Assembly: GCA_016201735.1 (NCBI GenBank)
Contig: JACQCH010000011.1
Location: 1,291-65,290, forward strand
Length of the DNA: 64,000 bases
Origin: Candidatus Omnitrophota bacterium
GTDB lineage: Bacteria > Omnitrophota > Gorgyraeia > 1-14-0-20-64-10
Direction of reading: 5' to 3'
Part shown: piece by piece, positions 1 to 64,000 of the stretch
Layout: each line of letters starts with the position of its first letter
Position numbering within the stretch: position 1 is the stretch's first letter
The notes under the pieces: model-generated
What the model saw: the letters and a program-made list of their open reading frames with translations, nothing else
Told to the model about the DNA's origin: nothing
Database searches by the model: none
Program-made: the position numbers and the translations under genes

Positions 1-792
1 ATCTCCGCCACCCTCTCTTCGTTGGGGGTCCCCTCCCTTTGGCTCCATCCGGCCGAGGCGGCCCACGGAGATTTAGGAAGGGTCACCGGGCAGGATGTGG
101 TGATTGCCCTCTCCCACTCCGGCGAAACGGATGAGATTCTCCATCTTCTTCCCGTTTTAAAAAGGATCGGATCGAAACTGATCGCCATCACCGGCAATTC
201 AAACTCCCGGTTGGCCCGCCAGGCCGATGTGGTTCTCAATACCGGAGTCAAGAACGAGGCCTCTCCCTGGGGATTGGTCCCGACCGCCTCGACGACCGCC
301 ATGCTGGCCCTGGGAGATGCCTTGGCGGTCGCCCTTTCGGAACAGCGGGGCTTCAAGCCGGAAGATTTCGCCGCTCTCCACCCGGGCGGCTCGTTGGGAA
401 AGCGGTTGACCCTGCGGGTGGAGGACCTGATGCGCACGGGCAGGGCGAACCCTGTGGTGCGGGCATCCGACCCGGTCAAGAAAGTACTGCTGGCCATCAC
501 CCGGGCCCGGGCCGGGTCGGCCGGGGTGGTGGATCGGCGGGGGCGCCTGCTCGGGATCTTTACCGACGGGGATCTTCGCCGGCACGCGGAGAAAGACCTC
601 CACATCTTGAAGCGCCCTGTCTCGCAGGTGATGACGAAGAATCCGAAAACCTTGCCGGTCGGGCATCTTGCCGTCGAGGCCCTGAAGCTGCTTCGCTCTC
701 ACCGGATCGATGAGATCCTGATTGTCGACGGAAAATCCAGGCCGACCGGCCTGTTGGACATCCAGGACCTTTTGAAAGCGGGGCTGGTCTAG
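1..792 (+). CDS. kdsD: arabinose-5-phosphate isomerase (KdsD/GutQ family; SIS domain + tandem CBS domains), 5' end truncated by window edge
   Basis: Translation contains SIS-domain motifs (VIALSHSGETDEI, ITGNSNS) followed by two CBS-like segments. The open frame continues to nt 1. The KDO phosphatase gene follows immediately. Confidence 0.8.
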   Translation: MSATLSSLGVPSLWLHPAEAAHGDLGRVTGQDVVIALSHSGETDEILHLLPVLKRIGSKLIAITGNSNSRLARQADVVLNTGVKNEASPWGLVPTASTTAMLALGDALAVALSEQRGFKPEDFAALHPGGSLGKRLTLRVEDLMRTGRANPVVRASDPVKKVLLAITRARAGSAGVVDRRGRLLGIFTDGDLRRHAEKDLHILKRPVSQVMTKNPKTLPVGHLAVEALKLLRSHRIDEILIVDGKSRPTGLLDIQDLLKAGLV

Positions 793-1329
793 GTGAGGAT
801 CAGCAAATCCCAGCTGCGGGCCCGGGCCAAAAAAGTCCAGCTGCTGATCCTGGATGTGGATGGGGTGTTGACCGACCGGCGGATCATCGTCACCTCCAAC
901 GGAACCCAGACCAAGTCGTTCGATGTGCAGGATGGGTTCGGCCTCGTCATGGCCCGGAAGGCCGGTGTAAGGACCGCGATCATCACCGCCGGGCGGTCCG
1001 CTGTGGTGACTCTCCGGGCCCAGCAGTTGAAGGTGGATTGGGTGGCCCAGTTTGCCCAGGACAAAGCAAAGGCCTTCGAGGACTGCCTTCGGCATTTCCG
1101 CATCTCGCCGTCGGCGGCCGGCTACGTCGGAGATGACCTTCCCGATCTGCCGGTTCTAAAGAGAGTCGGGTTTTCCGCCACGGTCGCGGACGGCCGGCCG
1201 GAAGTGAAGCCGCACGTCCATTACGTCACGAAAGCCGCCGGCGGGCGTGGAGCGGTTCGGGAGGTGGTGGAGTTGATCCTCCATGCTCAGGGACATTGGC
1301 CTCAAGTCGTCCGGAGGTACCTCAGATGA
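793..1329 (+). CDS. kdsC: 3-deoxy-D-manno-octulosonate-8-phosphate phosphatase (HAD superfamily, KdsC)
   Basis: GTG start. HAD motif ILDVDGVLTD. The C-terminal GDDLPDL motif is typical of KdsC. Adjacent to kdsD. Confidence 0.8.
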   Translation: MRISKSQLRARAKKVQLLILDVDGVLTDRRIIVTSNGTQTKSFDVQDGFGLVMARKAGVRTAIITAGRSAVVTLRAQQLKVDWVAQFAQDKAKAFEDCLRHFRISPSAAGYVGDDLPDLPVLKRVGFSATVADGRPEVKPHVHYVTKAAGGRGAVREVVELILHAQGHWPQVVRRYLR

Positions 1330-1443
1330 TGCTCCATCTCGGGGTCCTGGCGTGGAGCGGTCCGTTCCCGGCATCGCAGAATCTTCGGCTCGGGGATGGG
1401 GTTCTCAGACCCGCTCCGGAGCCATTGCATGAGATCTTCGGGG

Positions 1444-1488
1444 TGTCAGGGGGCAGGCCCGATGCCGGAACTGGCCTGCCCCCTGACA
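1444..1488 (+). terminator. 15-bp perfect-stem hairpin (tgtcagggggcaggcc / ggcctgccccctgaca) downstream of kdsC; no T-tract
   Basis: Inverted repeat read directly from the sequence. No U-run follows, so it may be a Rho-dependent or processing structure rather than an intrinsic terminator. Confidence 0.3.
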
Positions 1489-1504
1489 GGCCCCCGATTG
1501 AGCG

Positions 1505-2023
1505 GTGGTGCGGACTATGATGAATCCTGAATCGTCGGGGAGAAGGCCGGGGAAATGGACCCTCCCGATGATTCTGTTGGGGGTCTATTTCCTTATCAAA
1601 CTTCAGGGGTGGAACTACGGGTTCCGGGCGATGAATTTGGAGAAGCAGTTGGAGCACCTGCGGCCGACCCTTTCGGCGATTGTTCTTTCCGAACAGCTGG
1701 AGTCGACCCGGGCCGGGCTGACCCAGGTTCTCGATAAGATAGGGGGCTTAGGCCTCCAGGGCGGCCCATTTCTGCAGCAGCTTTCGAAGAACCTGCCGGC
1801 TGAGATCACCCTTGAGAAGATGGAGGTGAGTGCGGAAGGACTCCAGATTCATGGAACTTTGAGGCCGGGCGCGCACACGGCCGAGGAAACCCTGGCTCTT
1901 TGGGCGAAGCAATTGGAGGAGAACTGGCATTCCGTGCAGGTCCAGGAACTGGTTCCGGATCCCAAGACTCAGGAGGTCTGGCACTTTCAGTTGAAGGCGC
2001 GGAGGGTTTCAGATGTTTCCTGA
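1505..2023 (+). CDS. hypothetical membrane protein, PilN/GspL-like (N-terminal TM helix + coiled coil)
   Basis: ORF of 172 aa with a single TM segment (WTLPMILLGVYFLIKL) followed by a helical region. Sits between kdsC and the OstA-like gene, where lptC is normally found, but lacks obvious OstA beta-jellyroll character. Confidence 0.45.
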   Translation: MVRTMMNPESSGRRPGKWTLPMILLGVYFLIKLQGWNYGFRAMNLEKQLEHLRPTLSAIVLSEQLESTRAGLTQVLDKIGGLGLQGGPFLQQLSKNLPAEITLEKMEVSAEGLQIHGTLRPGAHTAEETLALWAKQLEENWHSVQVQELVPDPKTQEVWHFQLKARRVSDVS

Positions 2024-2630
2024 AGCGAACCGGCGGGAAAAACATCTGCTGGGCGGTTTGGGACTCCAGGTCCTGGTCGTTGGGCTTCTGGTTTTTGTCT
2101 ACACGCAGGCGGCCCGGCAATTGAATTATCAGCGGGGGCAGTTCTTGAAATTCCAGGAGCAGCTTTCGGCGGCGAAAGCTCAGGTAGCGAAAGCAGGCAG
2201 CCCGGATTTGGAGAAACTCCGGGCCCAAGTGGCCGAGCTGGAAGGCCGGCTGGCCGCTCTCAAGACCCTGCCGGAGTTGGCCAAGACCCTGGAATCGTCG
2301 GCGAAAGAGCGGTTCGGGTTCCACGACGTGACCCTCATGGTGGGAGTGGTGGAGAAGACCGTCCAGTCGGACCTCCCGGACCGGCCGGCTGTCGCGGCGA
2401 ATCTGGTGGGATTGGAGCTGAAGGGAGCCGCCAGCACCCGGGAAACGGCCGCCTTCTTGGACAGCTTGACCTCTTCCCTCTCGAAATTTCTGTTCCCCCT
2501 TCAATCCATGCAGTTGGAGGCGCAGGCCCCGAATCAGCAGGGTCCGCTCGCCGTTCGTTTAAAATGGCTCGTGGCGGTTTCTCCGGAATCGGAGTCGGCC
2601 CCCACAGCGACCGCGCCGTCCGCTCATTGA
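2013..2630 (+). CDS. hypothetical membrane protein, PilO/GspM-like
   Basis: ORF of 205 aa overlapping the previous gene by 11 nt (operonic). TM helix, then a coiled coil, then an alpha/beta C-terminal region. Confidence 0.45.
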   Translation: MFPEANRREKHLLGGLGLQVLVVGLLVFVYTQAARQLNYQRGQFLKFQEQLSAAKAQVAKAGSPDLEKLRAQVAELEGRLAALKTLPELAKTLESSAKERFGFHDVTLMVGVVEKTVQSDLPDRPAVAANLVGLELKGAASTRETAAFLDSLTSSLSKFLFPLQSMQLEAQAPNQQGPLAVRLKWLVAVSPESESAPTATAPSAH

Positions 2631-2666
2631 CTTTTCCTAACCGTCTGATATAGTGTCTGTTTCACG

Positions 2667-3476
2667 ATGAGAGCGGTCCTCTGCTGTCTGATTTTTTTAG
2701 TGGGCTTTCTGGGATGTTCAAAGAAAGCCGGCCCGCCGCCTCCTCCAATCGCCTCCTCGAATGACGCGGTTTCTGTCTTTACCCTGGTTGGGCACTCGGA
2801 CAACGGCCGCAAGAAATGGGAGGTCCAGGGGGAGACGGCCGATCTTCTGGGGGAGATCGTTCAGCTTTCTCCGGTGACGGCCAGGAGCTTCGGGGATGTG
2901 GAGGTGAAGCTCACCGCCAACCGGGGGCGGTACCAGAAGACCACCCAGGACATTTATCTCCAGAAGAATGTGGTGGTGACTACCTCCGACGGGGGGCGGC
3001 TCACGACGGAGTCGCTCCAGTGGTGGCATGAGCGGGATATGGCCCGGACCCTGGATTGGCTCAACATCAGCCGGCCCGGGATGACCGTGCTCGGGATCGG
3101 CGGTGTCGGGTTCCCGAAGCTGAAAAGGGCCCGGGTGGAACGGAAGATCACCGTGACCCTTCAAGGGGAGGAAGGGCAGACGGTGGTGACCTGCGACGGG
3201 CCGATGGAGGTCGATTATGTCCAGCACAAGGCCCGGTTCTGGCGCAACGTCCTGGTCCGGGACGCGCAGGGGTTCATTCGGTCCGATCGGCTCGATGTTC
3301 TTTTGACGTCCGAGACGAACCAGATTCAGGAAGCCCGGTTTTGGGGGCACGTGCAGATTCATCGTGGGAACCAAAGGGCCACTGCCCAGCGGGCCAATTA
3401 TTGGGGTTCACCCAAACGGACCCGCCTGACGGGCCATACACGGATGGTGATGCTTCCTCAAGACAATGAGCAGTAA
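2667..3476 (+). CDS. LptA/LptC-family (OstA-like) lipoprotein
   Basis: Signal peptide with lipobox (LGC). OstA-like repeat character. The C-terminal region resembles LptA (…TAQRANYW…TRLTGHTRMV). Overlaps lptB start by 11 nt. Confidence 0.6.
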   Translation: MRAVLCCLIFLVGFLGCSKKAGPPPPPIASSNDAVSVFTLVGHSDNGRKKWEVQGETADLLGEIVQLSPVTARSFGDVEVKLTANRGRYQKTTQDIYLQKNVVVTTSDGGRLTTESLQWWHERDMARTLDWLNISRPGMTVLGIGGVGFPKLKRARVERKITVTLQGEEGQTVVTCDGPMEVDYVQHKARFWRNVLVRDAQGFIRSDRLDVLLTSETNQIQEARFWGHVQIHRGNQRATAQRANYWGSPKRTRLTGHTRMVMLPQDNEQ

Positions 3477-4200
3477 CGGATCTCTTTTAGAAACGCAGGG
3501 GCTGGCCAAGAGCTACAACGGGCGGCGGGTCGTCGACCAGGTGGCTCTGACCGTCCACCGGGGAGAGATCGTCGGTCTTTTAGGACCCAACGGGGCGGGA
3601 AAAACCACCACCTTCTACATGGTGGTGGGGTTGATCCCGCCGGAGAACGGCCGGATCCTGTTTAACGGCCAGGAGATCACCCGCCGGCCGATGCACCAAC
3701 GGGCCCGGATCGGGATCGGGTACCTGGCTCAGGAGCCGTCGATCTTCCGGCGGCTGACGGTCGAGGAGAATATCCTGGCGATCCTGGAGACCTTGAACTT
3801 GTCTCGAGCCCAACGGCTCTATCGGCTGGAGCAGCTTTTAGATGAGTTGGGACTGCGGGGGTTAGCGAAAGCCAAAGCCGATACCCTTTCCGGAGGGGAG
3901 CGGCGGCGTCTGGAGATTACCCGGGCCCTGGTGACCCAGCCGACGTTCCTCCTGCTGGATGAGCCTTTTTCGGGGATCGATCCGATCGCCGTGGCCGAAT
4001 GCCAAGAGATCATCCGGGGATTAAAGAGCCGGGGGTTGGGGATCCTGCTGACCGATCACAACGTCCGGGAGACCCTGGCTATTACCGACCGGGCGTATCT
4101 GATGGCCGAGGGCCGGGTGTTGATCACCGGGGGCGCCCAGGATCTGATCCAGGACCCGAAGGCCCGGGAGCTGTATCTGGGCCCGAAGTTCCAAATGTGA
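3466..4200 (+). CDS. lptB: LPS export ABC transporter ATP-binding protein LptB
   Basis: Walker A GPNGAGKTT, ABC signature LSGGERRRLEI, Walker B LLLDEP. Canonical lptB length (244 aa) and context. Confidence 0.9.
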   Translation: MSSNGSLLETQGLAKSYNGRRVVDQVALTVHRGEIVGLLGPNGAGKTTTFYMVVGLIPPENGRILFNGQEITRRPMHQRARIGIGYLAQEPSIFRRLTVEENILAILETLNLSRAQRLYRLEQLLDELGLRGLAKAKADTLSGGERRRLEITRALVTQPTFLLLDEPFSGIDPIAVAECQEIIRGLKSRGLGILLTDHNVRETLAITDRAYLMAEGRVLITGGAQDLIQDPKARELYLGPKFQM

Positions 4201-4202
4201 GT

Positions 4203-4354
4203 GAGGCCGAAACTTATGGAGCGAAGCGAACATAAGTTTGTTGGCCGAACTCATCCCGAGGCGACGAAGTCGCCGAGGGATCTCACGCGAACGTCATCTC
4301 GAACGAAGTGAGAGATCTCGAGATTTCTCGGCGGCTTCGCCGCCTCGAAATGAC
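4203..4354 (+). repeat. structured intergenic element, copy A of a 3-member CGAAG-loop hairpin family (lptB-hpf spacer)
   Basis: Hairpin aaacttatg-[gagcgaagcgaa]-cataagttt flanked by ggcc/ggcc. A catcccgaggcgacgaagtcgccgagggatctc core that is identical at 40296-40328. A second hairpin atctc-[gaacgaagtga]-gagat. A GC hairpin (ggcggc ttc gccgcc) inside gagatttctc…tcgaaatgac. Confidence 0.6.
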
Positions 4355-4386
4355 GGTGGAGGCGGACTCGCAATGACGGAGTTTTT

Positions 4387-4704
4387 ATGCGCGTCACCCT
4401 GACGGCCCGTCATGTAGAAGTTCCGGAGCTGTTTCGAGAGCTTTTGATGTCCAAGCTCGAGAAGCTGGAGCATTTCGGCCATGAGATCCTGGGACTGCAC
4501 GCGATCTTCGGCCGGGAGAGGTACTTTTACACGGCGGAGCTGACGTTAACGACCAAAGGTTTAACGCTGGTGGGCAAGGCCAAGGACCAGCGGGATCTGC
4601 TGACCTGCATGGAGGAGGCACTGATGAAGCTGAAAGAACAGCTTCGGCGCCATGAATCGAAACAGGTGGAAAACCGGCGCCGGAACGGGCCCCACCGTCC
4701 TTAG
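4387..4704 (+). CDS. hpf: ribosome hibernation promoting factor (HPF/RaiA, sigma-54 modulation protein family)
   Basis: 105 aa. The N-terminus MRVTLTARHVEVPELFRE is typical of HPF. GGAG RBS 7 nt upstream. Sits downstream of lptB, as in many genomes, but here without rpoN in between. Confidence 0.85.
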   Translation: MRVTLTARHVEVPELFRELLMSKLEKLEHFGHEILGLHAIFGRERYFYTAELTLTTKGLTLVGKAKDQRDLLTCMEEALMKLKEQLRRHESKQVENRRRNGPHRP

Positions 4705-4707
4705 CGA

Positions 4708-5982
4708 ATGGGAACGACCCAGGTGGCTGTCACTGCGAGATTAAAAGAGATCGCTCCTTGCCAGAAGGAGCTTCACGTCGAGGTTCCCCGCGAGGAGATC
4801 GAGGCGGAGTTCGAGGCGGTCTACCGGGAGCTTAAGAAAAATGCGTTCGTGCCCGGTTTCCGGGTAGGGTTCGCCCCCCGGGATCTTCTGGAGCGGTATC
4901 ACGGGGAAAAAGCGAAGGAAGAGGTTTTAAACCGCCTGGTCGCCCACTCATTGGAAGAGGCCTTGAAGCAGCAGGAATCGCTGGATCTGGTCGGTCGGCC
5001 GTCGGTGACCGACCTCCAGTTTGATCCGAAGACCAAACTCTCCTACTCGGCCAGGCTGGAGGTGGCCCCCCAGGTGCCGCTGGGGCGGTACAAAGGGCTC
5101 TCCTTAATTCGCCCCAAGGTCAAAGTGACGGAAGAGGATCTTTCCCGGGTCCTCGCCCGCATGCAGGAATCTCAGGCCCAGTTGGAACCGGTGCTGGAGT
5201 CCCGGCCCGCCGCCGAGGGAGATTTCCTTCTGGCCAATGTCACCGAGCAGAGTCCGGGCAAGCCACCGGTGAAGCGCCGGGATCTGATCATCCCGCTGGA
5301 TCTTTCCAAGGAGAAGGATCCGGATGGAATTTTAAAGGGACTGCTGGGGCTGACTCCGGGTGAAGGGAGGTCTCTCCCGGTGAAGGAGGGACGAACCCTC
5401 ACCGTGGAACTTAAAACGATCAAGGCCAAGCGCCTGCCGGCTCTCGACGACGCCTTCGCCCGATCGGTCGGCTCCTTTGAAACGCTCGCGGCGTTGAAGC
5501 AGGCGATTCAAGAAAGCCTGCAGAAAGAAGGGGAGGCCTCCCAGCGCCAGGCCTTGGAGTCGCAGGCGATCCATGAGCTGCTGGAAGGATGGAATTTCGA
5601 TGTGCCCCCCTCCTTGGTCGGATCTCAGGCGCAGCGGCTCTTGAAGGAGCGGGCCCTGGAATTGATGAACCAGGGTGTGCCGCCGTCGGAGGTGGAAGAG
5701 CGGGCCAAACTTCTTGCCGAGCAGGCGAAGCTGGACGCGCTCAAACAGGTGAAGCTGTTTTTCATTCTGCGCCGGATCGCCGCCAGCGAAGAGATCTCGG
5801 CGACCGCACAGGAGATAGAAGCCCGGCTGAAGGCCTTGGCGGACCGGCTCAAGGTTTCCGTCGAGGAGGTCCGGAAGGATTTAGAGGCACGGGAGCTTCT
5901 GGAGGAGTTGGGTTGGAACATTGTTCGGATGAAGGTGTTCGATCTCATTATTCAGGAGGCAACCATCAATGACCGAACGTAA
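4708..5982 (+). CDS. tig: trigger factor
   Basis: 424 aa. N-terminal ribosome-binding domain with GFR(V/K)G motif ([10 protein letters not shown]). Followed by clpP. Confidence 0.9.
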
Positions 5983-6571
5983 CCAGATGTTGGTACCGAT
6001 TGTCGTGGAGCAGACCGGAAGAGGGGAGCGGGCCTATGACATCTATTCCCGTCTGTTGAAGGACCGGATTATTTTCATCGGTTCCGGGATCGATGACTTG
6101 ATCGCCAACCTGATCATCGCCCAGATGCTGTTCCTTCAGATGGAGGACCCGCACAAGGACATCAACGTTTACATCAACTCTCCCGGCGGGATGGTGACGG
6201 CGGGGCTGGCGATCTACGACACGATCCAATTCGTCAAGCCCGACGTGGCCACCTACTGCATCGGGCAGGCCAGTTCCATGGGGGCGGTGCTGCTGGCCGC
6301 CGGCACCAAGGGAAAACGGTACAGCCTGCCGGAGGCCCGGATCATGATTCACCAGCCCTGGGGCGGGACGCAGGGGGCTGCGTCGGACATCTCGATCCAA
6401 GCGAAGGAGATCCTCCGGATGCGGGACCGGCTCAACGAGATCCTGGCCCGGCACACCGGCCAGCAGCTGGACAAAATTCAGAAGGACACCGACCGGGATT
6501 TCTTCATGTCGGCGAACGATGCCAAACAGTACGGGATCGTCGACGAGGTGATCGTGGGAAAGCAAAAATGA
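5969..6571 (+). CDS. clpP: ATP-dependent Clp protease proteolytic subunit ClpP
   Basis: Catalytic Ser/His motifs ([19 protein letters not shown]). 200 aa. Overlaps the tig stop. Confidence 0.95.
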
Positions 6572-6574
6572 CCC

Positions 6575-7684
6575 ATGGTGCGTGACCCGATCTTACTGAC
6601 GCCGGGACCGACACCGGTTCCTCCCGAGATCCGCCAGGTGATGGCGCGTCCCATCCCCCACCACCGGACGCCGGAATTCCAGGCGATCCTGAAGGAGGTC
6701 GGGGCCGGGTTGAAAACCGTTTTCCGGACCCAGCAGGATGTTTTGATCTTCACCAGTTCCGGGACCGGGGCGATGGAGGCGGCGGTGGTGAACCTGCTGT
6801 CGCCGGGGGAGACGGCCTTGGTGATTCAGGGCGGGAAATTCGGGGAGCGCTGGGCCGAGATCTGCCGGGCGTACCGGATTTCCGTGGTGGAATTCAATCC
6901 TCCATGGGGCAAACCGCTGGACTTAGAATCCGTCAAACAGGAAACGACCAAGAACCCGTCGATCAAGGCGGTTTTCTCCACCCTGTGCGAAACGTCAACC
7001 GGGGTCGTGTTCGACATCAAGGGTTTGAGGGCGGCGATCGGCCCGAAGCCCCTCTTGGTCGTCGACGCGATCAGCGGACTAGGGGCGGATCCGTTCGACA
7101 TGGACGGCTGGGGCGTCGACGTGACGGTAAGCGGTTCCCAGAAGGGACTCATGCTTCCCCCGGGGCTGGCCTTTATCGCCCTGTCCGCCCGGGCGTGGGA
7201 ACAAGTGGACCGCTCCACCTCTGGCCGGTATTATCTGGATCTGCGGCTGGCCCGGGAGGCCTGGAAGGAGACGGATACCCCCTTTACCCCGGCGATCTCC
7301 TTAATCATCGGATTGGCCGAGTCGCTTAAAATAATTCAAAAGAAGGGACTCGATCAGGTCTTGGCGAATAATCGAAATCTCGCGGAATCGGTCCGGAAAA
7401 CGATCAAGGGACTGGGATTGGAGCTGTACACCGATCCGGCCTGCTCGAGCAACGGAGTGACCTCGGTCAAGGTTCCCGCCGGTGTCGATGGGAAAGAGCT
7501 GTTGAAGCGGCTCCGGAAGGAGGAAGGGATCGTTCTGGCCGGCGGCCAGGGCAAGGAGCTGGCCGGGAAAATTTTTCGGATCGCGACGATGGGAGCGATC
7601 GGTCCCGAGGAAATCCGGGTGGGGCTGGCCGCATTGGAAAAGGTGCTCAGTTCAATGGGTTGGAAGGCGGTGCTGCATGGCTGA
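6575..7684 (+). CDS. class V aminotransferase (serine-pyruvate / phosphoserine aminotransferase-like)
   Basis: PLP-dependent class V fold signatures (LLTPGPTPVP, FTSSGTGAMEA, SGSQKGL). Immediately upstream of serA, suggesting a role in serine biosynthesis. Confidence 0.75.
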   Translation: MVRDPILLTPGPTPVPPEIRQVMARPIPHHRTPEFQAILKEVGAGLKTVFRTQQDVLIFTSSGTGAMEAAVVNLLSPGETALVIQGGKFGERWAEICRAYRISVVEFNPPWGKPLDLESVKQETTKNPSIKAVFSTLCETSTGVVFDIKGLRAAIGPKPLLVVDAISGLGADPFDMDGWGVDVTVSGSQKGLMLPPGLAFIALSARAWEQVDRSTSGRYYLDLRLAREAWKETDTPFTPAISLIIGLAESLKIIQKKGLDQVLANNRNLAESVRKTIKGLGLELYTDPACSSNGVTSVKVPAGVDGKELLKRLRKEEGIVLAGGQGKELAGKIFRIATMGAIGPEEIRVGLAALEKVLSSMGWKAVLHG

Positions 7685-9272
7685 ATCGATCCGGATCCTG
7701 GTCACTGACCCGTTGGCGGAAGAGGGGATTCATCTTTTAAAGTCGGAGAATCAAGTTTCCGTCGATGTGAAAACGAAACTGACGGCCGAAGAGCTGTTGG
7801 GAATCATCGGCCAGTACGATGGGCTCGTGGTCCGCTCTGGAACGCAGGTGACCAAAGAGGTGCTGGACAAAGCCGGGCGGCTCAAGGTGATCGGGCGGGC
7901 CGGAGCCGGCTTGGACAACATCGACGTGGAGACTGCCTCCAAACGGGGGATCATTGTGATGAATGCCGCCGGGGGGAATACGATTTCCACAGCGGAGCAC
8001 ACGATGTCTCTTCTCTTAAGCATGACCCGGAATATTCCGCAGGCGAGCGCCACTCTCAAAGGAGGCAAGTGGGACCGGTCCGCTTTCATGGGGGTGGAAC
8101 TGTACGGCAAGACCCTGGGGATCGTCGGCTTAGGGAAGGTCGGTTCCGAAGTGGCCCGGCGGGTGGTCGCTTTCGGGATGAGGATCATGGTGTACGACCC
8201 GTATCTTTCCGAGGAGAAGGCTCGGGAGCTGGATGCCGAGCCGGTCGCGCGGATTGAGGATCTGTTTAAGAGGGCCGACTTCATCACCGTTCATACCCCG
8301 CTGACCAATGAGACGAAGGCCTTGATCGGAGAAAAGGAATTCGCCCTCATGAAAAAGGGGGTCCGGATCGTGAACTGCGCCCGGGGCGGGATCGTGGATG
8401 AGAAAGCGCTGGTGGAGGCAATCCGTTCCGGGAAGGTGGCCGGCGCCGCATTGGATGTGTTCGAGCAGGAACCGCCGGCGAACAAAGAGTTGCTGGGCCT
8501 GCCGCAAGTGGTCGTGACGCCCCACCTGGGGGCCTCGACGGAGGAGGCGCAGGTGAACGTCGCCCGGGAGATCGCGGTCAGCGTCCGGGACTGCCTCTTG
8601 GGCAAAGGGATCCGCAACGCCGTCAACGTTCCCTGCGTCGATCCGGAGGTGCTCAAACTGATCGAGCCATACCTGAAGCTGATCGAGCGGATGGGATCCC
8701 TCCAGGCCCAATTGGTGGAAGGCCACATCCGGGCCGTCCGGATCCGCTACGTCGGCGAGATCGTCCGGCTGGAGCTGGCGCCGCTGACCATCTCCTTCAT
8801 CAAGGGACTGCTCACTCCCGCCCTGCAGGAGTCGGTCAACTACGTCAACGCCGCGGTGATCGCCAAGGAGCGGGGAATCAAGGTGATCGAGTCGAAAGCG
8901 ACCGAGGCGGAGGATTTCGCCAATCTGATCGTGACGACCGTCGAGACCGACCGGAAAACCACCCAGGTGGACGGGACCCTCTTTACCCGGTCCGACCCCC
9001 GGATCGTCCGGATCAACGATTTCCATGTGGACGCGGTTCCCTCGGGAGCCATGCTGGTGGTCCGGAATCTGGACCGCCCCGGCATGATCGGCCGGATCGG
9101 AGCGACCCTGGGCTCCAAAGGGATCAACATCAGTTGGATGACCTTCGGCCGGAAGGACCAGGGGGGCGACGCGATCACGGTGCTCAACCTGGACCAAGTC
9201 CCTTCCCCTCAGGTTTTGGCGGAGATCAAGAAACTGCCCGATGTGCTGGACGCTACCCTGGTAAAGCTCTAA
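7677..9272 (+). CDS. serA: D-3-phosphoglycerate dehydrogenase with C-terminal ACT domain
   Basis: NAD-binding GxGxxG (GIVGLGKVG). 2-hydroxyacid dehydrogenase catalytic region. C-terminal ACT domain. 531 aa. Confidence 0.9.
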   Translation: MAESIRILVTDPLAEEGIHLLKSENQVSVDVKTKLTAEELLGIIGQYDGLVVRSGTQVTKEVLDKAGRLKVIGRAGAGLDNIDVETASKRGIIVMNAAGGNTISTAEHTMSLLLSMTRNIPQASATLKGGKWDRSAFMGVELYGKTLGIVGLGKVGSEVARRVVAFGMRIMVYDPYLSEEKARELDAEPVARIEDLFKRADFITVHTPLTNETKALIGEKEFALMKKGVRIVNCARGGIVDEKALVEAIRSGKVAGAALDVFEQEPPANKELLGLPQVVVTPHLGASTEEAQVNVAREIAVSVRDCLLGKGIRNAVNVPCVDPEVLKLIEPYLKLIERMGSLQAQLVEGHIRAVRIRYVGEIVRLELAPLTISFIKGLLTPALQESVNYVNAAVIAKERGIKVIESKATEAEDFANLIVTTVETDRKTTQVDGTLFTRSDPRIVRINDFHVDAVPSGAMLVVRNLDRPGMIGRIGATLGSKGINISWMTFGRKDQGGDAITVLNLDQVPSPQVLAEIKKLPDVLDATLVKL

Positions 9273-12798
<3,526 letters not shown>

Positions 12799-12813
12799 AA
12801 GGAGAAGTATACG

Positions 12814-13464
12814 ATGAAACGAACCGTTTGGTTTTTGACAGCTCTCATTATTGGATTGACCCTGGATGTTCGCGGCGCGGTGTCCGCCGAGGGGCCGATG
12901 GCTCCTCCAGCGGCTGAGAAGCCGGCAGCGCCTGCTCCCGCCAAGGAGACGGTCTGGCTCGATGACGATCTTCCGGCCAACGCCAAAACGCAAGGGACCT
13001 GGGTCTGGGACACGGCCACTTTCTCAAGCGGCGCCAAGTCCCACGGGCACCCTTCCGCCAAAGGAGTGAATTCCCACGGATTCACCGCGGATCCGGTTTC
13101 CCTGTCGAACAGCGGGATGATCGTCCAGCAGGTCTGGCTGGATCCCAAAGATCCGCCCAAGGGGATCATGCTCAAGTTTAAGCTTGCCAGCGGAGAGGAA
13201 GTCGGCGTTTACTGGGAAGGGGAAGAGGAGGTCTTCAATCCCGGCGAGAATGAGGAGGTCTGGTATTACGGCCTTCTTCCGGAGCTGGGGAAGTGGACCT
13301 CCTTAGAGGTTTTGTCCGAAGATCTCGGATTAGAGGGAGAGAAGATCGCCGGAGTCAGCTTCGTCACCTTCGATGGGCGGGTTCTCTGGGATAAGACCGT
13401 CTTGACCGAAGCCCCGCCGGCAGAGGATCTGGAGTCGTTGCCGGAACTTCCTCCACAGAAGTAA
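12814..13464 (+). CDS. secreted hypothetical protein (signal peptide, Pro/Ala-rich linker)
   Basis: Signal peptide MKRTVWFLTALIIGLTLDVRGAVSA. GGAGAA RBS. No recognisable catalytic motif. Confidence 0.55.
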   Translation: MKRTVWFLTALIIGLTLDVRGAVSAEGPMAPPAAEKPAAPAPAKETVWLDDDLPANAKTQGTWVWDTATFSSGAKSHGHPSAKGVNSHGFTADPVSLSNSGMIVQQVWLDPKDPPKGIMLKFKLASGEEVGVYWEGEEEVFNPGENEEVWYYGLLPELGKWTSLEVLSEDLGLEGEKIAGVSFVTFDGRVLWDKTVLTEAPPAEDLESLPELPPQK

Positions 13465-13497
13465 ATTAATAGTAATGGAGTTTCTGATCCGCTTCCC

Positions 13498-13527
13498 TTG
13501 ACAAAAGGGGAGAGGATCAGGTATAGT
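13498..13527 (+). promoter_or_regulatory. sigma70-like promoter (TTGACA-N18-TATAGT) upstream of giant ORF 1
   Basis: Near-consensus -35 and -10 hexamers read directly from the sequence at 13498-13503 and 13522-13527. Confidence 0.45.
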
Positions 13528-13550
13528 TTGGTCAAGTTGTAAATTTCCAC

Positions 13551-13579
13551 CCTGGGTTCCATTTCTGAACCCAGGGCGT
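13551..13579 (+). promoter_or_regulatory. 5' leader hairpin (ccctgggtt-[ccatttctg]-aacccaggg) between promoter and giant ORF 1 start
   Basis: 9-bp perfect stem read from the sequence, located in the predicted 5' UTR. Confidence 0.35.
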
Positions 13580-13599
13580 TCATTTATGCCAGTTCGAGA

Positions 13600-16500
13600 A
13601 TGCGTTGGAAGAATCTTTTATTGACCTTTAAAGTGACAAATGCAAACTCCCCGATGAAGGCAAGCCCAAGGGCGTTCGTTTCCCTTCTTCTCATCCTTAC
13701 TTCACTCACCACCTGGACTGTTCCTTCCGGAGCCAGCCCTGAGCCCAGTCGAAGGGCCCTTCGCCAAACCCAGGAGAGCGAGCAGTCGGGTTCAGATCGC
13801 CAGCAACTCACCCAAGCCATCACCCGGGAATCCAATCCGCCTTCCCTCGCCGCCGGCCTGGAGGAGAAGTTCACCAGCTACAAGGAATTCCTGAATGACA
13901 AAAAAGAAGGACACCAACATCACCTAGATGAGCGAGAGAAAGGAAAGGTTTCTCCGGGGAGCATGATCTGGCATGATCTGCTGGATATCCAGATCATCCT
14001 TCCATTGCTGGGGCGTGCCGCGCCCAACTGGGCGAAGAAGCATAACGCCGATCTCATCGGGCTGCTTCAAGGTGCACTGATCCGCCTGACCGATTCCTAC
14101 CAGCAGTATTACAAACAGAGAGATCCTAATTCCCAGTCACAATGGAACGTGCGGGTGATCCAGGGAGGGAATCTCCGGTCCCTCTTCGAGAAGAAATTGG
14201 GATCAGCCACCAACATCAAATGGATTCACTCATTAGGGTATCCTGGACTGAGGGTGGAAACAGTTAGGAGTCTGCTGAATGACCAGCAGGTGGATTCGAT
14301 TCTCTTCGCCTTGCATGGAAACGATCCCCCCGAGGTTGTGGTTTTCGAAACGTCTTCTCATCTTATCGAGGGCGCCAAGAAGGGGGTCAGCGTACCCTCT
14401 TATGTGGAGTTAGGCAGGCATCTCCGGTCTCTCCAAGCTAAACCGACCGGTGGACGGGCGCTCAGTGCCTATAACGCGGCGCGGATTGAAGATGATAAAC
14501 ATAAGCCCCCTTCTTCAGCGGAACCTAGGGCCGCCTCGACTGTTGGACGGGGGGCCGGCGCACAGGGATCTTCCTCGCAGGGGCCTGCGGCTCCCCAACT
14601 GTCCGAACTGGAAAAACAATTAAACAGGGATCTTTTCTATCCCTCGGCCGGAGGAGATTTGAAAGGATCGGATGGTTTCTTCATCTTCAGACAGCGTTGG
14701 TGGAGATATCCATATCCGCAGCGGGAGCAGATCCTGAAGAGTTCTGGCGGTGAACTGTGGGGAATTCTCCAGCGCCGTTTCGGAATCGGGTCGACCTACG
14801 CCATGCAGCTTCTAGAAGGGGAAGAAGGGCAGAGACTTGGGCAGGGTTATGCTTTCGCCAGCAAGGATGAGGTTCGGATCTTTGTCCAGGACGTACTGCC
14901 AACCCTTCAATCCGCGGCCCAACAACTGGCCGAGAAAGTGAAAGGGGTAGAGGAGAACGAGCGGGAGGGGATCCGATCCAAAGTGTATCAAGAGACTGTG
15001 TCGGATATCCTTCCACGGATTGACAGGAACCTGAGAGATGACCAGGAGCTTGCGCTCGCAATCGGTTACCTGACGGAGCTCATCTTCACGGGAGAATATA
15101 AGGATTCCAGGGCGCTTACGGGGCTTGCAGAGGCCCTTTGGCAAGATTTCCAGAAACCCTGGAAACCGGCGCCGCCCGAATCCGCTGGGCCGCCCGCCAC
15201 GCCGGGCGCGACCCAGGCCGGGCTGGAGGAAGAGGTAAAGGTCCTCCATGGGCACAAAGGGCCGGTGCGGAAAGTGGCGTTCAACACAGGGAAGAGGAAC
15301 AGGGGTCTGCTGGCTTCGGCCAGCGATGGAGAGATTCGAATTTGGGATAGTAAAGGAACAGCTCGCCGGCCGGTCTTTAAGCATGAACCCGATGAACAGG
15401 TGTTGGTTGTGGCTTTCCGGCGGACCGGGAGCGCCGTGCTGGTGGTAGGCAATCGATCCGCCGTCAGCTGGGATGTTGGGAATAATATGCGGTTTCCAAC
15501 GAGGATTTTCTATCCTCCGGAGCTTCGGATTGACGCCGATTCCCTTCATCCAGACAGCATCGCGTTGTCGCCTGGCCGCACCTCGATGGTGATCGCTGGC
15601 AAAGAAGGTGCAATGGCCGTCATCCAGAATCTGGATCCGGATCGCAAGCTCAAAGGGTTAGATAAGCCGATGGGGATTCTGGGGCAACTTCAACCAGAGA
15701 AGGGGGCGGTGTTGAGTGTTGCTGTCAAGCCGGAGGATCCGGAGAAGGTGAGTCGGGGAAGATACATGGATGGCTGGGTGGCAGCCCTCGGCACCAGTAC
15801 AGGAACAGTGGAGTTATGGAAACTTCTAGAGCTTGCCGACCCCTTTCACAACGTCCAGATTCAGAGCAGGAGATTCTTGGTCCTCCAAGGTAACAGCGGC
15901 AAGATCATCAGTCTGGCCTTCGATCCCAGTTCGAAGGGAAAGATTCTGGCTGCCGGGGATGATCAGGGAAGAATTCGCATTTGGAATGCAATGAGGCGGT
16001 CGTTTCAGGAGATCCCTCTCGAGGAGAAAAAGGAGATTCTGGCTCTGACCTTCAGTCCCGATGGCAGAATCTTGGCTTCGGCTGGCGAAGCAGGGACGAT
16101 CCAATTCTGGGATGCCGTCACCGGCTGGCCCTTAGGATTCCGGCGCCCCAATGAAAATCAGCCGACAAAGATCTTGAGTCTTGCCTTCAACCTGGACGGC
16201 ACCCAAGTGGCCGCCGGCCGGGACGACGGCACGATTCTCATCGCGGGTGTTCCCGTCCCTCCTGTTCCCGCCGCCGGAATGGAGGAGAGAGAGAAATTGG
16301 AATGGCAACAGAGAATCGGGCAGGCGTTTAAGGGATGGGAAGCCCGGGGTTTGATTCGGTCGGCCGATCCCTTCGTGGGGGGCTTGCTGCAGACGCGACG
16401 GGAGGTCCAGAATGAAATCAATGAGTTAAGTAAACAACCCGAATATACATTGGCCTATAAGAGCTATAGACCATTCCGGCAGGCCCGATTGGGATTCCTG

Positions 16501-19500
16501 CAAACCCTCAGTTTTCTTCTAGAGGCCCTGGGCCAGGATCCATCGAAAAGTTCGGCTCGAATTATAAAAAGAAGTGAGCCGACCCTAGAGAAGACAGGAC
16601 TGGTTTGGTTTCGTCTTGGATTCCCCATTGATGGAAGAGAGTTCCAAGCGGTTCTTAGGTTCCATGTGGATGATACAGAATACCCCTATCTTTCAATCAA
16701 CATTCGTGGCCAGACCCAGGCTTTTAAGATCAAGACGATGCCTGATAAAACAAAACAAATTAAGATACCAACGCCCTATCTCCAATTCTATACCGATACC
16801 AGCAGAGCAAGATGGAGGAAAAACATCTACTATTTACCTGGATGCTTCAACAATCTTCCGGAAGGAGCGGAAGAGCCAGAAGTCTTGGAAGCTTTCCGCA
16901 ACTTCCAAAAGGGCCTGATTGAGGCAATCCAGAAATTGCCGTTGGCCCCTCCCGCCGCCGGAATGGAGGAGCCGCTGGATTCCGACGGGGCGTTCTGGAG
17001 ACTGGAGCAGTACGCCCAGAAGGAAGAGGTCGAGATCCGTCCCGCCAGCTTCTGGTTTGACAAGGCGGGCAGGCAGATGCATCGCCGGGTTCTTGAACTG
17101 CGGCGCTCGAAGGACCCGCATGCTCTTCCGGAACTGCTGAAAATCATGGATGATCCCAGTGTGCTGGATGACGTTCGGGTGGCGGCTGCCCGGGCGTTGA
17201 TTGGCATCCCGCTCCTTGACGGTTCCGATATCGAGACGGCGCTCGATGCGGTGGAACGGTTGAGCCGGCACAATGACCATCCTCCGCGCCCTGCGCCCGC
17301 TTTGGCGCTGTACGATCCGGGATCTCCGTTGTCGCAGAGGCGGAGCCGTTTCCGAAGGCAGTTGATCGGGGTGCGCAATCATCTTATCTCTCTCCTTCAG
17401 CAGGTTCCTCCAGGCCCAGGCCTCTCGCCGGATCAGATCTTCGAGCGGCTTTCTCCCCTTTTGCAACGGCCCCCCGTCAGGGTATTGGCGGTGGGCGTCG
17501 TGGGAGTGGCCGCCGGAAGAAACGGGATTCTCTCCGATGAAACCGGTCAGGTCTATGACCACTTTATCAGCCTGAGTCCGGTCAATCGCCTGCTGTTGCT
17601 TTCTTCCTTAGACGCGACGCAGCTCCACGAGGGCGTTTTAAACCGGCTGCCTAACTGGGCTCGGAAGGGAGCGATTCCGATTTATGTCAACGAGGAGGGG
17701 TCCTCAAAAGGACGTTTGTTTCTCCAATGGGTTGAGAAAGAGAGAATAGGCCCTTCGATGGCCCTTTTCATGGACGACGATCCTGAAAGTTTCAGGGTGT
17801 TTCCGAATTCGTGGCCCGGGACGCTGGTTTATCTCGGACGCTACGATCCAGAGCTTTCCCAACTTCGCCCCAATGTCATTCAGATCAGCCGGCCGGATGA
17901 GGGAAGACCATTTAACCGGGTCGAGATTGCGCGGATCGCCGCCCTGGTTGAGTTCGCCAAACAACGGTTCGCAGGGTCGGCAACTCTTCAAGCGGCCGCC
18001 TCGGGGAATGTGTCGGGTCAGCGGCCAGTGGAATTTCTCCTCTACCAGGCCCGTTTGACCGGACCCGCTGCCGAGGATTGGAGCCCGCTGAAGGCCGGTG
18101 CTTCGGCTCCGCTCGGCGCAGGTTTGGAAGAAGCCTTCGTCACGGGGCCGGCCAAAGGATTCACGACTAAAGTAGAACGGGTAATAGAAACAGGAATCCC
18201 CGTTGCTAAACGAAAGGTCGGGCGGCTGTTGCCGATGAAGACGGTCTGGGATTTGGCCGGGGCCACGATGACCGGAGGGGCCAACGGCCTGGAGGATCTG
18301 TCCGCGGAGGATTCTTCCTCGGCGAACCGGGTCATGGAGTGGGCCAATGATGGACTGCGTTGGTTGAATGTGCGTTCTTCCATTCCAGTCATCCAGCGGG
18401 TCTGGAAACGCCTTCAGGAGGAAGGCCGCAGGGTTCTTCCGGTCGAGATGAGGGCCAACCACGCAATGACTCTGGATTTTACCGATGAGGAGCCGGCGGT
18501 TCGTCTCGACACCACGGTGGCCTCCGAGCTGAACGGGCGGGAATTCAATGCCGGGCGGCCGCTTCTTTACGCGGTCGGCCTTTTCCATGAAGCGGCTATG
18601 GCGGCTGGGTTCACCCCTCGGGAAGCAATCCATCTGACGCTGGGGCTGTACCAGGGGATGACGGCCCAGGAGCGGCAGAATCTTCAGGCGATCCTTCGCT
18701 CTATCTACATTGATCATGGAAATACATGGGCCCTTTTCCTCCAGGATGCCTCCGACTCAAAGTCCGCAGATCTGAACCCCACTGAGTTTTCTGGAATGGA
18801 TACGCTGACGTTGGAAGAACGTTTGAATGAGGAACCTTCTTCATCCGCGCGCGGGCAGATCACGGCGATCCGGAATTATCGGGACAAATGGGTCTCCTGG
18901 CTGATGGGCCAACTTCTTATTGACCTGCCGTATGACCGGATTGCTTTCCGGCAGGCCATGGAGGAGGGCAATGTGGATGCCAGACGTCGGGCCGCCTACG
19001 AGGTGATTCGGGATTACGACCGTGATGTGGAGCAGGGTAACGCCGAGCGGATGAGCACCGTGGTTAGGGAAGAATGGCTTCCGGAGGATCTGCCGTATCC
19101 GGTCCTGGTCGGCGGCCGCGAGAGCCGGGCCTTCGGCAACCAGGCGCAGTTGTTCGCCAACAGCGCTTATGTTTTGAAGACGGCGGAGATTGTCCATGCC
19201 GCTCAGCTCCTTCTTGAAGTGGCTCGGGGCAAGGAACTGCTGGCGGAATTGGAGAAGATCGCCAATGCGGCTCCGATTTCGGCGCAGGAGGAATTGAGGA
19301 AAGCGGTTGGGCGAGTCAAGGAGTTGCTGGCCCACTTGGGACCGGGAGCGGACCGGATCCGGCAATTGGTGTTCGGACCCGGCAAGGTTGTTGCCTCAAC
19401 TCAGTACGCGGGCGCGCTCCAACAATTACGAGAAAACCTGGAAATCTTCCACAGCCAGGCGTCTAAGGTGATGGAGCAGGCGAAGGATCAGGTGGTCGCG

Positions 19501-22500
19501 GCGAGCACCGAAGGGGTTTCCAGACGTCTTCCGCAGGAGAATCTAACGGTCGGCTTCCGGGAAACTCAGCAGCGACTCACCGAGTTCGCGGACAAGGGGG
19601 GCCGGATCGCCGACGCGATGGATCAACTCTGGAAAGCGATCCTTCAAGGAGAATCGTATGCGGCGGCCTACAGCGTGCTGATGCAGAGGCCATCCCCCAC
19701 CGGGTCGGAAAAGTTCAAGGCAAACGAGCTGGAGGAGAAGCCGGAGCAGGAAGAGGTCCTCCGGAAACTGACCCGTTTAGGCGGTCAGAACCTTTACATG
19801 AGCCCCAGCTACGACTGGGTGGCCGAGGCGACGGACATTATCGAAGCGGCGCCCCTCTTTATCTACGAGCGGACGATCGAAGTGGATGAACATACCGTCA
19901 CCGTGTTTGAAGTGGACCAGGAAGGGCTCGAGCAGACGGTCCGGCAGATGGCCGACTACTGGGCGCTGAACATTGACAAGACGATGGATTCCGAGCATCT
20001 GGCGCTGGCGCGCGAGATCGTGGTTCGCACGAATCCGGCCCTCATGGCAGCGGCCGCCGAGCTGATGAAGCAGGGCCTGCCCGAGGAAGCGGCGCACCGT
20101 CGAGCATTCCAGCAGATGGAGGATTCAGGGAAGCGAGAAGTCCTTCTCAATAGAGTGGCTTTGGTGGCGGCTTGGATCGCCAGTGAGTTTGACCGGCGGA
20201 TCGAGGAAGTTGAGCGGTTTACTGAAGAGCAGTGGCGGAAACAGCATTTTATCGATCGGGTGGAAGCTCTGCGGGCACTATTGCTGGGCGATTCTCGGGA
20301 GCCGATTTACACCGGTTTCTGCAAAGAGTGCATCAGCCGATCCCAGTCGAAGGCCGAAACTCTTCGAACCGAGACAGACCGCTTGCAGGGAATTGTCTTG
20401 GCGCAGCGCCGGCCTCTGCCGGCTTTCCATATGCTGACGACGGAAGCGCCCGGGCTGGTGGAGGGATTCATCCAGGTGGTTCTCGAGGAGGAGATGGCTC
20501 TGCGGAATCTCCTTCGGGGTGAAGGCCGCCGCCTCGGGTTGGATCTTGAGCAGGAAGTCAAGGATGGGATGAAGAAGTACGCCGACCGGATTCAAATCCT
20601 GGGATGGAAGGTGATCCGGGAATTCGGCTATGAGCCGATCGTCGAGCAGTACGAGGCGCAAGGATTCTCTCGTGAACGGGCGATTCAGCAGGTGATCGGT
20701 GACCATCTGTCGCTCCAGGAGGAGCTGGCACGTCTGGCGGTCCTGGTGGAAATGGCGGAGGTGGAAGCGGGACCCGGTTACATCCTCGATCCGGAGGATC
20801 CAGATCATCCCCTCGTGACGGGACGCATCGGGAAACCAGGAAGGTCCCCGGACGACAATTATACTAAGTCGTGGACTCATCATTTTGAGCAAGAAGCATT
20901 TGAGCAGGTCTGGCAGCGCAACAAGCTCGATCCCGACTTGGCCCAGCGGATAACTCAGCTCCGGCAGGATGGAAGGACTGAGGTGGAAGCGATCGATGGG
21001 GCAATCGAGGAATCGCCTCTCTATAGTCAGGAGATTAAAGACACGGTCCGCTGGTTGGCCCGGCGGAGGGCGCTGGAGAATCTAGATGAGCGGCATCCGG
21101 AACTCCATCTGCAGGACCGGGTGCGTCGCTGGTACCGGGATCATACCGCCTTGGCGCGGACTACCGCCCGTCGTGAGACGGTTTCCGCTCATTCTCTTCA
21201 CCCAAAAATGTTGGATCCTCGGTACGCCTACTGCAGCGGGACCATCCAGGAGACGAAGGATGGGAGGCTCCGCCCGACCGGTGGGCGCAAGCGGTATCAC
21301 CTGATCTACGCCAACAGCCGCGTGAACTTGGGCAAGGGTGAGAAGGAATCGGTGGAAGTCTTGCCCCAATGGGTCGGCGTCACGGATCCGCTGGCGGCGG
21401 CTCACGGCAAGCGGTTCTACGAGCTCATCAACTTTAATCCGCAGATTCGCACCATTGTGGAAACCGAGAACCTGAAGGTATCTGAGAATCAGTGGATGGC
21501 GATGGTCCGGGCGATCCGGAACGTCCAGGCCTACTTCGTCGACCGGCTGGGACGGGGGGACATCGAAGACTTGGCTTATCAGTTTGATCAGCGTGGGGGA
21601 TTGACGGCGGCTGCACTCAAGCAGGGAGAGTCTTACCAGGCCGGGCCGACCGCCGGCTACTGCATCCCGAAAGACATTTTATTCAAGCTGTTCGTGGCCA
21701 CTCATCAGGATGCCGCCAAGCTTTCTCAGATTGGAGTCCCGAAACACCTGCACCGAGGAGTCATCCAAATGGCCGTCGAGCTGGCGGCTGCTCAAGAGAA
21801 TTTCGAGACGGTAATGGAATGGGAAAGTTGGGCGGCCCTGCAGTTGCTTTCTCAGAAAGCGCTGGAGAAAAGGTTCGGCCTGGACGGCGCGAAGTCGTTG
21901 GGGAAGCATTTCGGCAGGTACATCAGCGTTACCGGTGGCATCCCCGTCTTCCACGTGACAAAGATCCGACAACTGCTGGAGTTGACCGGCGTGCCCAGTC
22001 CGCTTCTGGCGCGGCTCCAGGATCTGCACTCCGCCCTCTGGAGCAACTGGGCGGAGCGGAAATTGACCCTGCCGGCGGAACAGGTGAACCGTTCGGTGGT
22101 CTTCACCATGACCCGGCAGATTCCAGAGGCGGCGAAGGAAGCCAAGGCGCTGAATCCGACGGCCGGTATCGTTGATCCCGACCAGCTTCGGGTCCATTTC
22201 TATGGGACCTACAAGGGGGATGAAAATTATCCTTCCCAGCCGGACGTCCGGTTCGCCTGGATCATGCGGGCGGTGATGATCTTAAGCGGCTTCGGGAAGG
22301 AAGTGGCCCTTTCTCTCGACGAAGAGGGCCAGATCCTGGCCCGGCTGGCCTGGGAAGGATTCCGCCCCGATTCGAACGATCCTGAAGATCAGAAGGTGAG
22401 GCGGTACCTGGCGAAGGAGTTGGCCGGTGTTCCGGATTTCGAGCTTCCGAGGGATCAGGCGATTGTCAATCGGCTGAAGGAGGCATTCCCCGTCCACACG

Positions 22501-25500
22501 ACGGTGGGGGACATCACCATTACCGTCGTGCCTGGAGTTTCCAGTGAGGATCTACTGGGCTTCAGCTCCGAGACAAAGGAACTGTTGGGAAATGTGGCGA
22601 CCCAGACGCAGGAACTGCTTCAGTCCAAGGGGATCTCCCCGGCGCAGATGAAGGCCGATGCCCAACAGCATTGGACATTCCCGCAGGAGTGGGTGCCGTT
22701 GAATGATCTTTCACCGGAAGAACAGAGAGGGTTGAAGGAGGCAGTCGCCGGCAAGATTCATCCGTTAGTTCTGCGGCTTCGGGGCCCCGGCGACAAATTT
22801 CTGGAGGATCTGCAAAGCCAGGATGTGGTGGTTTTCTCGGTCACTCATCCGGAAATTATGGCCTTGGACCCTGCCCACTTGAGGGACCTGATGCTGGAGG
22901 GGCACCCGAACAGCGCTTTGACGGCGCTGGACTTCGTCGCGCAGGGGCGCCACCGGGTCTGGTTCGACCGGGACATCATGAACTGGTACGCGGCGGGCCG
23001 GGGCGTTGATGAAAACGGCCAGCCGATCTTGAACTGGGAGGAACGGGATTCGAAGGGGCGCCAGGCGGTCTACCGGGCGTTTGGTTTCGGGACGGATGAT
23101 TACAGACCTCTTTTGGGAACCGGTCTGCGGGAAGAAGTGGTTCGCCAGGAGCTCCGGGCCAGAGAAATGTTCAAAGGTTTCGAACAGGTGGCCGGCGCCT
23201 CCGAGGAGGATCTGCCGCGTGCCGTCCAAGCTTTCCAGGCCCGCTTCGGAGAATGGTTCGAACGGAACCAGATGGTCACGGAGGCGGATCTAGCCATCCA
23301 GTACGAACAGCAGATGCTGTCGAATCGCCGTTGGAAGCCGCGGGACGAGGCCGTTCGGGAAGCCCTGGTGGACATCACGACCGGCCTGCCGGCCGAGAAA
23401 TTCGGCAAGGACCATTGGCTGGCGACGGGCGGGATGTTCCTCTTGAATGGGGCCCCGCAGGAGCAGATCGACCGGGTCTTGGCGATCGTTCATAAAGCGC
23501 AACAGCGGATGACGGCTCCTGCCGCCGCTGGGCTGGAAGAATCGAACCCTCGGGTGGCCCTCCTCATCAAGCCGCGGCTGACTGCGGCGGCCATTCGGTT
23601 CGCCGAACGAAAAGGAGAAATGTTCTCCGTCAAGGCCAGCGAGTCTGACGCGGTGAAAGCGGTGCAGCGGCGGAAAGGGTTGGCTCTGGAAGCGACCCGG
23701 CTGGCGGCGCTCAAGGCCCGCCAGGAAGGGTTCAACTCCGTCGAGCCGATCACTGAGGCGGCGCAGATTCCCCAGGCGCTCGTTTCCGCCAGGGAACAGA
23801 TGGATCAGATGCTCGCTGAACTTCAAACCCGCACCTCGGCTTCATCAATCCACCAGCACGTCGGCCGCGTCATGGGAACGACTGTTCAGGTTCTTCGTCG
23901 TCTGGCTGAGGAGCTGATCTCCGATGAAAAGGAACGAGAACGAGTTCAAGATCAGGTCAAGAAATTATGTCAGGGCCGGGAGATAGATCTTAAGACCTGG
24001 AATATTTTTGGAGGCAGTTATGAGGACCATGGAATTCTGGCCCGGCTCTTTGAGCTGGCCGGCCCATCTCGGCGAGACGAGGTGACGGCGGCAATGGAGC
24101 TTCTTTATCTAAGCAGCGTTTTGGAAAGAACGGCCAGTTTTCTTGTCCTTCCGGCAGAAGAAGTGGATGAGCGGCTTTTGTTGCGGGCGCTGGCTGGATT
24201 TTTTGCCGAGACAATCGACGATCATTTCTACGAATACAATCCCTGGGCGTTTGACCCGAAGAGGGGACTGACCTTTAAAGATTTCTACGATGAGCTCGGC
24301 GCATTGAAGCCCGAGCGGGCGGAGGAGCTTTATCAGGTTTCCTGGGAACACCACCGGACGCTTTATCGATATGTCCGGCACTTGATTCTCACCAAGACGG
24401 AGGCCAAAAACCTCTCTATCGGAGACCAATATGATTTGTTTGGGCAGATTCGGTTGGGGCAGAGTGTTGCGCAAGATGAACTGATAGCGCAGGCGATCGG
24501 CGCCGGCGCCCCGGGTCGCTATGAGCGGCTCTGGCGGGCTTACAACCAGACCAGGGAAATGGTTTTCATCCGCAACGACGGGTTCACCCTGCCGATGGTC
24601 TTCGAAAAAATGGATCCGGAGGATCCCGAGATTCTCGACGTCCGGCATCGGGTGAACCATGCCTTCCTCGCCCCGGTGGGGCGCACTCATTACTCCCGGG
24701 CTTTGATGGAGGCCGGCCAACTCGGCGAGAATCTTTTCATCACCCGAGATGGGGAGATGGCGACACCAGCCGGGGCAAAGGGGCCGGTGCTCCAGATCCG
24801 GGACGCCCAGTTCTGGCTGACCGAGTGGCAATATCGCCAGGCCCTGATCCGCTGCCGGGGCATGAATCCTGCCGACGCGGACCGTCAGATTGCCGAGGAT
24901 CAAAGGACAGGCCGATTGACTCCGAAGGGGATCCGGGCCGCGGCCCGGTTCACCCGGCCGGTCACCATCGGATCGGTGGTTCCCATGCACCATCATTACC
25001 TGGAGCCGGAGTTGGTGGCGGCTGGTTATCCGGCGACCGATAAATCTCCGGTTCTGTATAAAGTCACCTACGACAAGTCGATCTATCCCGAAATCTACAA
25101 TCCCGCCGAGCGGACGGGAGTTCACCTGCCGGATGAAATCGACTGGTACCGGGAGGATACCGAGGCAGCGGCGTCCGCCCCGGAGGCCAAGCAGGCCATC
25201 GCCGTGGCCTTAAGGCCGTTTGCCCGGAAACACGGGATCATCGTCGCCAAGGGTTCCGCCGAATCCGGGGCCAGGAATTTTAAGCGGTTTGACTTTGTAG
25301 ATGAGCAGGGGAAACAATTCACTCAGCAGGAATTTGAAAAGCGCCTAGCCGAGGCGGCGGAATTCATTTATCAGGTCTCCACCGGGCAGAATGTGACGAT
25401 CCAGCGGGCGATCGTTGTGACGCCGATTGCCTGGATGGATCCGAAGGCGGTGCAGGAGTTCGTTGAACGGCAGATTCGGGAATGGGCGGTACCCGTCAAT

Positions 25501-28500
25501 CTCCAACGGCATCCCAAGAGCTGGGTTTACGGGACGCTGAGGATTATCCCTTCCGCCGGGATGCCAAAGGATCTGAATAATCTGGATAATCCCGTCAACT
25601 GGCAGCCTGCTTATCCAATCAGCTTGAACAGTCTTCAGGTGGCGACCAACGTGGGGCGGCAGGGCACCCTTGAGATGTTGACGCCGGGGATGGTCCGTCC
25701 CGAATTCCGTGAGACGTTCATCCCGGACCTGGAGGCGGCGGGCCGGGCCGCCATGGCGGCGACGGCCAAATACGGGAAGAAATACTGGGACGAGGTATAC
25801 GCGCCGGAGTACATGAAGAAACATGGTGTCGCCCCGCCCGAATTCGACGCGACCGGCGTCCCGTACTGGTGGCCCCGCAACCTCATGCTTGACTTTCTGC
25901 CGGAGCCGGTCTGGGGACGTGACGGCCAAGAGGTGCCTGGTGCCAGGGTGATCGATGTGATTCCCGGAGATCCAAAGAAAGGGACTCAAGCTCGGTTTAC
26001 CCTGCAGGACCCGGAAGGGAACGTCATCGAGAATGGACAAGTTCTCCGGTTCACCTTCTGGTTGTTGGAGCCCAACGTCGGGATCGGTCTCTGGGACCGT
26101 TATTGGAAACGGGAAGAAGTTCACGAAAAGGCCGCCGCCAAGACAGAGAAGCGTCCAGTCGACTGGTCGCGCGTTGGGGTGAGCGACCGGATTGTCTTGA
26201 GCAACTATTTGGCTGTTGGAGAGGCGTTCCTGAAAGCGAAATTTGGGGGTGACTACTTTGGACCGGCCGGGCTGCACCGGGGCGGACCGGATCAGCCTTC
26301 TTCCCCGACTGGAACATCTCCACGGCCGATTGCTCTATGGAATCCTCCTAGCGAGCCCATGTCCCCGCCCGTCGAGGTTCTGTCGGAGCGAGCGGATGAT
26401 AGAGTACAGGAACTCCTTCCGTTTCCCCTGACCCTGGCTGTGGTGGTCGGCAAAGAAACCCTCATGAACCATCACCTTTATCCTTGGATCGTCGGGGCGC
26501 AGGGCCGGGCGGTCAACGTGATCGGTGTCCATGAGGATTGGCTGACTTCCGACGAGCGAGCCGCGCGCTTGATGGCGTTCGACCCTAAGACTCGCCGGTT
26601 GATCGAGTTTTCCGTAGATCAGCCGGTTCCGGTAACCGATGCTTTTATCGTAGAGCTTCCCCAGTCGGATGAAGTGCCTCACCATCAGAGGTTGAGTGAA
26701 CGTCTTAAGAAAGTCGGCATCCACGTGATCAATCTCGCCGGCCCTTCAAAGCAGCGGGCGGATGATAAAAGCTGGCTCCGGCGGCAGATGGACCGTCCGA
26801 TGTCACCGGACCCTGTTGCGGTGCCCCAAAGCATGTTTGTTTCTCGGGGGACTCCAGAGTCGAAGTTTCAGGGGAATCTGTCCTACTTTGCCAAGTGGAG
26901 TCCTTTGGGTTTGGTGATACAGCCTAAGGAAGGAACAACCGAAGGAAAGGGAGTGGAATGGTTCGCTCCGGATGACCGGGCTGGGCAACTCCGTTATCTC
27001 AATCAACTTATCGAACAGCAGGACGCGATGGTAAGCACCTTTCGTGGAAATGTGACGTATCGGGATCGGCCGCTGGTACTTCGGTTCAACGTGGCGGCAG
27101 GTGAAGTCACCTCCGCCTCCGCCGTGGTAGGACCCGAAGGGAGTCGTATCGCTTCTTTGGGCAGGGGCGGTAAAGGTGAAACGGAATTGCTGGGCACGGT
27201 TCTCCAAGGGCTTCAGGATCTTGAGGGAAGACCGGTTCCTGTAACGGCAGAAGATTGGGCTCGACTGGAAACGGCTGCTCGAATCGCCGCAGAAAAAGTG
27301 GATCTGCCGATCATCGGCATTGATCTGGTTCTGGAAAGAGATCCTGCAGGGGTTCTCCGAGGGGTGGTTCTCGAGGCCAACGCCCGGCCCGGTACCTTGA
27401 TTTTCGGTGAGAGAGTGGAATTTCCAGAGGATGGTCCCATCGAAAGCCGCCCCGCCGCGCCGGTCGGCCCCGCTTTCTGGAATTCCATTGGGATCCCGGA
27501 GGCGGAAGTCCCTGTCTCAGCGCAGTCCGCCGGCCTGGAGGAACAGAGGAGCTTTACGATCCGTCAATGGCAGACGATCATATCCAATCCAGACCGGAGC
27601 GGACTCACAGCCCTTGTGGGAAAAATGGTACCGGCCGACCAAGTGGATAAAGAGCTCAAGCATGTAAGAGACCTCGTCGAGCAGGCAGCGGAGAGGAAAG
27701 ATCTATTCAATTTGGAGGACAAGACCTCTCTCGCCTATGCTCCGGGGCGCGTCCGCTTCTACTCGGGCCATACCGATTTCCGTGGGTTGGGAGGGCAGAC
27801 CATTAATGCGGCTGTGCAGCATGGAATCTGGATGCTTGTCCAGTTAACGGAGGATGGCCGGGTGATCGCGGAGAATCTGGATCCCCGATACCGACCTCTT
27901 CGATTTGGCATGACGGACGATGATGCCTTGCCTCCAGAAGGGATTCGGCGGATCCGTCCCGATTGGCTCAACTGGGTTGAGCCGAGGGCGATTTCCGACC
28001 AGTGGGAAGGCCTCTTAAAAGGGACTTTAGCATTTATTCGGACGGAAATTCTAAATTCCGAGAACATCCGGCGCAGTACGCTGGTCGGGAAAGGAGTCCG
28101 CCTCCTAGTTTCGGAAACCGACCTCCCAACAGGGAAGGGCTTCAGCTCTTCTTCGGCGCTGCCGGGAGCGTTCGGCCATGCCTTGAATGCGCTCTTACCG
28201 CTGGAAGCCGGGTTGAGCCCTTCGGATTTGGACCAACTGGATTACGCGAATTACTTGGTGGGAGGTCGAGCGGGCACGGCAGATTTGACAGCGATCAACG
28301 CAGGCCAACTCGGCAAGATCTCAGTGCTCTGGTCTTTCCCGGATCGTTTGGAGGAGGAACCGGTCGGTCTGCCGGAGCGATTCCGTTTCTTCATCGTCGA
28401 CTCCGGTCTGACCAGGCTGGATGATAAGACTCAACCCGTGGAGATCAGAAATTACGCGGCCTACATCAAGTCAATGACCGGAATGGGCTACGCCCTGGGG

Positions 28501-30447
28501 GCCCTTTGGCTTCGGCATTTGGCACGCGCCGATCCGACCCTCGCTCCTCTTGAACAGGTGCTGTTGGCCTCGGGTCCGCCGGCGCAGCCGTTTGGGCTCT
28601 TGCGGGAATTGACGGAGGCTGGAACTTTGATCGGACCCGAGTACGTTTCGATGGTTGGAGGGAAGGATTCGGCTGCTCGGCGGGTTTTTCTTCAACGGTT
28701 AATGAATCGGGTTCCCAACGATTGGACACTAGGGCGACTCTACGAAGAGATCCATGAAGAGGATTTAAGGCCGGAGATGGATCCTTTATTGGCAGGATTT
28801 ACTCCGCTGGGAGCCCATCGTCTTCCCAGTGCACTTGACTCCTTGCGGCTGCAAACTGTTGTCCCATTGCGCCAGATGGTTTCGTATGGGATTCAAGAAG
28901 TGGAGCGGGGCCTGGCTTATGTTAAGGAAGCCCAAGCAGGCGATGCAAGTGGGATCCTCCAACTGATGAGGGACGCCCAGCGTGGAGATCGCGCGGTCTG
29001 GAATTTTCAAGGGGATGGGAGTCTTGCCCTGACTTCTTGGGGAGAGCGGAATCCTGAAGAGGCTTTCTTCCGCAGTCTTCCGGAGATCGATCGAATGATC
29101 GACCAATTCCAGGAGGCTCTTGATGCCCGTTATGGGCCGTTGTCTGTTGCGGGGCGCATTACGGCCGCAGGACTGGGAGGTGCGATTGCGATTGGCACTA
29201 CAGCGGAAGCTTATGAGGAGTCGAAACGTTATTGGAGTCAACAGGGATTGGAGGTGATCGAAGTCCAACCCAGTGGAGGGGCAAGAGCCGTCCATCTGCC
29301 AGCCATGGCTGCTGCCGGGTTGGAGGAAGTTCAAGTGGTTGCCCTTTCGGTGGAGACGACAAAGACCCGATTAAATCAAGTGGCGCAGACACTGGCAAGC
29401 AGCCTGCAATTCCCTGCCCATTTGCTTCAGCCGGCTCTGGATGGGGAATATTACCCGATTTCTGCAGAGGAAATGCTTTTTAAACTCCTTGGGGAGCTGT
29501 GGAGCAACGCCAGAGAACATGTCCCTGTCGAGTTCCAATCCACTGCAAAAATCGAACTCTTGGTTGTCCAAGAACCGATCAATCCCTATCTTCTCCAGAG
29601 GAAGTTGGTTATTCGGTACGCCGATTATAATCCCAAACCCTTTGCCGTTGATATCCGTGGAGCGGTAGAAACACGTGGGGTTACGGAAAAACCATCAGGG
29701 ACTTCTCAAGGGGTTGGCTTGAAGTTGATCCGGGAGATGATCGGAATTCCTAAGGGAGCTTCTATGATGGTTGAATCGACAGATGTCGATGGTGCGCGCA
29801 GGCGTTTTGAGTACCGCCGCTTGGGTGGAACAGTGGAAGAGCTCCCTTCAACTCGTCCCCAAGGGACGGAAATCGTTATTCAGTTGCCGGCAGGTAGCGT
29901 CTCCTCACGCAGTCTCTCGCTGAGAGCGTTGGCCGAACAGATCCGTCATCAACTCTCTCCCCTCTCGGCCGCTGGGCTGGAGGAAAAAGCCGTTGTCAAA
30001 GGCCAGAAGCCGGTGGTTCCGACCCAGGAAATCTCCAAGCTGCTGCAGTTTCCTCCCGGTTCCGAACAGCGCTGGCAGGTGCACATCTTTGATCCGGAGA
30101 ATGCCGATGTCGGTCGGCTGGTCGCTGCCCTGATCCAGGATCCGGTGGTGATCATCGCCAGGGATGAGAAACAGGAAAAGGCCCTTCTCAATTCCGGTTT
30201 TGTCGGGGACGACCGGATCGTAGTGCGTCTGGATCTTCGCAGCAACGACATTGTGAAGGCCCGGGAATTTTCGGCTAATCTTTATCGAGCGCTGTTTTCC
30301 CCGCAGTATTACACGGCTGCTCAGCGGCAGAACCTGGTGGTTTGGTTGGCGAGAATCTTGGAAATCTACAACATTCCGGACTCCATCTTATCTCTGGACG
30401 GTGCTCAAGATAAGCTCAAGTTCTTGGAAGCTCTTCGTGCGGCTTAA
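13600..30447 (+). CDS. giant mosaic multidomain protein 1 (5615 aa; signal peptide, WD40, HEAT-like, UGDH-like, ATP-grasp, GHMP-kinase-like and GHKL ATPase modules separated by a recurring A-A-G-L/M-E-E junction motif)
   Basis: Uninterrupted 16.8-kb ORF, far longer than the longest antisense artefact ORF in this window (2.3 kb), with multiple recognisable domain signatures. The probable true start is ATG 13654 (MKASPRAFVSLLLILTSLTTWTVPSGA, a Sec-type signal peptide). Confidence 0.8.
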   Translation: MRWKNLLLTFKVTNANSPMKASPRAFVSLLLILTSLTTWTVPSGASPEPSRRALRQTQESEQSGSDRQQLTQAITRESNPPSLAAGLEEKFTSYKEFLNDKKEGHQHHLDEREKGKVSPGSMIWHDLLDIQIILPLLGRAAPNWAKKHNADLIGLLQGALIRLTDSYQQYYKQRDPNSQSQWNVRVIQGGNLRSLFEKKLGSATNIKWIHSLGYPGLRVETVRSLLNDQQVDSILFALHGNDPPEVVVFETSSHLIEGAKKGVSVPSYVELGRHLRSLQAKPTGGRALSAYNAARIEDDKHKPPSSAEPRAASTVGRGAGAQGSSSQGPAAPQLSELEKQLNRDLFYPSAGGDLKGSDGFFIFRQRWWRYPYPQREQILKSSGGELWGILQRRFGIGSTYAMQLLEGEEGQRLGQGYAFASKDEVRIFVQDVLPTLQSAAQQLAEKVKGVEENEREGIRSKVYQETVSDILPRIDRNLRDDQELALAIGYLTELIFTGEYKDSRALTGLAEALWQDFQKPWKPAPPESAGPPATPGATQAGLEEEVKVLHGHKGPVRKVAFNTGKRNRGLLASASDGEIRIWDSKGTARRPVFKHEPDEQVLVVAFRRTGSAVLVVGNRSAVSWDVGNNMRFPTRIFYPPELRIDADSLHPDSIALSPGRTSMVIAGKEGAMAVIQNLDPDRKLKGLDKPMGILGQLQPEKGAVLSVAVKPEDPEKVSRGRYMDGWVAALGTSTGTVELWKLLELADPFHNVQIQSRRFLVLQGNSGKIISLAFDPSSKGKILAAGDDQGRIRIWNAMRRSFQEIPLEEKKEILALTFSPDGRILASAGEAGTIQFWDAVTGWPLGFRRPNENQPTKILSLAFNLDGTQVAAGRDDGTILIAGVPVPPVPAAGMEEREKLEWQQRIGQAFKGWEARGLIRSADPFVGGLLQTRREVQNEINELSKQPEYTLAYKSYRPFRQARLGFLQTLSFLLEALGQDPSKSSARIIKRSEPTLEKTGLVWFRLGFPIDGREFQAVLRFHVDDTEYPYLSINIRGQTQAFKIKTMPDKTKQIKIPTPYLQFYTDTSRARWRKNIYYLPGCFNNLPEGAEEPEVLEAFRNFQKGLIEAIQKLPLAPPAAGMEEPLDSDGAFWRLEQYAQKEEVEIRPASFWFDKAGRQMHRRVLELRRSKDPHALPELLKIMDDPSVLDDVRVAAARALIGIPLLDGSDIETALDAVERLSRHNDHPPRPAPALALYDPGSPLSQRRSRFRRQLIGVRNHLISLLQQVPPGPGLSPDQIFERLSPLLQRPPVRVLAVGVVGVAAGRNGILSDETGQVYDHFISLSPVNRLLLLSSLDATQLHEGVLNRLPNWARKGAIPIYVNEEGSSKGRLFLQWVEKERIGPSMALFMDDDPESFRVFPNSWPGTLVYLGRYDPELSQLRPNVIQISRPDEGRPFNRVEIARIAALVEFAKQRFAGSATLQAAASGNVSGQRPVEFLLYQARLTGPAAEDWSPLKAGASAPLGAGLEEAFVTGPAKGFTTKVERVIETGIPVAKRKVGRLLPMKTVWDLAGATMTGGANGLEDLSAEDSSSANRVMEWANDGLRWLNVRSSIPVIQRVWKRLQEEGRRVLPVEMRANHAMTLDFTDEEPAVRLDTTVASELNGREFNAGRPLLYAVGLFHEAAMAAGFTPREAIHLTLGLYQGMTAQERQNLQAILRSIYIDHGNTWALFLQDASDSKSADLNPTEFSGMDTLTLEERLNEEPSSSARGQITAIRNYRDKWVSWLMGQLLIDLPYDRIAFRQAMEEGNVDARRRAAYEVIRDYDRDVEQGNAERMSTVVREEWLPEDLPYPVLVGGRESRAFGNQAQLFANSAYVLKTAEIVHAAQLLLEVARGKELLAELEKIANAAPISAQEELRKAVGRVKELLAHLGPGADRIRQLVFGPGKVVASTQYAGALQQLRENLEIFHSQASKVMEQAKDQVVAASTEGVSRRLPQENLTVGFRETQQRLTEFADKGGRIADAMDQLWKAILQGESYAAAYSVLMQRPSPTGSEKFKANELEEKPEQEEVLRKLTRLGGQNLYMSPSYDWVAEATDIIEAAPLFIYERTIEVDEHTVTVFEVDQEGLEQTVRQMADYWALNIDKTMDSEHLALAREIVVRTNPALMAAAAELMKQGLPEEAAHRRAFQQMEDSGKREVLLNRVALVAAWIASEFDRRIEEVERFTEEQWRKQHFIDRVEALRALLLGDSREPIYTGFCKECISRSQSKAETLRTETDRLQGIVLAQRRPLPAFHMLTTEAPGLVEGFIQVVLEEEMALRNLLRGEGRRLGLDLEQEVKDGMKKYADRIQILGWKVIREFGYEPIVEQYEAQGFSRERAIQQVIGDHLSLQEELARLAVLVEMAEVEAGPGYILDPEDPDHPLVTGRIGKPGRSPDDNYTKSWTHHFEQEAFEQVWQRNKLDPDLAQRITQLRQDGRTEVEAIDGAIEESPLYSQEIKDTVRWLARRRALENLDERHPELHLQDRVRRWYRDHTALARTTARRETVSAHSLHPKMLDPRYAYCSGTIQETKDGRLRPTGGRKRYHLIYANSRVNLGKGEKESVEVLPQWVGVTDPLAAAHGKRFYELINFNPQIRTIVETENLKVSENQWMAMVRAIRNVQAYFVDRLGRGDIEDLAYQFDQRGGLTAAALKQGESYQAGPTAGYCIPKDILFKLFVATHQDAAKLSQIGVPKHLHRGVIQMAVELAAAQENFETVMEWESWAALQLLSQKALEKRFGLDGAKSLGKHFGRYISVTGGIPVFHVTKIRQLLELTGVPSPLLARLQDLHSALWSNWAERKLTLPAEQVNRSVVFTMTRQIPEAAKEAKALNPTAGIVDPDQLRVHFYGTYKGDENYPSQPDVRFAWIMRAVMILSGFGKEVALSLDEEGQILARLAWEGFRPDSNDPEDQKVRRYLAKELAGVPDFELPRDQAIVNRLKEAFPVHTTVGDITITVVPGVSSEDLLGFSSETKELLGNVATQTQELLQSKGISPAQMKADAQQHWTFPQEWVPLNDLSPEEQRGLKEAVAGKIHPLVLRLRGPGDKFLEDLQSQDVVVFSVTHPEIMALDPAHLRDLMLEGHPNSALTALDFVAQGRHRVWFDRDIMNWYAAGRGVDENGQPILNWEERDSKGRQAVYRAFGFGTDDYRPLLGTGLREEVVRQELRAREMFKGFEQVAGASEEDLPRAVQAFQARFGEWFERNQMVTEADLAIQYEQQMLSNRRWKPRDEAVREALVDITTGLPAEKFGKDHWLATGGMFLLNGAPQEQIDRVLAIVHKAQQRMTAPAAAGLEESNPRVALLIKPRLTAAAIRFAERKGEMFSVKASESDAVKAVQRRKGLALEATRLAALKARQEGFNSVEPITEAAQIPQALVSAREQMDQMLAELQTRTSASSIHQHVGRVMGTTVQVLRRLAEELISDEKERERVQDQVKKLCQGREIDLKTWNIFGGSYEDHGILARLFELAGPSRRDEVTAAMELLYLSSVLERTASFLVLPAEEVDERLLLRALAGFFAETIDDHFYEYNPWAFDPKRGLTFKDFYDELGALKPERAEELYQVSWEHHRTLYRYVRHLILTKTEAKNLSIGDQYDLFGQIRLGQSVAQDELIAQAIGAGAPGRYERLWRAYNQTREMVFIRNDGFTLPMVFEKMDPEDPEILDVRHRVNHAFLAPVGRTHYSRALMEAGQLGENLFITRDGEMATPAGAKGPVLQIRDAQFWLTEWQYRQALIRCRGMNPADADRQIAEDQRTGRLTPKGIRAAARFTRPVTIGSVVPMHHHYLEPELVAAGYPATDKSPVLYKVTYDKSIYPEIYNPAERTGVHLPDEIDWYREDTEAAASAPEAKQAIAVALRPFARKHGIIVAKGSAESGARNFKRFDFVDEQGKQFTQQEFEKRLAEAAEFIYQVSTGQNVTIQRAIVVTPIAWMDPKAVQEFVERQIREWAVPVNLQRHPKSWVYGTLRIIPSAGMPKDLNNLDNPVNWQPAYPISLNSLQVATNVGRQGTLEMLTPGMVRPEFRETFIPDLEAAGRAAMAATAKYGKKYWDEVYAPEYMKKHGVAPPEFDATGVPYWWPRNLMLDFLPEPVWGRDGQEVPGARVIDVIPGDPKKGTQARFTLQDPEGNVIENGQVLRFTFWLLEPNVGIGLWDRYWKREEVHEKAAAKTEKRPVDWSRVGVSDRIVLSNYLAVGEAFLKAKFGGDYFGPAGLHRGGPDQPSSPTGTSPRPIALWNPPSEPMSPPVEVLSERADDRVQELLPFPLTLAVVVGKETLMNHHLYPWIVGAQGRAVNVIGVHEDWLTSDERAARLMAFDPKTRRLIEFSVDQPVPVTDAFIVELPQSDEVPHHQRLSERLKKVGIHVINLAGPSKQRADDKSWLRRQMDRPMSPDPVAVPQSMFVSRGTPESKFQGNLSYFAKWSPLGLVIQPKEGTTEGKGVEWFAPDDRAGQLRYLNQLIEQQDAMVSTFRGNVTYRDRPLVLRFNVAAGEVTSASAVVGPEGSRIASLGRGGKGETELLGTVLQGLQDLEGRPVPVTAEDWARLETAARIAAEKVDLPIIGIDLVLERDPAGVLRGVVLEANARPGTLIFGERVEFPEDGPIESRPAAPVGPAFWNSIGIPEAEVPVSAQSAGLEEQRSFTIRQWQTIISNPDRSGLTALVGKMVPADQVDKELKHVRDLVEQAAERKDLFNLEDKTSLAYAPGRVRFYSGHTDFRGLGGQTINAAVQHGIWMLVQLTEDGRVIAENLDPRYRPLRFGMTDDDALPPEGIRRIRPDWLNWVEPRAISDQWEGLLKGTLAFIRTEILNSENIRRSTLVGKGVRLLVSETDLPTGKGFSSSSALPGAFGHALNALLPLEAGLSPSDLDQLDYANYLVGGRAGTADLTAINAGQLGKISVLWSFPDRLEEEPVGLPERFRFFIVDSGLTRLDDKTQPVEIRNYAAYIKSMTGMGYALGALWLRHLARADPTLAPLEQVLLASGPPAQPFGLLRELTEAGTLIGPEYVSMVGGKDSAARRVFLQRLMNRVPNDWTLGRLYEEIHEEDLRPEMDPLLAGFTPLGAHRLPSALDSLRLQTVVPLRQMVSYGIQEVERGLAYVKEAQAGDASGILQLMRDAQRGDRAVWNFQGDGSLALTSWGERNPEEAFFRSLPEIDRMIDQFQEALDARYGPLSVAGRITAAGLGGAIAIGTTAEAYEESKRYWSQQGLEVIEVQPSGGARAVHLPAMAAAGLEEVQVVALSVETTKTRLNQVAQTLASSLQFPAHLLQPALDGEYYPISAEEMLFKLLGELWSNAREHVPVEFQSTAKIELLVVQEPINPYLLQRKLVIRYADYNPKPFAVDIRGAVETRGVTEKPSGTSQGVGLKLIREMIGIPKGASMMVESTDVDGARRRFEYRRLGGTVEELPSTRPQGTEIVIQLPAGSVSSRSLSLRALAEQIRHQLSPLSAAGLEEKAVVKGQKPVVPTQEISKLLQFPPGSEQRWQVHIFDPENADVGRLVAALIQDPVVIIARDEKQEKALLNSGFVGDDRIVVRLDLRSNDIVKAREFSANLYRALFSPQYYTAAQRQNLVVWLARILEIYNIPDSILSLDGAQDKLKFLEALRAA
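15232..16260 (+). other. WD40 beta-propeller module of giant protein 1
   Basis: Repeated WD-like units (LHGHKGPVRKVAF…SASDGEIRIWD; ILAAGDDQGRIRIWNA; ILASAGEAGTIQFWDAVTG; QVAAGRDDGTILIAG). The module is bounded by junction motifs at 15217 and 16267. Confidence 0.7.
21652..21675 (+). other. UDP-glucose/GDP-mannose dehydrogenase-like catalytic Cys motif (AGYCIPKD) in giant protein 1
   Basis: Matches the GGYC(L/I)PKD active-site signature of the NDP-sugar dehydrogenase family. Confidence 0.5.
26700..27430 (+). other. RimK/GshB-like ATP-grasp ligase module in giant protein 1
   Basis: …SRIASLGRGGKGE… and IGIDLVLERDPAGVLRGVVLEANARPG resemble the RimK R-x-N-x-x-x-GG and C-terminal (E/V)NxxPG ATP-grasp motifs. 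Confidence 0.55.
28126..28161 (+). other. GHMP-kinase ATP-binding motif (PTGKGFSSSSAL) in giant protein 1
   Basis: Matches the Px(G/S)xGLGSSAA signature of GHMP kinases (galacto-/mevalonate-/homoserine kinases). Confidence 0.55.
29460..29760 (+). other. GHKL (histidine-kinase-like) ATPase module in giant protein 1
   Basis: N-box-like LGELWSNAREH and G2-box-like SQGVGLKLIREM. The module lies between the junction motifs at 29311 and 29968. Confidence 0.55.
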
Positions 30448-30515
30448 TATGAAGAAGTGGTTTGGGTTAGCGGCAATGCACAGGTTAAAGCGGAGAGATC
30501 GGCGAGACGGAGGAA

Positions 30516-30626
30516 TTAATGAGCGCGTTTTTCCCGCTTACGGGTTCGCCGATCTGCCCAGCCCAGAAAGAGGACAATTAGAATCAGGATTCCTGCGGCT
30601 GCGTAAACTCCCAGAAGCCATTCCAT
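30516..30626 (-). CDS. possible small membrane protein (about 36 aa; MEWLLGVYAAAGILILIVLFLGWADRRTRKREKRAH)
   Basis: Hand-translated minus-strand ORF in the spacer between the giant genes. GGAGAA RBS 8 nt upstream. One TM helix plus a basic tail. Too short for the ORF track. Confidence 0.2.
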   Translation of the reverse strand: MEWLLGVYAAAGILILIVLFLGWADRRTRKREKRAH

Positions 30627-30640
30627 CTATTAGGTTCTCC

Positions 30641-30859
30641 TTATTGGTCGATCCACAGAACCGCTGCAATCAGGGCTACATACATTATCAACCCCAACAA
30701 CAAGATTCGCAACCGGAATGTCTGTCCCAAGACATTGCTCAGCACCCAGGCAACCAAGATGGCGTTGCCCGCATTCAGAAGAGCTTTCGCCAGATTCTCC
30801 TGTTGTTTGCGAGTGAGTCTTACGCTCATAGGGTCATTGTGCATGGTATGAATATACAA
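30641..30859 (-). CDS. possible small membrane protein (72 aa, C-terminal TM helix)
   Basis: ORF in the lower-GC inter-giant spacer. C-terminal hydrophobic segment LLLGLIMYVALIAAVLW. Divergent from giant ORF 2. Confidence 0.3.
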   Translation of the reverse strand: MYIHTMHNDPMSVRLTRKQQENLAKALLNAGNAILVAWVLSNVLGQTFRLRILLLGLIMYVALIAAVLWIDQ

Positions 30860-30904
30860 AATTTTATCAAAAATATCAATAACAAAAAGGGAGAGAAAAT
30901 TTTC

Positions 30905-33900
30905 ATGCGAAACGGTTCATTGAAGTCGTTGGTATCGCTGGTTCTTATCGTCGCATCATTCACAAGCTGGTCGACCCCGTCGTTTGCCCTGCGGCAGAGC
31001 CAGAGAGCCGACAGCAAAAGCGGGCTGGAGGAAATCCGTGTGGCCTTGGGGGATGGGCAGAATCCGCCCACTTGGGCGTGGTCAGAGAACGGCGGCCCCA
31101 TCTCTCTGCAGCAGCGAGTGAGCTTGATCTTGGAGGCGAACAGGAACACGAAAGGTGCTTTCGATTTGGGGCGGGCTGTCGCGGTGGCGGGTCACGGGAA
31201 GAAATCAAAACTCTCCAAGCGCTTTGAGCCGCTCTCCGACTATCTTGAGTCGGTAATTCCGGTCGAACTGCGAGAACTGGTTCTGGAAGGGCAGATGAAA
31301 GATGATCCGATCCTGCATCAGTCATCCCTGCTGGCGCAAGATCCCCAAGCCGCTTCCATCCTGGATTGGGTGAAAAGGAACGTTCGGTTCGTCGTGGTTT
31401 CGGATCAAGGGAACGGCTACCTGGCCGCTCAAGGGATCGCCGGTAGCCCGGAGCACACCGCGGTGATGGCCTACGCCGGCTGGCACGCCTATCCCCATTG
31501 GGAGAAAGGGATGGAGCCGGAGATGAAGGAAGCGATCCGGCGCGGCATGCGGGCCCGCCAGCAGAATCAGTCTCTGCGGCCGGATGAACTGCCAGGTCCT
31601 CCCTCGGTCTACTTGAGCGAAACCCAGATCCGGCAGTTCATGGCGGCCAAAGAGGAAGGCCGCCAAGTGCTGGCGATCAAACTGGCGCACGAGATCAAGG
31701 ACATCCTGCGCCAAGGGCGGCACGAGGAGGAAACGCCGGCCTTGACGCGCCAGGTCAACGAGTTCCTTAGCCGGAACATGCAGGCGGTCCAGCAGGTGAA
31801 GGAGCAGCAGGCGGCAGCCGCCCGTCTCCGGGAGCAACAGAAGCTGCACAAGTTCCACGCCACCGTGGATCTGACGGCGGTGGTGAAGACGAATCTACTG
31901 TCCGCTCATGCGCGACAGGAGATCGTCCGGGCGGTGGAGGATTTTCTTCACGCCCAACAGAAGAATGGAACTATCTTCGGGTTCAACGTCTTTCTCTTTG
32001 ACGGGGGAAAGATGCTGGTGGTGGATTTTGATTATCGGTTGACGGGTGAGTTAGAGAGGAATCCCAGGAAGCTGGCCGGCTATGCGGTGGAGCGTGCCCT
32101 GGATCAAGCGGCGAGACTGAATCTTTTGGAGCCGGATGGAATTCCGAATCTTCAGTCTCCCGAAACACAGAGACTGCTGAAGTTTGAATCCGGCGAGCAG
32201 CAGTTGACCCAGCGGGCCGCCGAGCCGATCGTGACCGTGCAGGCGATCGGCCTTGGAATGGGGGCTTTCAACCGGGCGATCTGGCATCTGCTCGTCGGGG
32301 ATGTCGGCCACCTGCAGGCGATCGCCGGCGACCAGGGCTTCCGGGTAAGGGTAGCCAACCTGAACGACATCCGTGAAGGGAAGGAACCGAGGTACCGGAT
32401 CTACGACTTCGATACTCCCGGCCTCAGCAAAGAGCAGCTCGAGCAGATCATTCAGCAGATTGAGCGAAATGAAATAACGGAAGAGGACCTCCCAGGAAAA
32501 TTCAGCCAGAATCTCCACCAGCTTCACCGGTTGGTCGGCGCGATGGACGAGTACGCCATCGAGGGAGTCTACCCGCTGCCGGGCAGCCGGTTCGCCTACA
32601 AAGTCGGCAAAGAAACCGTCACCCTCACCGACGAGCCGATCATCAAGGTGCACCTACATCCAAACCCGGTGGCGGAGTTCCGGGCCCAGTCCGGTGGTTG
32701 GGCGACCGGTTCCTATCAGAAGGTTTTGACCCTGCCGTACTTCGCCCCCAACGCCGACCAGACCCGCTGGGCCGGCTGGATTCCGGTTTCAAACAGGGAA
32801 GCGGAAGATTTGACCTCCCTCGATAAGGAAGGATGGCCCAGGCAGGAGATGGGTTTCGTGACCGCCTGGGGCGGGTCGCAGGACCGGGGCGGAACCGGGC
32901 GAGGCGAACCGCCGGTGACCGATGTCTTCGGCAAAAACGATCAGACGGAGATCAACCGCAAGGAGGACATGGATTTCCTCTTGGGGGTGTGGAAGGACAT
33001 AGGAGATTTTGAACCGCGGCTGACGGCAGCGGAAGCGGCCCGGCGCGCGAAGGAAGCGGCGGAGGCCTTCCCCTCCGTGGAGAAGGTACCCGCCGGCGTT
33101 CCTCCAGTCGGCGCATGGCATCCGATCCCGAACTTGAAGAAGGGTGAAGCAGACCCTGTGGTTGAATCCCTCCACGGTGAAGGCAAGCTCACCTGGAGTT
33201 TCTTCAAGGCCGACATCGGCGGCAAGGCGGGGCACGACCAGGTGCTCCAGACGCACATGGCGGCCGCCCGGGCCAAACTGGCGGAGGCCAAAGAAAAGGG
33301 ACTCATCAAGGATTACACCGTCTACTTCGTGGGAGACGATATGCAGTTGGGCATTCTCCACGACAAAGGGGTCCACAACGACGAGATTCACGCCATGGCC
33401 TGGCAGGTTTTTTGCTTCGGTTACTGGGTCTCCTGGAATTTGGGGCTGGAGCCGTATGGCCACGGGCAGGACATCCGGATCGCGGAGCTGTTTTCCAAAT
33501 ATCCGATTGAACAACACGCAAAGCTGACCCGAAGGGATGTGGAACTGTTGAAGACCGACTTTCAACAGGTAGCGACAGGCTGGGGAAACGTCCCGGGTCC
33601 GCTTAAGGCCAATGCCCAATTGGTTTCGACGTCGGCGCTGGACAAGTGGGATTTGCTCGATGCGGCTTTGAAGAAATGGGAGAGTGGGACCACCGCCGGG
33701 ACCATCGTGACCGAAGCGGTGCCGGTGGGCAATGTGACCGGGATGGGCATTGGCTGGGTTGAATCGGACGGCCAGGACGAAGAGCCGCTGATGATCTTCG
33801 GTCTGGATAAGTCGGGTGCCGGTGGTTTCAATCCCCGGCTGGTCAGGACGCTTTATAAGGCGCTGAATGCCGGGGATCTCTCCCGCGACGATCTGGTGGA

Positions 33901-36900
33901 GATGTGGGACGTCGAGGAGCAGAAGCGTGTCTTCCTCCGGATGGGGGACCACGAAGCCCAGATCCGGGGAATGGCCGCCCAGGTGAACAAGTACAACTTC
34001 AAGCGGATCATCGAAGCTAAGACAGGAAAGATTCTCGGCTGGCTCTCCTCTGAGATCCTGTCCAAGATCGGCCACGCATATGTAGGCAAGGACGACCCGA
34101 TCCTCGCTCTTCGGCAGAGGATCGGCCGCCACATGGCCGAGACGTTTAAGGATGTCCGGACCGCTCCGACACCCCAATTGGGAGACGAAGCAGGTTCGCA
34201 CAATCTCGCCAACGTCTTCCGAGCATGGTGGCAGTCGTTCCCGGGCGAGAAGAGCAATCCTGTCGGTGTGGCGATTACCTTCCTCGTTCGGAACGGCAGG
34301 ATTGAGTCAGAGGATGAGGGCTCCAAGCCAAAATACGACGAAGGTCGGAGGAGGACGGAGAGATTCAACCGAATCTTCTCCGCTGTCCAGGGGGAGTTCT
34401 CTCCGCTGGTGGCCAACCGGAAACAGATCGAGCCGTCCTATTCCCGGGCGCAGATGCTCGACAAGGCGGACCAGGCTCCGACCGCCTGGGTGGATCGGCC
34501 CTCCGTGAACGCCGGTTTGGAGGAGAATATCCCCCCTGTCTGGGTTGCGCGTCCAGAGGTGCTCGCTGGTTTTGAGCCAAAGGGAATCTTTTTCGACTTC
34601 GACGACACCCTCTGGCCCGGTTTCCCGCGGGATCTGGAGGCGGGATCGATCGCTTCCTGGGTGACGGGCCGGCCGAATCCCAGCCCGGAGATGGTGAAGC
34701 AGGTGAAAGATTTCCTCATTGAGACGAACGGAATGAGCTGGCGCGAGCGCAAGGAACAGTGGCGCTGGAACCTGCCGGGGGATCATGAGGCCTTCATCGA
34801 GCGGTTGCAAACTCAGCTCCGGCAGTTCATCCATGAGCACCATCTCACCGACCCTCGCTTCTTGACGCCGGGGGCTTCCTCACTTCTTGAAGCCCTCAAG
34901 GAAGCCGGAATTCAAATGTCGATCGTGACCGGTGGAGGCGCCGATTCCCGCCGACAGTACGCCGACGGACTGGGCATCGGCGGATTCTTCAAGCAGATCT
35001 ACGGCGGCGGCGAGAAGGTCGCCACCATCCGCCAAGGGATGAGGGCGTGGGGCTTTCAGCCGAACCAGGTGGCCATGGTCGGCGACGGGATTCCGGACAT
35101 CCGAGCGGCATTGCAGAATGGCATCTTGGCTGTGGGATTCGCGACCACCCCGGAACATCGCCGGCGGCTCATCGATGCCGGCGCCCAGGTGGTCATCTAC
35201 CGGGATTTTACCGCCTTGAAATCGATCTTGGGAGTTTTGAATATCCGTCAACGGCCTGCCGCCGGGCTGGAGGAATGGAGAGGGGGTCCTTTTCTGCGCC
35301 TGTATGTGCGGAGCGGTGATAATCGTACGCAGGGAAACGATAATCGCGCTGTGATTTATAACTTCAACCCATCCACGGGGGACCAGGTTTGGGTCAGTTT
35401 GTTAAATCGCCGCCGCCGTATGACGACCCTGGGAGCCCATTCCACTAACCCTCTGGGCGAGAGGGTTCCAGAGGATGTGGTAATCTTCCGTGGAGAGGTG
35501 ATGAGAAAGATCCTCGAAGCAGCGATGAAGAACGGGGATCTCGACCCCAAATTGTTCGAGGAGATTTGGCCGCGGGGCAGCAGGTCCCTGGAGTTCCGCA
35601 ACCCTAAGACGTTGGAGGCGCTGAACAGCCCTTGGATGAAGGAATCATTGGCTTTTCGAAAGCAGGCCGTATTAAAGAGGAAGCAAACCCATGAACCGAA
35701 GGGAGGCCTCGTCGCCACCTATCAACCTGGGGAGTGGGTCATTTTCTTTGACACCGCTGGGGACAACCAAACCCTCTGGCATCCCTTCGCAGAAGCGAGG
35801 ATCTTTCCCAGTAGCGATGATTCTGCCGCGCTCTCCTTCTCCGCGTTGAAGAATGTTCGCATTGACCGTGAAAGTAGGTATCCGTCCGCCGCCGGGCTGG
35901 AGGAGGAATATCGTGGACCTACGAGGGATGGGGCGGTCATTCTGAATCCGGATGTCCAAGGAGCGTGGCCGCCGCCGGCAGACACAGTGCGGTCCTTCAT
36001 TGCTGCAAGGCCCGGCAGCCAATTCCTGCTGACGGTCTTCAGAGGACCTTCCGGGAACCAAACGTGGGATCAAAAACAGTTTTACCTTGTCCGGCTAGAG
36101 AAAGGGAAGAAAGTCTCCTTTCTCCGCCCGGATTCCATTGAGTTAGCGGACTTCAGGAAACCGGAGAAGATCGTCCCGGTGCAGAGGGTGGTGGCTCTGC
36201 CGGATCGTGTGCGTGTCCGACCCGGTGCTCAGTGGGAGACAGCTTCCCAGCCAAGTGAAGGGGTTCGCATCGAGGATTTGCAGATGTCTATTTCTGTCGA
36301 ACCGGGAAAGGATGGTCTGCGCTTCCAGTTCGAGCAGAAGGCCAGGGATCCAGAGGCGGTCCCCCCGCTTTATTTGATCTTTCCATTGGACGCAGTGGAT
36401 GCTTGGCAAACGACGCTTCAGGCATATCGGAGTGTGAGTTTTGAGGTTCTGGCGGCATTGCGGAACCGGCCCGCTAAAAGTTTCCAGATCGACAAGGATT
36501 GGGTCGGGCAGAGTCTGCCTTCGGGTCAGGTGATTGATCAGGCGATTGCTCTGTTGAATGAGGATCCGACCCGTGTTCTTCAACTGCAATTTGGCGCTCG
36601 AGATCTATTCATCATCAAGTCCGTCGGCGACGGCTCCCGCGCCTGGATGGATGCCCAGATCGACTCCCTCAAGCAGCAGCTTACCGCCGGGTTGGAGGAA
36701 TCGAAGTTAAAACCGGAAGATATTCATATCCTGATTGTGGACGATGATCTTTCCATCCAAGGCGTGATTAATGCGGTGGTAACTTTATTGGTGAAGTTGC
36801 AAGGAATTGACGTTAGCCATATTCATGTGGCAGGAACGGTGGATGAAGCGCTGACTCTCATTGAGCAATTTAAACCTCAGTTTGCTTCCCTAGACATGAA

Positions 36901-38008
36901 TCTGAAGGATCCGGAGGGCCGGACCGGGATTGACATTGCCCGGAAATTGAAAGAGACGGACCCCTCTGCCCGGGCGATTTTGGTGGCTTTATTAGAGACA
37001 GACCAACAGATAGGCCGGAAGGATCAGGAATTGGCGCCCGGGGGCCTGCTTGCCGGGTTTGTCGAGAAGCCGAATATCATCCCGCCCCTCACGATGTTTG
37101 TGAATCGATTCCTGAAGGATCGAGTCGGATCCCCCGCCGCCGAGGAAGCGGCAGAGCCCGAAGAGATCCGGCAGGCTCGGGTCGAGGTAGATTTCGCCCG
37201 CACGCTTTTGGAGAAGACCTCCCAGGGGGCGGTGGATCAGGCCGAGCTGGCGCAGTATCAGGCTCGCCTCATGAGCGCTAAGAACAAACTTGCCTCCCTG
37301 CTCCGGCAGCAGAAGGAGGCGAAGGCCGGCGCCGAGGAGAAGAAAGAGGAAGCGCCGTCGCAGTTGGTGGTGGAGGCCCGGGCGGCGGTGAGGACCGCGG
37401 GAATCCGGCTTGCGGAGGCCACGCGGTCATACGTTTACACGACATGGCGAGACGTTGAGACGGCCGAGCTGGATCTGCGGCGGGCGGAGGTTTGGCAGAG
37501 TCACATCACACCTAACCCGATACCGCCGGAAACTTCCGCCGGCATGGAGGAGGTTCGTGCGGACCGGGTGAAGGTGACTCCGGGGGCGAAGCCGCAACTG
37601 GGCCGGGTTTTCGTGCAGGTTCGGGATGAGGCGGTTCAACCGTGGATTCATCTCTTGGGCTCCGAACCGATCTGGCTGTCGGACACCCTCAGAGGGGCTT
37701 CGGAGGATCTGCTCCATCAGTATCTAGGAGCAAACGCTGGGGAGGCCGACATTGCCTTCGTCGTTCCTTCGGTGATTCGAGAGGCTCCGGACCAGTGGAA
37801 CCGGCAGTTCCAGGGATACCGATTGCCTGCGGTGGAAGCGCCGTTGGGATTAATTCAAAAGTTGCAGGCGGATGAGTTGGCGGCGCTCTTGGGCCACTTG
37901 CAGCGGGTCCATGCGGAGCGAGGTTTCATGGGAGGCGTGATCCATCTGCTGGAGATCAGCGTGGAAGAACATGAAGGAGAACGGACTCTCCTGATTCGAT
38001 CCGCGTAG
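30905..38008 (+). CDS. giant mosaic multidomain protein 2 (about 2368 aa; signal peptide, FBP aldolase/phosphatase-like, HAD phosphatase and REC receiver modules separated by the same A-G-L/M-E-E junction motif)
   Basis: ATG 30905 is preceded by an AT-rich region and a GGGAGAG RBS and encodes a signal peptide (MRNGSLKSLVSLVLIVASFTSWSTPSFA). The ORF-track start at 30401 is read-through of the spacer. Six junction motifs and several domain signatures are present. Confidence 0.75.
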   Translation: MRNGSLKSLVSLVLIVASFTSWSTPSFALRQSQRADSKSGLEEIRVALGDGQNPPTWAWSENGGPISLQQRVSLILEANRNTKGAFDLGRAVAVAGHGKKSKLSKRFEPLSDYLESVIPVELRELVLEGQMKDDPILHQSSLLAQDPQAASILDWVKRNVRFVVVSDQGNGYLAAQGIAGSPEHTAVMAYAGWHAYPHWEKGMEPEMKEAIRRGMRARQQNQSLRPDELPGPPSVYLSETQIRQFMAAKEEGRQVLAIKLAHEIKDILRQGRHEEETPALTRQVNEFLSRNMQAVQQVKEQQAAAARLREQQKLHKFHATVDLTAVVKTNLLSAHARQEIVRAVEDFLHAQQKNGTIFGFNVFLFDGGKMLVVDFDYRLTGELERNPRKLAGYAVERALDQAARLNLLEPDGIPNLQSPETQRLLKFESGEQQLTQRAAEPIVTVQAIGLGMGAFNRAIWHLLVGDVGHLQAIAGDQGFRVRVANLNDIREGKEPRYRIYDFDTPGLSKEQLEQIIQQIERNEITEEDLPGKFSQNLHQLHRLVGAMDEYAIEGVYPLPGSRFAYKVGKETVTLTDEPIIKVHLHPNPVAEFRAQSGGWATGSYQKVLTLPYFAPNADQTRWAGWIPVSNREAEDLTSLDKEGWPRQEMGFVTAWGGSQDRGGTGRGEPPVTDVFGKNDQTEINRKEDMDFLLGVWKDIGDFEPRLTAAEAARRAKEAAEAFPSVEKVPAGVPPVGAWHPIPNLKKGEADPVVESLHGEGKLTWSFFKADIGGKAGHDQVLQTHMAAARAKLAEAKEKGLIKDYTVYFVGDDMQLGILHDKGVHNDEIHAMAWQVFCFGYWVSWNLGLEPYGHGQDIRIAELFSKYPIEQHAKLTRRDVELLKTDFQQVATGWGNVPGPLKANAQLVSTSALDKWDLLDAALKKWESGTTAGTIVTEAVPVGNVTGMGIGWVESDGQDEEPLMIFGLDKSGAGGFNPRLVRTLYKALNAGDLSRDDLVEMWDVEEQKRVFLRMGDHEAQIRGMAAQVNKYNFKRIIEAKTGKILGWLSSEILSKIGHAYVGKDDPILALRQRIGRHMAETFKDVRTAPTPQLGDEAGSHNLANVFRAWWQSFPGEKSNPVGVAITFLVRNGRIESEDEGSKPKYDEGRRRTERFNRIFSAVQGEFSPLVANRKQIEPSYSRAQMLDKADQAPTAWVDRPSVNAGLEENIPPVWVARPEVLAGFEPKGIFFDFDDTLWPGFPRDLEAGSIASWVTGRPNPSPEMVKQVKDFLIETNGMSWRERKEQWRWNLPGDHEAFIERLQTQLRQFIHEHHLTDPRFLTPGASSLLEALKEAGIQMSIVTGGGADSRRQYADGLGIGGFFKQIYGGGEKVATIRQGMRAWGFQPNQVAMVGDGIPDIRAALQNGILAVGFATTPEHRRRLIDAGAQVVIYRDFTALKSILGVLNIRQRPAAGLEEWRGGPFLRLYVRSGDNRTQGNDNRAVIYNFNPSTGDQVWVSLLNRRRRMTTLGAHSTNPLGERVPEDVVIFRGEVMRKILEAAMKNGDLDPKLFEEIWPRGSRSLEFRNPKTLEALNSPWMKESLAFRKQAVLKRKQTHEPKGGLVATYQPGEWVIFFDTAGDNQTLWHPFAEARIFPSSDDSAALSFSALKNVRIDRESRYPSAAGLEEEYRGPTRDGAVILNPDVQGAWPPPADTVRSFIAARPGSQFLLTVFRGPSGNQTWDQKQFYLVRLEKGKKVSFLRPDSIELADFRKPEKIVPVQRVVALPDRVRVRPGAQWETASQPSEGVRIEDLQMSISVEPGKDGLRFQFEQKARDPEAVPPLYLIFPLDAVDAWQTTLQAYRSVSFEVLAALRNRPAKSFQIDKDWVGQSLPSGQVIDQAIALLNEDPTRVLQLQFGARDLFIIKSVGDGSRAWMDAQIDSLKQQLTAGLEESKLKPEDIHILIVDDDLSIQGVINAVVTLLVKLQGIDVSHIHVAGTVDEALTLIEQFKPQFASLDMNLKDPEGRTGIDIARKLKETDPSARAILVALLETDQQIGRKDQELAPGGLLAGFVEKPNIIPPLTMFVNRFLKDRVGSPAAEEAAEPEEIRQARVEVDFARTLLEKTSQGAVDQAELAQYQARLMSAKNKLASLLRQQKEAKAGAEEKKEEAPSQLVVEARAAVRTAGIRLAEATRSYVYTTWRDVETAELDLRRAEVWQSHITPNPIPPETSAGMEEVRADRVKVTPGAKPQLGRVFVQVRDEAVQPWIHLLGSEPIWLSDTLRGASEDLLHQYLGANAGEADIAFVVPSVIREAPDQWNRQFQGYRLPAVEAPLGLIQKLQADELAALLGHLQRVHAERGFMGGVIHLLEISVEEHEGERTLLIRSA
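33180..34440 (+). other. fructose-1,6-bisphosphate aldolase/phosphatase (FBPA/P, archaeal-type class V FBPase)-like domain in giant protein 2
   Basis: Collinear resemblance to FBPA/P as recalled from memory: SFFKADIGGKAGH (vs SVIKADIGSLAGH), MAAARAKLAEAKEKGLIKDY, VGDDMQLGILHDKG, HAMAWQVF, YVGKDDPILALRQ (vs YVGKDDPVMIVRLQ), VRNGRI. Confidence 0.55.
34570..35200 (+). other. HAD-superfamily phosphatase module in giant protein 2
   Basis: HAD motif I FFDFDDTLW and motif IV MVGDGIPDIRAA. Bounded by junction motifs at 34508 and 35258. Confidence 0.65.
36700..37100 (+). other. response-regulator receiver (REC) module in giant protein 2
   Basis: ILIVDDD acidic pocket, phospho-acceptor context FASLDMNL, and a conserved Lys in GFVEKP. 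Begins 4 residues after the junction motif at 36686. Confidence 0.65.
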
Positions 38009-38041
38009 ACGGTAAGAAGTGTATGATATACTGAGTGCATT

Positions 38042-38458
38042 ATGGAGATTAAGAGTCTTGGATTGAAGGTTAGACGACCATTGCACCGTCTAGGGGTAAG
38101 GTTAATCTATCTCTATGGATCGCAAGCGTTGGAACGGTCGAGCCCCCTCAGCGATGTCGATATCGGGGTTGTCTTCCGGAACCCCAAGCGCCTTGCCCAG
38201 CGAGCCGCCCTTCGATTGGAGCTGATGAAATGTTTGGAGCCGATCCTTTCCCCGGAACTCTCGAAGGAGATAGATCTGGTATTCCTTCAAACTGCCTCAC
38301 CGGTGCTCCAGTTTGAAGCCATCAACGCAAGATGTCCCCTGTTTGTAGCCGACCCAGTCTTTCAAGCCGATTACGAGGCCCAGGTGATGCGGGAGTATCT
38401 CGATGTTCGCCCCTTGGTTGAGGTCCACTACCAAGCCGCGCTTGATCGAGCCGCATGA
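38042..38458 (+). CDS. mntA: nucleotidyltransferase-fold protein, MntA-type antitoxin of a HepT/MntA (HEPN/MNT) toxin-antitoxin pair
   Basis: Minimal nucleotidyltransferase motif LYGSQA…SDVDIGVVF. 138 aa. 4-nt overlap with the downstream HEPN gene. Confidence 0.75.
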   Translation: MEIKSLGLKVRRPLHRLGVRLIYLYGSQALERSSPLSDVDIGVVFRNPKRLAQRAALRLELMKCLEPILSPELSKEIDLVFLQTASPVLQFEAINARCPLFVADPVFQADYEAQVMREYLDVRPLVEVHYQAALDRAA

Positions 38459-38922
38459 GATCTGTTCCTCTTAACCGGAAGGTTCTGCTCAATCGTCTCT
38501 CAGAGATTGAACGCGACTATCTGGAATTAGGGAAGTTCCGACATCTGACTCTTAAGGAATTTTCAAAAGGAGTTCACTTTGCGGTTGCAGAACACTACCT
38601 TCGGCGTGCCCTGGAGGCGACTTTTGATGCTGGCAACCACATTCTTTCCCGCCTCCCTTTGGCTCCGGGCCAACGGCCGGAGACTTACAAAACCATCGCG
38701 CTTGCCCTGGGGCGTTACAAGATTGTCTCCGAAGCGTTTGCTCAGGGGCCTTTGCAGGAGATGGCTGGCTATCGGAATCGACTGATCCATTTCTATGATG
38801 AGATTACACCGGAGGAACTCCACGAAATCATTCAGTTCCATCTGGAAGATCTAGATACCTTTGCGAAGGCCTTGCGGAAGATCGTCCTCCATCCAACGCG
38901 GATTGGACTGAGGATTCAGTAG
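38455..38922 (+). CDS. hepT: HEPN-domain protein (DUF86/HepT-type toxin)
   Basis: C-terminal R-x4-6-H HEPN motif (YRNRLIHFY). 155 aa. Translationally coupled to the MNT gene. Confidence 0.75.
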   Translation: MRSVPLNRKVLLNRLSEIERDYLELGKFRHLTLKEFSKGVHFAVAEHYLRRALEATFDAGNHILSRLPLAPGQRPETYKTIALALGRYKIVSEAFAQGPLQEMAGYRNRLIHFYDEITPEELHEIIQFHLEDLDTFAKALRKIVLHPTRIGLRIQ

Positions 38923-38928
38923 TTTGCC

Positions 38929-38958
38929 TTGACGGAGTAAATTGCCGGGTGTTAGAAT
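38929..38958 (+). promoter_or_regulatory. sigma70-like promoter (TTGACG-N17-xTAGAAT) upstream of the peptidoglycan-binding gene
   Basis: -35 hexamer at 38929-38934 and -10 hexamer TAGAAT at 38953-38958, read from the sequence. Confidence 0.4.
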
Positions 38959-39013
38959 CGGACCATTCGGGTGAAAGCTTTTATTTAACCCACCTTAAAG
39001 GAGACTAACCATC

Positions 39014-39532
39014 ATGTTGCAAAGCAAAACTGGTTTGTGGATCGCTGGGCTCGCGGCGGCCGTTGTATTGGTCAGCGTCGGGTATGGAATGGGCCGAAGG
39101 GCCGGCGGGACGGTGTCGGATGCCTCTCGCGCTTTAACACCAGCGGGGGCGCCGCTTCCCCCGATTCAGATTGAACCGATTCACCCGCAGGAAGAGCTGG
39201 CTGCGATTTCTAAGACACCGGCGCAGGAAGCATCAACGGCGCAGCAGAACCCACCCGCGCCGGCCGCTTCTGCCGCCCCTTCGCAGGTGGCTTCTTCTGC
39301 CGGGCAGGGAATTCCCGCGGAGGAATCGGCTCGGGTTCGGGAAGTCCAGCGGGCGCTCAAAGCCGCCGGATTTGACCCGGGGCCGACCGACGGCCACCTT
39401 GGGACTAGGACCCGGACGGCCATCCGGGATTTCCAGACTCAGCAGGGATTGGAGCCGGACGGGAAGGTGGGTCCCAGGACCTGGAGCAAGTTGGAGCCAT
39501 TCTTAAACAAGCAGTCGACCTCAGGAGATTAA
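39014..39532 (+). CDS. membrane-anchored peptidoglycan-binding (PG_binding_1) domain protein
   Basis: N-terminal TM anchor, Pro/Ala-rich linker, and a C-terminal PG-binding repeat (VREVQRALKAAGFDPGPTDGHLGTRTRTAIRDFQ…). Confidence 0.7.
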   Translation: MLQSKTGLWIAGLAAAVVLVSVGYGMGRRAGGTVSDASRALTPAGAPLPPIQIEPIHPQEELAAISKTPAQEASTAQQNPPAPAASAAPSQVASSAGQGIPAEESARVREVQRALKAAGFDPGPTDGHLGTRTRTAIRDFQTQQGLEPDGKVGPRTWSKLEPFLNKQSTSGD

Positions 39533-39539
39533 AGCGACC

Positions 39540-40247
39540 ATGCGTGGAATCCCTCTGTTTTTAGCGGCCGCCCTCGGCAGTATGGTGATGACCGGATGCG
39601 GGGTTAATTTTTATTCGGGCCGGCCCAGCGACGTGCACCGCATTAAAGAGTTGTCGGCCGAGATGGATCGGCTGAAATCGCAGAAGATGGCGGAGGTTCA
39701 GCAGCTCAAGGATGCGCAGGCCCTCCTGGAGCAGCGGTTGAGGAAAGAGATCGGCGACAAGCAGGTGACGTTGGAAATGGCGGAACGGGGGCTGGTTCTT
39801 ACCTTCGTCTCGGAGGTTCTCTTTGACTCCGGCAAGGCGAAGATCCGCCCGGAGGCGGAGGGGGCCCTGTCCAAGGTGGCCTCGGTGATCCAAGAGAAGG
39901 TGGCGGACCGGGAGATCGGCATTGAAGGGCACACGGACGACCAGCCGATCAAGGCGTCGGGCTGGAGATCCAACTGGGAACTCTCGACCGCCCGGGCGAC
40001 GAGCGTGCTGCATCTCTTGGAGGAGAAGGGAGTCAGCCCCAGGCAGATGGTGGCCGCCGGATACGGACAGTATCGGCCGGTCACTCCCAATGATTCTTCC
40101 GGGGGACGCCAGCAGAACCGGCGGGTCGAAATCGTGATCCTGCCCAAGAAGCTCACCCGGAGCGAGCAGGCCCTCCTGCGCCGGGCCCAGGCCTCGGCGG
40201 AACCGGAAGTCGCCAGCAAGGCCAAAGAATTGGAAGAATATAAGTGA
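39540..40247 (+). CDS. OmpA/Pal-family peptidoglycan-associated lipoprotein
   Basis: Lipobox (VMTGC). OmpA C-terminal domain (…GHTDDQPI…NWELSTARATSVLHLL…NRRVEIVIL). Confidence 0.85.
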   Translation: MRGIPLFLAAALGSMVMTGCGVNFYSGRPSDVHRIKELSAEMDRLKSQKMAEVQQLKDAQALLEQRLRKEIGDKQVTLEMAERGLVLTFVSEVLFDSGKAKIRPEAEGALSKVASVIQEKVADREIGIEGHTDDQPIKASGWRSNWELSTARATSVLHLLEEKGVSPRQMVAAGYGQYRPVTPNDSSGGRQQNRRVEIVILPKKLTRSEQALLRRAQASAEPEVASKAKELEEYK

Positions 40248-40254
40248 AATGAAG

Positions 40255-40376
40255 CCCAGACTTACGGAACGAAGTGACGTAAGTCTGCGGCTGAATTTCA
40301 TCCCGAGGCGACGAAGTCGCCGAGGGATCTCGTTTTCAAAGATGAGATTTCTCGGGCCTTTGGCCCTCGAAATGAC
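40255..40376 (+). repeat. structured intergenic element, copy B of the CGAAG-loop hairpin family
   Basis: Hairpin agacttacg-[gaacgaagtga]-cgtaagtct. A core identical to copy A (catcccgaggcgacgaagtcgccgagggatctc). gagatttctc-[gggcc ttt ggccc]-tcgaaatgac, with compensatory changes relative to copy A. Confidence 0.6.
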
Positions 40377-40392
40377 TGCGAGGGATCATTAA

Positions 40393-40752
40393 ATGGAGGA
40401 CCGGTTTAGAGGGCTCACCGTTGCGCTGACCGTGGTGGCGGTGGCGGCCCTATCGGTCTCGTTCCTTTCGGCCGCCAAGGCGAAAAACAATCAGCGGGAA
40501 TTGGTGACGCTCCGGGCGGAAACGCAGCGGCTCAAGCAGGTCGGTCAATCTCTGGAAGCGGGTCTGCGGGAGACGCAGGAGAAGTTTGCCCAGGAGCAGG
40601 CGGCGACCCAGGGCCTGAAAGAAGCGCTGGCTCAGGAGCAGTTAAAAAATAAGGCCTTGGCCGAACAGCTTCAGAGACAACAGCAGCAGGTTTCGAAGGC
40701 CGCGTCCAATGCGCAAGGCCCGCAAGTCAAAAGCAACCTCAAAGCCCGGTAA
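40393..40752 (+). CDS. membrane-anchored coiled-coil hypothetical protein
   Basis: 119 aa. TM helix then a Gln/Ala/Leu-rich coiled coil. GAGGGA RBS supplied by the upstream element. Confidence 0.5.
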   Translation: MEDRFRGLTVALTVVAVAALSVSFLSAAKAKNNQRELVTLRAETQRLKQVGQSLEAGLRETQEKFAQEQAATQGLKEALAQEQLKNKALAEQLQRQQQQVSKAASNAQGPQVKSNLKAR

Positions 40753-41155
40753 GGTCGATTCCCTCATTGTTCTGCAGCCGCGGGATCCCTGGTGGATCTA
40801 CGCCTATTGGGAATTGACGCCAGCCGCCGTCGCGCGGGGCCGGGCGAGGATGGGCCCGGAACAGGAAAGTGCCGCGTGGATCCTTCGTGTTTATGAAGAA
40901 GAAACCTCCCGCTCGTTTGACATCCCCCTGGCTCCGGGTGCCGGCGATTGGACGATTCAGGTCCAGCCGGATCGGACCTGGGTTGTCGAGATCGGCTTGA
41001 GGGGCGAAAGCGGCCGGTTCGCGGCGCTGGCCCGGTCCAACCCGGCTCGGACCCCGCCGGATCGGCCCTCCGATCGGGTCGATGAGGATTGGGGTCTGAT
41101 TGAGTCGATGCCTGAGGGTTGGCCCGGCCCTTCCTCCGGCGAAAGACCCGCCTGA
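40709..41155 (+). CDS. DUF4912-family protein (partner of GH57 branching enzymes)
   Basis: Motif DSLIVLQPRDPWWIYAYWEL is typical of DUF4912. The start is uncertain because the ORF overlaps the previous ORF by 44 nt. Confidence 0.55.
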   Translation: MRKARKSKATSKPGKVDSLIVLQPRDPWWIYAYWELTPAAVARGRARMGPEQESAAWILRVYEEETSRSFDIPLAPGAGDWTIQVQPDRTWVVEIGLRGESGRFAALARSNPARTPPDRPSDRVDEDWGLIESMPEGWPGPSSGERPA

Positions 41156-42756
41156 TTTCCCCCAAAGGATTTCTCTGTCTTGTCCTTCACGGGCATCTGC
41201 CGTTTGTCCGGCATTCCGAAATTCCGGAGTGTCTGGAAGAGGACTGGTTCTTTGAAGCCCTGACAGAAGTTTACCTGCCCCTCCTGGAGATGTTCCGGCG
41301 GCTTGAGGCCGACGGCGTTGGCTTTAAGATGGCGATGGGTCTGTCTCCCACTCTGATCGCCATGATGACCGACCCCCTTTTGGAGTCCCGTTACGAGATT
41401 TATCTGGATCGGCTCGTTGGGCTTTCTGAGTCGGAGTGCCGCCGGACGGCCGGCGATCCTCAGTTCGCCCCCTTGGCCAAACTGTACCATCAGCGCTTTC
41501 TTCGGATCCGGGAATTTTGGAACCAGATCATTCATCGGGACCTGTTAGGGGTTTTTCTGGATTTAAGCCGGAGCGGGCGGCTGGAACTGATGACGACCGC
41601 AGCCACCCACGGGTTTCTTCCTTTGATGGAGGTTTGTCCGGCGGCCCTGCGGGCCCAGATTCAGGTGGGCTGCCAGAGTTTCGAGAAGGCGTTTGGGAAC
41701 CGGCCCGCCGGTTCAAACCGGCCGGCCGGGTTTTGGCTTCCGGAATGCGGGTTCGCCCCTTCGGTGGATTCGGTTTTGTCCGACGCCGGAATCCGGTACA
41801 CCTTTTTGGAAACGCATGGGATCCTCCACGGGACTCCCCGGCCGAGGTTCGGCGTCTACGCGCCGGTCCGTTCTCCATCGGGGCTGGTCCTTTTCGGCCG
41901 GGATCCGGAGACGGCGCGCCAGGTCTGGTCGGCGGCAGAGGGTTACCCGGGTGATTTCCAGTATCGGGAATTTTATCGGGACATTGGCTTCGACCTGCCG
42001 GAACAATATCTGAAGCCGTTCCGCGTCCATGGCGGCTTGAGGACGGCGACGGGAATCAAATATTTCCGGATCACCGGACGGACCGACGCCAAGGAACCTT
42101 ATCAGCCGGAAGCCGCCCTGGCGAAGGCCCGGGAGCACGCGGGCAACTTCCTGTTCAACCGGGAGCGCCAGGCGGAGCATCTTTATCGGATCATGAATCA
42201 GCCGGCCGTGGTGACGGCGATGTACGACGCGGAGCTGTTCGGCCACTGGTGGTTTGAGGGGCCGGCTTGGCTGGAGCATCTTTTCCGGGAATTCGACGCC
42301 AACCGGTCCGTTGTCCAGCTCAAGACCCCGGGGGAGATTTTAGCCCGGGCCGAACGGATTCAGACGGTGACGCCTCATCTATCCACCTGGGGCTGGAAAG
42401 GGTATAATGAGATGTGGCTTCAGGGAACCAACGCATGGATCTATCCGCATCTTCACCGGGCCGCCTGGCGGATGAACGAGTTGGTCTCCGGGAATCCGGT
42501 GGCTTCCGGGATTACCCGGCGGGCGTTGAACCAGGCCCTCCGGGAGTTGTTCCTGGCCCAATCGAGCGATTGGGCTTTTATCTTGGCGCAGAGGACGGCC
42601 TCCGGCTACGCGCAGAGCCGCCTTCAGAAGCACCTCGGGATTTTCGCACGACTCTATGAACAGATTCGATCTGGAAACATTGACTCCGCTGGGCTTACTG
42701 AGATCGAAGGGCAAGACAACCTCTTCCCCTTCCTTGACTACCGGGTCTATCGATAA
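41119..42756 (+). CDS. GH57-family 1,4-alpha-glucan branching enzyme
   Basis: LVLHGHLPFVRH N-terminal motif and overall GH57/DUF1957 architecture. 545 aa. The start is uncertain because ATG 41119 overlaps the upstream gene by 37 nt. Confidence 0.8.
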   Translation: MARPFLRRKTRLISPKGFLCLVLHGHLPFVRHSEIPECLEEDWFFEALTEVYLPLLEMFRRLEADGVGFKMAMGLSPTLIAMMTDPLLESRYEIYLDRLVGLSESECRRTAGDPQFAPLAKLYHQRFLRIREFWNQIIHRDLLGVFLDLSRSGRLELMTTAATHGFLPLMEVCPAALRAQIQVGCQSFEKAFGNRPAGSNRPAGFWLPECGFAPSVDSVLSDAGIRYTFLETHGILHGTPRPRFGVYAPVRSPSGLVLFGRDPETARQVWSAAEGYPGDFQYREFYRDIGFDLPEQYLKPFRVHGGLRTATGIKYFRITGRTDAKEPYQPEAALAKAREHAGNFLFNRERQAEHLYRIMNQPAVVTAMYDAELFGHWWFEGPAWLEHLFREFDANRSVVQLKTPGEILARAERIQTVTPHLSTWGWKGYNEMWLQGTNAWIYPHLHRAAWRMNELVSGNPVASGITRRALNQALRELFLAQSSDWAFILAQRTASGYAQSRLQKHLGIFARLYEQIRSGNIDSAGLTEIEGQDNLFPFLDYRVYR

Positions 42757-43453
42757 ATCCCGGCTCCCCCGCCATGTAGCGATCATCATGGATGGGAACG
42801 GCCGGTGGGCTTTAGGCAGGGGGTTGCCCCGGGTGATGGGGCACCGGGCCGGGATCAAGTCGGTCCGGGCCACGGCGGAGCTGGCCCGGGAGTTGGGAAT
42901 TCAGATCCTGACCCTGTACGCTTTCTCCGTCGAGAACTGGAAACGGAATCCTCGGGAGGTGGCGACCCTGATGCGGCTCTTAGACGAGTATCTCCGCCGG
43001 GAACTGCCGACCCTGATGAAGAACGAGATCCGCCTGAGCGTGCTGGGGGACATCACCGGGCTGCCCCAGGGGGTGCGGGAACATTTGACTCAAGTGATGG
43101 AGACGACGAAGGCCAACGGCCGGATGACCTTGAACCTCGCCTTAAATTACAGCGGCCGGTCCGATATCCTCCAGGCGGCCAAGCGGATCTCCGCAGAAGT
43201 CAGGGCGGGGAAATTAAAGGAAAGCGAGCTCACGGAAACCACCTTCAGCCGGTTCCTTTACACCCAAGACCAGCCGGATCCGGACCTCCTCATCCGGACC
43301 AGCGGCGAACAGCGGATCTCCAATTTCCTTCTCTGGCAGATCTCCTACACGGAGCTGTACCTCACCCCCACCCTCTGGCCGGACTTCGGCAAGCCCGATT
43401 TTCTGAAGGCGCTCGTCGACTATCAGCAGAGGGAGCGGCGCTTCGGCGCCTAG
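42656..43453 (+). CDS. uppS: undecaprenyl-diphosphate synthase (cis-isoprenyl transferase)
   Basis: RHVAIIMDGNGRWA and ENWKRxxxEV motifs. The true start is probably the TTG near 42734, because ATG 42656 overlaps the GH57 gene by 100 nt. Confidence 0.85.
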   Translation: MNRFDLETLTPLGLLRSKGKTTSSPSLTTGSIDKSRLPRHVAIIMDGNGRWALGRGLPRVMGHRAGIKSVRATAELARELGIQILTLYAFSVENWKRNPREVATLMRLLDEYLRRELPTLMKNEIRLSVLGDITGLPQGVREHLTQVMETTKANGRMTLNLALNYSGRSDILQAAKRISAEVRAGKLKESELTETTFSRFLYTQDQPDPDLLIRTSGEQRISNFLLWQISYTELYLTPTLWPDFGKPDFLKALVDYQQRERRFGA

Positions 43454-43727
43454 TGCACCCGGCAGGGAGTTTTCAGCGGGCTGGAAGCCTAGATGTGCGG
43501 CCAGTTCGAGGCGCGACGACGAAGGCGTACTCCCTGGAGTACGTCGAGGAGGAGCAACGATGAAATGGCCGCACAGATGGGCTTCCCCGAAGGGGCTGGG
43601 CGATTTTGGGCTGCGACTGCGTCGCTCGATCGGGCGCGTACCGCTGCGGGTACGCATCCCTCCTCGCTCCTTGTCTCGCTCCAAAATCGCCTCAGCCAAC
43701 CCGCTGAAAACTCCCTGCCGGGTGCAC
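43453..43727 (+). repeat. MITE-like element: 275 bp bounded by 28-nt perfect (32-nt, 1 mismatch) terminal inverted repeats, with internal palindromes
   Basis: gtgcacccggcagggagttttcagcgggctgg at 43453-43484 is the reverse complement of 43696-43727. Internal hairpins include cgtactcc/ggagtacg and gcgac tgc gtcgc. The element exactly fills the uppS-cdsA spacer. Confidence 0.55.
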
Positions 43728-43731
43728 TGAT

Positions 43732-44562
43732 ATGTCGAATCTGCTCCCCCGGCTGATCACAGGGGTGGCTCTTGTCGGGCTGGCGGTCTGGACCCTGTTC
43801 GGGGCCCCTCTTTGGGTTTTCGCCTTCGTGACGACTGGCTTCATCCTGCTGGGGCTGAACGAGTTCTTTTCCCTCGTCGAACTTAAAGGGATCGTCATTG
43901 AGCGGTTGATCGGCCTTTCGATCGGATTGTTGATTCCCCTCTCCATTTATTGGGAGTTTGAACCGACGAAAGGATGGGAGTTGTTTTTCATGGCCCTGGT
44001 TTTTCTCGCCCTTTTTCTGCTGCAGCTGGGCAGGAAGGACAGCTCCCAAGCGATCCAAGGAATTTCCACCGCTCTCTTTGGAATTTTCTATGTCTCCTGG
44101 TGCTTCAGTTTCCTGATCAAGCTGCGGCTGACCACGGGCCCCATGGTTCCCGACGGCCGGTGGCTTGTGGCGTACCTGCTTCTTGTGACCAAAGGAGGAG
44201 ATGTGGGGGGCTATGCGGTCGGGTCGATCTTCGGCCGGCACACCTTGATCCGCCGGATCTCCCCCTCGAAAACCTGGGAGGGGATGATCGGCGGCTTAGT
44301 CTTTTCCCTGGCGGCCGCTTTCTTGATGAAGCCGGCCTTCCCGTCGATTCCCTTAGGGCATCTGCTGGTTCTTGGGCTTCTGCTGGGGATCTTGGGCCAA
44401 CTCGGGGATCTCTCGGAATCGATGATCAAGCGGGATTGCCAGGTGAAGGATTCCGGGAGGATTCTTCCCGGGATGGGTGGGATCCTTGATGTGATCGACT
44501 CTCTTCTCTTCGCTTCGCCAATCTGCTATTTTTATGTCCGGAAGTTTTTCATTGGATCGTAG
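43732..44562 (+). CDS. cdsA: phosphatidate cytidylyltransferase
   Basis: Multi-TM protein. C-terminal CTP-transferase signature (…SMIKRDCQVKDSGRILPGMGGILDVIDSLLFA). Confidence 0.9.
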   Translation: MSNLLPRLITGVALVGLAVWTLFGAPLWVFAFVTTGFILLGLNEFFSLVELKGIVIERLIGLSIGLLIPLSIYWEFEPTKGWELFFMALVFLALFLLQLGRKDSSQAIQGISTALFGIFYVSWCFSFLIKLRLTTGPMVPDGRWLVAYLLLVTKGGDVGGYAVGSIFGRHTLIRRISPSKTWEGMIGGLVFSLAAAFLMKPAFPSIPLGHLLVLGLLLGILGQLGDLSESMIKRDCQVKDSGRILPGMGGILDVIDSLLFASPICYFYVRKFFIGS

Positions 44563-44565
44563 ACG

Positions 44566-45741
44566 ATGAAGAAGCGGATCGTCATTCTGGGGTCCACCGG
44601 TTCCATCGGGGTCAACACCCTGAAGGTGGTGGAGGATCACCCGGAGGAGTTCCGGGTGGCGGGCCTTTCCGCCCAGACCCGCGTGGAGGAGCTGGCCGCG
44701 CAGGCCAAGGCCTTTAAACCGGAATGGATTGCCGTGGGCGAAGCCTCGCGGGCCGATGCACTCCGGCGGCTGCTTCCCGGGTTCGAGGGGCGGATCCTCG
44801 TCGGAGAAGAAGGGGTAACGGAGCTGGCTGTCATGGAGGGGGCGGACCGGGTGATTGTGGCCATCACCGGGGCCGCGGCCTTGAAGCCGGTCTTGGCCGC
44901 CGTCGCCAAGGGCCGGACCCTCGGCCTGGCCAACAAGGAAACCTTGGTGATGGCCGGTGAATTGGTGATGGAAAAGGCCAAGGCCTTTTCCGCGACCCTT
45001 CTTCCGATCGACAGCGAGCATTCGGCGATCTTTCAATGCCTGCAGGGCCAGCCGCGTCAGCAGGTCCGGCGGATTTTGCTCACCACCTCCGGCGGCCCTC
45101 TTCGGGAGGTCCCCGCGGCGGAATTTCCCCGGCTCACCAAGGCGCAGGTGATGGATCATCCCCGCTGGAAGATGGGGCCGAAGATCACCGTCGATTCGGC
45201 CACCATGATGAACAAGGCGCTCGAGGTGGTTGAGGCGGTCCGGCTCTTTGGGGTCGGGGTGGATCAGGTGGAGATCCTCGTCCATCCGGAGGCGATTGTT
45301 CACTCGATGGTGGAATTCATCGACGGCTCCGTGATCGCCCAGCTGGGGATCACCGACATGCGCCTGCCGATCCAGTACGCGATGACCTATCCCGGGCGCT
45401 TAAGCAATTCCCTGCCGGCTCTCGATCTGGTCCGGTTAAAGTCGCTGACCTTCGAAGCGCCCGATCGTCGTAAATTTCCCTGCCTGGAATTCGGTGTTCA
45501 GGCGGCCAAGAGCGGAGGAACGATGTCGGCGGTCTTAAACGCCGCCAACGAAGCCTGCGTCCGGGCCTTCTTGAGCGACGGGCTTCCCTTTGTGCGGATC
45601 CCGTCCCTCATCGAGTCGGTCTTAAGCCGCCATCGATTGGTTCCCCATCCGACCCTGGAACAGATCCTTCAGGCGGATTCCTGGGCTCACGAACAGGTCC
45701 GGAGAGAACTGGCTCCGGTCTCGACAGGAGGATTCCGATGA
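44566..45741 (+). CDS. dxr: 1-deoxy-D-xylulose-5-phosphate reductoisomerase
   Basis: N-terminal ILGSTGSIG NADPH motif and typical Dxr length and signatures. Confidence 0.95.
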   Translation: MKKRIVILGSTGSIGVNTLKVVEDHPEEFRVAGLSAQTRVEELAAQAKAFKPEWIAVGEASRADALRRLLPGFEGRILVGEEGVTELAVMEGADRVIVAITGAAALKPVLAAVAKGRTLGLANKETLVMAGELVMEKAKAFSATLLPIDSEHSAIFQCLQGQPRQQVRRILLTTSGGPLREVPAAEFPRLTKAQVMDHPRWKMGPKITVDSATMMNKALEVVEAVRLFGVGVDQVEILVHPEAIVHSMVEFIDGSVIAQLGITDMRLPIQYAMTYPGRLSNSLPALDLVRLKSLTFEAPDRRKFPCLEFGVQAAKSGGTMSAVLNAANEACVRAFLSDGLPFVRIPSLIESVLSRHRLVPHPTLEQILQADSWAHEQVRRELAPVSTGGFR

Positions 45742-46820
45742 CTCCGTGGCTGGCGTTCTTGATCACGTTAAGTCTCATCATCCTGGTCCATGAGATGGGT
45801 CATTTCCTCATGGCCCGGGCCGTGGGGGTGAAGGTGGAACGGTTTTCCCTCGGATTCGGTCCGTGCCTCGCCCGGTTCACCCGGAAGGGAACCGAATACG
45901 CCATCAGTCTCTTCCCGTTCGGCGGCTACGTGAAGATGGCGGGGGAGTCGGCGGAGGATGGCCCCAAGCAGCCGTGGGAATACCGGGCCCGATCCGTCGG
46001 AGAGAGGATGGCGATCGTCTTCGCCGGCCCTTTCATCAATTACGCGGTCGGCTTTCTTCTCTTCTTTCTGATTTTCCTTTGGGGGGCGCCGATCCTTTCC
46101 GCGACGGTGGGAGAGGTCTTGAAGGGGTATCCCGCCGAGGCGGCCGGCTTAAGGAAAGGGGACCGGATCCTCAAAGTGAACGGGAAGCCGATGGAGAGTT
46201 GGGAGGAGGTCACCCAGGCGATCCGCCAGGAGACCGCCTCGGTGGCGCTTCTCGTCGAGCGGGAGGGGCAAGTCTTCGATCTGGCCCTGACTCCGAAGGT
46301 AAGCGAATCCAAGAATATTTTCGGGACCCAAAGCCGGGTCGGGATGATCGGGATCACCCCGTCGGGGCAGACCCTGACGCGTCGTTACCCGGTCGGGCAG
46401 GCCCTGGCTAAGGCCGGAGAACGGATCTGGGGGCTGACCCTGCTCACCCTTCAGGCCCTCTTCAAGCTCGCTTCCGGCGGGATCTCTTTCAAGGAATCGA
46501 TCACCGGGCCGATCGGGATCTTTTACATTACCTCCGCCGTGGCGGAGCAGGGGCTTCTCTCGCTCCTGCAGTTGATCGGGATTTTAAGCACCAGCTTGGG
46601 GCTGTTCAACCTCTTGCCGATCCCTGTGTTGGATGGAGGGCATCTGGCGTTCCTGGCATTGGAGCGGATCAAGGGAAAGCCGGTGAGCAGCCGGACTCAG
46701 GAGATGATGACTCGGGTTGGGATGGGGTTTTTGTTGGTGCTGCTGGTTGTCGTCACCTACAACGACCTGATCAAGTTCAAGATAGTGGATCGATTTTTGC
46801 CCTTCCTCGGCCGCGATTGA
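45738..46820 (+). CDS. rseP: RIP metalloprotease RseP (site-2 protease; HExxH + PDZ)
   Basis: HEMGHFLMAR zinc motif in TM1, a PDZ domain, and a C-terminal LDGG motif. Confidence 0.9.
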   Translation: MTPWLAFLITLSLIILVHEMGHFLMARAVGVKVERFSLGFGPCLARFTRKGTEYAISLFPFGGYVKMAGESAEDGPKQPWEYRARSVGERMAIVFAGPFINYAVGFLLFFLIFLWGAPILSATVGEVLKGYPAEAAGLRKGDRILKVNGKPMESWEEVTQAIRQETASVALLVEREGQVFDLALTPKVSESKNIFGTQSRVGMIGITPSGQTLTRRYPVGQALAKAGERIWGLTLLTLQALFKLASGGISFKESITGPIGIFYITSAVAEQGLLSLLQLIGILSTSLGLFNLLPIPVLDGGHLAFLALERIKGKPVSSRTQEMMTRVGMGFLLVLLVVVTYNDLIKFKIVDRFLPFLGRD

Positions 46821-46839
46821 AGTTGGTATACTGAATCGG

Positions 46840-48627
46840 ATGGACAAATCTTATAAACACACCGGTCATTCCCGCGAAAGCGGGAATCTGGCACAATTTG
46901 ATCCTCGCTTTCGCGAGGATGACATCCCTTCCTCCAACGTCCGGCGGCGCAGCCGAATGGTCCCGGTGGGGTCCGTCCAGGTCGGCGGCGGGGCCCCTCT
47001 GGCGGTCCAATCGATGACTACCACGAATACCCAGGAGATCGCCGAAACCGTTAGGCAGACCGGCGATTTGATTCGGGCCGGCTGCGATCTGGTCCGAATC
47101 ACCGCCCAGACCACGACGGAGGCGAAGGCCTTAGGGTTGATCAAGGCCCAGTTGGCCCAGAATGGTTTGAACGCCCCGCTGGTGGCCGACATCCACTTTA
47201 ACCCAACGGCGGCCTTGGAGGCGGCGGAGCATGTGGAGAAGGTGCGGGTCAACCCCGGGAACTTTTCCGATTCCAAACGGTTCGCTCAGCGGGAATACAG
47301 CGATGGAGAATACCAGGAGGAGTTGGGCCGGATCGAGTCGGCCTTCGCTCCCTTGGTGGAAAAGTGCAAGCGGCTTAAGAGGGCGATCCGGATTGGAACC
47401 AACCACGGCTCTCTGTCTGACCGAATCATGAACCGGTACGGGGACACTCCCCAGGGGATGGTCGAGTCGGCCATGGAGTACGTCCGGATCGCGGAATCAA
47501 AAGGATTTCATGAGATCATTCTCTCCATGAAGGCCTCCAACCCGGTCATTATGCTCCAGGTAAACCGCCTGCTGGCCGACACTCTCGAGCGTCATGGAAC
47601 CGCCTATCCTCTCCATCTGGGGGTGACCGAAGCCGGCGAGGGAGAAGATGCCCGGCTCAAATCGGCGCTGGGGATTGGAGTCCTGCTGGCCGAAGGGATC
47701 GGCGACACGATCCGGGTTTCCTTGACGGAGAATCCGGTCAAGGAAGTTCCTGTCGCCCGGGCGCTGGCCCGTTGGGCCCAGGACCGGTGGAGTCAAGGCA
47801 AACTGCTCCCTCAGCCGCTGCATCCGTTTACCTGGAGGCGCCGTCCCAGCAGGCCGGCCTTGGTTGAAACACTCGTCATCGGCGGCGAAGAGCAGGTCAA
47901 GGTGGGGCTCTTTAAAGGAGACGCTCCGCATCCTAGAAGCGCCGGCGGGAGGGACACCCCCTGCGAGTTCGTTCTCGAGGACAGCGAGGCGACCCGCTCG
48001 AAATTCCATCTCATCGAGGCGGAAGAGCTGTTGGCCGAGGGGCGCAGGGCCGCCCGCCGGCTCGAGGAGAGGAACGACCGCCGTCCCATGATCCTCGTCT
48101 GGGATGCCCGCCGGTTCCTGGAGGATGACCTGCCCCTTTTGATCGAGGCGGCGGTGCAGGTGGGCGGGCTTTTGGTGGATGGAATCGCGGACGCCGTGGT
48201 GATCCGTTCCAAACTGCCCGCCCAGCGGATCCTGACTCTCATCTACAACCTTCTCCAGGCGGCCCGGGTCCGGTCGGTCAAGACCGAGTACATCGCCTGC
48301 CCGGGGTGCGGGCGGACCCTGTTCGATCTGGAATCGACGACGGGGCGGATCAAGGCGAAGACCGGCCACTTAAAAGGGGTCAAGATCGCTGTGATGGGCT
48401 GCATCGTCAACGGTCCCGGCGAAATGGCCGATGCTGATTTCGGGTACGTCGGCGGCTCCCCCGGAACCGTCAACCTGTACGTTGGCAAGGAGATGGTGGA
48501 GCGGGGGATTCCCTCCGTGCAGGCCGACGAGAAACTGATCGCCCTCATCAAGACCCACGGGAAATGGGTGGATCCCCCCATGACGTCATCTCGAGCCCCG
48601 CAGGGGCGAGAGATCTCGCTTTTCTAA
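46840..48627 (+). CDS. ispG: 4-hydroxy-3-methylbut-2-enyl-diphosphate synthase (long form with insert domain)
   Basis: N-terminal TIM-barrel motifs (VGGGAPLAVQSMTTT) and a C-terminal 4Fe-4S cysteine cluster (ACPGCGRT…GCIVNGPGE). Confidence 0.9.
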   Translation: MDKSYKHTGHSRESGNLAQFDPRFREDDIPSSNVRRRSRMVPVGSVQVGGGAPLAVQSMTTTNTQEIAETVRQTGDLIRAGCDLVRITAQTTTEAKALGLIKAQLAQNGLNAPLVADIHFNPTAALEAAEHVEKVRVNPGNFSDSKRFAQREYSDGEYQEELGRIESAFAPLVEKCKRLKRAIRIGTNHGSLSDRIMNRYGDTPQGMVESAMEYVRIAESKGFHEIILSMKASNPVIMLQVNRLLADTLERHGTAYPLHLGVTEAGEGEDARLKSALGIGVLLAEGIGDTIRVSLTENPVKEVPVARALARWAQDRWSQGKLLPQPLHPFTWRRRPSRPALVETLVIGGEEQVKVGLFKGDAPHPRSAGGRDTPCEFVLEDSEATRSKFHLIEAEELLAEGRRAARRLEERNDRRPMILVWDARRFLEDDLPLLIEAAVQVGGLLVDGIADAVVIRSKLPAQRILTLIYNLLQAARVRSVKTEYIACPGCGRTLFDLESTTGRIKAKTGHLKGVKIAVMGCIVNGPGEMADADFGYVGGSPGTVNLYVGKEMVERGIPSVQADEKLIALIKTHGKWVDPPMTSSRAPQGREISLF

Positions 48628-48633
48628 ATTCCT

Positions 48634-49953
48634 ATGCGCTGGTCGCAGACGCACATCCCCACGCTCCGCGAGACTCCCACCGAAGCGGAGGTGGTCAGCC
48701 ACCGGCTGATGCTCCGGGCCGGCCTCATCCGGAAACTTTCCTCCGGCACCTATTCGTATCTGCCGCTGGGCATGCGCTCCCTTCTGAAAGTGATCGGGAT
48801 CATCCGGGAAGAGATGAACCGGGCGGGGGGCTTGGAGGTTCTGCTTCCGGCCCTCCAGCCGGCGGAGATCTGGAAACGGTCCGGCCGCTACGCCCTGATG
48901 GGGCCCGAGATGATCCGTTTCAAGGACCGGCACGGGAAGGAGATGGTGCTGGGACCCACCCATGAAGAGGTGATCACCCTGTTGGTTTCCGGCGAGGTCC
49001 GCTCTTATCGGGATCTGCCGAAAAACCTGTACCAGATCCAGGTGAAATTCCGGGATGAACCGCGGCCCCGTTTCGGCGTCATCCGCTCCTCGGAATTTCT
49101 GATGAAGGACGCCTACAGCTTCGACCGGGATGAGGCGGGTCTGGCGGTCAGTTATCAGAAGATGTACGGCGTGTACGGCCGGATCTTCGCCCGGTGCGGG
49201 CTGTCCGCGATTCCCGTCGAGGCGGAGACCGGTGTCATGGGAGGGAAGGATTCCCACGAGTACATGGTTCCGGCGGCAACCGGAGAGGATGTCGTGATCC
49301 GCTGTTCGGGCTGCGGCTACGCGGCTTCCAAAGATAAGTTTCTTTCCAATTCCACCCAGACGACAGGACAGTCTCCTTCACCTGAACCGAAGAGCTCCGA
49401 TCCCTGTCCCAAATGCGGGAAACCGATCGAGGTCCTTTCTGCGATCGAAGTGGGACACATCTTTAAGTTGGGCACCAAATACTCCTCCATCCTCGAAGCT
49501 ACTTTCCTCGATGAGGGTGGCAAACAGAAGCCGTTTATCATGGGCTGCTACGGGATTGGGGTGACCCGGATTCTTGCCGCGGTCGTCGAGACCCATTCGG
49601 ATGATTCCGGGATCCGTTGGCCTGTCTCGATCGCCCCTTATCCGGTGGTGATCGTTCCGATCAATCTGGCGGAACCCTCGACCCGGGAAGCGGTGGAATC
49701 CCTCTATCGGGAGTTGACCCAGGCCGGGCTGGAGGTTCTCCTGGACGACCGGGAGGTCTCCGGAGGGGTGAAGCTCAAGGATGCGGATCTGATCGGGTTT
49801 CCAATCCGCATCTTGATCAGCGAGAAGACGTTACAGAAATCCAGCATCGAGCTCAAACTCCGTTCCGAGACCGAGCCCACCCTGATCGAGCGGGCCCAAG
49901 CGCTCCCTGCCGTTAAAAAGCTCCTTGACAAGGAGTCCCTTCTCGTCGGATAA
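48634..49953 (+). CDS. proS: prolyl-tRNA synthetase, short form without INS editing domain, with a CxxC…CxxC insertion
   Basis: Class II aaRS motifs, proline-specific. 439 aa. Inserted segment CSGCGY…CPKCG. Confidence 0.85.
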   Translation: MRWSQTHIPTLRETPTEAEVVSHRLMLRAGLIRKLSSGTYSYLPLGMRSLLKVIGIIREEMNRAGGLEVLLPALQPAEIWKRSGRYALMGPEMIRFKDRHGKEMVLGPTHEEVITLLVSGEVRSYRDLPKNLYQIQVKFRDEPRPRFGVIRSSEFLMKDAYSFDRDEAGLAVSYQKMYGVYGRIFARCGLSAIPVEAETGVMGGKDSHEYMVPAATGEDVVIRCSGCGYAASKDKFLSNSTQTTGQSPSPEPKSSDPCPKCGKPIEVLSAIEVGHIFKLGTKYSSILEATFLDEGGKQKPFIMGCYGIGVTRILAAVVETHSDDSGIRWPVSIAPYPVVIVPINLAEPSTREAVESLYRELTQAGLEVLLDDREVSGGVKLKDADLIGFPIRILISEKTLQKSSIELKLRSETEPTLIERAQALPAVKKLLDKESLLVG

Positions 49954-50007
49954 TAATCTATCGCTATGTAATATTCCACCGGTTGCATCGAGGTTTAGGT
50001 AAAGATC

Positions 50008-50038
50008 AAGTGGGAGCGTTTCATGTCCCACTTTTTTA
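50008..50038 (+). terminator. intrinsic terminator after proS (gtgggag-[cgtttcatg]-tcccac + TTTTTT)
   Basis: GC-rich stem followed by a run of six T, read directly from the sequence. Confidence 0.6.
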
Positions 50039-50046
50039 TTCTCGAT

Positions 50047-50120
50047 GAGGCCCGGACTTGCGGAGAATCAACGACGCAAGTCCGTTGGCCGAATTGATCC
50101 CGAGCGAAGCGAGGGATCTC
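50047..50120 (+). repeat. structured intergenic element, copy C of the CGAAG-loop hairpin family (5' leader of rimP)
   Basis: gaggcc-cggacttgcg-[gagaatcaacga]-cgcaagtccg-ttggccgaattgatcccgag-cgaagcg-agggatctc. Collinear with copy A, with compensatory stem substitutions. Confidence 0.55.
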
Positions 50121-50123
50121 ATC

Positions 50124-50597
50124 ATGAATCACATGGATAAAGAGGCGGTTCTAAGCCAGGTGAGAGAGCTGATTCAACCTTTGCTGGCCAGCCGCCGGAC
50201 GGAGTTGGTGGAGCTGACCTGCCGGCCCGAGGGAAGCCGGGTGGTCTTACGGTGCCTGGTGGATACGGCCCGGGGGATCACGGTCGATGAGTTGAGCCGT
50301 CTGAACCAGGCGATCGGCGCCTTGTTGGACGAGCATGATCTGATCCCGGATCGGTACCTGCTGGAGGTCAGTTCCCCCGGTTTGGATCGGCCGCTCAAGA
50401 CCCAGATCGATTTCGAACGGACGATCGGCCGGCGGATCCGGGTGATGATGACGGTTCCGGTGGATTCCCAATGGGAAATGACCGGTGAGCTGTTGGGGGC
50501 CGGGGAGGAGATGATTACCTTGAAGCTGGATAATGGGGATAAACTCCAGATCCTGCTGTCCCAGATTTCCCGCGCGGTTCAGGAGATCAAACTGTGA
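50124..50597 (+). CDS. rimP: ribosome maturation factor RimP
   Basis: RimP/YhbC fold motifs (LEVSSPGLDRPL). ATG 50124 has a GAGGGA RBS. The upstream ORF-track extension (50058) would run through the structured leader element. Confidence 0.8.
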   Translation: MNHMDKEAVLSQVRELIQPLLASRRTELVELTCRPEGSRVVLRCLVDTARGITVDELSRLNQAIGALLDEHDLIPDRYLLEVSSPGLDRPLKTQIDFERTIGRRIRVMMTVPVDSQWEMTGELLGAGEEMITLKLDNGDKLQILLSQISRAVQEIKL

Positions 50598-51799
50598 ACG
50601 CTGAATTCTTAGCGGTCTTGGACCATCTGACTCGAGAGAAAGGGATCGACCGGGAGGTGATCCTGGAAGCAGTGGAGTCCGCCTTGGTCAGTGCCGCCCG
50701 GAAGGCAATGGGGCCGAAGGCAGTCGATGTGGAGGTGAAGATCGACCGGACCACCGGGTCGATCAAGATTTTTTCCGATGGGAAGGAGATCCCCGACGCC
50801 GGCTTCGGCCGGATCGCAGCTCAGACGGCGAAGCAGGTGATCTTTCATAAGATCCGGGAAGCGGAACGGAACGTCGTTTTCAACGAGTTCTCCCCTAGGG
50901 CGGGGACGCTTCTGACCGGAAGCATGCACCGTTTCGAACGGGGAGCGGTCATTGTGGAGCTGGGCAAGACGGAGGGGATTGTCCCGAAGCGGGAGCAGTC
51001 CCCCAAAGAGAGTTTCCGTCCCGGCGACCGGATCCGGGCCTACTGCCTGGAGGTCAACAAGACGGCCAAGGGTCCGCAAGTCATCCTCTCCCGCTCGCAT
51101 CCGAACCTGGTCAAGGAACTTTTCAAGTTGGAGGTGCCGGAGATTGCCCAGGGAATCGTCGAGGTGAAGTCGATTTCTCGGGAGGCCGGCGACCGGACGA
51201 AGATCGCCGTCCATTCCAAAGAGGAAAAGGTGGACTGCGTCGGGGCCTGCGTGGGGATGCGGGGCACCCGGGTCAAGGACATCGTCCGGGAGCTGCACGG
51301 TGAGAAGATCGACATCATCCGTTGGAGTCCGAAACTGGAAGAGTATGTCACCGCCGCTTTGGCTCCGGCGAAGGTGGCTGAGATTAAACTGAGTCCGGAT
51401 AAGAAGCGGGCTGAGGTGCTCGTGGACGACGACCAGCTTTCCCTGGCGATCGGCAAGCGGGGCCAGAACGTCCGGCTGGCCGCTAAATTGACGGGCCTGG
51501 ACATTGATATCCGTTCGAAGGCCCAAGCCGCTCAATTGGCGAAGATCAATGTCGCCGATCTGCCCGGCGTTGGGCCGAAGATGCTTGAAGCGTTGACGGC
51601 GGCTGGTTTCGAGACGGTAGCGGGCATCACCCAGGCCAGTTTGGAAGAGCTGACTCAAGCCAAAGGGGTGGGTGAGAAGACGGCGAAGAAACTCCTTGGG
51701 GGAGCCAAGGAACTGCTTGCTCAATTAGAGAAGGAACTCGCCGCTGAGCAGCAGAAGAAGGAACAGCAGCAGGAACAACCGCCGGAGCAGCCGGGATAG
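50594..51799 (+). CDS. nusA: transcription termination/antitermination factor NusA
   Basis: S1 and two KH domains (…IGKRGQNVRLAAKLTG…). GTG start overlapping the rimP stop. Confidence 0.95.
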   Translation: MNAEFLAVLDHLTREKGIDREVILEAVESALVSAARKAMGPKAVDVEVKIDRTTGSIKIFSDGKEIPDAGFGRIAAQTAKQVIFHKIREAERNVVFNEFSPRAGTLLTGSMHRFERGAVIVELGKTEGIVPKREQSPKESFRPGDRIRAYCLEVNKTAKGPQVILSRSHPNLVKELFKLEVPEIAQGIVEVKSISREAGDRTKIAVHSKEEKVDCVGACVGMRGTRVKDIVRELHGEKIDIIRWSPKLEEYVTAALAPAKVAEIKLSPDKKRAEVLVDDDQLSLAIGKRGQNVRLAAKLTGLDIDIRSKAQAAQLAKINVADLPGVGPKMLEALTAAGFETVAGITQASLEELTQAKGVGEKTAKKLLGGAKELLAQLEKELAAEQQKKEQQQEQPPEQPG

Positions 51800-51833
51800 C
51801 CGGAATCGGAGTCGGCGACTTAAGAGGGATCGA

Positions 51834-53972
51834 TTGGCAATGCGCGTATTTGAACTGGCAAAAAAACTAGGGGTTTCCACGAAGGAGCTGACGGCCCTTT
51901 TGGGCCGGCTTCATATCAAGGCTCCGACTCACATGAGCAGTCTGGATGAGGGGGCGGTGGCGAAAATAAAAGCCGCTCTCAAGCCCGCGAAACCTGCGTC
52001 TCCTGCGCGGAAAAAATCGGTGATGCCAGTGAGTAAGCCGGTTCCTCCGGTGAGCAAACCGGCCCCGCCGGTGAGCAGGCCGGCCCCGCCGGTGAGCAGG
52101 CCGGCCCCGCCGGTTGAAAAACCAGTTTCGCCCCCGGCTCCTCCTGTTTTGCAAGAACCAATTCCCGCAGCTAAACTGGCTGCACCGGTCGTTGTCGCGG
52201 CAGAACCACCCCCTTTAAAGCCTCTCTCCATCAAAGTTCCCCTGACAGTGAAAGAATTGGCCGATAAACTTGCCGTTTCCCCCAGCGACTGCATTAAACG
52301 GCTGCTCGGCATGAAGATCTTGGCCACCATGAATCAGCTCCTCACCGAAGAGACCGTTGAAAAACTTTTGAAGCCGTACGGCTACCAGTACCAGCGGATG
52401 CCGACGGTTGAAGAGCAGGTTGAAGCGATCCACGAGGTGGAGGACCGGGCGAAGCTGAAACCCCGCCCCCCCGTAGTGACCTTCATGGGCCACGTGGATC
52501 ATGGAAAGACTTCCCTCTTGGACGCGATCCGGAAAACCAAAGTGGTCGAAGGGGAATCCGGCGGGATCACCCAACACATTGGCGCTTACCGGGTGATCCT
52601 GCCCAAAGGGGTGATCACCTTTCTGGACACGCCCGGCCACGAGGCCTTCACCGCGATGCGGGCCCGAGGGGCTCACGTCACCGACGTGGTTGTCCTCGTC
52701 GTGGCGGCAGACGATGGGGTGATGCCTCAGACCATCGAGGCGATCGATCACGCGAAGGCGGCCGAGGCCACCATCGTCGTTGCCTTAAACAAGATCGACA
52801 AACCCTCCGCCAACCCGGACAAGGTAAAGAAACAGCTCATGGAGCTGGGCCTTAACCCCGAAGAGTGGGGCGGCAAGACGATCATCGTTCCGGTCTCGGC
52901 CAAGACCGGCGACGGCATTGATCAGCTTTTGGAGATGCTTCTCCTGGAAGCGGAGGTTCTGGAATTGAAGGCGGACCCAACCAAACCGGCCCGGGGGATT
53001 GTGCTGGAGGCGGAGCTTTCCAAGGGGGGAGGGCCTGTGGGCCACATGCTGGTCCAGACCGGCACCCTCCATGTTGGAGATGTTTTCGTATCGGGCCCTT
53101 ATTGGGGCCGGGTCCGGGCGATGCTCGACGAGCGGGGCCATCGGTTGAAGGAAGCGAACCCCTCCACCCCGATCGAGTTGTTGGGCCTCAACGGGGTTCC
53201 CAAACCGGGCGAGTCGTTCCTTGTGGTTCCGGATGAGCGGCAGGCCAGGGAGATCGTCTCCCGCCGTCAGGAAGAGCTGCGAGGGGCGACCAAACCGACT
53301 TCCCGGCGGGTGATTACCTTGGAAGAGTTCCACCAGCAGTTAAAGGTTGGAAGGGTCAAAAGTTTGAACCTGATCTTGAAGGCCGACGTGCAGGGATCGC
53401 TCGAGGCGTTGCGCGATTCCCTGCTTAAAATTTCCTCCTCCGAGGAAGTAAGCATGAAGATCATGCACGCCGGGGTGGGAGATGTGACGGAACCAGATGT
53501 CCTGCTGGCCGAAGCTTCGGACGCGGTGGTGATCGGTTTTCATGTGGGGATGACGCCGGAGGCGGAGGTCCTGGCCAAACTGGAAAAAGTCGACGTCCGC
53601 CTGTACCGGATCATTTATGAAGCGGTGGCGGATATCCGGGCGGCCCTGGAGGGCCTGCTGGAACCGCGCCTCGTCGAAACGGTCCTTGGAAAGGCGAAGG
53701 TCCTTGAGGTCTTTAAGGTTTCCAAGTCAGGCACCATCGCCGGCTCTCAGGTCCTCAAAGGAAAGATCGTTCGGGGCGCCATGGCCCGGGTCTTCCGGGG
53801 CGATGAGAAATTGTTCCAGGGAAAGATCTCCTCCCTCAAGCGATTCAAGGAGGATGTCCGGGAGGTGGCCGAAGGCCTTCAGTGTGGGATCAGCGTGTCG
53901 GGCTGGACCGATTTCCAGCCGGAGGACTTGATCGAAGCGGTCGACGTGCAGTCGGTCGCTCAGAAATTATGA
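51834..53972 (+). CDS. infB: translation initiation factor IF-2
   Basis: G domain (GHVDHGKTSLLD, DTPGHEAF, NKID). Pro-rich N-terminal repeat region. Start is TTG 51834 or ATG 51840. Confidence 0.95.
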   Translation: MAMRVFELAKKLGVSTKELTALLGRLHIKAPTHMSSLDEGAVAKIKAALKPAKPASPARKKSVMPVSKPVPPVSKPAPPVSRPAPPVSRPAPPVEKPVSPPAPPVLQEPIPAAKLAAPVVVAAEPPPLKPLSIKVPLTVKELADKLAVSPSDCIKRLLGMKILATMNQLLTEETVEKLLKPYGYQYQRMPTVEEQVEAIHEVEDRAKLKPRPPVVTFMGHVDHGKTSLLDAIRKTKVVEGESGGITQHIGAYRVILPKGVITFLDTPGHEAFTAMRARGAHVTDVVVLVVAADDGVMPQTIEAIDHAKAAEATIVVALNKIDKPSANPDKVKKQLMELGLNPEEWGGKTIIVPVSAKTGDGIDQLLEMLLLEAEVLELKADPTKPARGIVLEAELSKGGGPVGHMLVQTGTLHVGDVFVSGPYWGRVRAMLDERGHRLKEANPSTPIELLGLNGVPKPGESFLVVPDERQAREIVSRRQEELRGATKPTSRRVITLEEFHQQLKVGRVKSLNLILKADVQGSLEALRDSLLKISSSEEVSMKIMHAGVGDVTEPDVLLAEASDAVVIGFHVGMTPEAEVLAKLEKVDVRLYRIIYEAVADIRAALEGLLEPRLVETVLGKAKVLEVFKVSKSGTIAGSQVLKGKIVRGAMARVFRGDEKLFQGKISSLKRFKEDVREVAEGLQCGISVSGWTDFQPEDLIEAVDVQSVAQKL
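52029..52112 (+). repeat. four tandem copies of a 21-nt unit (gtgagcaggccggccccgccg) encoding the VS(K/R)PAPP repeat of the IF-2 N-terminus
   Basis: Direct tandem repetition read from the sequence. It is in-frame and coding. Confidence 0.8.
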
Positions 53973-54103
53973 CCCCGCCCCTCCGTTCCTGCGCTGTCGA
54001 ACAGCGCAGGACAACCAAGATGGAGTTCGACAGCGCTTGTGCCGAGCGATTGCTCGGCACCATGAAAGGCCGTTCGGCCTTTCATGGGAATGGAGGGGCG
54101 GGG
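53973..54103 (+). promoter_or_regulatory. nested multi-hairpin structure in the infB-trpS spacer whose 12-bp outer stem sequesters the trpS RBS
   Basis: ccccgcccctcc (53973-53984) is the exact reverse complement of ggaggggcgggg (54092-54103), and the latter contains the GGAGG RBS for the GTG start at 54103. Three internal hairpins are present, plus alternative pairing between gcgctgtcgaac and gttcgacagcgc. Confidence 0.45.
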
Positions 54104-55074
54104 TGAGACAGCGGGTTCTCTCCGGAATGCGGCCTACCGGCCCCCTGCACCTGGGCCATCTGGTCGGCGCCTTAAAGAATTGGGTTCTCCTTCAGGAACA
54201 GTACGACTGTTTCTTCATGGTGGCCGACTGGCACGCCCTGATGAGCGAGTACGAACATCCGGAAGCGATCGCCCGCAATACCCGGCAGATGGTCGCCGAT
54301 TGGATCGCCGCCGGGATCGATCCCCGGCGCTCGGTGATCTTCCGCCAGTCGGACGTTCCGGAACATCTGGAACTTTACATGGTCCTCTCCATCCTGGCTC
54401 CACTGGGTTGGGTGGAGCGGGTCCCGACCTACAAGGAGCAGCTTCGGGAGGTGACCGGCCGGGACCTGGCGACGTACGGTTTCTTAGGATACCCGGTCCT
54501 CCAGGCGGCGGACATCCTGCTTTACAAGGCGAATGCCGTGCCGGTCGGGGAGGATCAGATTCCCCACTTGGAGCTGACGCGGGAGATCGTCCGGCGGTTC
54601 AAGTTTTTGTACCAGGCGGATATCTTTCCGGAGCCGAAACCACTGTTAACGAAGGAAGCGAAGCTTTTGGGAATCGACGGCCGGAAGATGTCCAAGTCGT
54701 ACGATAATTTCATTGCTCTCTCGGAAGGCCCGGATGAGATCCGGAAGAAGACGCAGAAAATGTTCACCGACCCCAAGCGGATCAAGATGACGGACCCGGG
54801 ACACCCGGAAACCTGCAACGTCTGCCATTACTGGGAGGTGTTCGTCCCCGAGCAGGCCCCCAAGGTTTGGGAGGAGTGCCGGACCTCCAAGCGGGGCTGC
54901 ACCCAGAACAAGCAGGAGCTGGCCGAAGCTCTCATTCGGATCGCGGAGAAATTCCGGAGCTCCCCGGTGGACTCGAACCCGGTGGACAAGATTCTCGCGG
55001 AAGGGGCCGAGCGGGCGACCAAGGTAGCTCGGGCCACGATGCAGGAGGTCAAGAAGGCGGTCGGCCTTTCATGA
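54103..55074 (+). CDS. trpS: tryptophanyl-tRNA synthetase
   Basis: Class I aaRS with HIGH-type motif (TGPLHLGHLVG) and KMSKS. GTG 54103 gives an N-terminus collinear with bacterial TrpS (MRQRVLSGMRPTG…). Confidence 0.9.
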   Translation: MRQRVLSGMRPTGPLHLGHLVGALKNWVLLQEQYDCFFMVADWHALMSEYEHPEAIARNTRQMVADWIAAGIDPRRSVIFRQSDVPEHLELYMVLSILAPLGWVERVPTYKEQLREVTGRDLATYGFLGYPVLQAADILLYKANAVPVGEDQIPHLELTREIVRRFKFLYQADIFPEPKPLLTKEAKLLGIDGRKMSKSYDNFIALSEGPDEIRKKTQKMFTDPKRIKMTDPGHPETCNVCHYWEVFVPEQAPKVWEECRTSKRGCTQNKQELAEALIRIAEKFRSSPVDSNPVDKILAEGAERATKVARATMQEVKKAVGLS

Positions 55075-55808
55075 GCTACAAGGTGAAGCTGGAGATCTTC
55101 GAGGGGCCGCTGGATCTTCTCCTGCATCTGGTCAAGCAGAACCATCTGGAGATTGCCCAGATCCCGATTGCCCAGATCACCGATCAGTACCTGAAGTACC
55201 TGGAGCTGATGCAGGCGCTGGACCTGGAGATCGCCGGGGAGTTTCTCGTCATGGCGGCGACCCTGATGCAGATCAAGTCCCGGATGCTCCTTCCCCCGGA
55301 GGTGTTGACTCCCGAGGAAGCCGAGGAGCCGGACCCGACCCAGGAACTGATTCAGCGGCTCCTGGAATATCAGCGGTTCAAGCAGGCAGCGGAGTTGTTG
55401 AGCACGATGGAGAAGAACCGGTTTGTTCAGTTGAGCCGGCCCGCCGCGCCGGATGGGGCGGCCGCGGCGGAAACCGAGGAGCTGAAGGAGGCCAGTCTCT
55501 TTGATCTGTTGAACGCCTTTTCCCTGTTCATGAAGGGGCAGGTTTCCCGGGAGTTATTCCATGAGGTCATTAAGGATGAGTTTACCGTAGAAGAGAAAAC
55601 GGAGATCCTGCGGAACCTCATTCAGGATCGGGGCAAATTAGGGTTTTCCGATTTGTTCGGCGCCGCCAAGAACACCCTGGAGATCATCGCCACCTTCCTG
55701 GCCCTCTTAGAGCTGATCCGACTCAAGGAGATTGTGGTTCGGCAGGCCCAGCATTTCGGCGAGATACTGATTCTACGGAATACCGACGAGTTAAAGACCA
55801 CCGCATGA
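55071..55808 (+). CDS. scpA: segregation and condensation protein A
   Basis: N-terminus MSYKVKLEIFEGPLDLLLHL is typical of ScpA. ATGA overlap with the trpS stop. Confidence 0.85.
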   Translation: MSYKVKLEIFEGPLDLLLHLVKQNHLEIAQIPIAQITDQYLKYLELMQALDLEIAGEFLVMAATLMQIKSRMLLPPEVLTPEEAEEPDPTQELIQRLLEYQRFKQAAELLSTMEKNRFVQLSRPAAPDGAAAAETEELKEASLFDLLNAFSLFMKGQVSRELFHEVIKDEFTVEEKTEILRNLIQDRGKLGFSDLFGAAKNTLEIIATFLALLELIRLKEIVVRQAQHFGEILILRNTDELKTTA

Positions 55809-56419
55809 CAGACACAGAAGCAAAACGGATTCTCGAAGCCCTTTTGTTGGTCTCGGACAAACCGCTTCTCCTGGAACAGGCCCGCGAGACCATCGGGGCC
55901 GATTTTCAGGAGACCGATCTGCGGCGGGCCCTGCTCGAGATGGCCGAGGAATACGCGGCAGCCAACCGGGGAATGCGGATCGTGGAAGTAGCGGAGGGGT
56001 TCCAGCTGGTCACCGACCCGGAACTGTACCCGTACGTGACACGGCTGACCCATCGGGTGAAGACGGTCCGGCTCTCCCGGCCCGCCCTGGAAACACTGGC
56101 GATCATCGCCTACCGCCAGCCGCTGACCCGGGTTGAGATCGAGCAGGTGCGGGGAGTGGACGCCTCCGGCGTTTTGGATACCCTGCTCAAGTTCAACCTG
56201 ATCAAGGTCACGGGCAGGAAGGAAGTGGTGGGGCGGCCCCTTCTTTACGGAACGACCCGTGAATTCTTGGATCATTTCGGGTTAAAGAGTCTGGAGAATT
56301 TGCCGACGCTGGAAGAGCTGAAAGCAATGGCCGGACCCGTAGCGCCTGTCCCTGCGGGAGAACCTAATGAGCCAGTCAACGAATCAACGAACCCTCAATC
56401 AGCTGCGCAAGCGGATTGA
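55805..56419 (+). CDS. scpB: segregation and condensation protein B
   Basis: Tandem winged-helix ScpB motifs (ILEALLLVSDKPL…). Overlaps scpA by 4 nt. Confidence 0.85.
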   Translation: MTDTEAKRILEALLLVSDKPLLLEQARETIGADFQETDLRRALLEMAEEYAAANRGMRIVEVAEGFQLVTDPELYPYVTRLTHRVKTVRLSRPALETLAIIAYRQPLTRVEIEQVRGVDASGVLDTLLKFNLIKVTGRKEVVGRPLLYGTTREFLDHFGLKSLENLPTLEELKAMAGPVAPVPAGEPNEPVNESTNPQSAAQAD

Positions 56420-56639
56420 CCGGATCGACCGGAAACTGGTCGGCCTCTTAAACGAACGGGCCGCGCTGGCGGTCCGGATTGGCGATCTGAAAAAGAAAAA
56501 GGGGCTTCCGGTCTTTGACCGCCGCCGGGAAGCCCATGTCCTCTCCCGCTTGAGCCGGAGCCGGAACGGGAAACTGCCGGCCACCTCGATCCGGAAAATC
56601 TTCCGGGAGATCCTGGGTGAGAGCCGGAAACTCCAATGA
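56367..56639 (+). CDS. chorismate mutase (AroQ class), stand-alone
   Basis: 90 aa. CM_2 pattern LRKRIDRIDRKLVGLLNERA…. Confidence 0.7.
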   Translation: MSQSTNQRTLNQLRKRIDRIDRKLVGLLNERAALAVRIGDLKKKKGLPVFDRRREAHVLSRLSRSRNGKLPATSIRKIFREILGESRKLQ

Positions 56640-57478
56640 GCACCATCGCCTATTTGGGTCCGGAGAAAACGAACACCCACTTCGCGGCGCAGAAGAAATT
56701 CGGCCGGCGCTGCCGCTATCTTCATGCCCCGACGGTGGAGGATGTGTTCCGATTGGTGGAACGCCGTAAAGCGGAGTATGGGGTGGTGCCGATCGAGAAT
56801 TCACTGGAAGGGGCGGTGACCCACACGCTGGACCGGTTCATCGATTTCAAGGATTCGCCGGCGAAGATCTGCGGTGAGATCGAACTTCCGATTCAACATT
56901 ACTTGATTATTCATCCTGGAGCGGCCGTTGGAAAGATTCGGGTCGTCTACTCCCACCCGCAGGCTCTGGCGCAGTGCCGGCCCTGGCTGGTCAAGAACTG
57001 TTCCGGGGCGAACTACCGGGAGCGGGATTCCACCGCGGAAGCGGTGAAGGAGCTGTTTAACAAAGAGGAGAAGTCTTGGGGATTGAACGAGCGGGGGGCG
57101 ATCGGTCGAAGCGAGCTGGCGAAGGAGCATCGGTTGAAGACAGTCCCGATTCCCCATGATCAGGAGAATAAGACCCGCTTCCTGATCATCTCGCTTAAGG
57201 CCACACGACCGGGGAAACGGAATAAGACCTCTCTCATGTTCGCTCTCAAGGATCGGCCGGGAGCTCTGCACGACACGCTGGTGCCTTTTAAACGATGCGG
57301 GATCAACCTGACCAAGATCGAATCCCGCCCGTCGAAGCGGAAGGCGTGGGAGTACCTGTTCTTCATTGATCTGGAAGGACACGAATCGGAACCCCGCGTT
57401 CAGAAAGCGCTCAAGGGTCTCGGGGAAAGCACTTCCGATTTACGGATCTTGGGATCATACCCGATCCAGAGGGGATAG
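56636..57478 (+). CDS. pheA: prephenate dehydratase with C-terminal ACT domain
   Basis: PDT domain followed by an ACT domain (…LMFALKDRPGALHDTL…ESRP). Overlaps the chorismate mutase gene by 4 nt. Confidence 0.85.
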   Translation: MSTIAYLGPEKTNTHFAAQKKFGRRCRYLHAPTVEDVFRLVERRKAEYGVVPIENSLEGAVTHTLDRFIDFKDSPAKICGEIELPIQHYLIIHPGAAVGKIRVVYSHPQALAQCRPWLVKNCSGANYRERDSTAEAVKELFNKEEKSWGLNERGAIGRSELAKEHRLKTVPIPHDQENKTRFLIISLKATRPGKRNKTSLMFALKDRPGALHDTLVPFKRCGINLTKIESRPSKRKAWEYLFFIDLEGHESEPRVQKALKGLGESTSDLRILGSYPIQRG

Positions 57479-58585
57479 TTGGAAATTCAGACGATGGGAA
57501 GACAGTTGGCTCGAAAATGTTTAGAAGGGGTGAACTCTTACTCTCCGGGAAAACCGATTGAGGAGGTCCAGAGGGAGTACGGGCTTTCCCGGGCCGTCAA
57601 GCTGGCCTCCAACGAGAACCCGTTGGGGCCCAGCCCCAGGGCGCTGGAGGCGATCCGGCGGGCCCTGCCGAACCTACACCGGTATCCGGACAGCCACTGC
57701 TTTTACCTGGTCCGGGAATTGTCCCGCCACTGGGGCCTGCCGCCGGAGCAGTTCTTGGTCGGCAACGGTTCCGATGAGCTGATCACTCTGGCGGCCCGGG
57801 CGTTCCTGGATCCGGGGGATGAAGTGGTGATCGCCGAACCCACCTTCCTCATCTACCGGATCGCCGCGCAGATCGCCGGGGCCCGGGTGAAGGTGGTAAA
57901 ATCCAAGCAGTTCCGTTACGATCTGGCCGGGATGCGCCGGGCGGTGACCCCCCGGACCCGGCTGGCCTTTATCGCCAACCCGGACAATCCGACCGGGACC
58001 TACGTGACCAAGGCGGAGGTGGACGCCTTTATGGAGGACCTTCCACCGGGGGTCATCGTTTTTCTGGATGAGGCCTACGCGGAGTTAGTGGATGCGCCGG
58101 ACTATCCGGATTCCCGGCTCTATTTGGACCGCCGGCCGGTGATCCTCACCCGAACCTTCTCGAAGGCCTATGGGTTAAGCGGCATCCGGGTCGGTTACGG
58201 GATCGGATCACCGGAGCTGATCCAGGCGATGCAGAAGGTGCGGGAGCCGTTCAACGTGAACAGTCTTGCCCAGGCGGCCGCGGCGGCCGCCCTGGAGGAT
58301 TCCGAGCATCTGGAAACGACCCGGCGTCTCCTGCGGGAGCAGAAGCCGGTTCTCTATCGGGCGCTGGAGGAGCTGGGATTTTCCTGCGTCCCGAGCGCCA
58401 CGAACTTTATCCTTTTTCATGTGGGTCCGCGGGCCGGTCGGCTGGTTCAGGCGCTGCTGAAGCGCGGAATCATTGTCCGGGACATGCTGGCCTGGGATCT
58501 GCCGGAATACATCCGGGTGACCGTGGGGTTGCCCGAGGAAAACCAAGCATTTATCCAAGCAGTCAAAGAGGAGTCAATCAAATGA
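57479..58585 (+). CDS. hisC: histidinol-phosphate / aromatic aminotransferase (class II)
   Basis: LASNENPLGPSP motif and PLP-lysine region (…FSKAYGLSGIRVGY). Embedded in an aromatic amino acid cluster, so it may act on aromatic substrates. Confidence 0.8.
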   Translation: MEIQTMGRQLARKCLEGVNSYSPGKPIEEVQREYGLSRAVKLASNENPLGPSPRALEAIRRALPNLHRYPDSHCFYLVRELSRHWGLPPEQFLVGNGSDELITLAARAFLDPGDEVVIAEPTFLIYRIAAQIAGARVKVVKSKQFRYDLAGMRRAVTPRTRLAFIANPDNPTGTYVTKAEVDAFMEDLPPGVIVFLDEAYAELVDAPDYPDSRLYLDRRPVILTRTFSKAYGLSGIRVGYGIGSPELIQAMQKVREPFNVNSLAQAAAAAALEDSEHLETTRRLLREQKPVLYRALEELGFSCVPSATNFILFHVGPRAGRLVQALLKRGIIVRDMLAWDLPEYIRVTVGLPEENQAFIQAVKEESIK

Positions 58586-59595
58586 TTATCGTCTTAAAGC
58601 CGGAAGCAACCGAAGCGCAGATCAAACACATTGTCACCAAGGTGAAGTCGATCGGGTTAAAGCCGATGATTTCCCGGGGCGCGGAACGGACGATCATCGG
58701 TGTGATCGGGGAGGAGGACCTTCTCCGGGTTCAGCCGCTCGAGGTTTTTCCCGGGGTGGAGAAGGTAATGCCGGTTCTGGCTCCCTACAAGCTGGTCTCC
58801 AGGGAGTTCAAGCCGGCCGACACCATCATCGAGGTCAATGGGGTCAAGATCGGCGGCAAGAAGGTAGCCGTTTTAGCCGGTCCTTGCGCCATCGAAAATT
58901 TCGAGCTGCTGCTTTCCATCGCCCGAAGCGTTAAGAAAGCGGGCGCTTCCGTTTTAAGGGGCGGAGCCTTCAAGCCCCGGACCTCCCCCTACAGTTTCCA
59001 GGGACTTGGGGAAGAGGGGCTGAAATTCCTGGCGGAGGCGAAGAAACGGACCGGTCTTCCGGTCATCACGGAGCTGATGGACCTGCGGGACCTGGAGCTC
59101 ATCGAGCGGCACGCCGACATCATCCAGATCGGGGCCCGCAACATGCAGAACTTCGATCTCCTGAAGGAGGTGGGGCGCTCCAAGAAGCCGGTTCTTTTGA
59201 AGCGGGGCATGGCGGCGACCATCAAGGAGTGGCTCCTCTCGGCCGAGTACATTCTCCAGAACGGGAATTTCAACGTGATCCTCTGCGAACGGGGCATCCG
59301 GACCTTCGAGACGGAGGCCCGCTACACCCTCGACATCAACGCGGTGCCGCTCATCAAATCCTTGAGCCACCTGCCGATCGTCGTGGACCCGAGCCACAGC
59401 AGCGGCCGGTGGGGACTGGTGCCCGCGATCGCCAAAGCAGCCGTTGCGGCGGGGGCGGATGGGATCATCGTCGAAGTCCACGCCAAGCCGGAAGAGGCCC
59501 TCTGCGACGGGCCTCAATCGATGCTCCCGGAGAAATTCGCGAAGCTCATGGTGGAGCTTCGGAAAGTCGCCCGGGCCGTCGGCCGGGAGATATGA
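58582..59595 (+). CDS. aroF: 3-deoxy-7-phosphoheptulonate (DAHP) synthase, type I-beta with N-terminal regulatory domain
   Basis: KDO8PS-like TIM-barrel motifs (AGPCAIE, KPRTSPYSFQG, DPSHS). An N-terminal ACT/FL-like segment of about 80 aa. Confidence 0.85.
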   Translation: MIIVLKPEATEAQIKHIVTKVKSIGLKPMISRGAERTIIGVIGEEDLLRVQPLEVFPGVEKVMPVLAPYKLVSREFKPADTIIEVNGVKIGGKKVAVLAGPCAIENFELLLSIARSVKKAGASVLRGGAFKPRTSPYSFQGLGEEGLKFLAEAKKRTGLPVITELMDLRDLELIERHADIIQIGARNMQNFDLLKEVGRSKKPVLLKRGMAATIKEWLLSAEYILQNGNFNVILCERGIRTFETEARYTLDINAVPLIKSLSHLPIVVDPSHSSGRWGLVPAIAKAAVAAGADGIIVEVHAKPEEALCDGPQSMLPEKFAKLMVELRKVARAVGREI

Positions 59596-59605
59596 AGCGC
59601 CAATA

Positions 59606-60472
59606 ATGTCCCGCCCGCTCTTTCATCAAATCACCATCGTTGGTCTGGGCTTGATCGGGGGTTCGCTCGGGATGGCGGTCCGCCGGCGCAAGCTGGCCCG
59701 CTGCGTGATTGGATTCGCCCGGACAGAGGCGACCGTCCGGCGGGCAAAGGCAAGGGGTGCGGTGGATGACGGCTGCACGGAGCTTTGCCCCGACTGGCTC
59801 GGCTCCTCCGATTTGGTGGTGATCGCGACTCCGCCGCTGTCAGTCGTTCCCATCGCCCGGCAGGTTGCGCGGCTGACCTCCCACCGCTTTATCCTTACCG
59901 ACGTCGCCAGCACGAAGGGTCAGATCATCTCGCGGCTCGAGCGGATCCTGCCGTCCCGGATCTCCTATATAGGAAGCCATCCGATGGCCGGATCGGAGCG
60001 TTCCGGAGTGGAGGCGGCCGATCCCCGTTTGTTTGAAGGGGCCGCTTGCATTTTGACCCGGATGTCTAGGACTTCATCGGGGGCCCTTTCGAAGGTGGCT
60101 TCACTCTGGAGAAAGGTGGGGGGCCGCTCCATGGTTTTATCGCCGGCTCGGCACGATGCCCTTGTCGCCCAAGTCAGCCACGTCCCGCATCTGGCGGCGG
60201 CGGGACTGGTATTGGGAAGCCGTCCTGAATCATTGGATCTTGCCGCCGGCGGGTTCTCCGACTTGACGCGAATCGCTCTCTCGGACCCTGCGATGTGGAA
60301 CGAGATCTGCCGAACGAATCGCCATGAACTAAAGAAGGCGTTGGAACAGTTCATCGGTCAGATGAACCGGTTTAAAGGACTGCTTTCCAGCCCGGATGGA
60401 TCCAAGCTGCTCGGTTTACTGCGTCTGGCCCAGCGGCGGAGGCGGCAGCTTCGAATAAAAGGAGGCGGGTGA
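59606..60472 (+). CDS. tyrA: prephenate/arogenate dehydrogenase
   Basis: Rossmann motif IVGLGLIGGSLG. TyrA catalytic region (GSHPMAGSE). ATG 59606. The ORF-track 59444 start overlaps aroF. Confidence 0.85.
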   Translation: MSRPLFHQITIVGLGLIGGSLGMAVRRRKLARCVIGFARTEATVRRAKARGAVDDGCTELCPDWLGSSDLVVIATPPLSVVPIARQVARLTSHRFILTDVASTKGQIISRLERILPSRISYIGSHPMAGSERSGVEAADPRLFEGAACILTRMSRTSSGALSKVASLWRKVGGRSMVLSPARHDALVAQVSHVPHLAAAGLVLGSRPESLDLAAGGFSDLTRIALSDPAMWNEICRTNRHELKKALEQFIGQMNRFKGLLSSPDGSKLLGLLRLAQRRRRQLRIKGGG

Positions 60473-61182
60473 CGCCGCTGATCATCACCATCGATGGGCC
60501 GTCCGGGACCGGCAAATCCACGGCGGCCCGCCAGCTCGCCAAGCGGCTCGGCTACCTTTATCTCGACACCGGAGCGATGTACCGGGCGGTCGGCTTGAAG
60601 GCGCTCGAGAAGAAGATTCCCCTGACCGAGCGGGGCGCGTTGGTTAAACTGGCCGCGCGCAGCCGGATCACTTTCCGGGTGGACCCGGGCCACCGGCTGA
60701 GGGTTCTTCTCGATGGGGCCGACGTGACGGAGGCGATCCGGCGGCCGGAGGTTTCCGAGGCCGCTTCAAGGGTAGCCACGATTCCCGCCCTCCGGCGGGC
60801 CTTGGTCCGCCAGCAAAAGGGGCTGGGCGCCCGCGGCCGGGTGGTGGCGGAGGGTAGGGACACCGGGACGGTGGTTTTTCCATCCGCTCCCTTGAAGTTT
60901 TTCTTGACGGCCAGCGCCAAAGAACGGGCCCGGCGGCGTTTGAATGATCTGCGCAAGATGGGACACCCGGCCAGCCTCTCCCAGGTTCTCGAGGAGGTCA
61001 AACGCCGGGACCTCCGGGACCGGCATCGGACCGCCTCGCCGTTGCGCGTTCCCAAAGGGGCGGTTCGGATCGACAACACGGGGTTGAAATCCAACCAAGT
61101 CATTGCTATAATGGTGGATTATGCTCAAAGAATCCTTCACCGCAACCGCCGAAGGGGCATTCATGGACGACGAGCTGTCTAA
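60469..61182 (+). CDS. cmk: cytidylate kinase
   Basis: P-loop ITIDGPSGTGKST and the CMP-binding region. Immediately upstream of rpsA, the classic arrangement. Confidence 0.9.
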   Translation: MTPLIITIDGPSGTGKSTAARQLAKRLGYLYLDTGAMYRAVGLKALEKKIPLTERGALVKLAARSRITFRVDPGHRLRVLLDGADVTEAIRRPEVSEAASRVATIPALRRALVRQQKGLGARGRVVAEGRDTGTVVFPSAPLKFFLTASAKERARRRLNDLRKMGHPASLSQVLEEVKRRDLRDRHRTASPLRVPKGAVRIDNTGLKSNQVIAIMVDYAQRILHRNRRRGIHGRRAV

Positions 61183-62809
61183 ACTTTACGAAGAGAGCTT
61201 TCGGGAGATCGAGGAAGGCCAGATCGTCAAGGGCCGGATCATCGGCTTGACCGAGACCGACATCCTCGTCGATGTCGGCTACAAATCCGAAGGGTCGATC
61301 TCACTGGAGGAGTTTGACGATCCCTCCGTCCTGAAGGTGGGGGATCCCATTGAGGTTTTCCTGGAGACCGTCGAGGACGATGAAGGGTTCATTGTCCTCT
61401 CCAAGCGGAAGGCCGAGAAGGCGAAAGGGTGGGAGCGTCTTCTGGCCATGGCCAAGGAGGGGGACCTGCTGGAAGGTAAGGTCACCCGCAAGGTCAAGGG
61501 AGGCCTGATGGTGGATGTCGGGGGGGTGGAGGCCTTCCTGCCTGCTTCTCAGGTGTTCCTCCGGGGCTTCGGGAATTTGGATGCCCTCGTGGGACAAACG
61601 ATGAACGTCATCATCATCAAAGTCCATAAGGCCCGGAAGAACCTCGTTGTTTCCCGGCGAGAAGCCCTCCTCAAAGAAAGAGAGTCGATGCGGCACAAAC
61701 TCCTGGATGAGCTGGAGGTGGGCCAGGTTCGCCAGGGAGTGGTCAAGAACATCACGGACTTCGGGGCCTTCATCAGCTTAGGCGGCGTGGACGGGCTTCT
61801 CCATATCACCGACATGAGTTGGGGCCGGGTCAACCACCCCAGCGAGGTGGTCTCCGTCGGGCAGAAACTGGACATCATGATCCTCGGATTCGACCGGGAA
61901 ACCTCCAAGATCTCCCTGGGCTTAAAACAGCTTCAGCCCAACCCCTGGGAGCAGGTGGAGGCCCGTTACCCGGTCGGCACCCGCCTCAAGGGGAAGGTCG
62001 TCAGTCTCATGCCTTACGGCGCCTTCGTTGAATTGGAAAAGGGGTTGGAGGGGCTGGTTCACATCTCCGAGTTTTCCTGGACCAAACGGCCCTCCCATCC
62101 GAGCGAGATCGTCAAGGTGGGCGATGAGGTGGAGTGCGTCATCCTCAGTGTGGACCGGGAGAATCAGAAGATCGCCCTGGGGATGAAGCAGATGGAGGCC
62201 AATCCCTGGGAGGCGTACGTCAAGGAGCACCCGGTGGGCAGCCGCGTGACCGGCCGGGTTCAACACCTGACCGAGTACGGGGCCTTCGTTGAATTGGCCG
62301 AAGGGATTGAAGGGCTGCTGCACGTGCAGGATCTTTCCTGGACCCGCCGGTTCAACCATCCGTTTGAATGCCTCAAGAAAGGGCAGGAAGTCGAGGTCGT
62401 GATCCTTTCGGCCGATCCGGAAAACCGGAAGATCGCTTTAAGCATCAAGTCCCTGACCCCCGATCCATGGCCCACGATCGCCGGCCGATTCCCGACCGGC
62501 ACGTCGGTGCAGGGGGTCGTCACGAAGATCGCTCCTTTCGGGATCTTCGTCGAGATCGAGAAGGATCTGGACGGGCTGGTTCATTTATCGGAACTGCCGG
62601 TCGAGCTGCCGGCCCACTTAAAAGGGCGCACCCGGCGCAAGCCCCAGGCCCCCGCATCCCCCGCGGCAGTCGAGGCAGCCGATCCCCAGGGACAGGCGGT
62701 CGCCGCCTTTCTTGAGACCCAGTTTAAGGTAGGCGATACCGTGCAGGCCCGCGTCCTCCGGATCGATGAAGAGCAGCGCCGGATCGCCCTCAGCCTCAAG
62801 CGCGCCTAG
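61163..62809 (+). CDS. rpsA: 30S ribosomal protein S1 (six S1 domains)
   Basis: Start at ATG 61163 gives an N-terminus collinear with E. coli S1 (MDDELSKLYEESFREIE…). Repeated S1 modules. Confidence 0.95.
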   Translation: MDDELSKLYEESFREIEEGQIVKGRIIGLTETDILVDVGYKSEGSISLEEFDDPSVLKVGDPIEVFLETVEDDEGFIVLSKRKAEKAKGWERLLAMAKEGDLLEGKVTRKVKGGLMVDVGGVEAFLPASQVFLRGFGNLDALVGQTMNVIIIKVHKARKNLVVSRREALLKERESMRHKLLDELEVGQVRQGVVKNITDFGAFISLGGVDGLLHITDMSWGRVNHPSEVVSVGQKLDIMILGFDRETSKISLGLKQLQPNPWEQVEARYPVGTRLKGKVVSLMPYGAFVELEKGLEGLVHISEFSWTKRPSHPSEIVKVGDEVECVILSVDRENQKIALGMKQMEANPWEAYVKEHPVGSRVTGRVQHLTEYGAFVELAEGIEGLLHVQDLSWTRRFNHPFECLKKGQEVEVVILSADPENRKIALSIKSLTPDPWPTIAGRFPTGTSVQGVVTKIAPFGIFVEIEKDLDGLVHLSELPVELPAHLKGRTRRKPQAPASPAAVEAADPQGQAVAAFLETQFKVGDTVQARVLRIDEEQRRIALSLKRA

Positions 62810-62852
62810 CCCACCGCTGCATTCCCATGCTGCCGTTCGTGCCCCAGTTCTC

Positions 62853-64000
62853 ATGAAATCTCCCTCTGATCAACTCTCCCTCCTGAAGCGGGGAGTCTCC
62901 GAGTTGATCTCCGAGGAGGAGCTCAAAACAAAACTTTCCCGCGGGAAACCCCTGGTCGTCAAGGCCGGTTTTGATCCGACGGCGCCCGACCTTCATCTGG
63001 GCCACATTGTTCTCTTAAGGAAGCTCGCCCATTTTCAGCAGATGGGCCATCAGATCGTCTTTCTGATCGGCGACTACACCGGGATGATTGGGGATCCTTC
63101 CGGGCGGACGGAGGATCGCCCCGCTTTAACCCCCGCCCAGGTGCTTGCCAACGCCAAAACGTACAAGGCCCAGGTGAGCAAGGTCCTCAACGTCAAGAAG
63201 ATCCAGGTCCGGTTCAACAGCGAATGGCTGGGCCCGTTGCGGCTGGCCGACTTCCTGGCGATCGCCAACAAGCTCACGATCCCCCGCCTCCTGGAACGGG
63301 ACGATTTCACAGAGCGCCTCAAGAAAGGGGCCTCCCTGACCGTCACCGAGTCGATCTATCCCCTCCTGCAGGCGTACGACTCCGTCGCTTTAAAAGCCGA
63401 CGTGGAGCTCGGAGGCACCGACCAGAAATTCAACCTCCTTCTGGGCCGGGCCCTCCAGGAACGGTTTCGGCAGGAACCCCAGGTGGTGATCACGATGCCC
63501 CTCTTGGAAGGGACCGACGGGGTCGCCAAGATGTCCAAGTCGTTCAAGAACGCCATCGGAATTACCGAACCGGCCGATCAGATCTACGGAAAGGTGATGT
63601 CCGTTCCGGATTCCCTGATGCTCCGGTACTACGAACTCCTGACCGAGGAGGATCTGGCGGCGGTCAAGGGGATGCACCCGATGCAGGCCAAAGAGCGGCT
63701 GGCTTTCCTGTTGACGGCCCAATTCCACGGCAAGGAGGCCGCGCAAGGCGCGCAGGACCAGTTCACCAAGGTGTTCCGCCAGAGAGAACAGCCGGCCGAG
63801 GTTCCGGAATTCAAGATTCCCGATTCATTCATCAAGGATGGAAAAGTTTGGATCGTTGCCTTGATGGTGGAGGCGGGCCTGGCTCCCTCCAAGGCCCAGG
63901 CCCGCCGTCTGATTCAGCAAGGGGGCGTGGATTTGGACGGAAAGAAACTGACCGATCCGGAAATTTCCTTGGGGATCAAACCTGGCTCCGTCCTCAAAGT
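62853..64000 (+). CDS. tyrS: tyrosyl-tRNA synthetase, 3' end beyond window
   Basis: Hand-translated open frame. HIGH motif (PDLHLGHIV) and KMSKS (AKMSKSF). The frame remains open to nt 64000. Confidence 0.9.
   Translation, partial: MKSPSDQLSLLKRGVSELISEEELKTKLSRGKPLVVKAGFDPTAPDLHLGHIVLLRKLAHFQQMGHQIVFLIGDYTGMIGDPSGRTEDRPALTPAQVLANAKTYKAQVSKVLNVKKIQVRFNSEWLGPLRLADFLAIANKLTIPRLLERDDFTERLKKGASLTVTESIYPLLQAYDSVALKADVELGGTDQKFNLLLGRALQERFRQEPQVVITMPLLEGTDGVAKMSKSFKNAIGITEPADQIYGKVMSVPDSLMLRYYELLTEEDLAAVKGMHPMQAKERLAFLLTAQFHGKEAAQGAQDQFTKVFRQREQPAEVPEFKIPDSFIKDGKVWIVALMVEAGLAPSKAQARRLIQQGGVDLDGKKLTDPEISLGIKPGSVLK

Follow-up and report, generated by a model that had tools for sequence, protein, structure and literature searches.

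An intact archaeal-type fructose-1,6-bisphosphate aldolase/phosphatase domain paired with a degenerate copy in a giant Omnitrophota protein with a predicted signal peptide

The stretch of Candidatus Omnitrophota DNA analysed here (64,000 nucleotides, hereafter the window) raises the question of why a sequence resembling archaeal-type fructose-1,6-bisphosphate (FBP) aldolase/phosphatase (FBPA/P) lies within a giant protein, gp2, that opens with the features of a signal peptide, and whether it is an enzyme at all. The gp2 gene (Table 1) starts at an ATG preceded by a GGGAGAG ribosome-binding site, stays open without a break for 7.1 kb and encodes 2367 amino acids; a preliminary description of the locus had called the product a giant protein and given its length as 2368 residues. 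The sequence is identical to NCBI entry MBI3615283.1, which derives from a Ca. Omnitrophica metagenome-assembled genome (MAG) and is annotated as 'fructose 1,6-bisphosphatase'. The 1163-residue first module of that description corresponds to amino acids 41-1203, and its portrayal of gp2 as a signal-peptide-bearing multi-module protein with HAD and REC domains agrees with the N-terminal sequence features and the Pfam matches. Module 2 contains a HAD domain (amino acids 1226-1410; Pfam Hydrolase, E=1e-17; HAD_2, E=2.8e-12) with the motifs FDFDDT, SIVTGG and VGDGIPD. The REC-like domain retains the acidic residues of DDD and LDMN and matches Response_reg at 23.5-27.5 bits, under the cutoff of 30.2. 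The N-terminal part of module 1 (amino acids 41-312) gave no Pfam match at E<=1, and is kept in relatives P0003, P0007 and P0020. By phylum, signal-peptide features and the presence of FBPA/P, HAD and REC modules, gp2 is thus one of the long multi-enzyme proteins with signal peptides found in Omnitrophota. On balance we favour the explanation that it carries a genuine and most probably competent FBPA/P domain, in tandem with a dead copy, in a signal-peptide protein that would be cut at a short recurring motif, AGLEE.

Table 1. Features of gp2 and its neighbour gp1 (window coordinates; residue numbers are those of gp2)
Feature	Position	Strand	Basis or remarks
gp2 CDS	30905..38008	+	ATG behind GGGAGAG; 100% identical database entry
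Sec-type signal peptide MRNGSLKSLVSLVLIVASFTSWSTPSFA (predicted)	30905..30988	+	Read from sequence; predicted cleavage before LRQ
N-terminal region of module 1 (aa 41-312)	31025..31840	+	No recognisable family
FBPA/P copy 1 (aa ~313-745), degenerate, catalytic residues lost	31841..33139	+	hhalign, jackhmmer
FBPA/P copy 2 (aa 761-1180), active site intact	33185..34444	+	Pfam, phmmer, profile-profile, AF2/Foldseek
81-aa helical insertion in copy 2 (aa 858-938), between Q95-D96 and G104-N105 motifs	33476..33718	+	Gap between the two Pfam stretches
YVGKDDP loop: Y1059, K1062, D1063, D1064 (Tyr229, Schiff-base Lys232, Asp233, Asp234)	34079..34099	+	Aligned to 3t2b residues 229-235
AGLEE motif closing module 1	34511..34525	+	One of 15 [AS]G[LM]EE matches
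Module 2, HAD-superfamily phosphatase or phosphomutase (aa 1204-1453)	34514..35263	+	Pfam and motifs
REC-like (receiver) domain, module 5 (aa 1942-2035)	36728..37009	+	Weak Pfam Response_reg match
Other gp2 junction motifs	31019, 35261, 35891, 36686, 37538 (AGMEE)	+	
gp1, 5615-aa protein of the same kind	13600..30447	+	Signal peptide, nine AG[LM]EE junctions, WD40 propeller, GHMP/galactokinase-like module

Amino acids 761-1180 of gp2 (copy 2) are a class V FBPase, or FBP aldolase/phosphatase, domain. The peptides that first pointed to collinearity with this family all lie in frame 2 of the forward strand, KLTWSFFKADIGG beginning at residue 761 (window position 33185), HAMAWQVF at 829, YVGKDDPILALRQ at 1059 (34079) and VRNGRI at 1128 (34286), and HMM alignments, pairwise alignments and Foldseek place the similarity far beyond chance. 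Pfam FBPase_3 (PF01950) matches gp2 with E=2.4e-48 and 165.6 bits (cutoff 25) in two stretches, amino acids 761-857 and 935-1177, which together span profile positions 1-346 of 361. A phmmer search of the PDB returned 3t2b, 3r1m and 1umg at E values of about 1e-27 to 1e-26, while profile-profile alignment (hhalign) to canonical FBPA/P gave a probability of 100% and E=1.1e-59 over 286 columns. The AF2 model of copy 2 (pLDDT 76, pTM 0.79) had significant Foldseek matches to seven PDB entries only, all of them FBPA/P (E 5e-22 to 2e-19, probability 1.00, target-normalised TM 0.68-0.78, with values of up to 0.84 over all the structure comparisons). The score against the NCBIfam equivalog NF041126 is only 149.4 bits, below the curated cutoff of 520, which indicates a divergent subfamily split by an insertion. 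All the tandem-family members aligned have the insertion too, although it is shorter there, and the gp2 model folds it as helices 102-174 (model numbering). Compared with the canonical enzymes (PF01950; 1UMG and 3R1M from Sulfolobus tokodaii, 3T2B-G from Thermoproteus neutrophilus), copy 2 shares their fold, Mg ligands, Tyr and Schiff-base Lys and aligns collinearly with them at about 22-31% identity, but differs in the insertion and in the replacement of the canonical R107 and R266 by T and A, respectively. These replacements, together with the divergence of the domain, mean that its substrate specificity could differ.

The Schiff-base lysine and metal-binding Asp and His residues, on which the assignment could be checked, are in place: K1062, Y1059 and the Asp, His and Gln ligands were all found. 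The catalytic positions present are K768, D770, H777, D811, D812, Y851, Q855, D856, G942, N943, D968, K969, Y1059, K1062, D1063, D1064, S1098, H1099 and Y1179. The Mg2+-ligand set of FBPA/P, which we take to be Asp11, His18, Asp52, Asp53, Gln95, Asp132, Asp233 and Asp234 (plus Lys133, Tyr91 and Tyr348), has as its gp2 counterparts D770, H777, D811, D812, Q855, D968, D1063 and D1064 (plus K969, Y851 and Y1179), positions that are invariant in both the canonical and the tandem alignments. The roles of Lys232 in Schiff-base formation and of Tyr229 were reportedly established in 2011 by Du and colleagues and by Fushinobu and colleagues; PDB entry 3t2g is described as a 'Y229F variant'. The YVGKDDP loop is invariant across 20-22 tandem-family sequences, as are the other catalytic residues of gp2, at an overall identity of only about 21-36%, which argues for selection on catalysis. 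Copy 2 is thus most probably catalytically competent. It is very improbable that the fold has instead been repurposed as a non-catalytic scaffold that binds sugar phosphates or drives oligomerization in a surface protein. Copy 1, discussed below, shows that the fold can last without catalysis, and both the low equivalog score and the large insertion beside the active site would suit such a role, but binding alone would not preserve the complete set of Mg ligands along with the Tyr and the Schiff-base Lys, and around 25 catalytic and active-site residues of copy 2 are invariant among these distant relatives.

The domain does not stand alone. The preliminary description had recognised an embedded domain like archaeal-type FBPA/P, normally an enzyme of about 370 amino acids; the homology holds, but the embedded unit does not have that form and is a tandem of a degenerate and an intact copy that extends over ~870 residues. 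An alignment of 42 copy-1 sequences with gp2 as master matched canonical FBPA/P by hhalign (probability 99.9%, E=7.4e-36, 281 columns), and a jackhmmer profile of copy 1 matches gp2 copy 2 collinearly. In copy 1 the catalytic positions are substituted and the K232 loop is deleted, residue losses that mark it as a homologous duplicate that is catalytically dead. It retains the canonical R121, E124 and R240 as R437, E440 and R593, and conservation of these residues is complementary between the copies: 98%, 81% and 86%, respectively, in copy 1, whereas in copy 2 R121 is unaligned and E124 and R240 are conserved in 10% and 5% of sequences. The copy 2 of gp2, unlike that of most of the tandem family, still has R240 (R1070). 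The tandem, modelled over 904 residues, is predicted with confidence as a single body (pLDDT 82, pTM 0.83). In the explanation we favour, the two copies would pack as a pseudo-heterodimer with one active site, at which triose phosphates or FBP would be turned irreversibly into fructose 6-phosphate via the Lys1062 Schiff base and the Mg cluster. Canonical FBPA/P, by contrast, is a homo-oligomer of identical chains of ~360-400 residues.

Dead and live copies together form a conserved unit. In many bacterial phyla the unit occurs free-standing, as cytoplasmic proteins of ~850-900 residues that lack a signal peptide, among them MAGs of Acidobacteriota, Ca. Binatia, Desulfobacterota, Poribacteria, Latescibacterota, Anaerolineae and Gemmataceae (for example P0005, P0009 and loci L001-L037), and those of 845-911 residues begin directly at copy 1. 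These proteins share with gp2 the dead copy 1 followed directly by a live copy 2, the signature GGEYxGKDDP and the insertion after Q95-D96, which aligns with that of gp2; identity to gp2 is about 28-32% across the whole of copy 2, and 27-28% over the tandem unit for P0005 and P0009. They differ from gp2 in the lack of a signal peptide, extra modules and the AGLEE motif. We found no paper that describes the free-standing tandem proteins, which appear to be uncharacterised. Embedding of the unit is not unique to gp2: the unit recurs in about 50 long proteins with signal peptides, at the least, and where the source of a fused tandem protein of >1000 residues is named it is Omnitrophota only. No second, stand-alone FBPase was found within the window. 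An artefact, in which mis-assembly or the running together of separate genes created the giant reading frame, is hardly credible. The contig is metagenome-assembled and AGLEE is encoded by a GGAG-rich, Shine-Dalgarno-like sequence, but the frame is unbroken, no consistent start codon follows AGLEE, synonymous sites vary and the same architecture recurs in dozens of independent assemblies.

The N-terminus of gp2 reads as a signal peptide, with a basic n-region, a hydrophobic core of ~12 residues, too short to score as a transmembrane (TM) helix, and S-F-A at -3 to -1; no TM segment was found in the remainder of the protein. Such an N-terminus is present in 49 of 53 fused proteins of >1000 residues and in 2 of 33 free-standing tandem proteins, and its absence from the free-standing homologues implies that fusion and signal peptide were gained at the same time. 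In this Omnitrophota bacterium the ~870-residue unit has become one module of a protein with a Sec-type signal peptide, next to a HAD phosphatase/mutase and a REC-like domain. Export presents a puzzle: FBP, triose phosphates, the kinase partner of a REC domain and the NTP and NAD cofactors of the enzymes fused in relatives are all cytoplasmic, a poor fit with the Sec signal peptide of gp2.

A cytoplasmic or membrane-tethered metabolon, in which the hydrophobic N-terminus only anchors the protein or does not export it, would avoid this difficulty, and we consider it unlikely. FBPA/P would then be the ordinary gluconeogenic enzyme of the cell, scaffolded alongside further enzymes of sugar-phosphate metabolism so as to supply the synthesis of NDP-sugars, glycogen or polysaccharide. 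The partners fused in 22 relatives are classic cytoplasmic, cofactor-dependent enzymes (TIM in six, GAPDH, PGM and TAL in two each, and PGK, PEPCK, PGI and NTP-transferase in one each), arranged in pathway order in P0029 (FBPA/P, TAL, PGI, PGM); the order in P0010 is NTP-transferase, TAL, PGM, FBPA/P. A GH57 branching enzyme and a DUF4912 protein are encoded just downstream of gp2. A basic residue is conserved right after the hydrophobic core (ALRQ, AHR, YLRP), a position at which basic residues disfavour Sec export in E. coli. One preprint on Omnitrophota giant proteins itself warns that assigning them to the outside of the cell could be mistaken (10.1101/2023.11.21.568195), and another places sugar-metabolism modules at the cytoplasmic face (10.64898/2026.06.07.730766). 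Against a metabolon, the short core and AxA-like c-region are typical of a cleaved signal peptide rather than an anchor, there is no other TM segment, the gain of the peptide coincides with fusion, and, with its basic n-region, the N-terminus is expected to orient N-in, C-out.

If gp2 is exported, it might serve as a metabolic effector whose enzyme modules use the sugar phosphates of a host or prey, either within that cell or derived from it; the modules would harvest hexoses (with FBPA/P acting before the HAD phosphatase) or drain prey glycolysis. The prevalence of signal peptides among the fused relatives, the intact active sites, the HAD phosphatase module adjoining the FBPA/P unit and the host-dependent or predatory lifestyle, involving large secreted proteins, that has been proposed for Omnitrophota are consistent with such a role. 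We nevertheless regard it as improbable, as this support is wholly circumstantial, no secretion-system gene or toxin-like domain was found within the window, a REC-like domain makes little sense extracellularly and we know of no precedent for an exported metabolic effector of this kind.

The presence of an FBPase domain in such a protein is not in itself new, in view of the NCBI name of gp2 and the FBPase-like domains that the 2023 preprint reports in Omnitrophota giant proteins (West-Roberts et al. 2023, 10.1101/2023.11.21.568195). As described in that work and in a later preprint (10.64898/2026.06.07.730766), these proteins ('Archaeovorins' and relatives) resemble gp2 in phylum, signal peptides and enzyme modules, such as FBPase, TIM, PGI, PGM, aldolase, HAD and REC, and are proposed to be cut into several products. 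The Archaeovorins as presented in the 2023 preprint have at least 30,000 residues, many TM helices and C39/S8 peptidase and SecA-like domains, whereas gp2 has none of these, and gp1 (5.6 k residues), like gp2 (2.4 k), is far smaller and lacks TM helices and a C39/S8 peptidase. The accessible text of the two preprints mentions neither that the FBPase unit is a tandem nor the AGLEE and GARLA junction motifs. What goes beyond the known core is the anatomy of the tandem, the motif at the junctions and the paradox of export.

The junction motif itself is far from a chance recurrence. The modules of gp2 are joined by Pro/Ala-rich linkers that end in AGLEE, and [AS]G[LM]EE occurs 15 times in gp1 and gp2 against an expectation of 0.075 (maximum of 2 in 5000 shuffles); the pattern is absent from all other frames of the window. 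Synonymous codons vary among the copies, and what is conserved is thus the peptide and not the nucleotide sequence. In the explanation we favour, the likeliest role of AGLEE would be to mark proteolytic sites that free the gp2 modules, and processing of this kind is possible. MARTX toxins are cut after Leu between effector domains, and the P97/P102 adhesins of Mycoplasma hyopneumoniae at S/T-X-F|X-D/E; in both, as in gp2, a large protein that is exported, in gp2 by prediction, repeats a short linear motif where one functionally independent module meets the next. Their cargo, however, consists of toxins or adhesins and that of gp2 of central-metabolism enzymes, for which cleavage at AGLEE is only predicted. 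An autoprocessing domain, of the cysteine-protease type or any other, was not detected, and no candidate protease for AGLEE was identified within the window. The borders that AGLEE occupies are those of modules shuffled among relatives, and another lineage uses [GA]ARL[AST] likewise, bracketing the FBPA/P unit.

The long ORFs around the FBPA/P (fructose-1,6-bisphosphate aldolase/phosphatase, class V FBPase) domain all lie on the + strand, and two of them, 13600-30447 and 30401-38008, are very large. The second contains the gene for gp2, the multi-module protein that carries the domain, and the first encodes its neighbour, gp1. If translation began at the in-frame GTG at 30401, gp2 would gain 168 residues, which look implausible. 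The gp2 product is identical to MBI3615283.1, from a 65.5-kb contig, which is titled 'MAG: fructose 1,6-bisphosphatase [Candidatus Omnitrophica bacterium]' by NCBI. The peptides on which the preliminary description based its FBPA/P assignment, KLTWSFFKADIGG (aa 761, window 33185), YVGKDDPILALRQ (aa 1059) and VRNGRI (aa 1128), are present in gp2, and Pfam, phmmer, profile-profile comparison and Foldseek all agree that the identification and its interpretation are correct. The domain, aa 761-1180, is termed copy 2, as a degenerate FBPA/P domain (copy 1, aa ~313-745) precedes it. Pfam FBPase_3 (PF01950) matches gp2 with E=2.4e-48 (165.6 bits, cutoff 25). A phmmer search of the PDB with copy 2 returned solely the FBP aldolase/phosphatases of Thermoproteus neutrophilus and Sulfolobus tokodaii (E ~1e-27 to 1e-26), and a profile of copy 2 and its relatives matched the canonical FBPA/P alignment over 286 columns (probability 100%, E=1.1e-59). 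The significant PDB matches of an AlphaFold2 model of aa 754-1203 (pLDDT 76, pTM 0.79) in Foldseek were seven FBPA/P entries only (E 5e-22 to 2e-19, target-normalised TM 0.68-0.78). Canonical FBPA/P is regarded as an ancestral gluconeogenic enzyme and is known as a ~370-aa homo-oligomer from archaea and a few bacteria. Copy 2 differs from it in not being a free-standing subunit and in its score of 149 bits against the NCBIfam equivalog model (cutoff 520). Because this score is below the cutoff, copy 2, although a member of the FBPA/P family by fold and active site, is a divergent one and not a near-orthologue.

Coordinates of gp1, gp2, their domains, motifs and residues, and of tandem FBPA/P domains in relatives (P00xx)
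Feature	Position	Strand	Remarks
gp1	window 13600-30447	+	ORF, 5615 aa, signal peptide
gp1 WD40 propeller	aa 545-890
gp1 GHMP/galactokinase-like	~aa 4700-4900
gp2	window 30905 (ATG) to 38008 (ORF end)	+	2367 aa; plausible start, GGGAGAG 5' of ATG
gp1 signal peptide, shared c-region	window 13654-13760
gp2 signal peptide, shared c-region	window 30905-31030
Signal peptides, shared c-region, genome-scan locus L038	329-, 8435-, 13120-
[AS]G[LM]EE in gp1	window 13852, 15217, 16273, 16957, 18118, 23527, 27529, 29314, 29971	+
[AS]G[LM]EE in gp2	window 31019, 34511, 35261, 35891, 36686, 37538	+	aa 39, 1203, 1453, 1663, 1928, 2212
PF01950, first stretch	gp2 aa 761-857		profile 1-95 (Pfam)
PF01950, second stretch	gp2 aa 935-1177		profile 95-346 (Pfam)
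HAD-superfamily hydrolase	gp2 module 2		Pfam E=1e-17; motifs DxDxT, GDGxxD
REC domain	gp2 module 5		weak (Pfam)
Copy 2 residues	gp2 K768, D770, H777		K9, D11, H18 of 3t2b
Copy 2 residues	gp2 D811, D812		D52, D53 of 3t2b
Copy 2 residues	gp2 Y851, Q855, D856		Y91, Q95, D96 of 3t2b
Copy 2 residues	gp2 G942, N943		G104, N105 of 3t2b
Copy 2 residues	gp2 D968, K969		D132, K133 of 3t2b
Copy 2 residues	gp2 Y1059, K1062, D1063, D1064		Y229, Schiff-base K232, D233, D234 of 3t2b
Copy 2 residues	gp2 S1098, H1099		S268, H269 of 3t2b
Copy 2 C-terminal EPSY	gp2 Y1179		approximate position of Y348 of 3t2b
P0011 tandem	aa 287-648; 684-1091		canonical FBPA/P HMM; first copy E=6e-32
P0027 tandem	aa 342-702; 722-1147		canonical FBPA/P HMM; first copy E=2e-30
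P0004			two tandem pairs (canonical FBPA/P HMM)

The active site of copy 2 was mapped with MAFFT and hhalign, and residue numbers, which follow the 3t2b chain, were read off the printed alignments; hmmalign to the canonical HMM misplaced residues near an insertion and introduced many gaps. The catalytic roles of these positions are presumably those described in the 2011 structure papers, and are consistent with the invariance of the residues in the present alignments. On this basis the Schiff-base Lys and the metal-binding Asp and His residues, which had been proposed as a check on the assignment, are all present in gp2. Alignments of 7, 20 and 22 relatives, which otherwise share only ~21-36% identity, show no variation at these catalytic positions; in gp2 itself the exceptions are canonical R107 and R266, replaced with Thr and Ala, respectively. 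Directly after Q95-D96 copy 2 contains an 81-aa insertion (aa 858-938), which separates the two Pfam stretches, had no match in a Pfam scan and is modelled by AlphaFold2 as a helical subdomain; all aligned relatives of the tandem type have it in a shorter form. Model confidence is low at aa 937-946, 1049-1062, 1093-1098 and 1164-1185, which correspond to the active-site loops, the elements that are mobile in canonical FBPA/P.

The relatives of gp2 revealed that copy 2 is one half of a duplicated unit. A word-indexed protein search with the FBPA/P domain alone gave 1 match, and 22, mostly canonical archaeal enzymes, with an alignment as the query; the family missed in this way was recovered by exhaustive HMMER searching with gp2 aa 41-1203 (module 1) as the query, which identified 210 proteins. 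Many of these comprise 800-6400 aa and match gp2 aa ~340-1000, far upstream of the annotated domain, and the canonical FBPA/P HMM matches nearly all of the long relatives twice, in tandem. Copy 1 of gp2 is too degenerate for this HMM (E=0.6); the upstream copy of P0003, a 55%-identical relative, scores E=3.8e-6. A 42-sequence copy-1 alignment (master, gp2 aa 300-760) matched canonical FBPA/P in hhalign with 99.9% probability and E=7.4e-36, over residues 2-312 of the T. neutrophilus enzyme. BLASTP of the N-terminal 720 aa of gp2 against copy 2 was insignificant (E=0.06); the duplication is visible only through homologues and profiles. Copy 1 lacks K9, D11, H18, D52, Q95, N105, D132, K133 and S268, D234 is mostly Asn, and the Y229-D233 loop is wholly deleted; by these losses it is a predicted pseudo-enzyme. 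The two copies display complementary conservation of canonical residues. Thus R121 is retained in 98% of copy-1 sequences (gp2 R437) and is not aligned in copy 2, while E124 (81%, gp2 E440), R240 (86%, gp2 R593) and A247 (88%, gp2 A600) are present in only 10, 5 and 0%, respectively, of copy-2 sequences. At the 61 canonical near-invariant positions copy 2 retains 34 residues and copy 1 15. The model of the tandem (aa 300-1203) is a single confident body (pLDDT 82, pTM 0.83), whose Foldseek matches are FBPA/P structures only (1UMG, TM 0.84). From the model and the residue pattern we infer that the two copies could form a pseudo-heterodimer with a single active site, in which copy 1 would contribute what the neighbouring subunit provides in the canonical homo-oligomer. 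Such a fused dead-plus-live pair would be a clean natural case of a homo-oligomeric enzyme becoming a pseudo-heterodimer.

Scanning one genome per species for the signature GGEYxGKDDP yielded 556 confirmed loci. In the best 38 of these the whole of copy 2 with its insertion is covered at 28-32% identity, and the genes typically encode 845-911 aa with copy 1 right at the N-terminus (for example 'MTREEFL...TTITILSFKLLRWMGG'). The free-standing tandems derive from MAGs labelled Acidobacteriota, Ca. Binatia, Deltaproteobacteria/Thermodesulfobacteriota, Poribacteria, Latescibacterota, Aminicenantes, Anaerolineae, Gemmataceae and Nitrospinota. A signal-peptide-like N-terminus is present in 2 of 33 free-standing tandem proteins compared with 49 of 53 relatives of more than 1000 aa, and the named sources of the long forms are Omnitrophica/Omnitrophota, with single contigs labelled Elusimicrobia and Planctomycetia. 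This distribution and these counts indicate that FBPA/P has a tandem long form that is widespread in bacteria and predicted to lack a signal peptide, and that its fusion behind one is a lineage-specific twist. A literature search that included full text found no description of the tandem form. Already known are the NCBI annotation of gp2 and the mention, in a 2023 preprint, that giant proteins of Omnitrophota contain FBPase-like domains. We think that the following are undescribed: the dead-plus-live unit, whose copies retain complementary residues; the broad occurrence of this unit among bacteria as a protein of its own; the systematic link of the fused form to signal peptides and other gluconeogenic enzymes; and the junction motifs of these proteins.

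A further group of homologues and a single variant were observed. P0069, P0070, P0094, P0100, P0107 and P0131 (800-1170 aa, mostly with a signal-peptide-like N-terminus) have one near-canonical FBPA/P domain (285-315 bits) behind ~350-520 aa of unknown sequence, a second, independent mode of embedding. P0083, a homologue of canonical length (386 aa, E=4e-100 to 3t2b), has ESAGVDDP in place of the YVGKDDP loop, with substitutions at the Tyr and at the Schiff-base Lys; it may be inactive or retain phosphatase activity only.

The HAD and REC neighbours attributed to the FBPA/P domain in the preliminary description were detected by Pfam, the latter weakly; neither the first 270 aa of gp2 nor its modules 3, 4 and 6 had a match in the Pfam scan. 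Two gp1 modules, of 1803 and 1334 aa, could not be assigned to any family. Pfam analysis of 22 long relatives identified FBPase_3 in all 22, TIM in 6, GAPDH, PGM/PMM and transaldolase/FSA (TAL) in 2 each, and PGK, PEPCK, PGI, NDP-sugar transferase, 6-phosphogluconolactonase-like, adenylate kinase and CsrA domains in 1 each. P0029 (4971 aa) is arranged as methyltransferase, tandem FBPA/P, TAL, PGI and PGM, and P0010 (3555 aa) as NTP-transferase, TAL, PGM and tandem FBPA/P; these sets cover the conversion of triose phosphate into hexose phosphates and NDP-sugar.

The modules of gp1 and gp2 are joined at the motif [AS]G[LM]EE (AGLEE), which occurs 15 times in the two proteins (expected 0.075, maximum 2 in 5000 shuffles) and is absent from all other frames of the 64-kb window. 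The motif follows Pro/Ala/Ser-rich stretches, marks domain borders and divides gp2 into modules of 1163, 250, 210, 265, 284 and 155 aa, matching the 1163-aa first module described previously. The possibility that it represents a nucleic acid signal, an internal Shine-Dalgarno sequence (GAGGAG being Shine-Dalgarno-like) followed by a restart, was rejected: synonymous sites vary and Leu interchanges with Met, so the constraint is at the peptide level, and no consistent start codon follows the motif. In the close relatives P0003, P0008 and P0021 AGLEE has an equivalent role, but the modules downstream of it differ, and one 18-kb contig encodes three adjacent proteins with a signal peptide and AGLEE. 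The distant relatives P0033 (4731 aa) and P0044 (6393 aa; genome-scan locus L081, 10001-29182) lack AGLEE. Each contains 15 copies of [GAS]ARL, mostly GARLA or AARLA, at intervals of 76-1552 aa, which flank the tandem on both sides, and this looks like an analogous junction motif of another lineage. Both motifs may be read as candidate lineage-specific processing sites of polyproteins, and they offer concrete cut-site candidates for the long-standing question of whether Omnitrophota giant proteins are processed. No candidate protease for AGLEE was found within the 64-kb window, and a literature search for the motif gave nothing relevant.

The N-terminus of gp2, MRNGSLK-SLVSLVLIVASF-TSWSTPSFA, with the predicted cut before LRQ, fits a cleaved signal peptide by sequence rules, as had been supposed, and gp1 has the same design, probably from Met19. 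Their c-region, T/S-W-x-x-P-S-x-A and then ALRQ, with the first AGLEE 10-50 residues further on, is common to P0008, P0021 and the L038 proteins. The ordinary exported proteins of the window (two with lipoboxes, one with a plain signal peptide) lack TW.xPS.A/ALRQ, and the shared c-region may act as a dedicated signal, for sorting or for a pro-peptide, or may simply reflect paralogy. In both gp1 and gp2 the hydrophobic core is too short for a transmembrane helix and no other transmembrane segments were found, so that, by the same rules, both are predicted to be cleaved, exported, soluble proteins. This prediction conflicts with the substrates of FBPA/P and the NTP- and NAD-dependent partner enzymes of the relatives, which belong in the cytoplasm. 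The 2023 preprint (10.1101/2023.11.21.568195) places FBPase-, TIM-, PGI-, PGM- and aldolase-like domains of Omnitrophota giants among those 'predicted to be in an extracellular region' and voices the same doubt; a 2026 preprint (10.64898/2026.06.07.730766) includes HAD, PGM and REC among the recurrent modules of long Omnitrophota proteins. It is conceivable, but in our view improbable, that Omnitrophota carry a complete upper-gluconeogenesis and sugar-activation set (PEPCK, PGK, GAPDH, TIM, tandem FBPA/P, PGI, PGM, NDP-sugar transferase and HAD phosphatase) in Sec-exported polyproteins that would be cut at AGLEE/GARLA and act away from the producer's cytoplasm, either on or inside a host or prey cell; if true, these would be secreted metabolic effectors and not housekeeping enzymes. 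Either signal-peptide logic fails in Omnitrophota, or metabolic enzymes are exported by these nanobacteria, which are uncultured and possibly depend on a host; either answer informs their lifestyle.

The window is otherwise ordinary chromosome. The 457 bp between gp1 and gp2 (30448-30904) contain no convincing ORF, terminator-like hairpin, + strand promoter-like site or Rfam match, and an Rfam scan of window 1-64000 at gathering thresholds detected no family, tRNAs included. Upstream lie tig, clpP, serC, serA, purA and an H+-PPase gene. Downstream are an MNT/HepT pair, peptidoglycan-binding and OmpA lipoproteins, DUF4912 with a GH57 branching enzyme, cdsA, dxr, rseP, ispG, proS, nusA, infB and a class-I (Trp/Tyr-type) tRNA synthetase; neither an FBPase nor an aldolase is encoded as a stand-alone protein within the 64-kb window. 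Directly 3' of gp2, the overlapping nucleotidyltransferase (Polbeta/MNT) and HepT ribonuclease genes (38042-38922, +) are a toxin-antitoxin pair. DUF4912 and the GH57-type 1,4-alpha-glucan branching enzyme (Glyco_hydro_57 and BE_C; 40709-42756, +) form a glycogen-related pair 3 kb downstream of the sugar-phosphate megaproteins. The + strand carries nearly all genes, and GC skew is positive over the entire window.

Follow-up and report, generated by a model that had tools for sequence, protein, structure and literature searches.

The spacer between uppS and cdsA in a Candidatus Omnitrophota genome is filled by a 275-bp unit that is most probably a copy of a previously undescribed family of non-autonomous DNA transposons (MITEs). 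The unit is bounded by terminal inverted repeats, is small and devoid of a transposase gene, and has homologues at many unrelated loci; target-site duplications are found at the family level and the corresponding site is empty in relatives. The family is found in Candidatus Omnitrophota and in at least one NPL-UPA2 genome. Two features set it apart from ordinary elements of this class, namely a conserved structured core combined with drifting terminal arms and a placement at the junctions between the stop codon of one gene and the start codon of the next.

A 275-bp element with long inverted arms fills the uppS-cdsA spacer

The element occupies positions 43453-43727 on the forward strand of the 64-kb window, the whole stretch of DNA that was analyzed. 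Its bounds were set by the inverted repeat and by alignment with 23 other copies and, in the register of the family, run from the first G of one GTGCAC to the last C of another. It is a member of what we refer to as the GTG-type subfamily. The left terminal arm (43453-43484), recovered by a repeat finder, by folding and by covariation across the family, forms the 5' strand of a helix designated P1, and the right terminal arm (43696-43727) forms the 3' strand with a single C:A mismatch. The repeat finder itself placed the arms at 43452-43484 and 43696-43728, giving 33 nt at 97% complementarity with 211 nt between them. The 28-mer GTGCACCCGGCAGGGAGTTTTCAGCGGG is found exactly twice in the window, once per strand, with zero occurrences expected from 100 shuffles. 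A preliminary description of this DNA had noted the long terminal inverted repeats together with several internal palindromes, two of which it named; the repeats and the named palindromes were confirmed, the latter being CGTACTCC/GGAGTACG at 43526-43543 and GCGAC-TGC-GTCGC at 43613-43625. Scanning the 64-kb window by blastn-short, repeat scan and mismatch-tolerant sliding scan revealed no second copy or arm remnant.

The host genes lie on the same strand, and the initial impression that the element fills the spacer between them holds. Upstream, uppS (42656-43453), encoding an isoprenyl transferase (PF01255) with best matches in Candidatus Omnitrophica, ends in a TAG stop codon at 43451-43453. 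Downstream, the gene call for cdsA (CTP_transf_1, 43732-44562) starts with ATG at 43732, and the 4 nt separating it from the element contain no Shine-Dalgarno sequence of its own. The junctions read GGCGCC-TA/GTGCAC...GTGCAC/TGA-T-ATG, with slashes marking the ends of the element. The left flanking triplet is CTA (43450-43452), and the present uppS stop codon is new, being composed of the TA of this triplet and the first G of the element. The right flanking triplet is TGA (43728-43730), located 1 nt before the cdsA start codon.

Closely related genomes carry an empty junction

We compared the uppS-cdsA junction among the four closest UppS relatives (80-87% identity). The two genes overlap by 11 nt (-11) in a relative at 86% UppS identity and are separated by 3 nt in one relative at 87%, by 4 nt in the relative at 80% (L003, reading GGCGCC-TGA-GGCG-ATG) and by 28 nt in another relative at 87%. 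Judged by these junctions, the 275-bp unit is an insertion at the uppS stop/cdsA start junction. To the right of the element, a TGA stop codon still closely precedes ATG, the arrangement that the relatives show. Because the L003 junction contains a TGA at the equivalent place and right flanks across the family are TAA, TAG or TGA, the right-flank TGA probably represents both the ancestral uppS stop codon and the target site. The 28-nt spacer shares 18 of 24 positions with the left arm of the window copy (P=1.5e-4 in shuffles) and is for this reason best read as the solo-arm remnant of an earlier copy; a comparable truncated remnant of the element is located at 16491-16540 of locus L038 in another genome. 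The preliminary description had proposed the insertion of a non-autonomous mobile element, and this proposal is supported by the short junctions in relatives, the homologues at unrelated loci and the 3-bp duplications of the family. A single copy per genome together with a spacer conserved in relatives had been named as the observation that would speak against it. The spacer is missing from relatives, and several copies of the family occur within single metagenomes, the 64-kb window having one.

The element belongs to a dispersed family

Omnitrophota and NPL-UPA2 MAGs as well as metagenomes contain no fewer than 24 distinct full-length copies, which lie at unrelated loci and measure 263-321 bp with a modal unit length of 273 bp. 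Arms of 29-34 nt are present in nearly all full-length copies, a few scoring as shorter matches. A six-frame translation compared with a protein collection yielded two gene calls running through homologous copies, one within a beta-lactamase-like gene (L007) and one within a CysN-like GTPase gene of an Omnitrophota MAG (L008), and alignment of three copies revealed a conserved core. A 21-mer taken from the near-invariant block of this core (43664-43693) retrieved 29 metagenome loci; several of these contigs begin or end within the element, and several metagenomes contain 2-5 element-bearing contigs each. A peptide profile built from one stop-poor frame gave 46 further gene-call matches (ENA, JGI, NCBI, Logan), with the predicted "proteins" representing element copies or gene-element fusions and one match coming from the candidate division NPL-UPA2 bacterium Unc8, whose genome measures 1 Mb. 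These 46 matches and the two in-gene copies came via protein searches and are biased toward open frames; copies sampled free of this bias are mostly intergenic and located at gene junctions.

The nearest homologues of the window copy are L007 (91% identity) and L024 (89%), the latter downstream of a geranylgeranyl-reductase-like gene; both loci are unrelated to uppS-cdsA. Identity to a second GC-rich group is 76-78% and to the AT-richer copies of a GGGG-type subfamily 58-68%. Within one metagenome, near-identical copies (92-97%) occupy different loci. When an exact 20-mer from the arm was searched against 185,579 species genomes, a set that excludes the source genome, the sole match was a 24-nt stretch of an alphaproteobacterial MAG, where there is no partner arm, and viral contigs gave no match to the arm or core pattern. 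Logan contigs of the same strain, which is present in SRR12113409 and SRR12113410, end at 43543 and begin again at 43671, bracketing the conserved core. We infer that these breaks arose because other copies in the sample contain the same repeat. Our literature search found no MITEs described in Omnitrophota or NPL-UPA2, and the Unc8 genome paper makes no mention of repeats.

The family duplicates 3-bp targets resembling stop codons

In the register of the family, the element starts with G-G/T-G and ends with the complement. The triplets on its two sides are the same for 8 of 23 copies (TTA in four, ATA in two, TAA and TAG in one each), and in 16 of 23 at least two of the three positions match. 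Random re-pairing of left and right flanks reaches 8 perfect pairs in 0.04% of trials (permutation P=0.0004). The family makes 3-bp duplications of TTA/TAA/TAG/ATA-type targets. At L038, both flanks are TAA, and the left TAA doubles as the stop codon of topA. The two subfamilies differ in this respect: GGGG-type copies carry the same triplet on both flanks far above chance, whereas duplications are weak in the GTG-type subfamily, where one perfect match and two matches at 2/3 positions are observed (n=8). The right flank of GTG-type copies is TAA, TAG or TGA in 8/8 cases, the left flank being variable. For the window copy, we consider the target duplication degenerate because CTA and TGA differ; it may have degraded, for example by the loss of 1 nt turning TGA-G into TA-G.

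None of the fetched loci contains a transposase or a longer element with matching ends, and no extra arm matches are present. Duplications of 3 bp with a T-N-A consensus are made by transposases of the IS5 family (IS1031, ISL2 and IS427 groups) and by PIF/Harbinger transposases; in these IS5 groups and in PIF/Harbinger-Tourist MITEs, 2-3-bp T-N-A/T-W-A duplications go together with G-rich terminal nucleotides. A DDE transposase supplied in trans may therefore move the element, as its 3-bp T-N-A duplication and G-rich termini fit these systems; with no transposase found, the length and target of the duplication are what links them to the Omnitrophota family.

Element copies carry stop-poor frames, and GTG-type copies abut downstream start codons

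The preliminary description saw no credible coding capacity in the element. This holds insofar as no conserved protein is encoded, but two forward frames are nearly free of stop codons and a 56-codon ORF is preceded by a GGAGG motif. The first frame, the possibly translated ORF-a (43453-43563, forward strand), consists of GTG and 35 further codons followed by TGA, its GTG overlapping the uppS stop codon (TAGTG). The TGA of ORF-a (43561-43563) in turn overlaps the ATG of ORF-b at 43560 (ATGA). ORF-b (43560-43730, forward strand) comprises ATG and 55 further codons, exits via the right arm and ends with the right-flank TGA. The Shine-Dalgarno-like sequence GAGGAGGAG (43546-43554), with its GGAGG core at 43548-43552, is located 7 nt before the ATG at 43560 and is part of the family-conserved sequence GAGGAGCAACG.

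Stop-poor frames are also seen in other copies. Element length is divisible by three in 16 of 24 copies (267, 270, 273, 276, 297 and 303 bp). In GGGG-type copies, frame 1 of the reverse strand is stop-free in 6 of 17 cases as compared to 0-1 for other frames, and in each subfamily the stop-poor frame is found on the strand matching the usual direction of flanking genes. Frame 0 of the forward strand is stop-free in 5/7 GTG-type copies and all intergenic GTG-type copies (7/7) are sense-oriented, counts that represent non-independent events as the copies are related within the subfamily. The five copies that are stop-free from the first codon of the element are four copies of the GTGTTGCC type and L007. 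The four GTGTTGCC-type copies start with a GTG codon and stay open up to the stop codon of the right flank, while an extra base common to the window copy and L024 splits the path into two overlapping ORFs. In the intergenic GTG-type copies, the right-flank stop codon adjoins the start of a downstream gene encoding a protein of 73-543 aa. The two codons overlap as TAATG in front of a 179-aa ORF (L013), an LpxD-like gene (L018), the gene for a 543-aa protein (L024) and a membrane protein gene (L035), and as TAGTG in front of a sigma factor gene (L020); they are arranged as TAAATG at infA (L021) and as TGAtATG at cdsA in the window copy. The two in-gene copies constitute in-frame inserts of 91 codons in the CysN-like GTPase and of 107 codons in the beta-lactamase-like gene, both genes looking normal in other respects, and none of the CysN homologues (406-419 aa) has the 91-aa insert.

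A conserved small protein was considered as the product of these frames but could be rejected. Because of indels, the subfamilies differ in frame and encode no conserved protein; in addition, the conserved block does not exhibit codon periodicity.

The cdsA genes of relatives have no obvious Shine-Dalgarno sequence and start 3-4 nt after the uppS stop codon, so that cdsA probably depends on translational coupling. The window copy is presumably tolerated at such a site because the element appears built to be harmless inside operons. With a stop codon as the duplicated target, uppS keeps a stop codon (TAG) and the old TGA-n-ATG arrangement is rebuilt in front of cdsA. Ribosomes could then pass from uppS to ORF-a and on to ORF-b, terminate 1 nt ahead of the cdsA start codon and begin anew at it. 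We consider such a relay possible because the element possesses stop-poor frames and its own Shine-Dalgarno sequence, and we infer that the passage of translation across the element may be what lets it survive at stop/start junctions.

A structured core is conserved while the arms drift

The element is predicted to fold into an extremely stable structure on either strand. As RNA, the forward strand reaches -183 kcal/mol (z -11.7) and the reverse strand -177 kcal/mol (z -11.0), with no shuffle folding equally well in either case. The predicted fold is closed by a helix of 30 bp and comprises domain A (104 nt), a mini-hairpin and domain B (104 nt). In the minimum-free-energy fold, domain A (43483-43586) contains helices at 43483-43491/43578-43586 and 43494-43508/43561-43575 and a tip hairpin at 43524-43532/43537-43545; its conserved stretches are AGGCGCGACGA and the above-mentioned GAGGAGCAACG. 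The central mini-hairpin CCCC-GAA-GGGG (helix 5, 43585-43595), supported by both fold and alignment, is positioned between the domains. Domain B (43594-43697) is composed of a main helix at 43594-43611/43678-43697 and hairpins at 43613-43617/43621-43625 and 43636-43642/43649-43655 (helices 6-8). The near-invariant block TCGCTCCTTGTCTCGCTCCAAAATCGCCTC (43664-43693) spans 30 nt and contains the direct repeat TCGCTCC twice. Extra hairpins are found at three different points, in L007, in L011 and in L014/L023.

Conservation is distributed unevenly over this fold. Arm sequences are nearly wholly different between subfamilies (GTGCACCCGGCAGGGAG..., GTGTTGCCAACCGTGAG... and GGGGTTGCTAAACAATAAA...), and most copies keep the length and near-perfect complementarity of the arms despite this drift, whereas the interior retains the 30-nt near-invariant block and other fixed stretches. 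Across the family, 90.4% of cells are paired for the 88 pairs of the fold, as opposed to 35-45% with partners slid, and the covariation score is 0.47 compared to 0.07-0.10 for slid controls. Double-sided changes are observed in 62 of the 88 pairs, internal helices included; they affect 28 of 30 pairs in helix P1, which is formed by the arms, and compensatory changes are present in 15 of 17 pairs in helix 3 of domain A. G-U pairs show no strand asymmetry (23 vs 17 in GTG-type and 78 vs 93 in GGGG-type copies), and the two subfamilies have opposite orientations relative to flanking genes. Both observations argue against a strand-specific RNA gene. A strand-symmetric fold of this kind would instead serve the propagation of the element itself, through recognition as folded DNA, or allow compact folding in the transcribed strand, and one of these two is the simplest reading.

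In ordinary MITEs, termini are kept and the interior drifts. Conservation of the core over the termini is the reverse of this pattern, and mobilization by a transposase leaves it unexplained. The functional part of the element could alternatively be the conserved, asymmetric multi-hairpin core, a reading that we regard as unlikely but that takes two forms; the family would then differ from an ordinary decayed IS. In one, an unrecognized mobilization system would need the core in cis as a folded nucleic acid, which would explain a fixed core sequence next to arms for which pairing is sufficient. In the other, the core would be a "translatable spacer" module restoring translational coupling between a stop and a start codon.

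Rather doubtful in our view is a functional structured RNA, either an ncRNA gene or a cis-acting module, in which the arms would mainly act as a stem that closes the structure or directs its processing, as an RNase III site would, and whose mobility would be secondary or RNA-mediated. Such an RNA would account for a core that is conserved while the arms drift, for the near-invariant 30-nt block and conserved unpaired stretches beside helices with many compensatory changes, for hairpins added at three points in the manner of expansion segments and for the extreme stability of the fold. It is at odds with the equal numbers of G-U pairs, which mark neither strand as RNA, and with the opposite orientations of the subfamilies. 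Rfam 15 gave no match at the gathering score for the window, and at a permissive threshold only a spurious MIR918 match (30.8 bits compared to a gathering score of 268 bits); copies L038 and L021 returned nothing, so that none of the three copies matches any Rfam family, including at E values of up to 10. Scanning the element for promoters and terminators was likewise negative. The element is, moreover, absent from uppS-cdsA in close relatives, truncated remnants are tolerated and target duplications indicate insertion at the DNA level. The large structured RNA that the preliminary description had offered as an alternative may be an added property of the element, as internal helices covary, but there is no strand asymmetry and no Rfam match. 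Ribozymes, introns and retrons were rejected, given that there is no Rfam signal and no nearby reverse transcriptase and that both orientations occur.

We judge it improbable that an HUH/Y1 transposase moves the element in single-stranded form, as a palindrome-associated sequence of the IS200/IS605-type PATE or REP/RAYT-like kind. The multi-hairpin fold would then be a recognition structure and the T-T-A/T-A-A flank a target motif instead of a duplication. Strand-symmetric conservation of the hairpins, a core more conserved than the termini and the one-sided flanks of the GTG-type subfamily are in line with such a mechanism, and these flanks leave some doubt as to whether an IS200/IS605-derived element can be set aside. 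IS200/IS605-type PATE and REP/RAYT-like families are not known to possess long terminal inverted repeats or to make target duplications, whereas the arms described here measure 29-34 bp and GGGG-type flanks match far above chance. REP units of 20-40 nt, including RAYT-associated REP/BIME, also differ from a unit of about 273 bp with 3-bp duplications, and no Y1 transposase gene was found beside the copies in the Pfam listings of neighboring genes that were read. Finally, local origin of the spacer by inverted duplication or as an immobile, lineage-specific regulatory hairpin, suggested by the single copy in the 64-kb window and by the resemblance of the relative's 28-nt spacer to one arm, is refuted by homologous copies at unrelated loci, with 87-91% identity, arms included, beside unrelated genes elsewhere (L007 and L024) and dozens more copies at other loci.

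Comparison with known repeat families

By analogy, the MITE family described here resembles the in-frame palindromic repeats of Rickettsia and Coxiella QMITE1 in coexisting with coding sequence. Rickettsia palindromic elements (RPE), described by Ogata and colleagues in 2000, are reportedly hairpin-forming repeats of about 100-300 bp found in frame within protein-coding genes. The likeness would lie in palindromic repeats inserted in frame with a fixed stop-free frame, as suggested by the 91- and 107-codon inserts reported above, both recovered through a protein database, and in a unit length compatible with the reading frame in both. RPE belong to a different host phylum and are likened to our family by description, not by sequence. 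In contrast to RPE, the Omnitrophota family is mostly intergenic at gene junctions when sampled without bias and displays clear 3-bp duplications and long terminal arms.

QMITE1 of Coxiella burnetii is a 300-400-bp MITE with 2-3-nt direct repeats that often overlaps annotated ORFs and encodes basic peptides (PMC5896051). Like the Omnitrophota family, it lacks a transposase of its own, but it carries sigma-70 promoters and yields small RNAs (PMC5896051), whereas no promoter-like site is found in the window element. Junction-precise placement in sense orientation is not described for QMITE1, and there is no sign of homology between the two. Neisseria Correia elements (NEMIS) and enterobacterial ERIC/RU sequences are small, non-autonomous and bounded by inverted repeats; they are comparable to our family in occupying transcribed intergenic sites, forming long mRNA hairpins and sometimes containing ORFs or residing within genes (PMC2229807, PMC3184786, PMC2759123). 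Correia elements differ in having a TA duplication, a length of about 100-155 bp and conserved ends (PMC2229807, PMC3184786, PMC2759123), as opposed to the 3-bp duplication, length of about 273 bp, drifting ends and conserved interior of the Omnitrophota family.

Implications for compact genomes

The MITE family of Omnitrophota-type bacteria is new and fairly widespread. Its copies have practical consequences: short-read assemblies are broken at the conserved core, and gene callers extend or fuse genes across the element, as in the 46 predicted proteins. The element can also be used as a lineage marker.

The genomes of Omnitrophota and related candidate phyla are small and densely packed, their mobile DNA is almost unstudied, and the family illustrates how selfish elements persist in such genomes. 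Triplets resembling stop codons are targeted, and both flanking genes therefore keep their stop and start signals, with the element itself staying open to translation. If translation is indeed relayed through it, the element would represent a natural insertion carrying its own translational-coupling device. Should the core prove to be a translatable spacer, the family would be a selfish element specialized for very compact genomes, in which gene junctions overlap.

Copies of the family within genes, gene calls and assemblies

Two copies of the family lie in frame within genes. The copy at locus L007 (1121-1441) contributes 107 codons to a beta-lactamase-like protein, immediately following its signal peptide. 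In a CysN-like GTPase, the copy at locus L008 (5915-6187) separates domains II and III by an extra 91 codons, an insert that is absent from all homologues. Because of the open frame of the family, public gene calls (P0133, P0134, P0148 and P0168) join real proteins, namely YidD, a cupin, a hydrolase and MGMT, to 60-90 residues translated from family copies. These fusions are annotation artefacts, although a few of them may be genuine terminal extensions.

Short-read assemblies are fragmented by the family, as indicated by contig ends located inside its copies. In both same-strain Logan assemblies, SRR12113409 and SRR12113410, the sequence is interrupted at the same points of the window element: one contig (L004) ends at window position 43543 and two others (L001 and L002) start at 43671, so that the conserved core falls between the breakpoints. 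Among the JGI contigs, several (L016, L017, L019 and L034) also start within a family copy.

The uppS start and a second palindromic element in the window

The longest uppS ORF (265 aa; 42656-43453) overlaps the upstream GH57 gene (41119-42756) by approximately 100 nt, and public gene calls of the same sequence contain a 221-aa version. The true uppS start therefore probably lies further downstream.

Another spacer in the window (53973-54103) is filled by a second palindromic element that is unrelated to the uppS-cdsA family. Its arms of 18 nt each (53972-53989 and 54087-54104) enclose three internal hairpins, and its RNA fold reaches -102 kcal/mol (z -13.2). TGA flanks the element at both ends, the left one being the stop codon of a 712-aa ORF and the right one overlapping the GTG at which a trpS-like gene likely begins. 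The element looks like a member of another MITE-like family with stop-codon triplets as targets.

Shortened copies and putative arm remnants

A family copy with an internal deletion is found at locus L018 (1646-1837). This 189-192 bp derivative has lost most of domain A, keeps both arms and still adjoins the start codon of an LpxD-like gene (TAATG). In a different phylum, an intergenic 24-nt stretch of an alphaproteobacterial MAG (CAVZBS010000003.1; L005 6973-6996) exactly matches the right arm of the window copy, accompanied by neither the partner arm nor the core; the match could be coincidental, could be what is left of a copy, or could stem from mis-binning of the contig.

A truncated copy consisting of one arm and about 20 nt of the core lies between two genes of the NPL-UPA2 bacterium Unc8 (NDHY01000004.1; L038 16491-16540). 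Its GGAGG is positioned 9 nt upstream of the ATG of a phosphoribosyltransferase gene, a spacing at which it may now serve this downstream gene as a co-opted ribosome-binding site. In a relative with 87% UppS identity, the 28-nt uppS-cdsA spacer (L006 3367-3394) agrees with the left arm of the window copy at 18 of 24 positions (shuffle P = 1.5e-4) and, judged by this similarity, is probably a solo-arm remnant of the family. If so, an element either entered the uppS-cdsA junction before the two lineages diverged or inserted there on two occasions.
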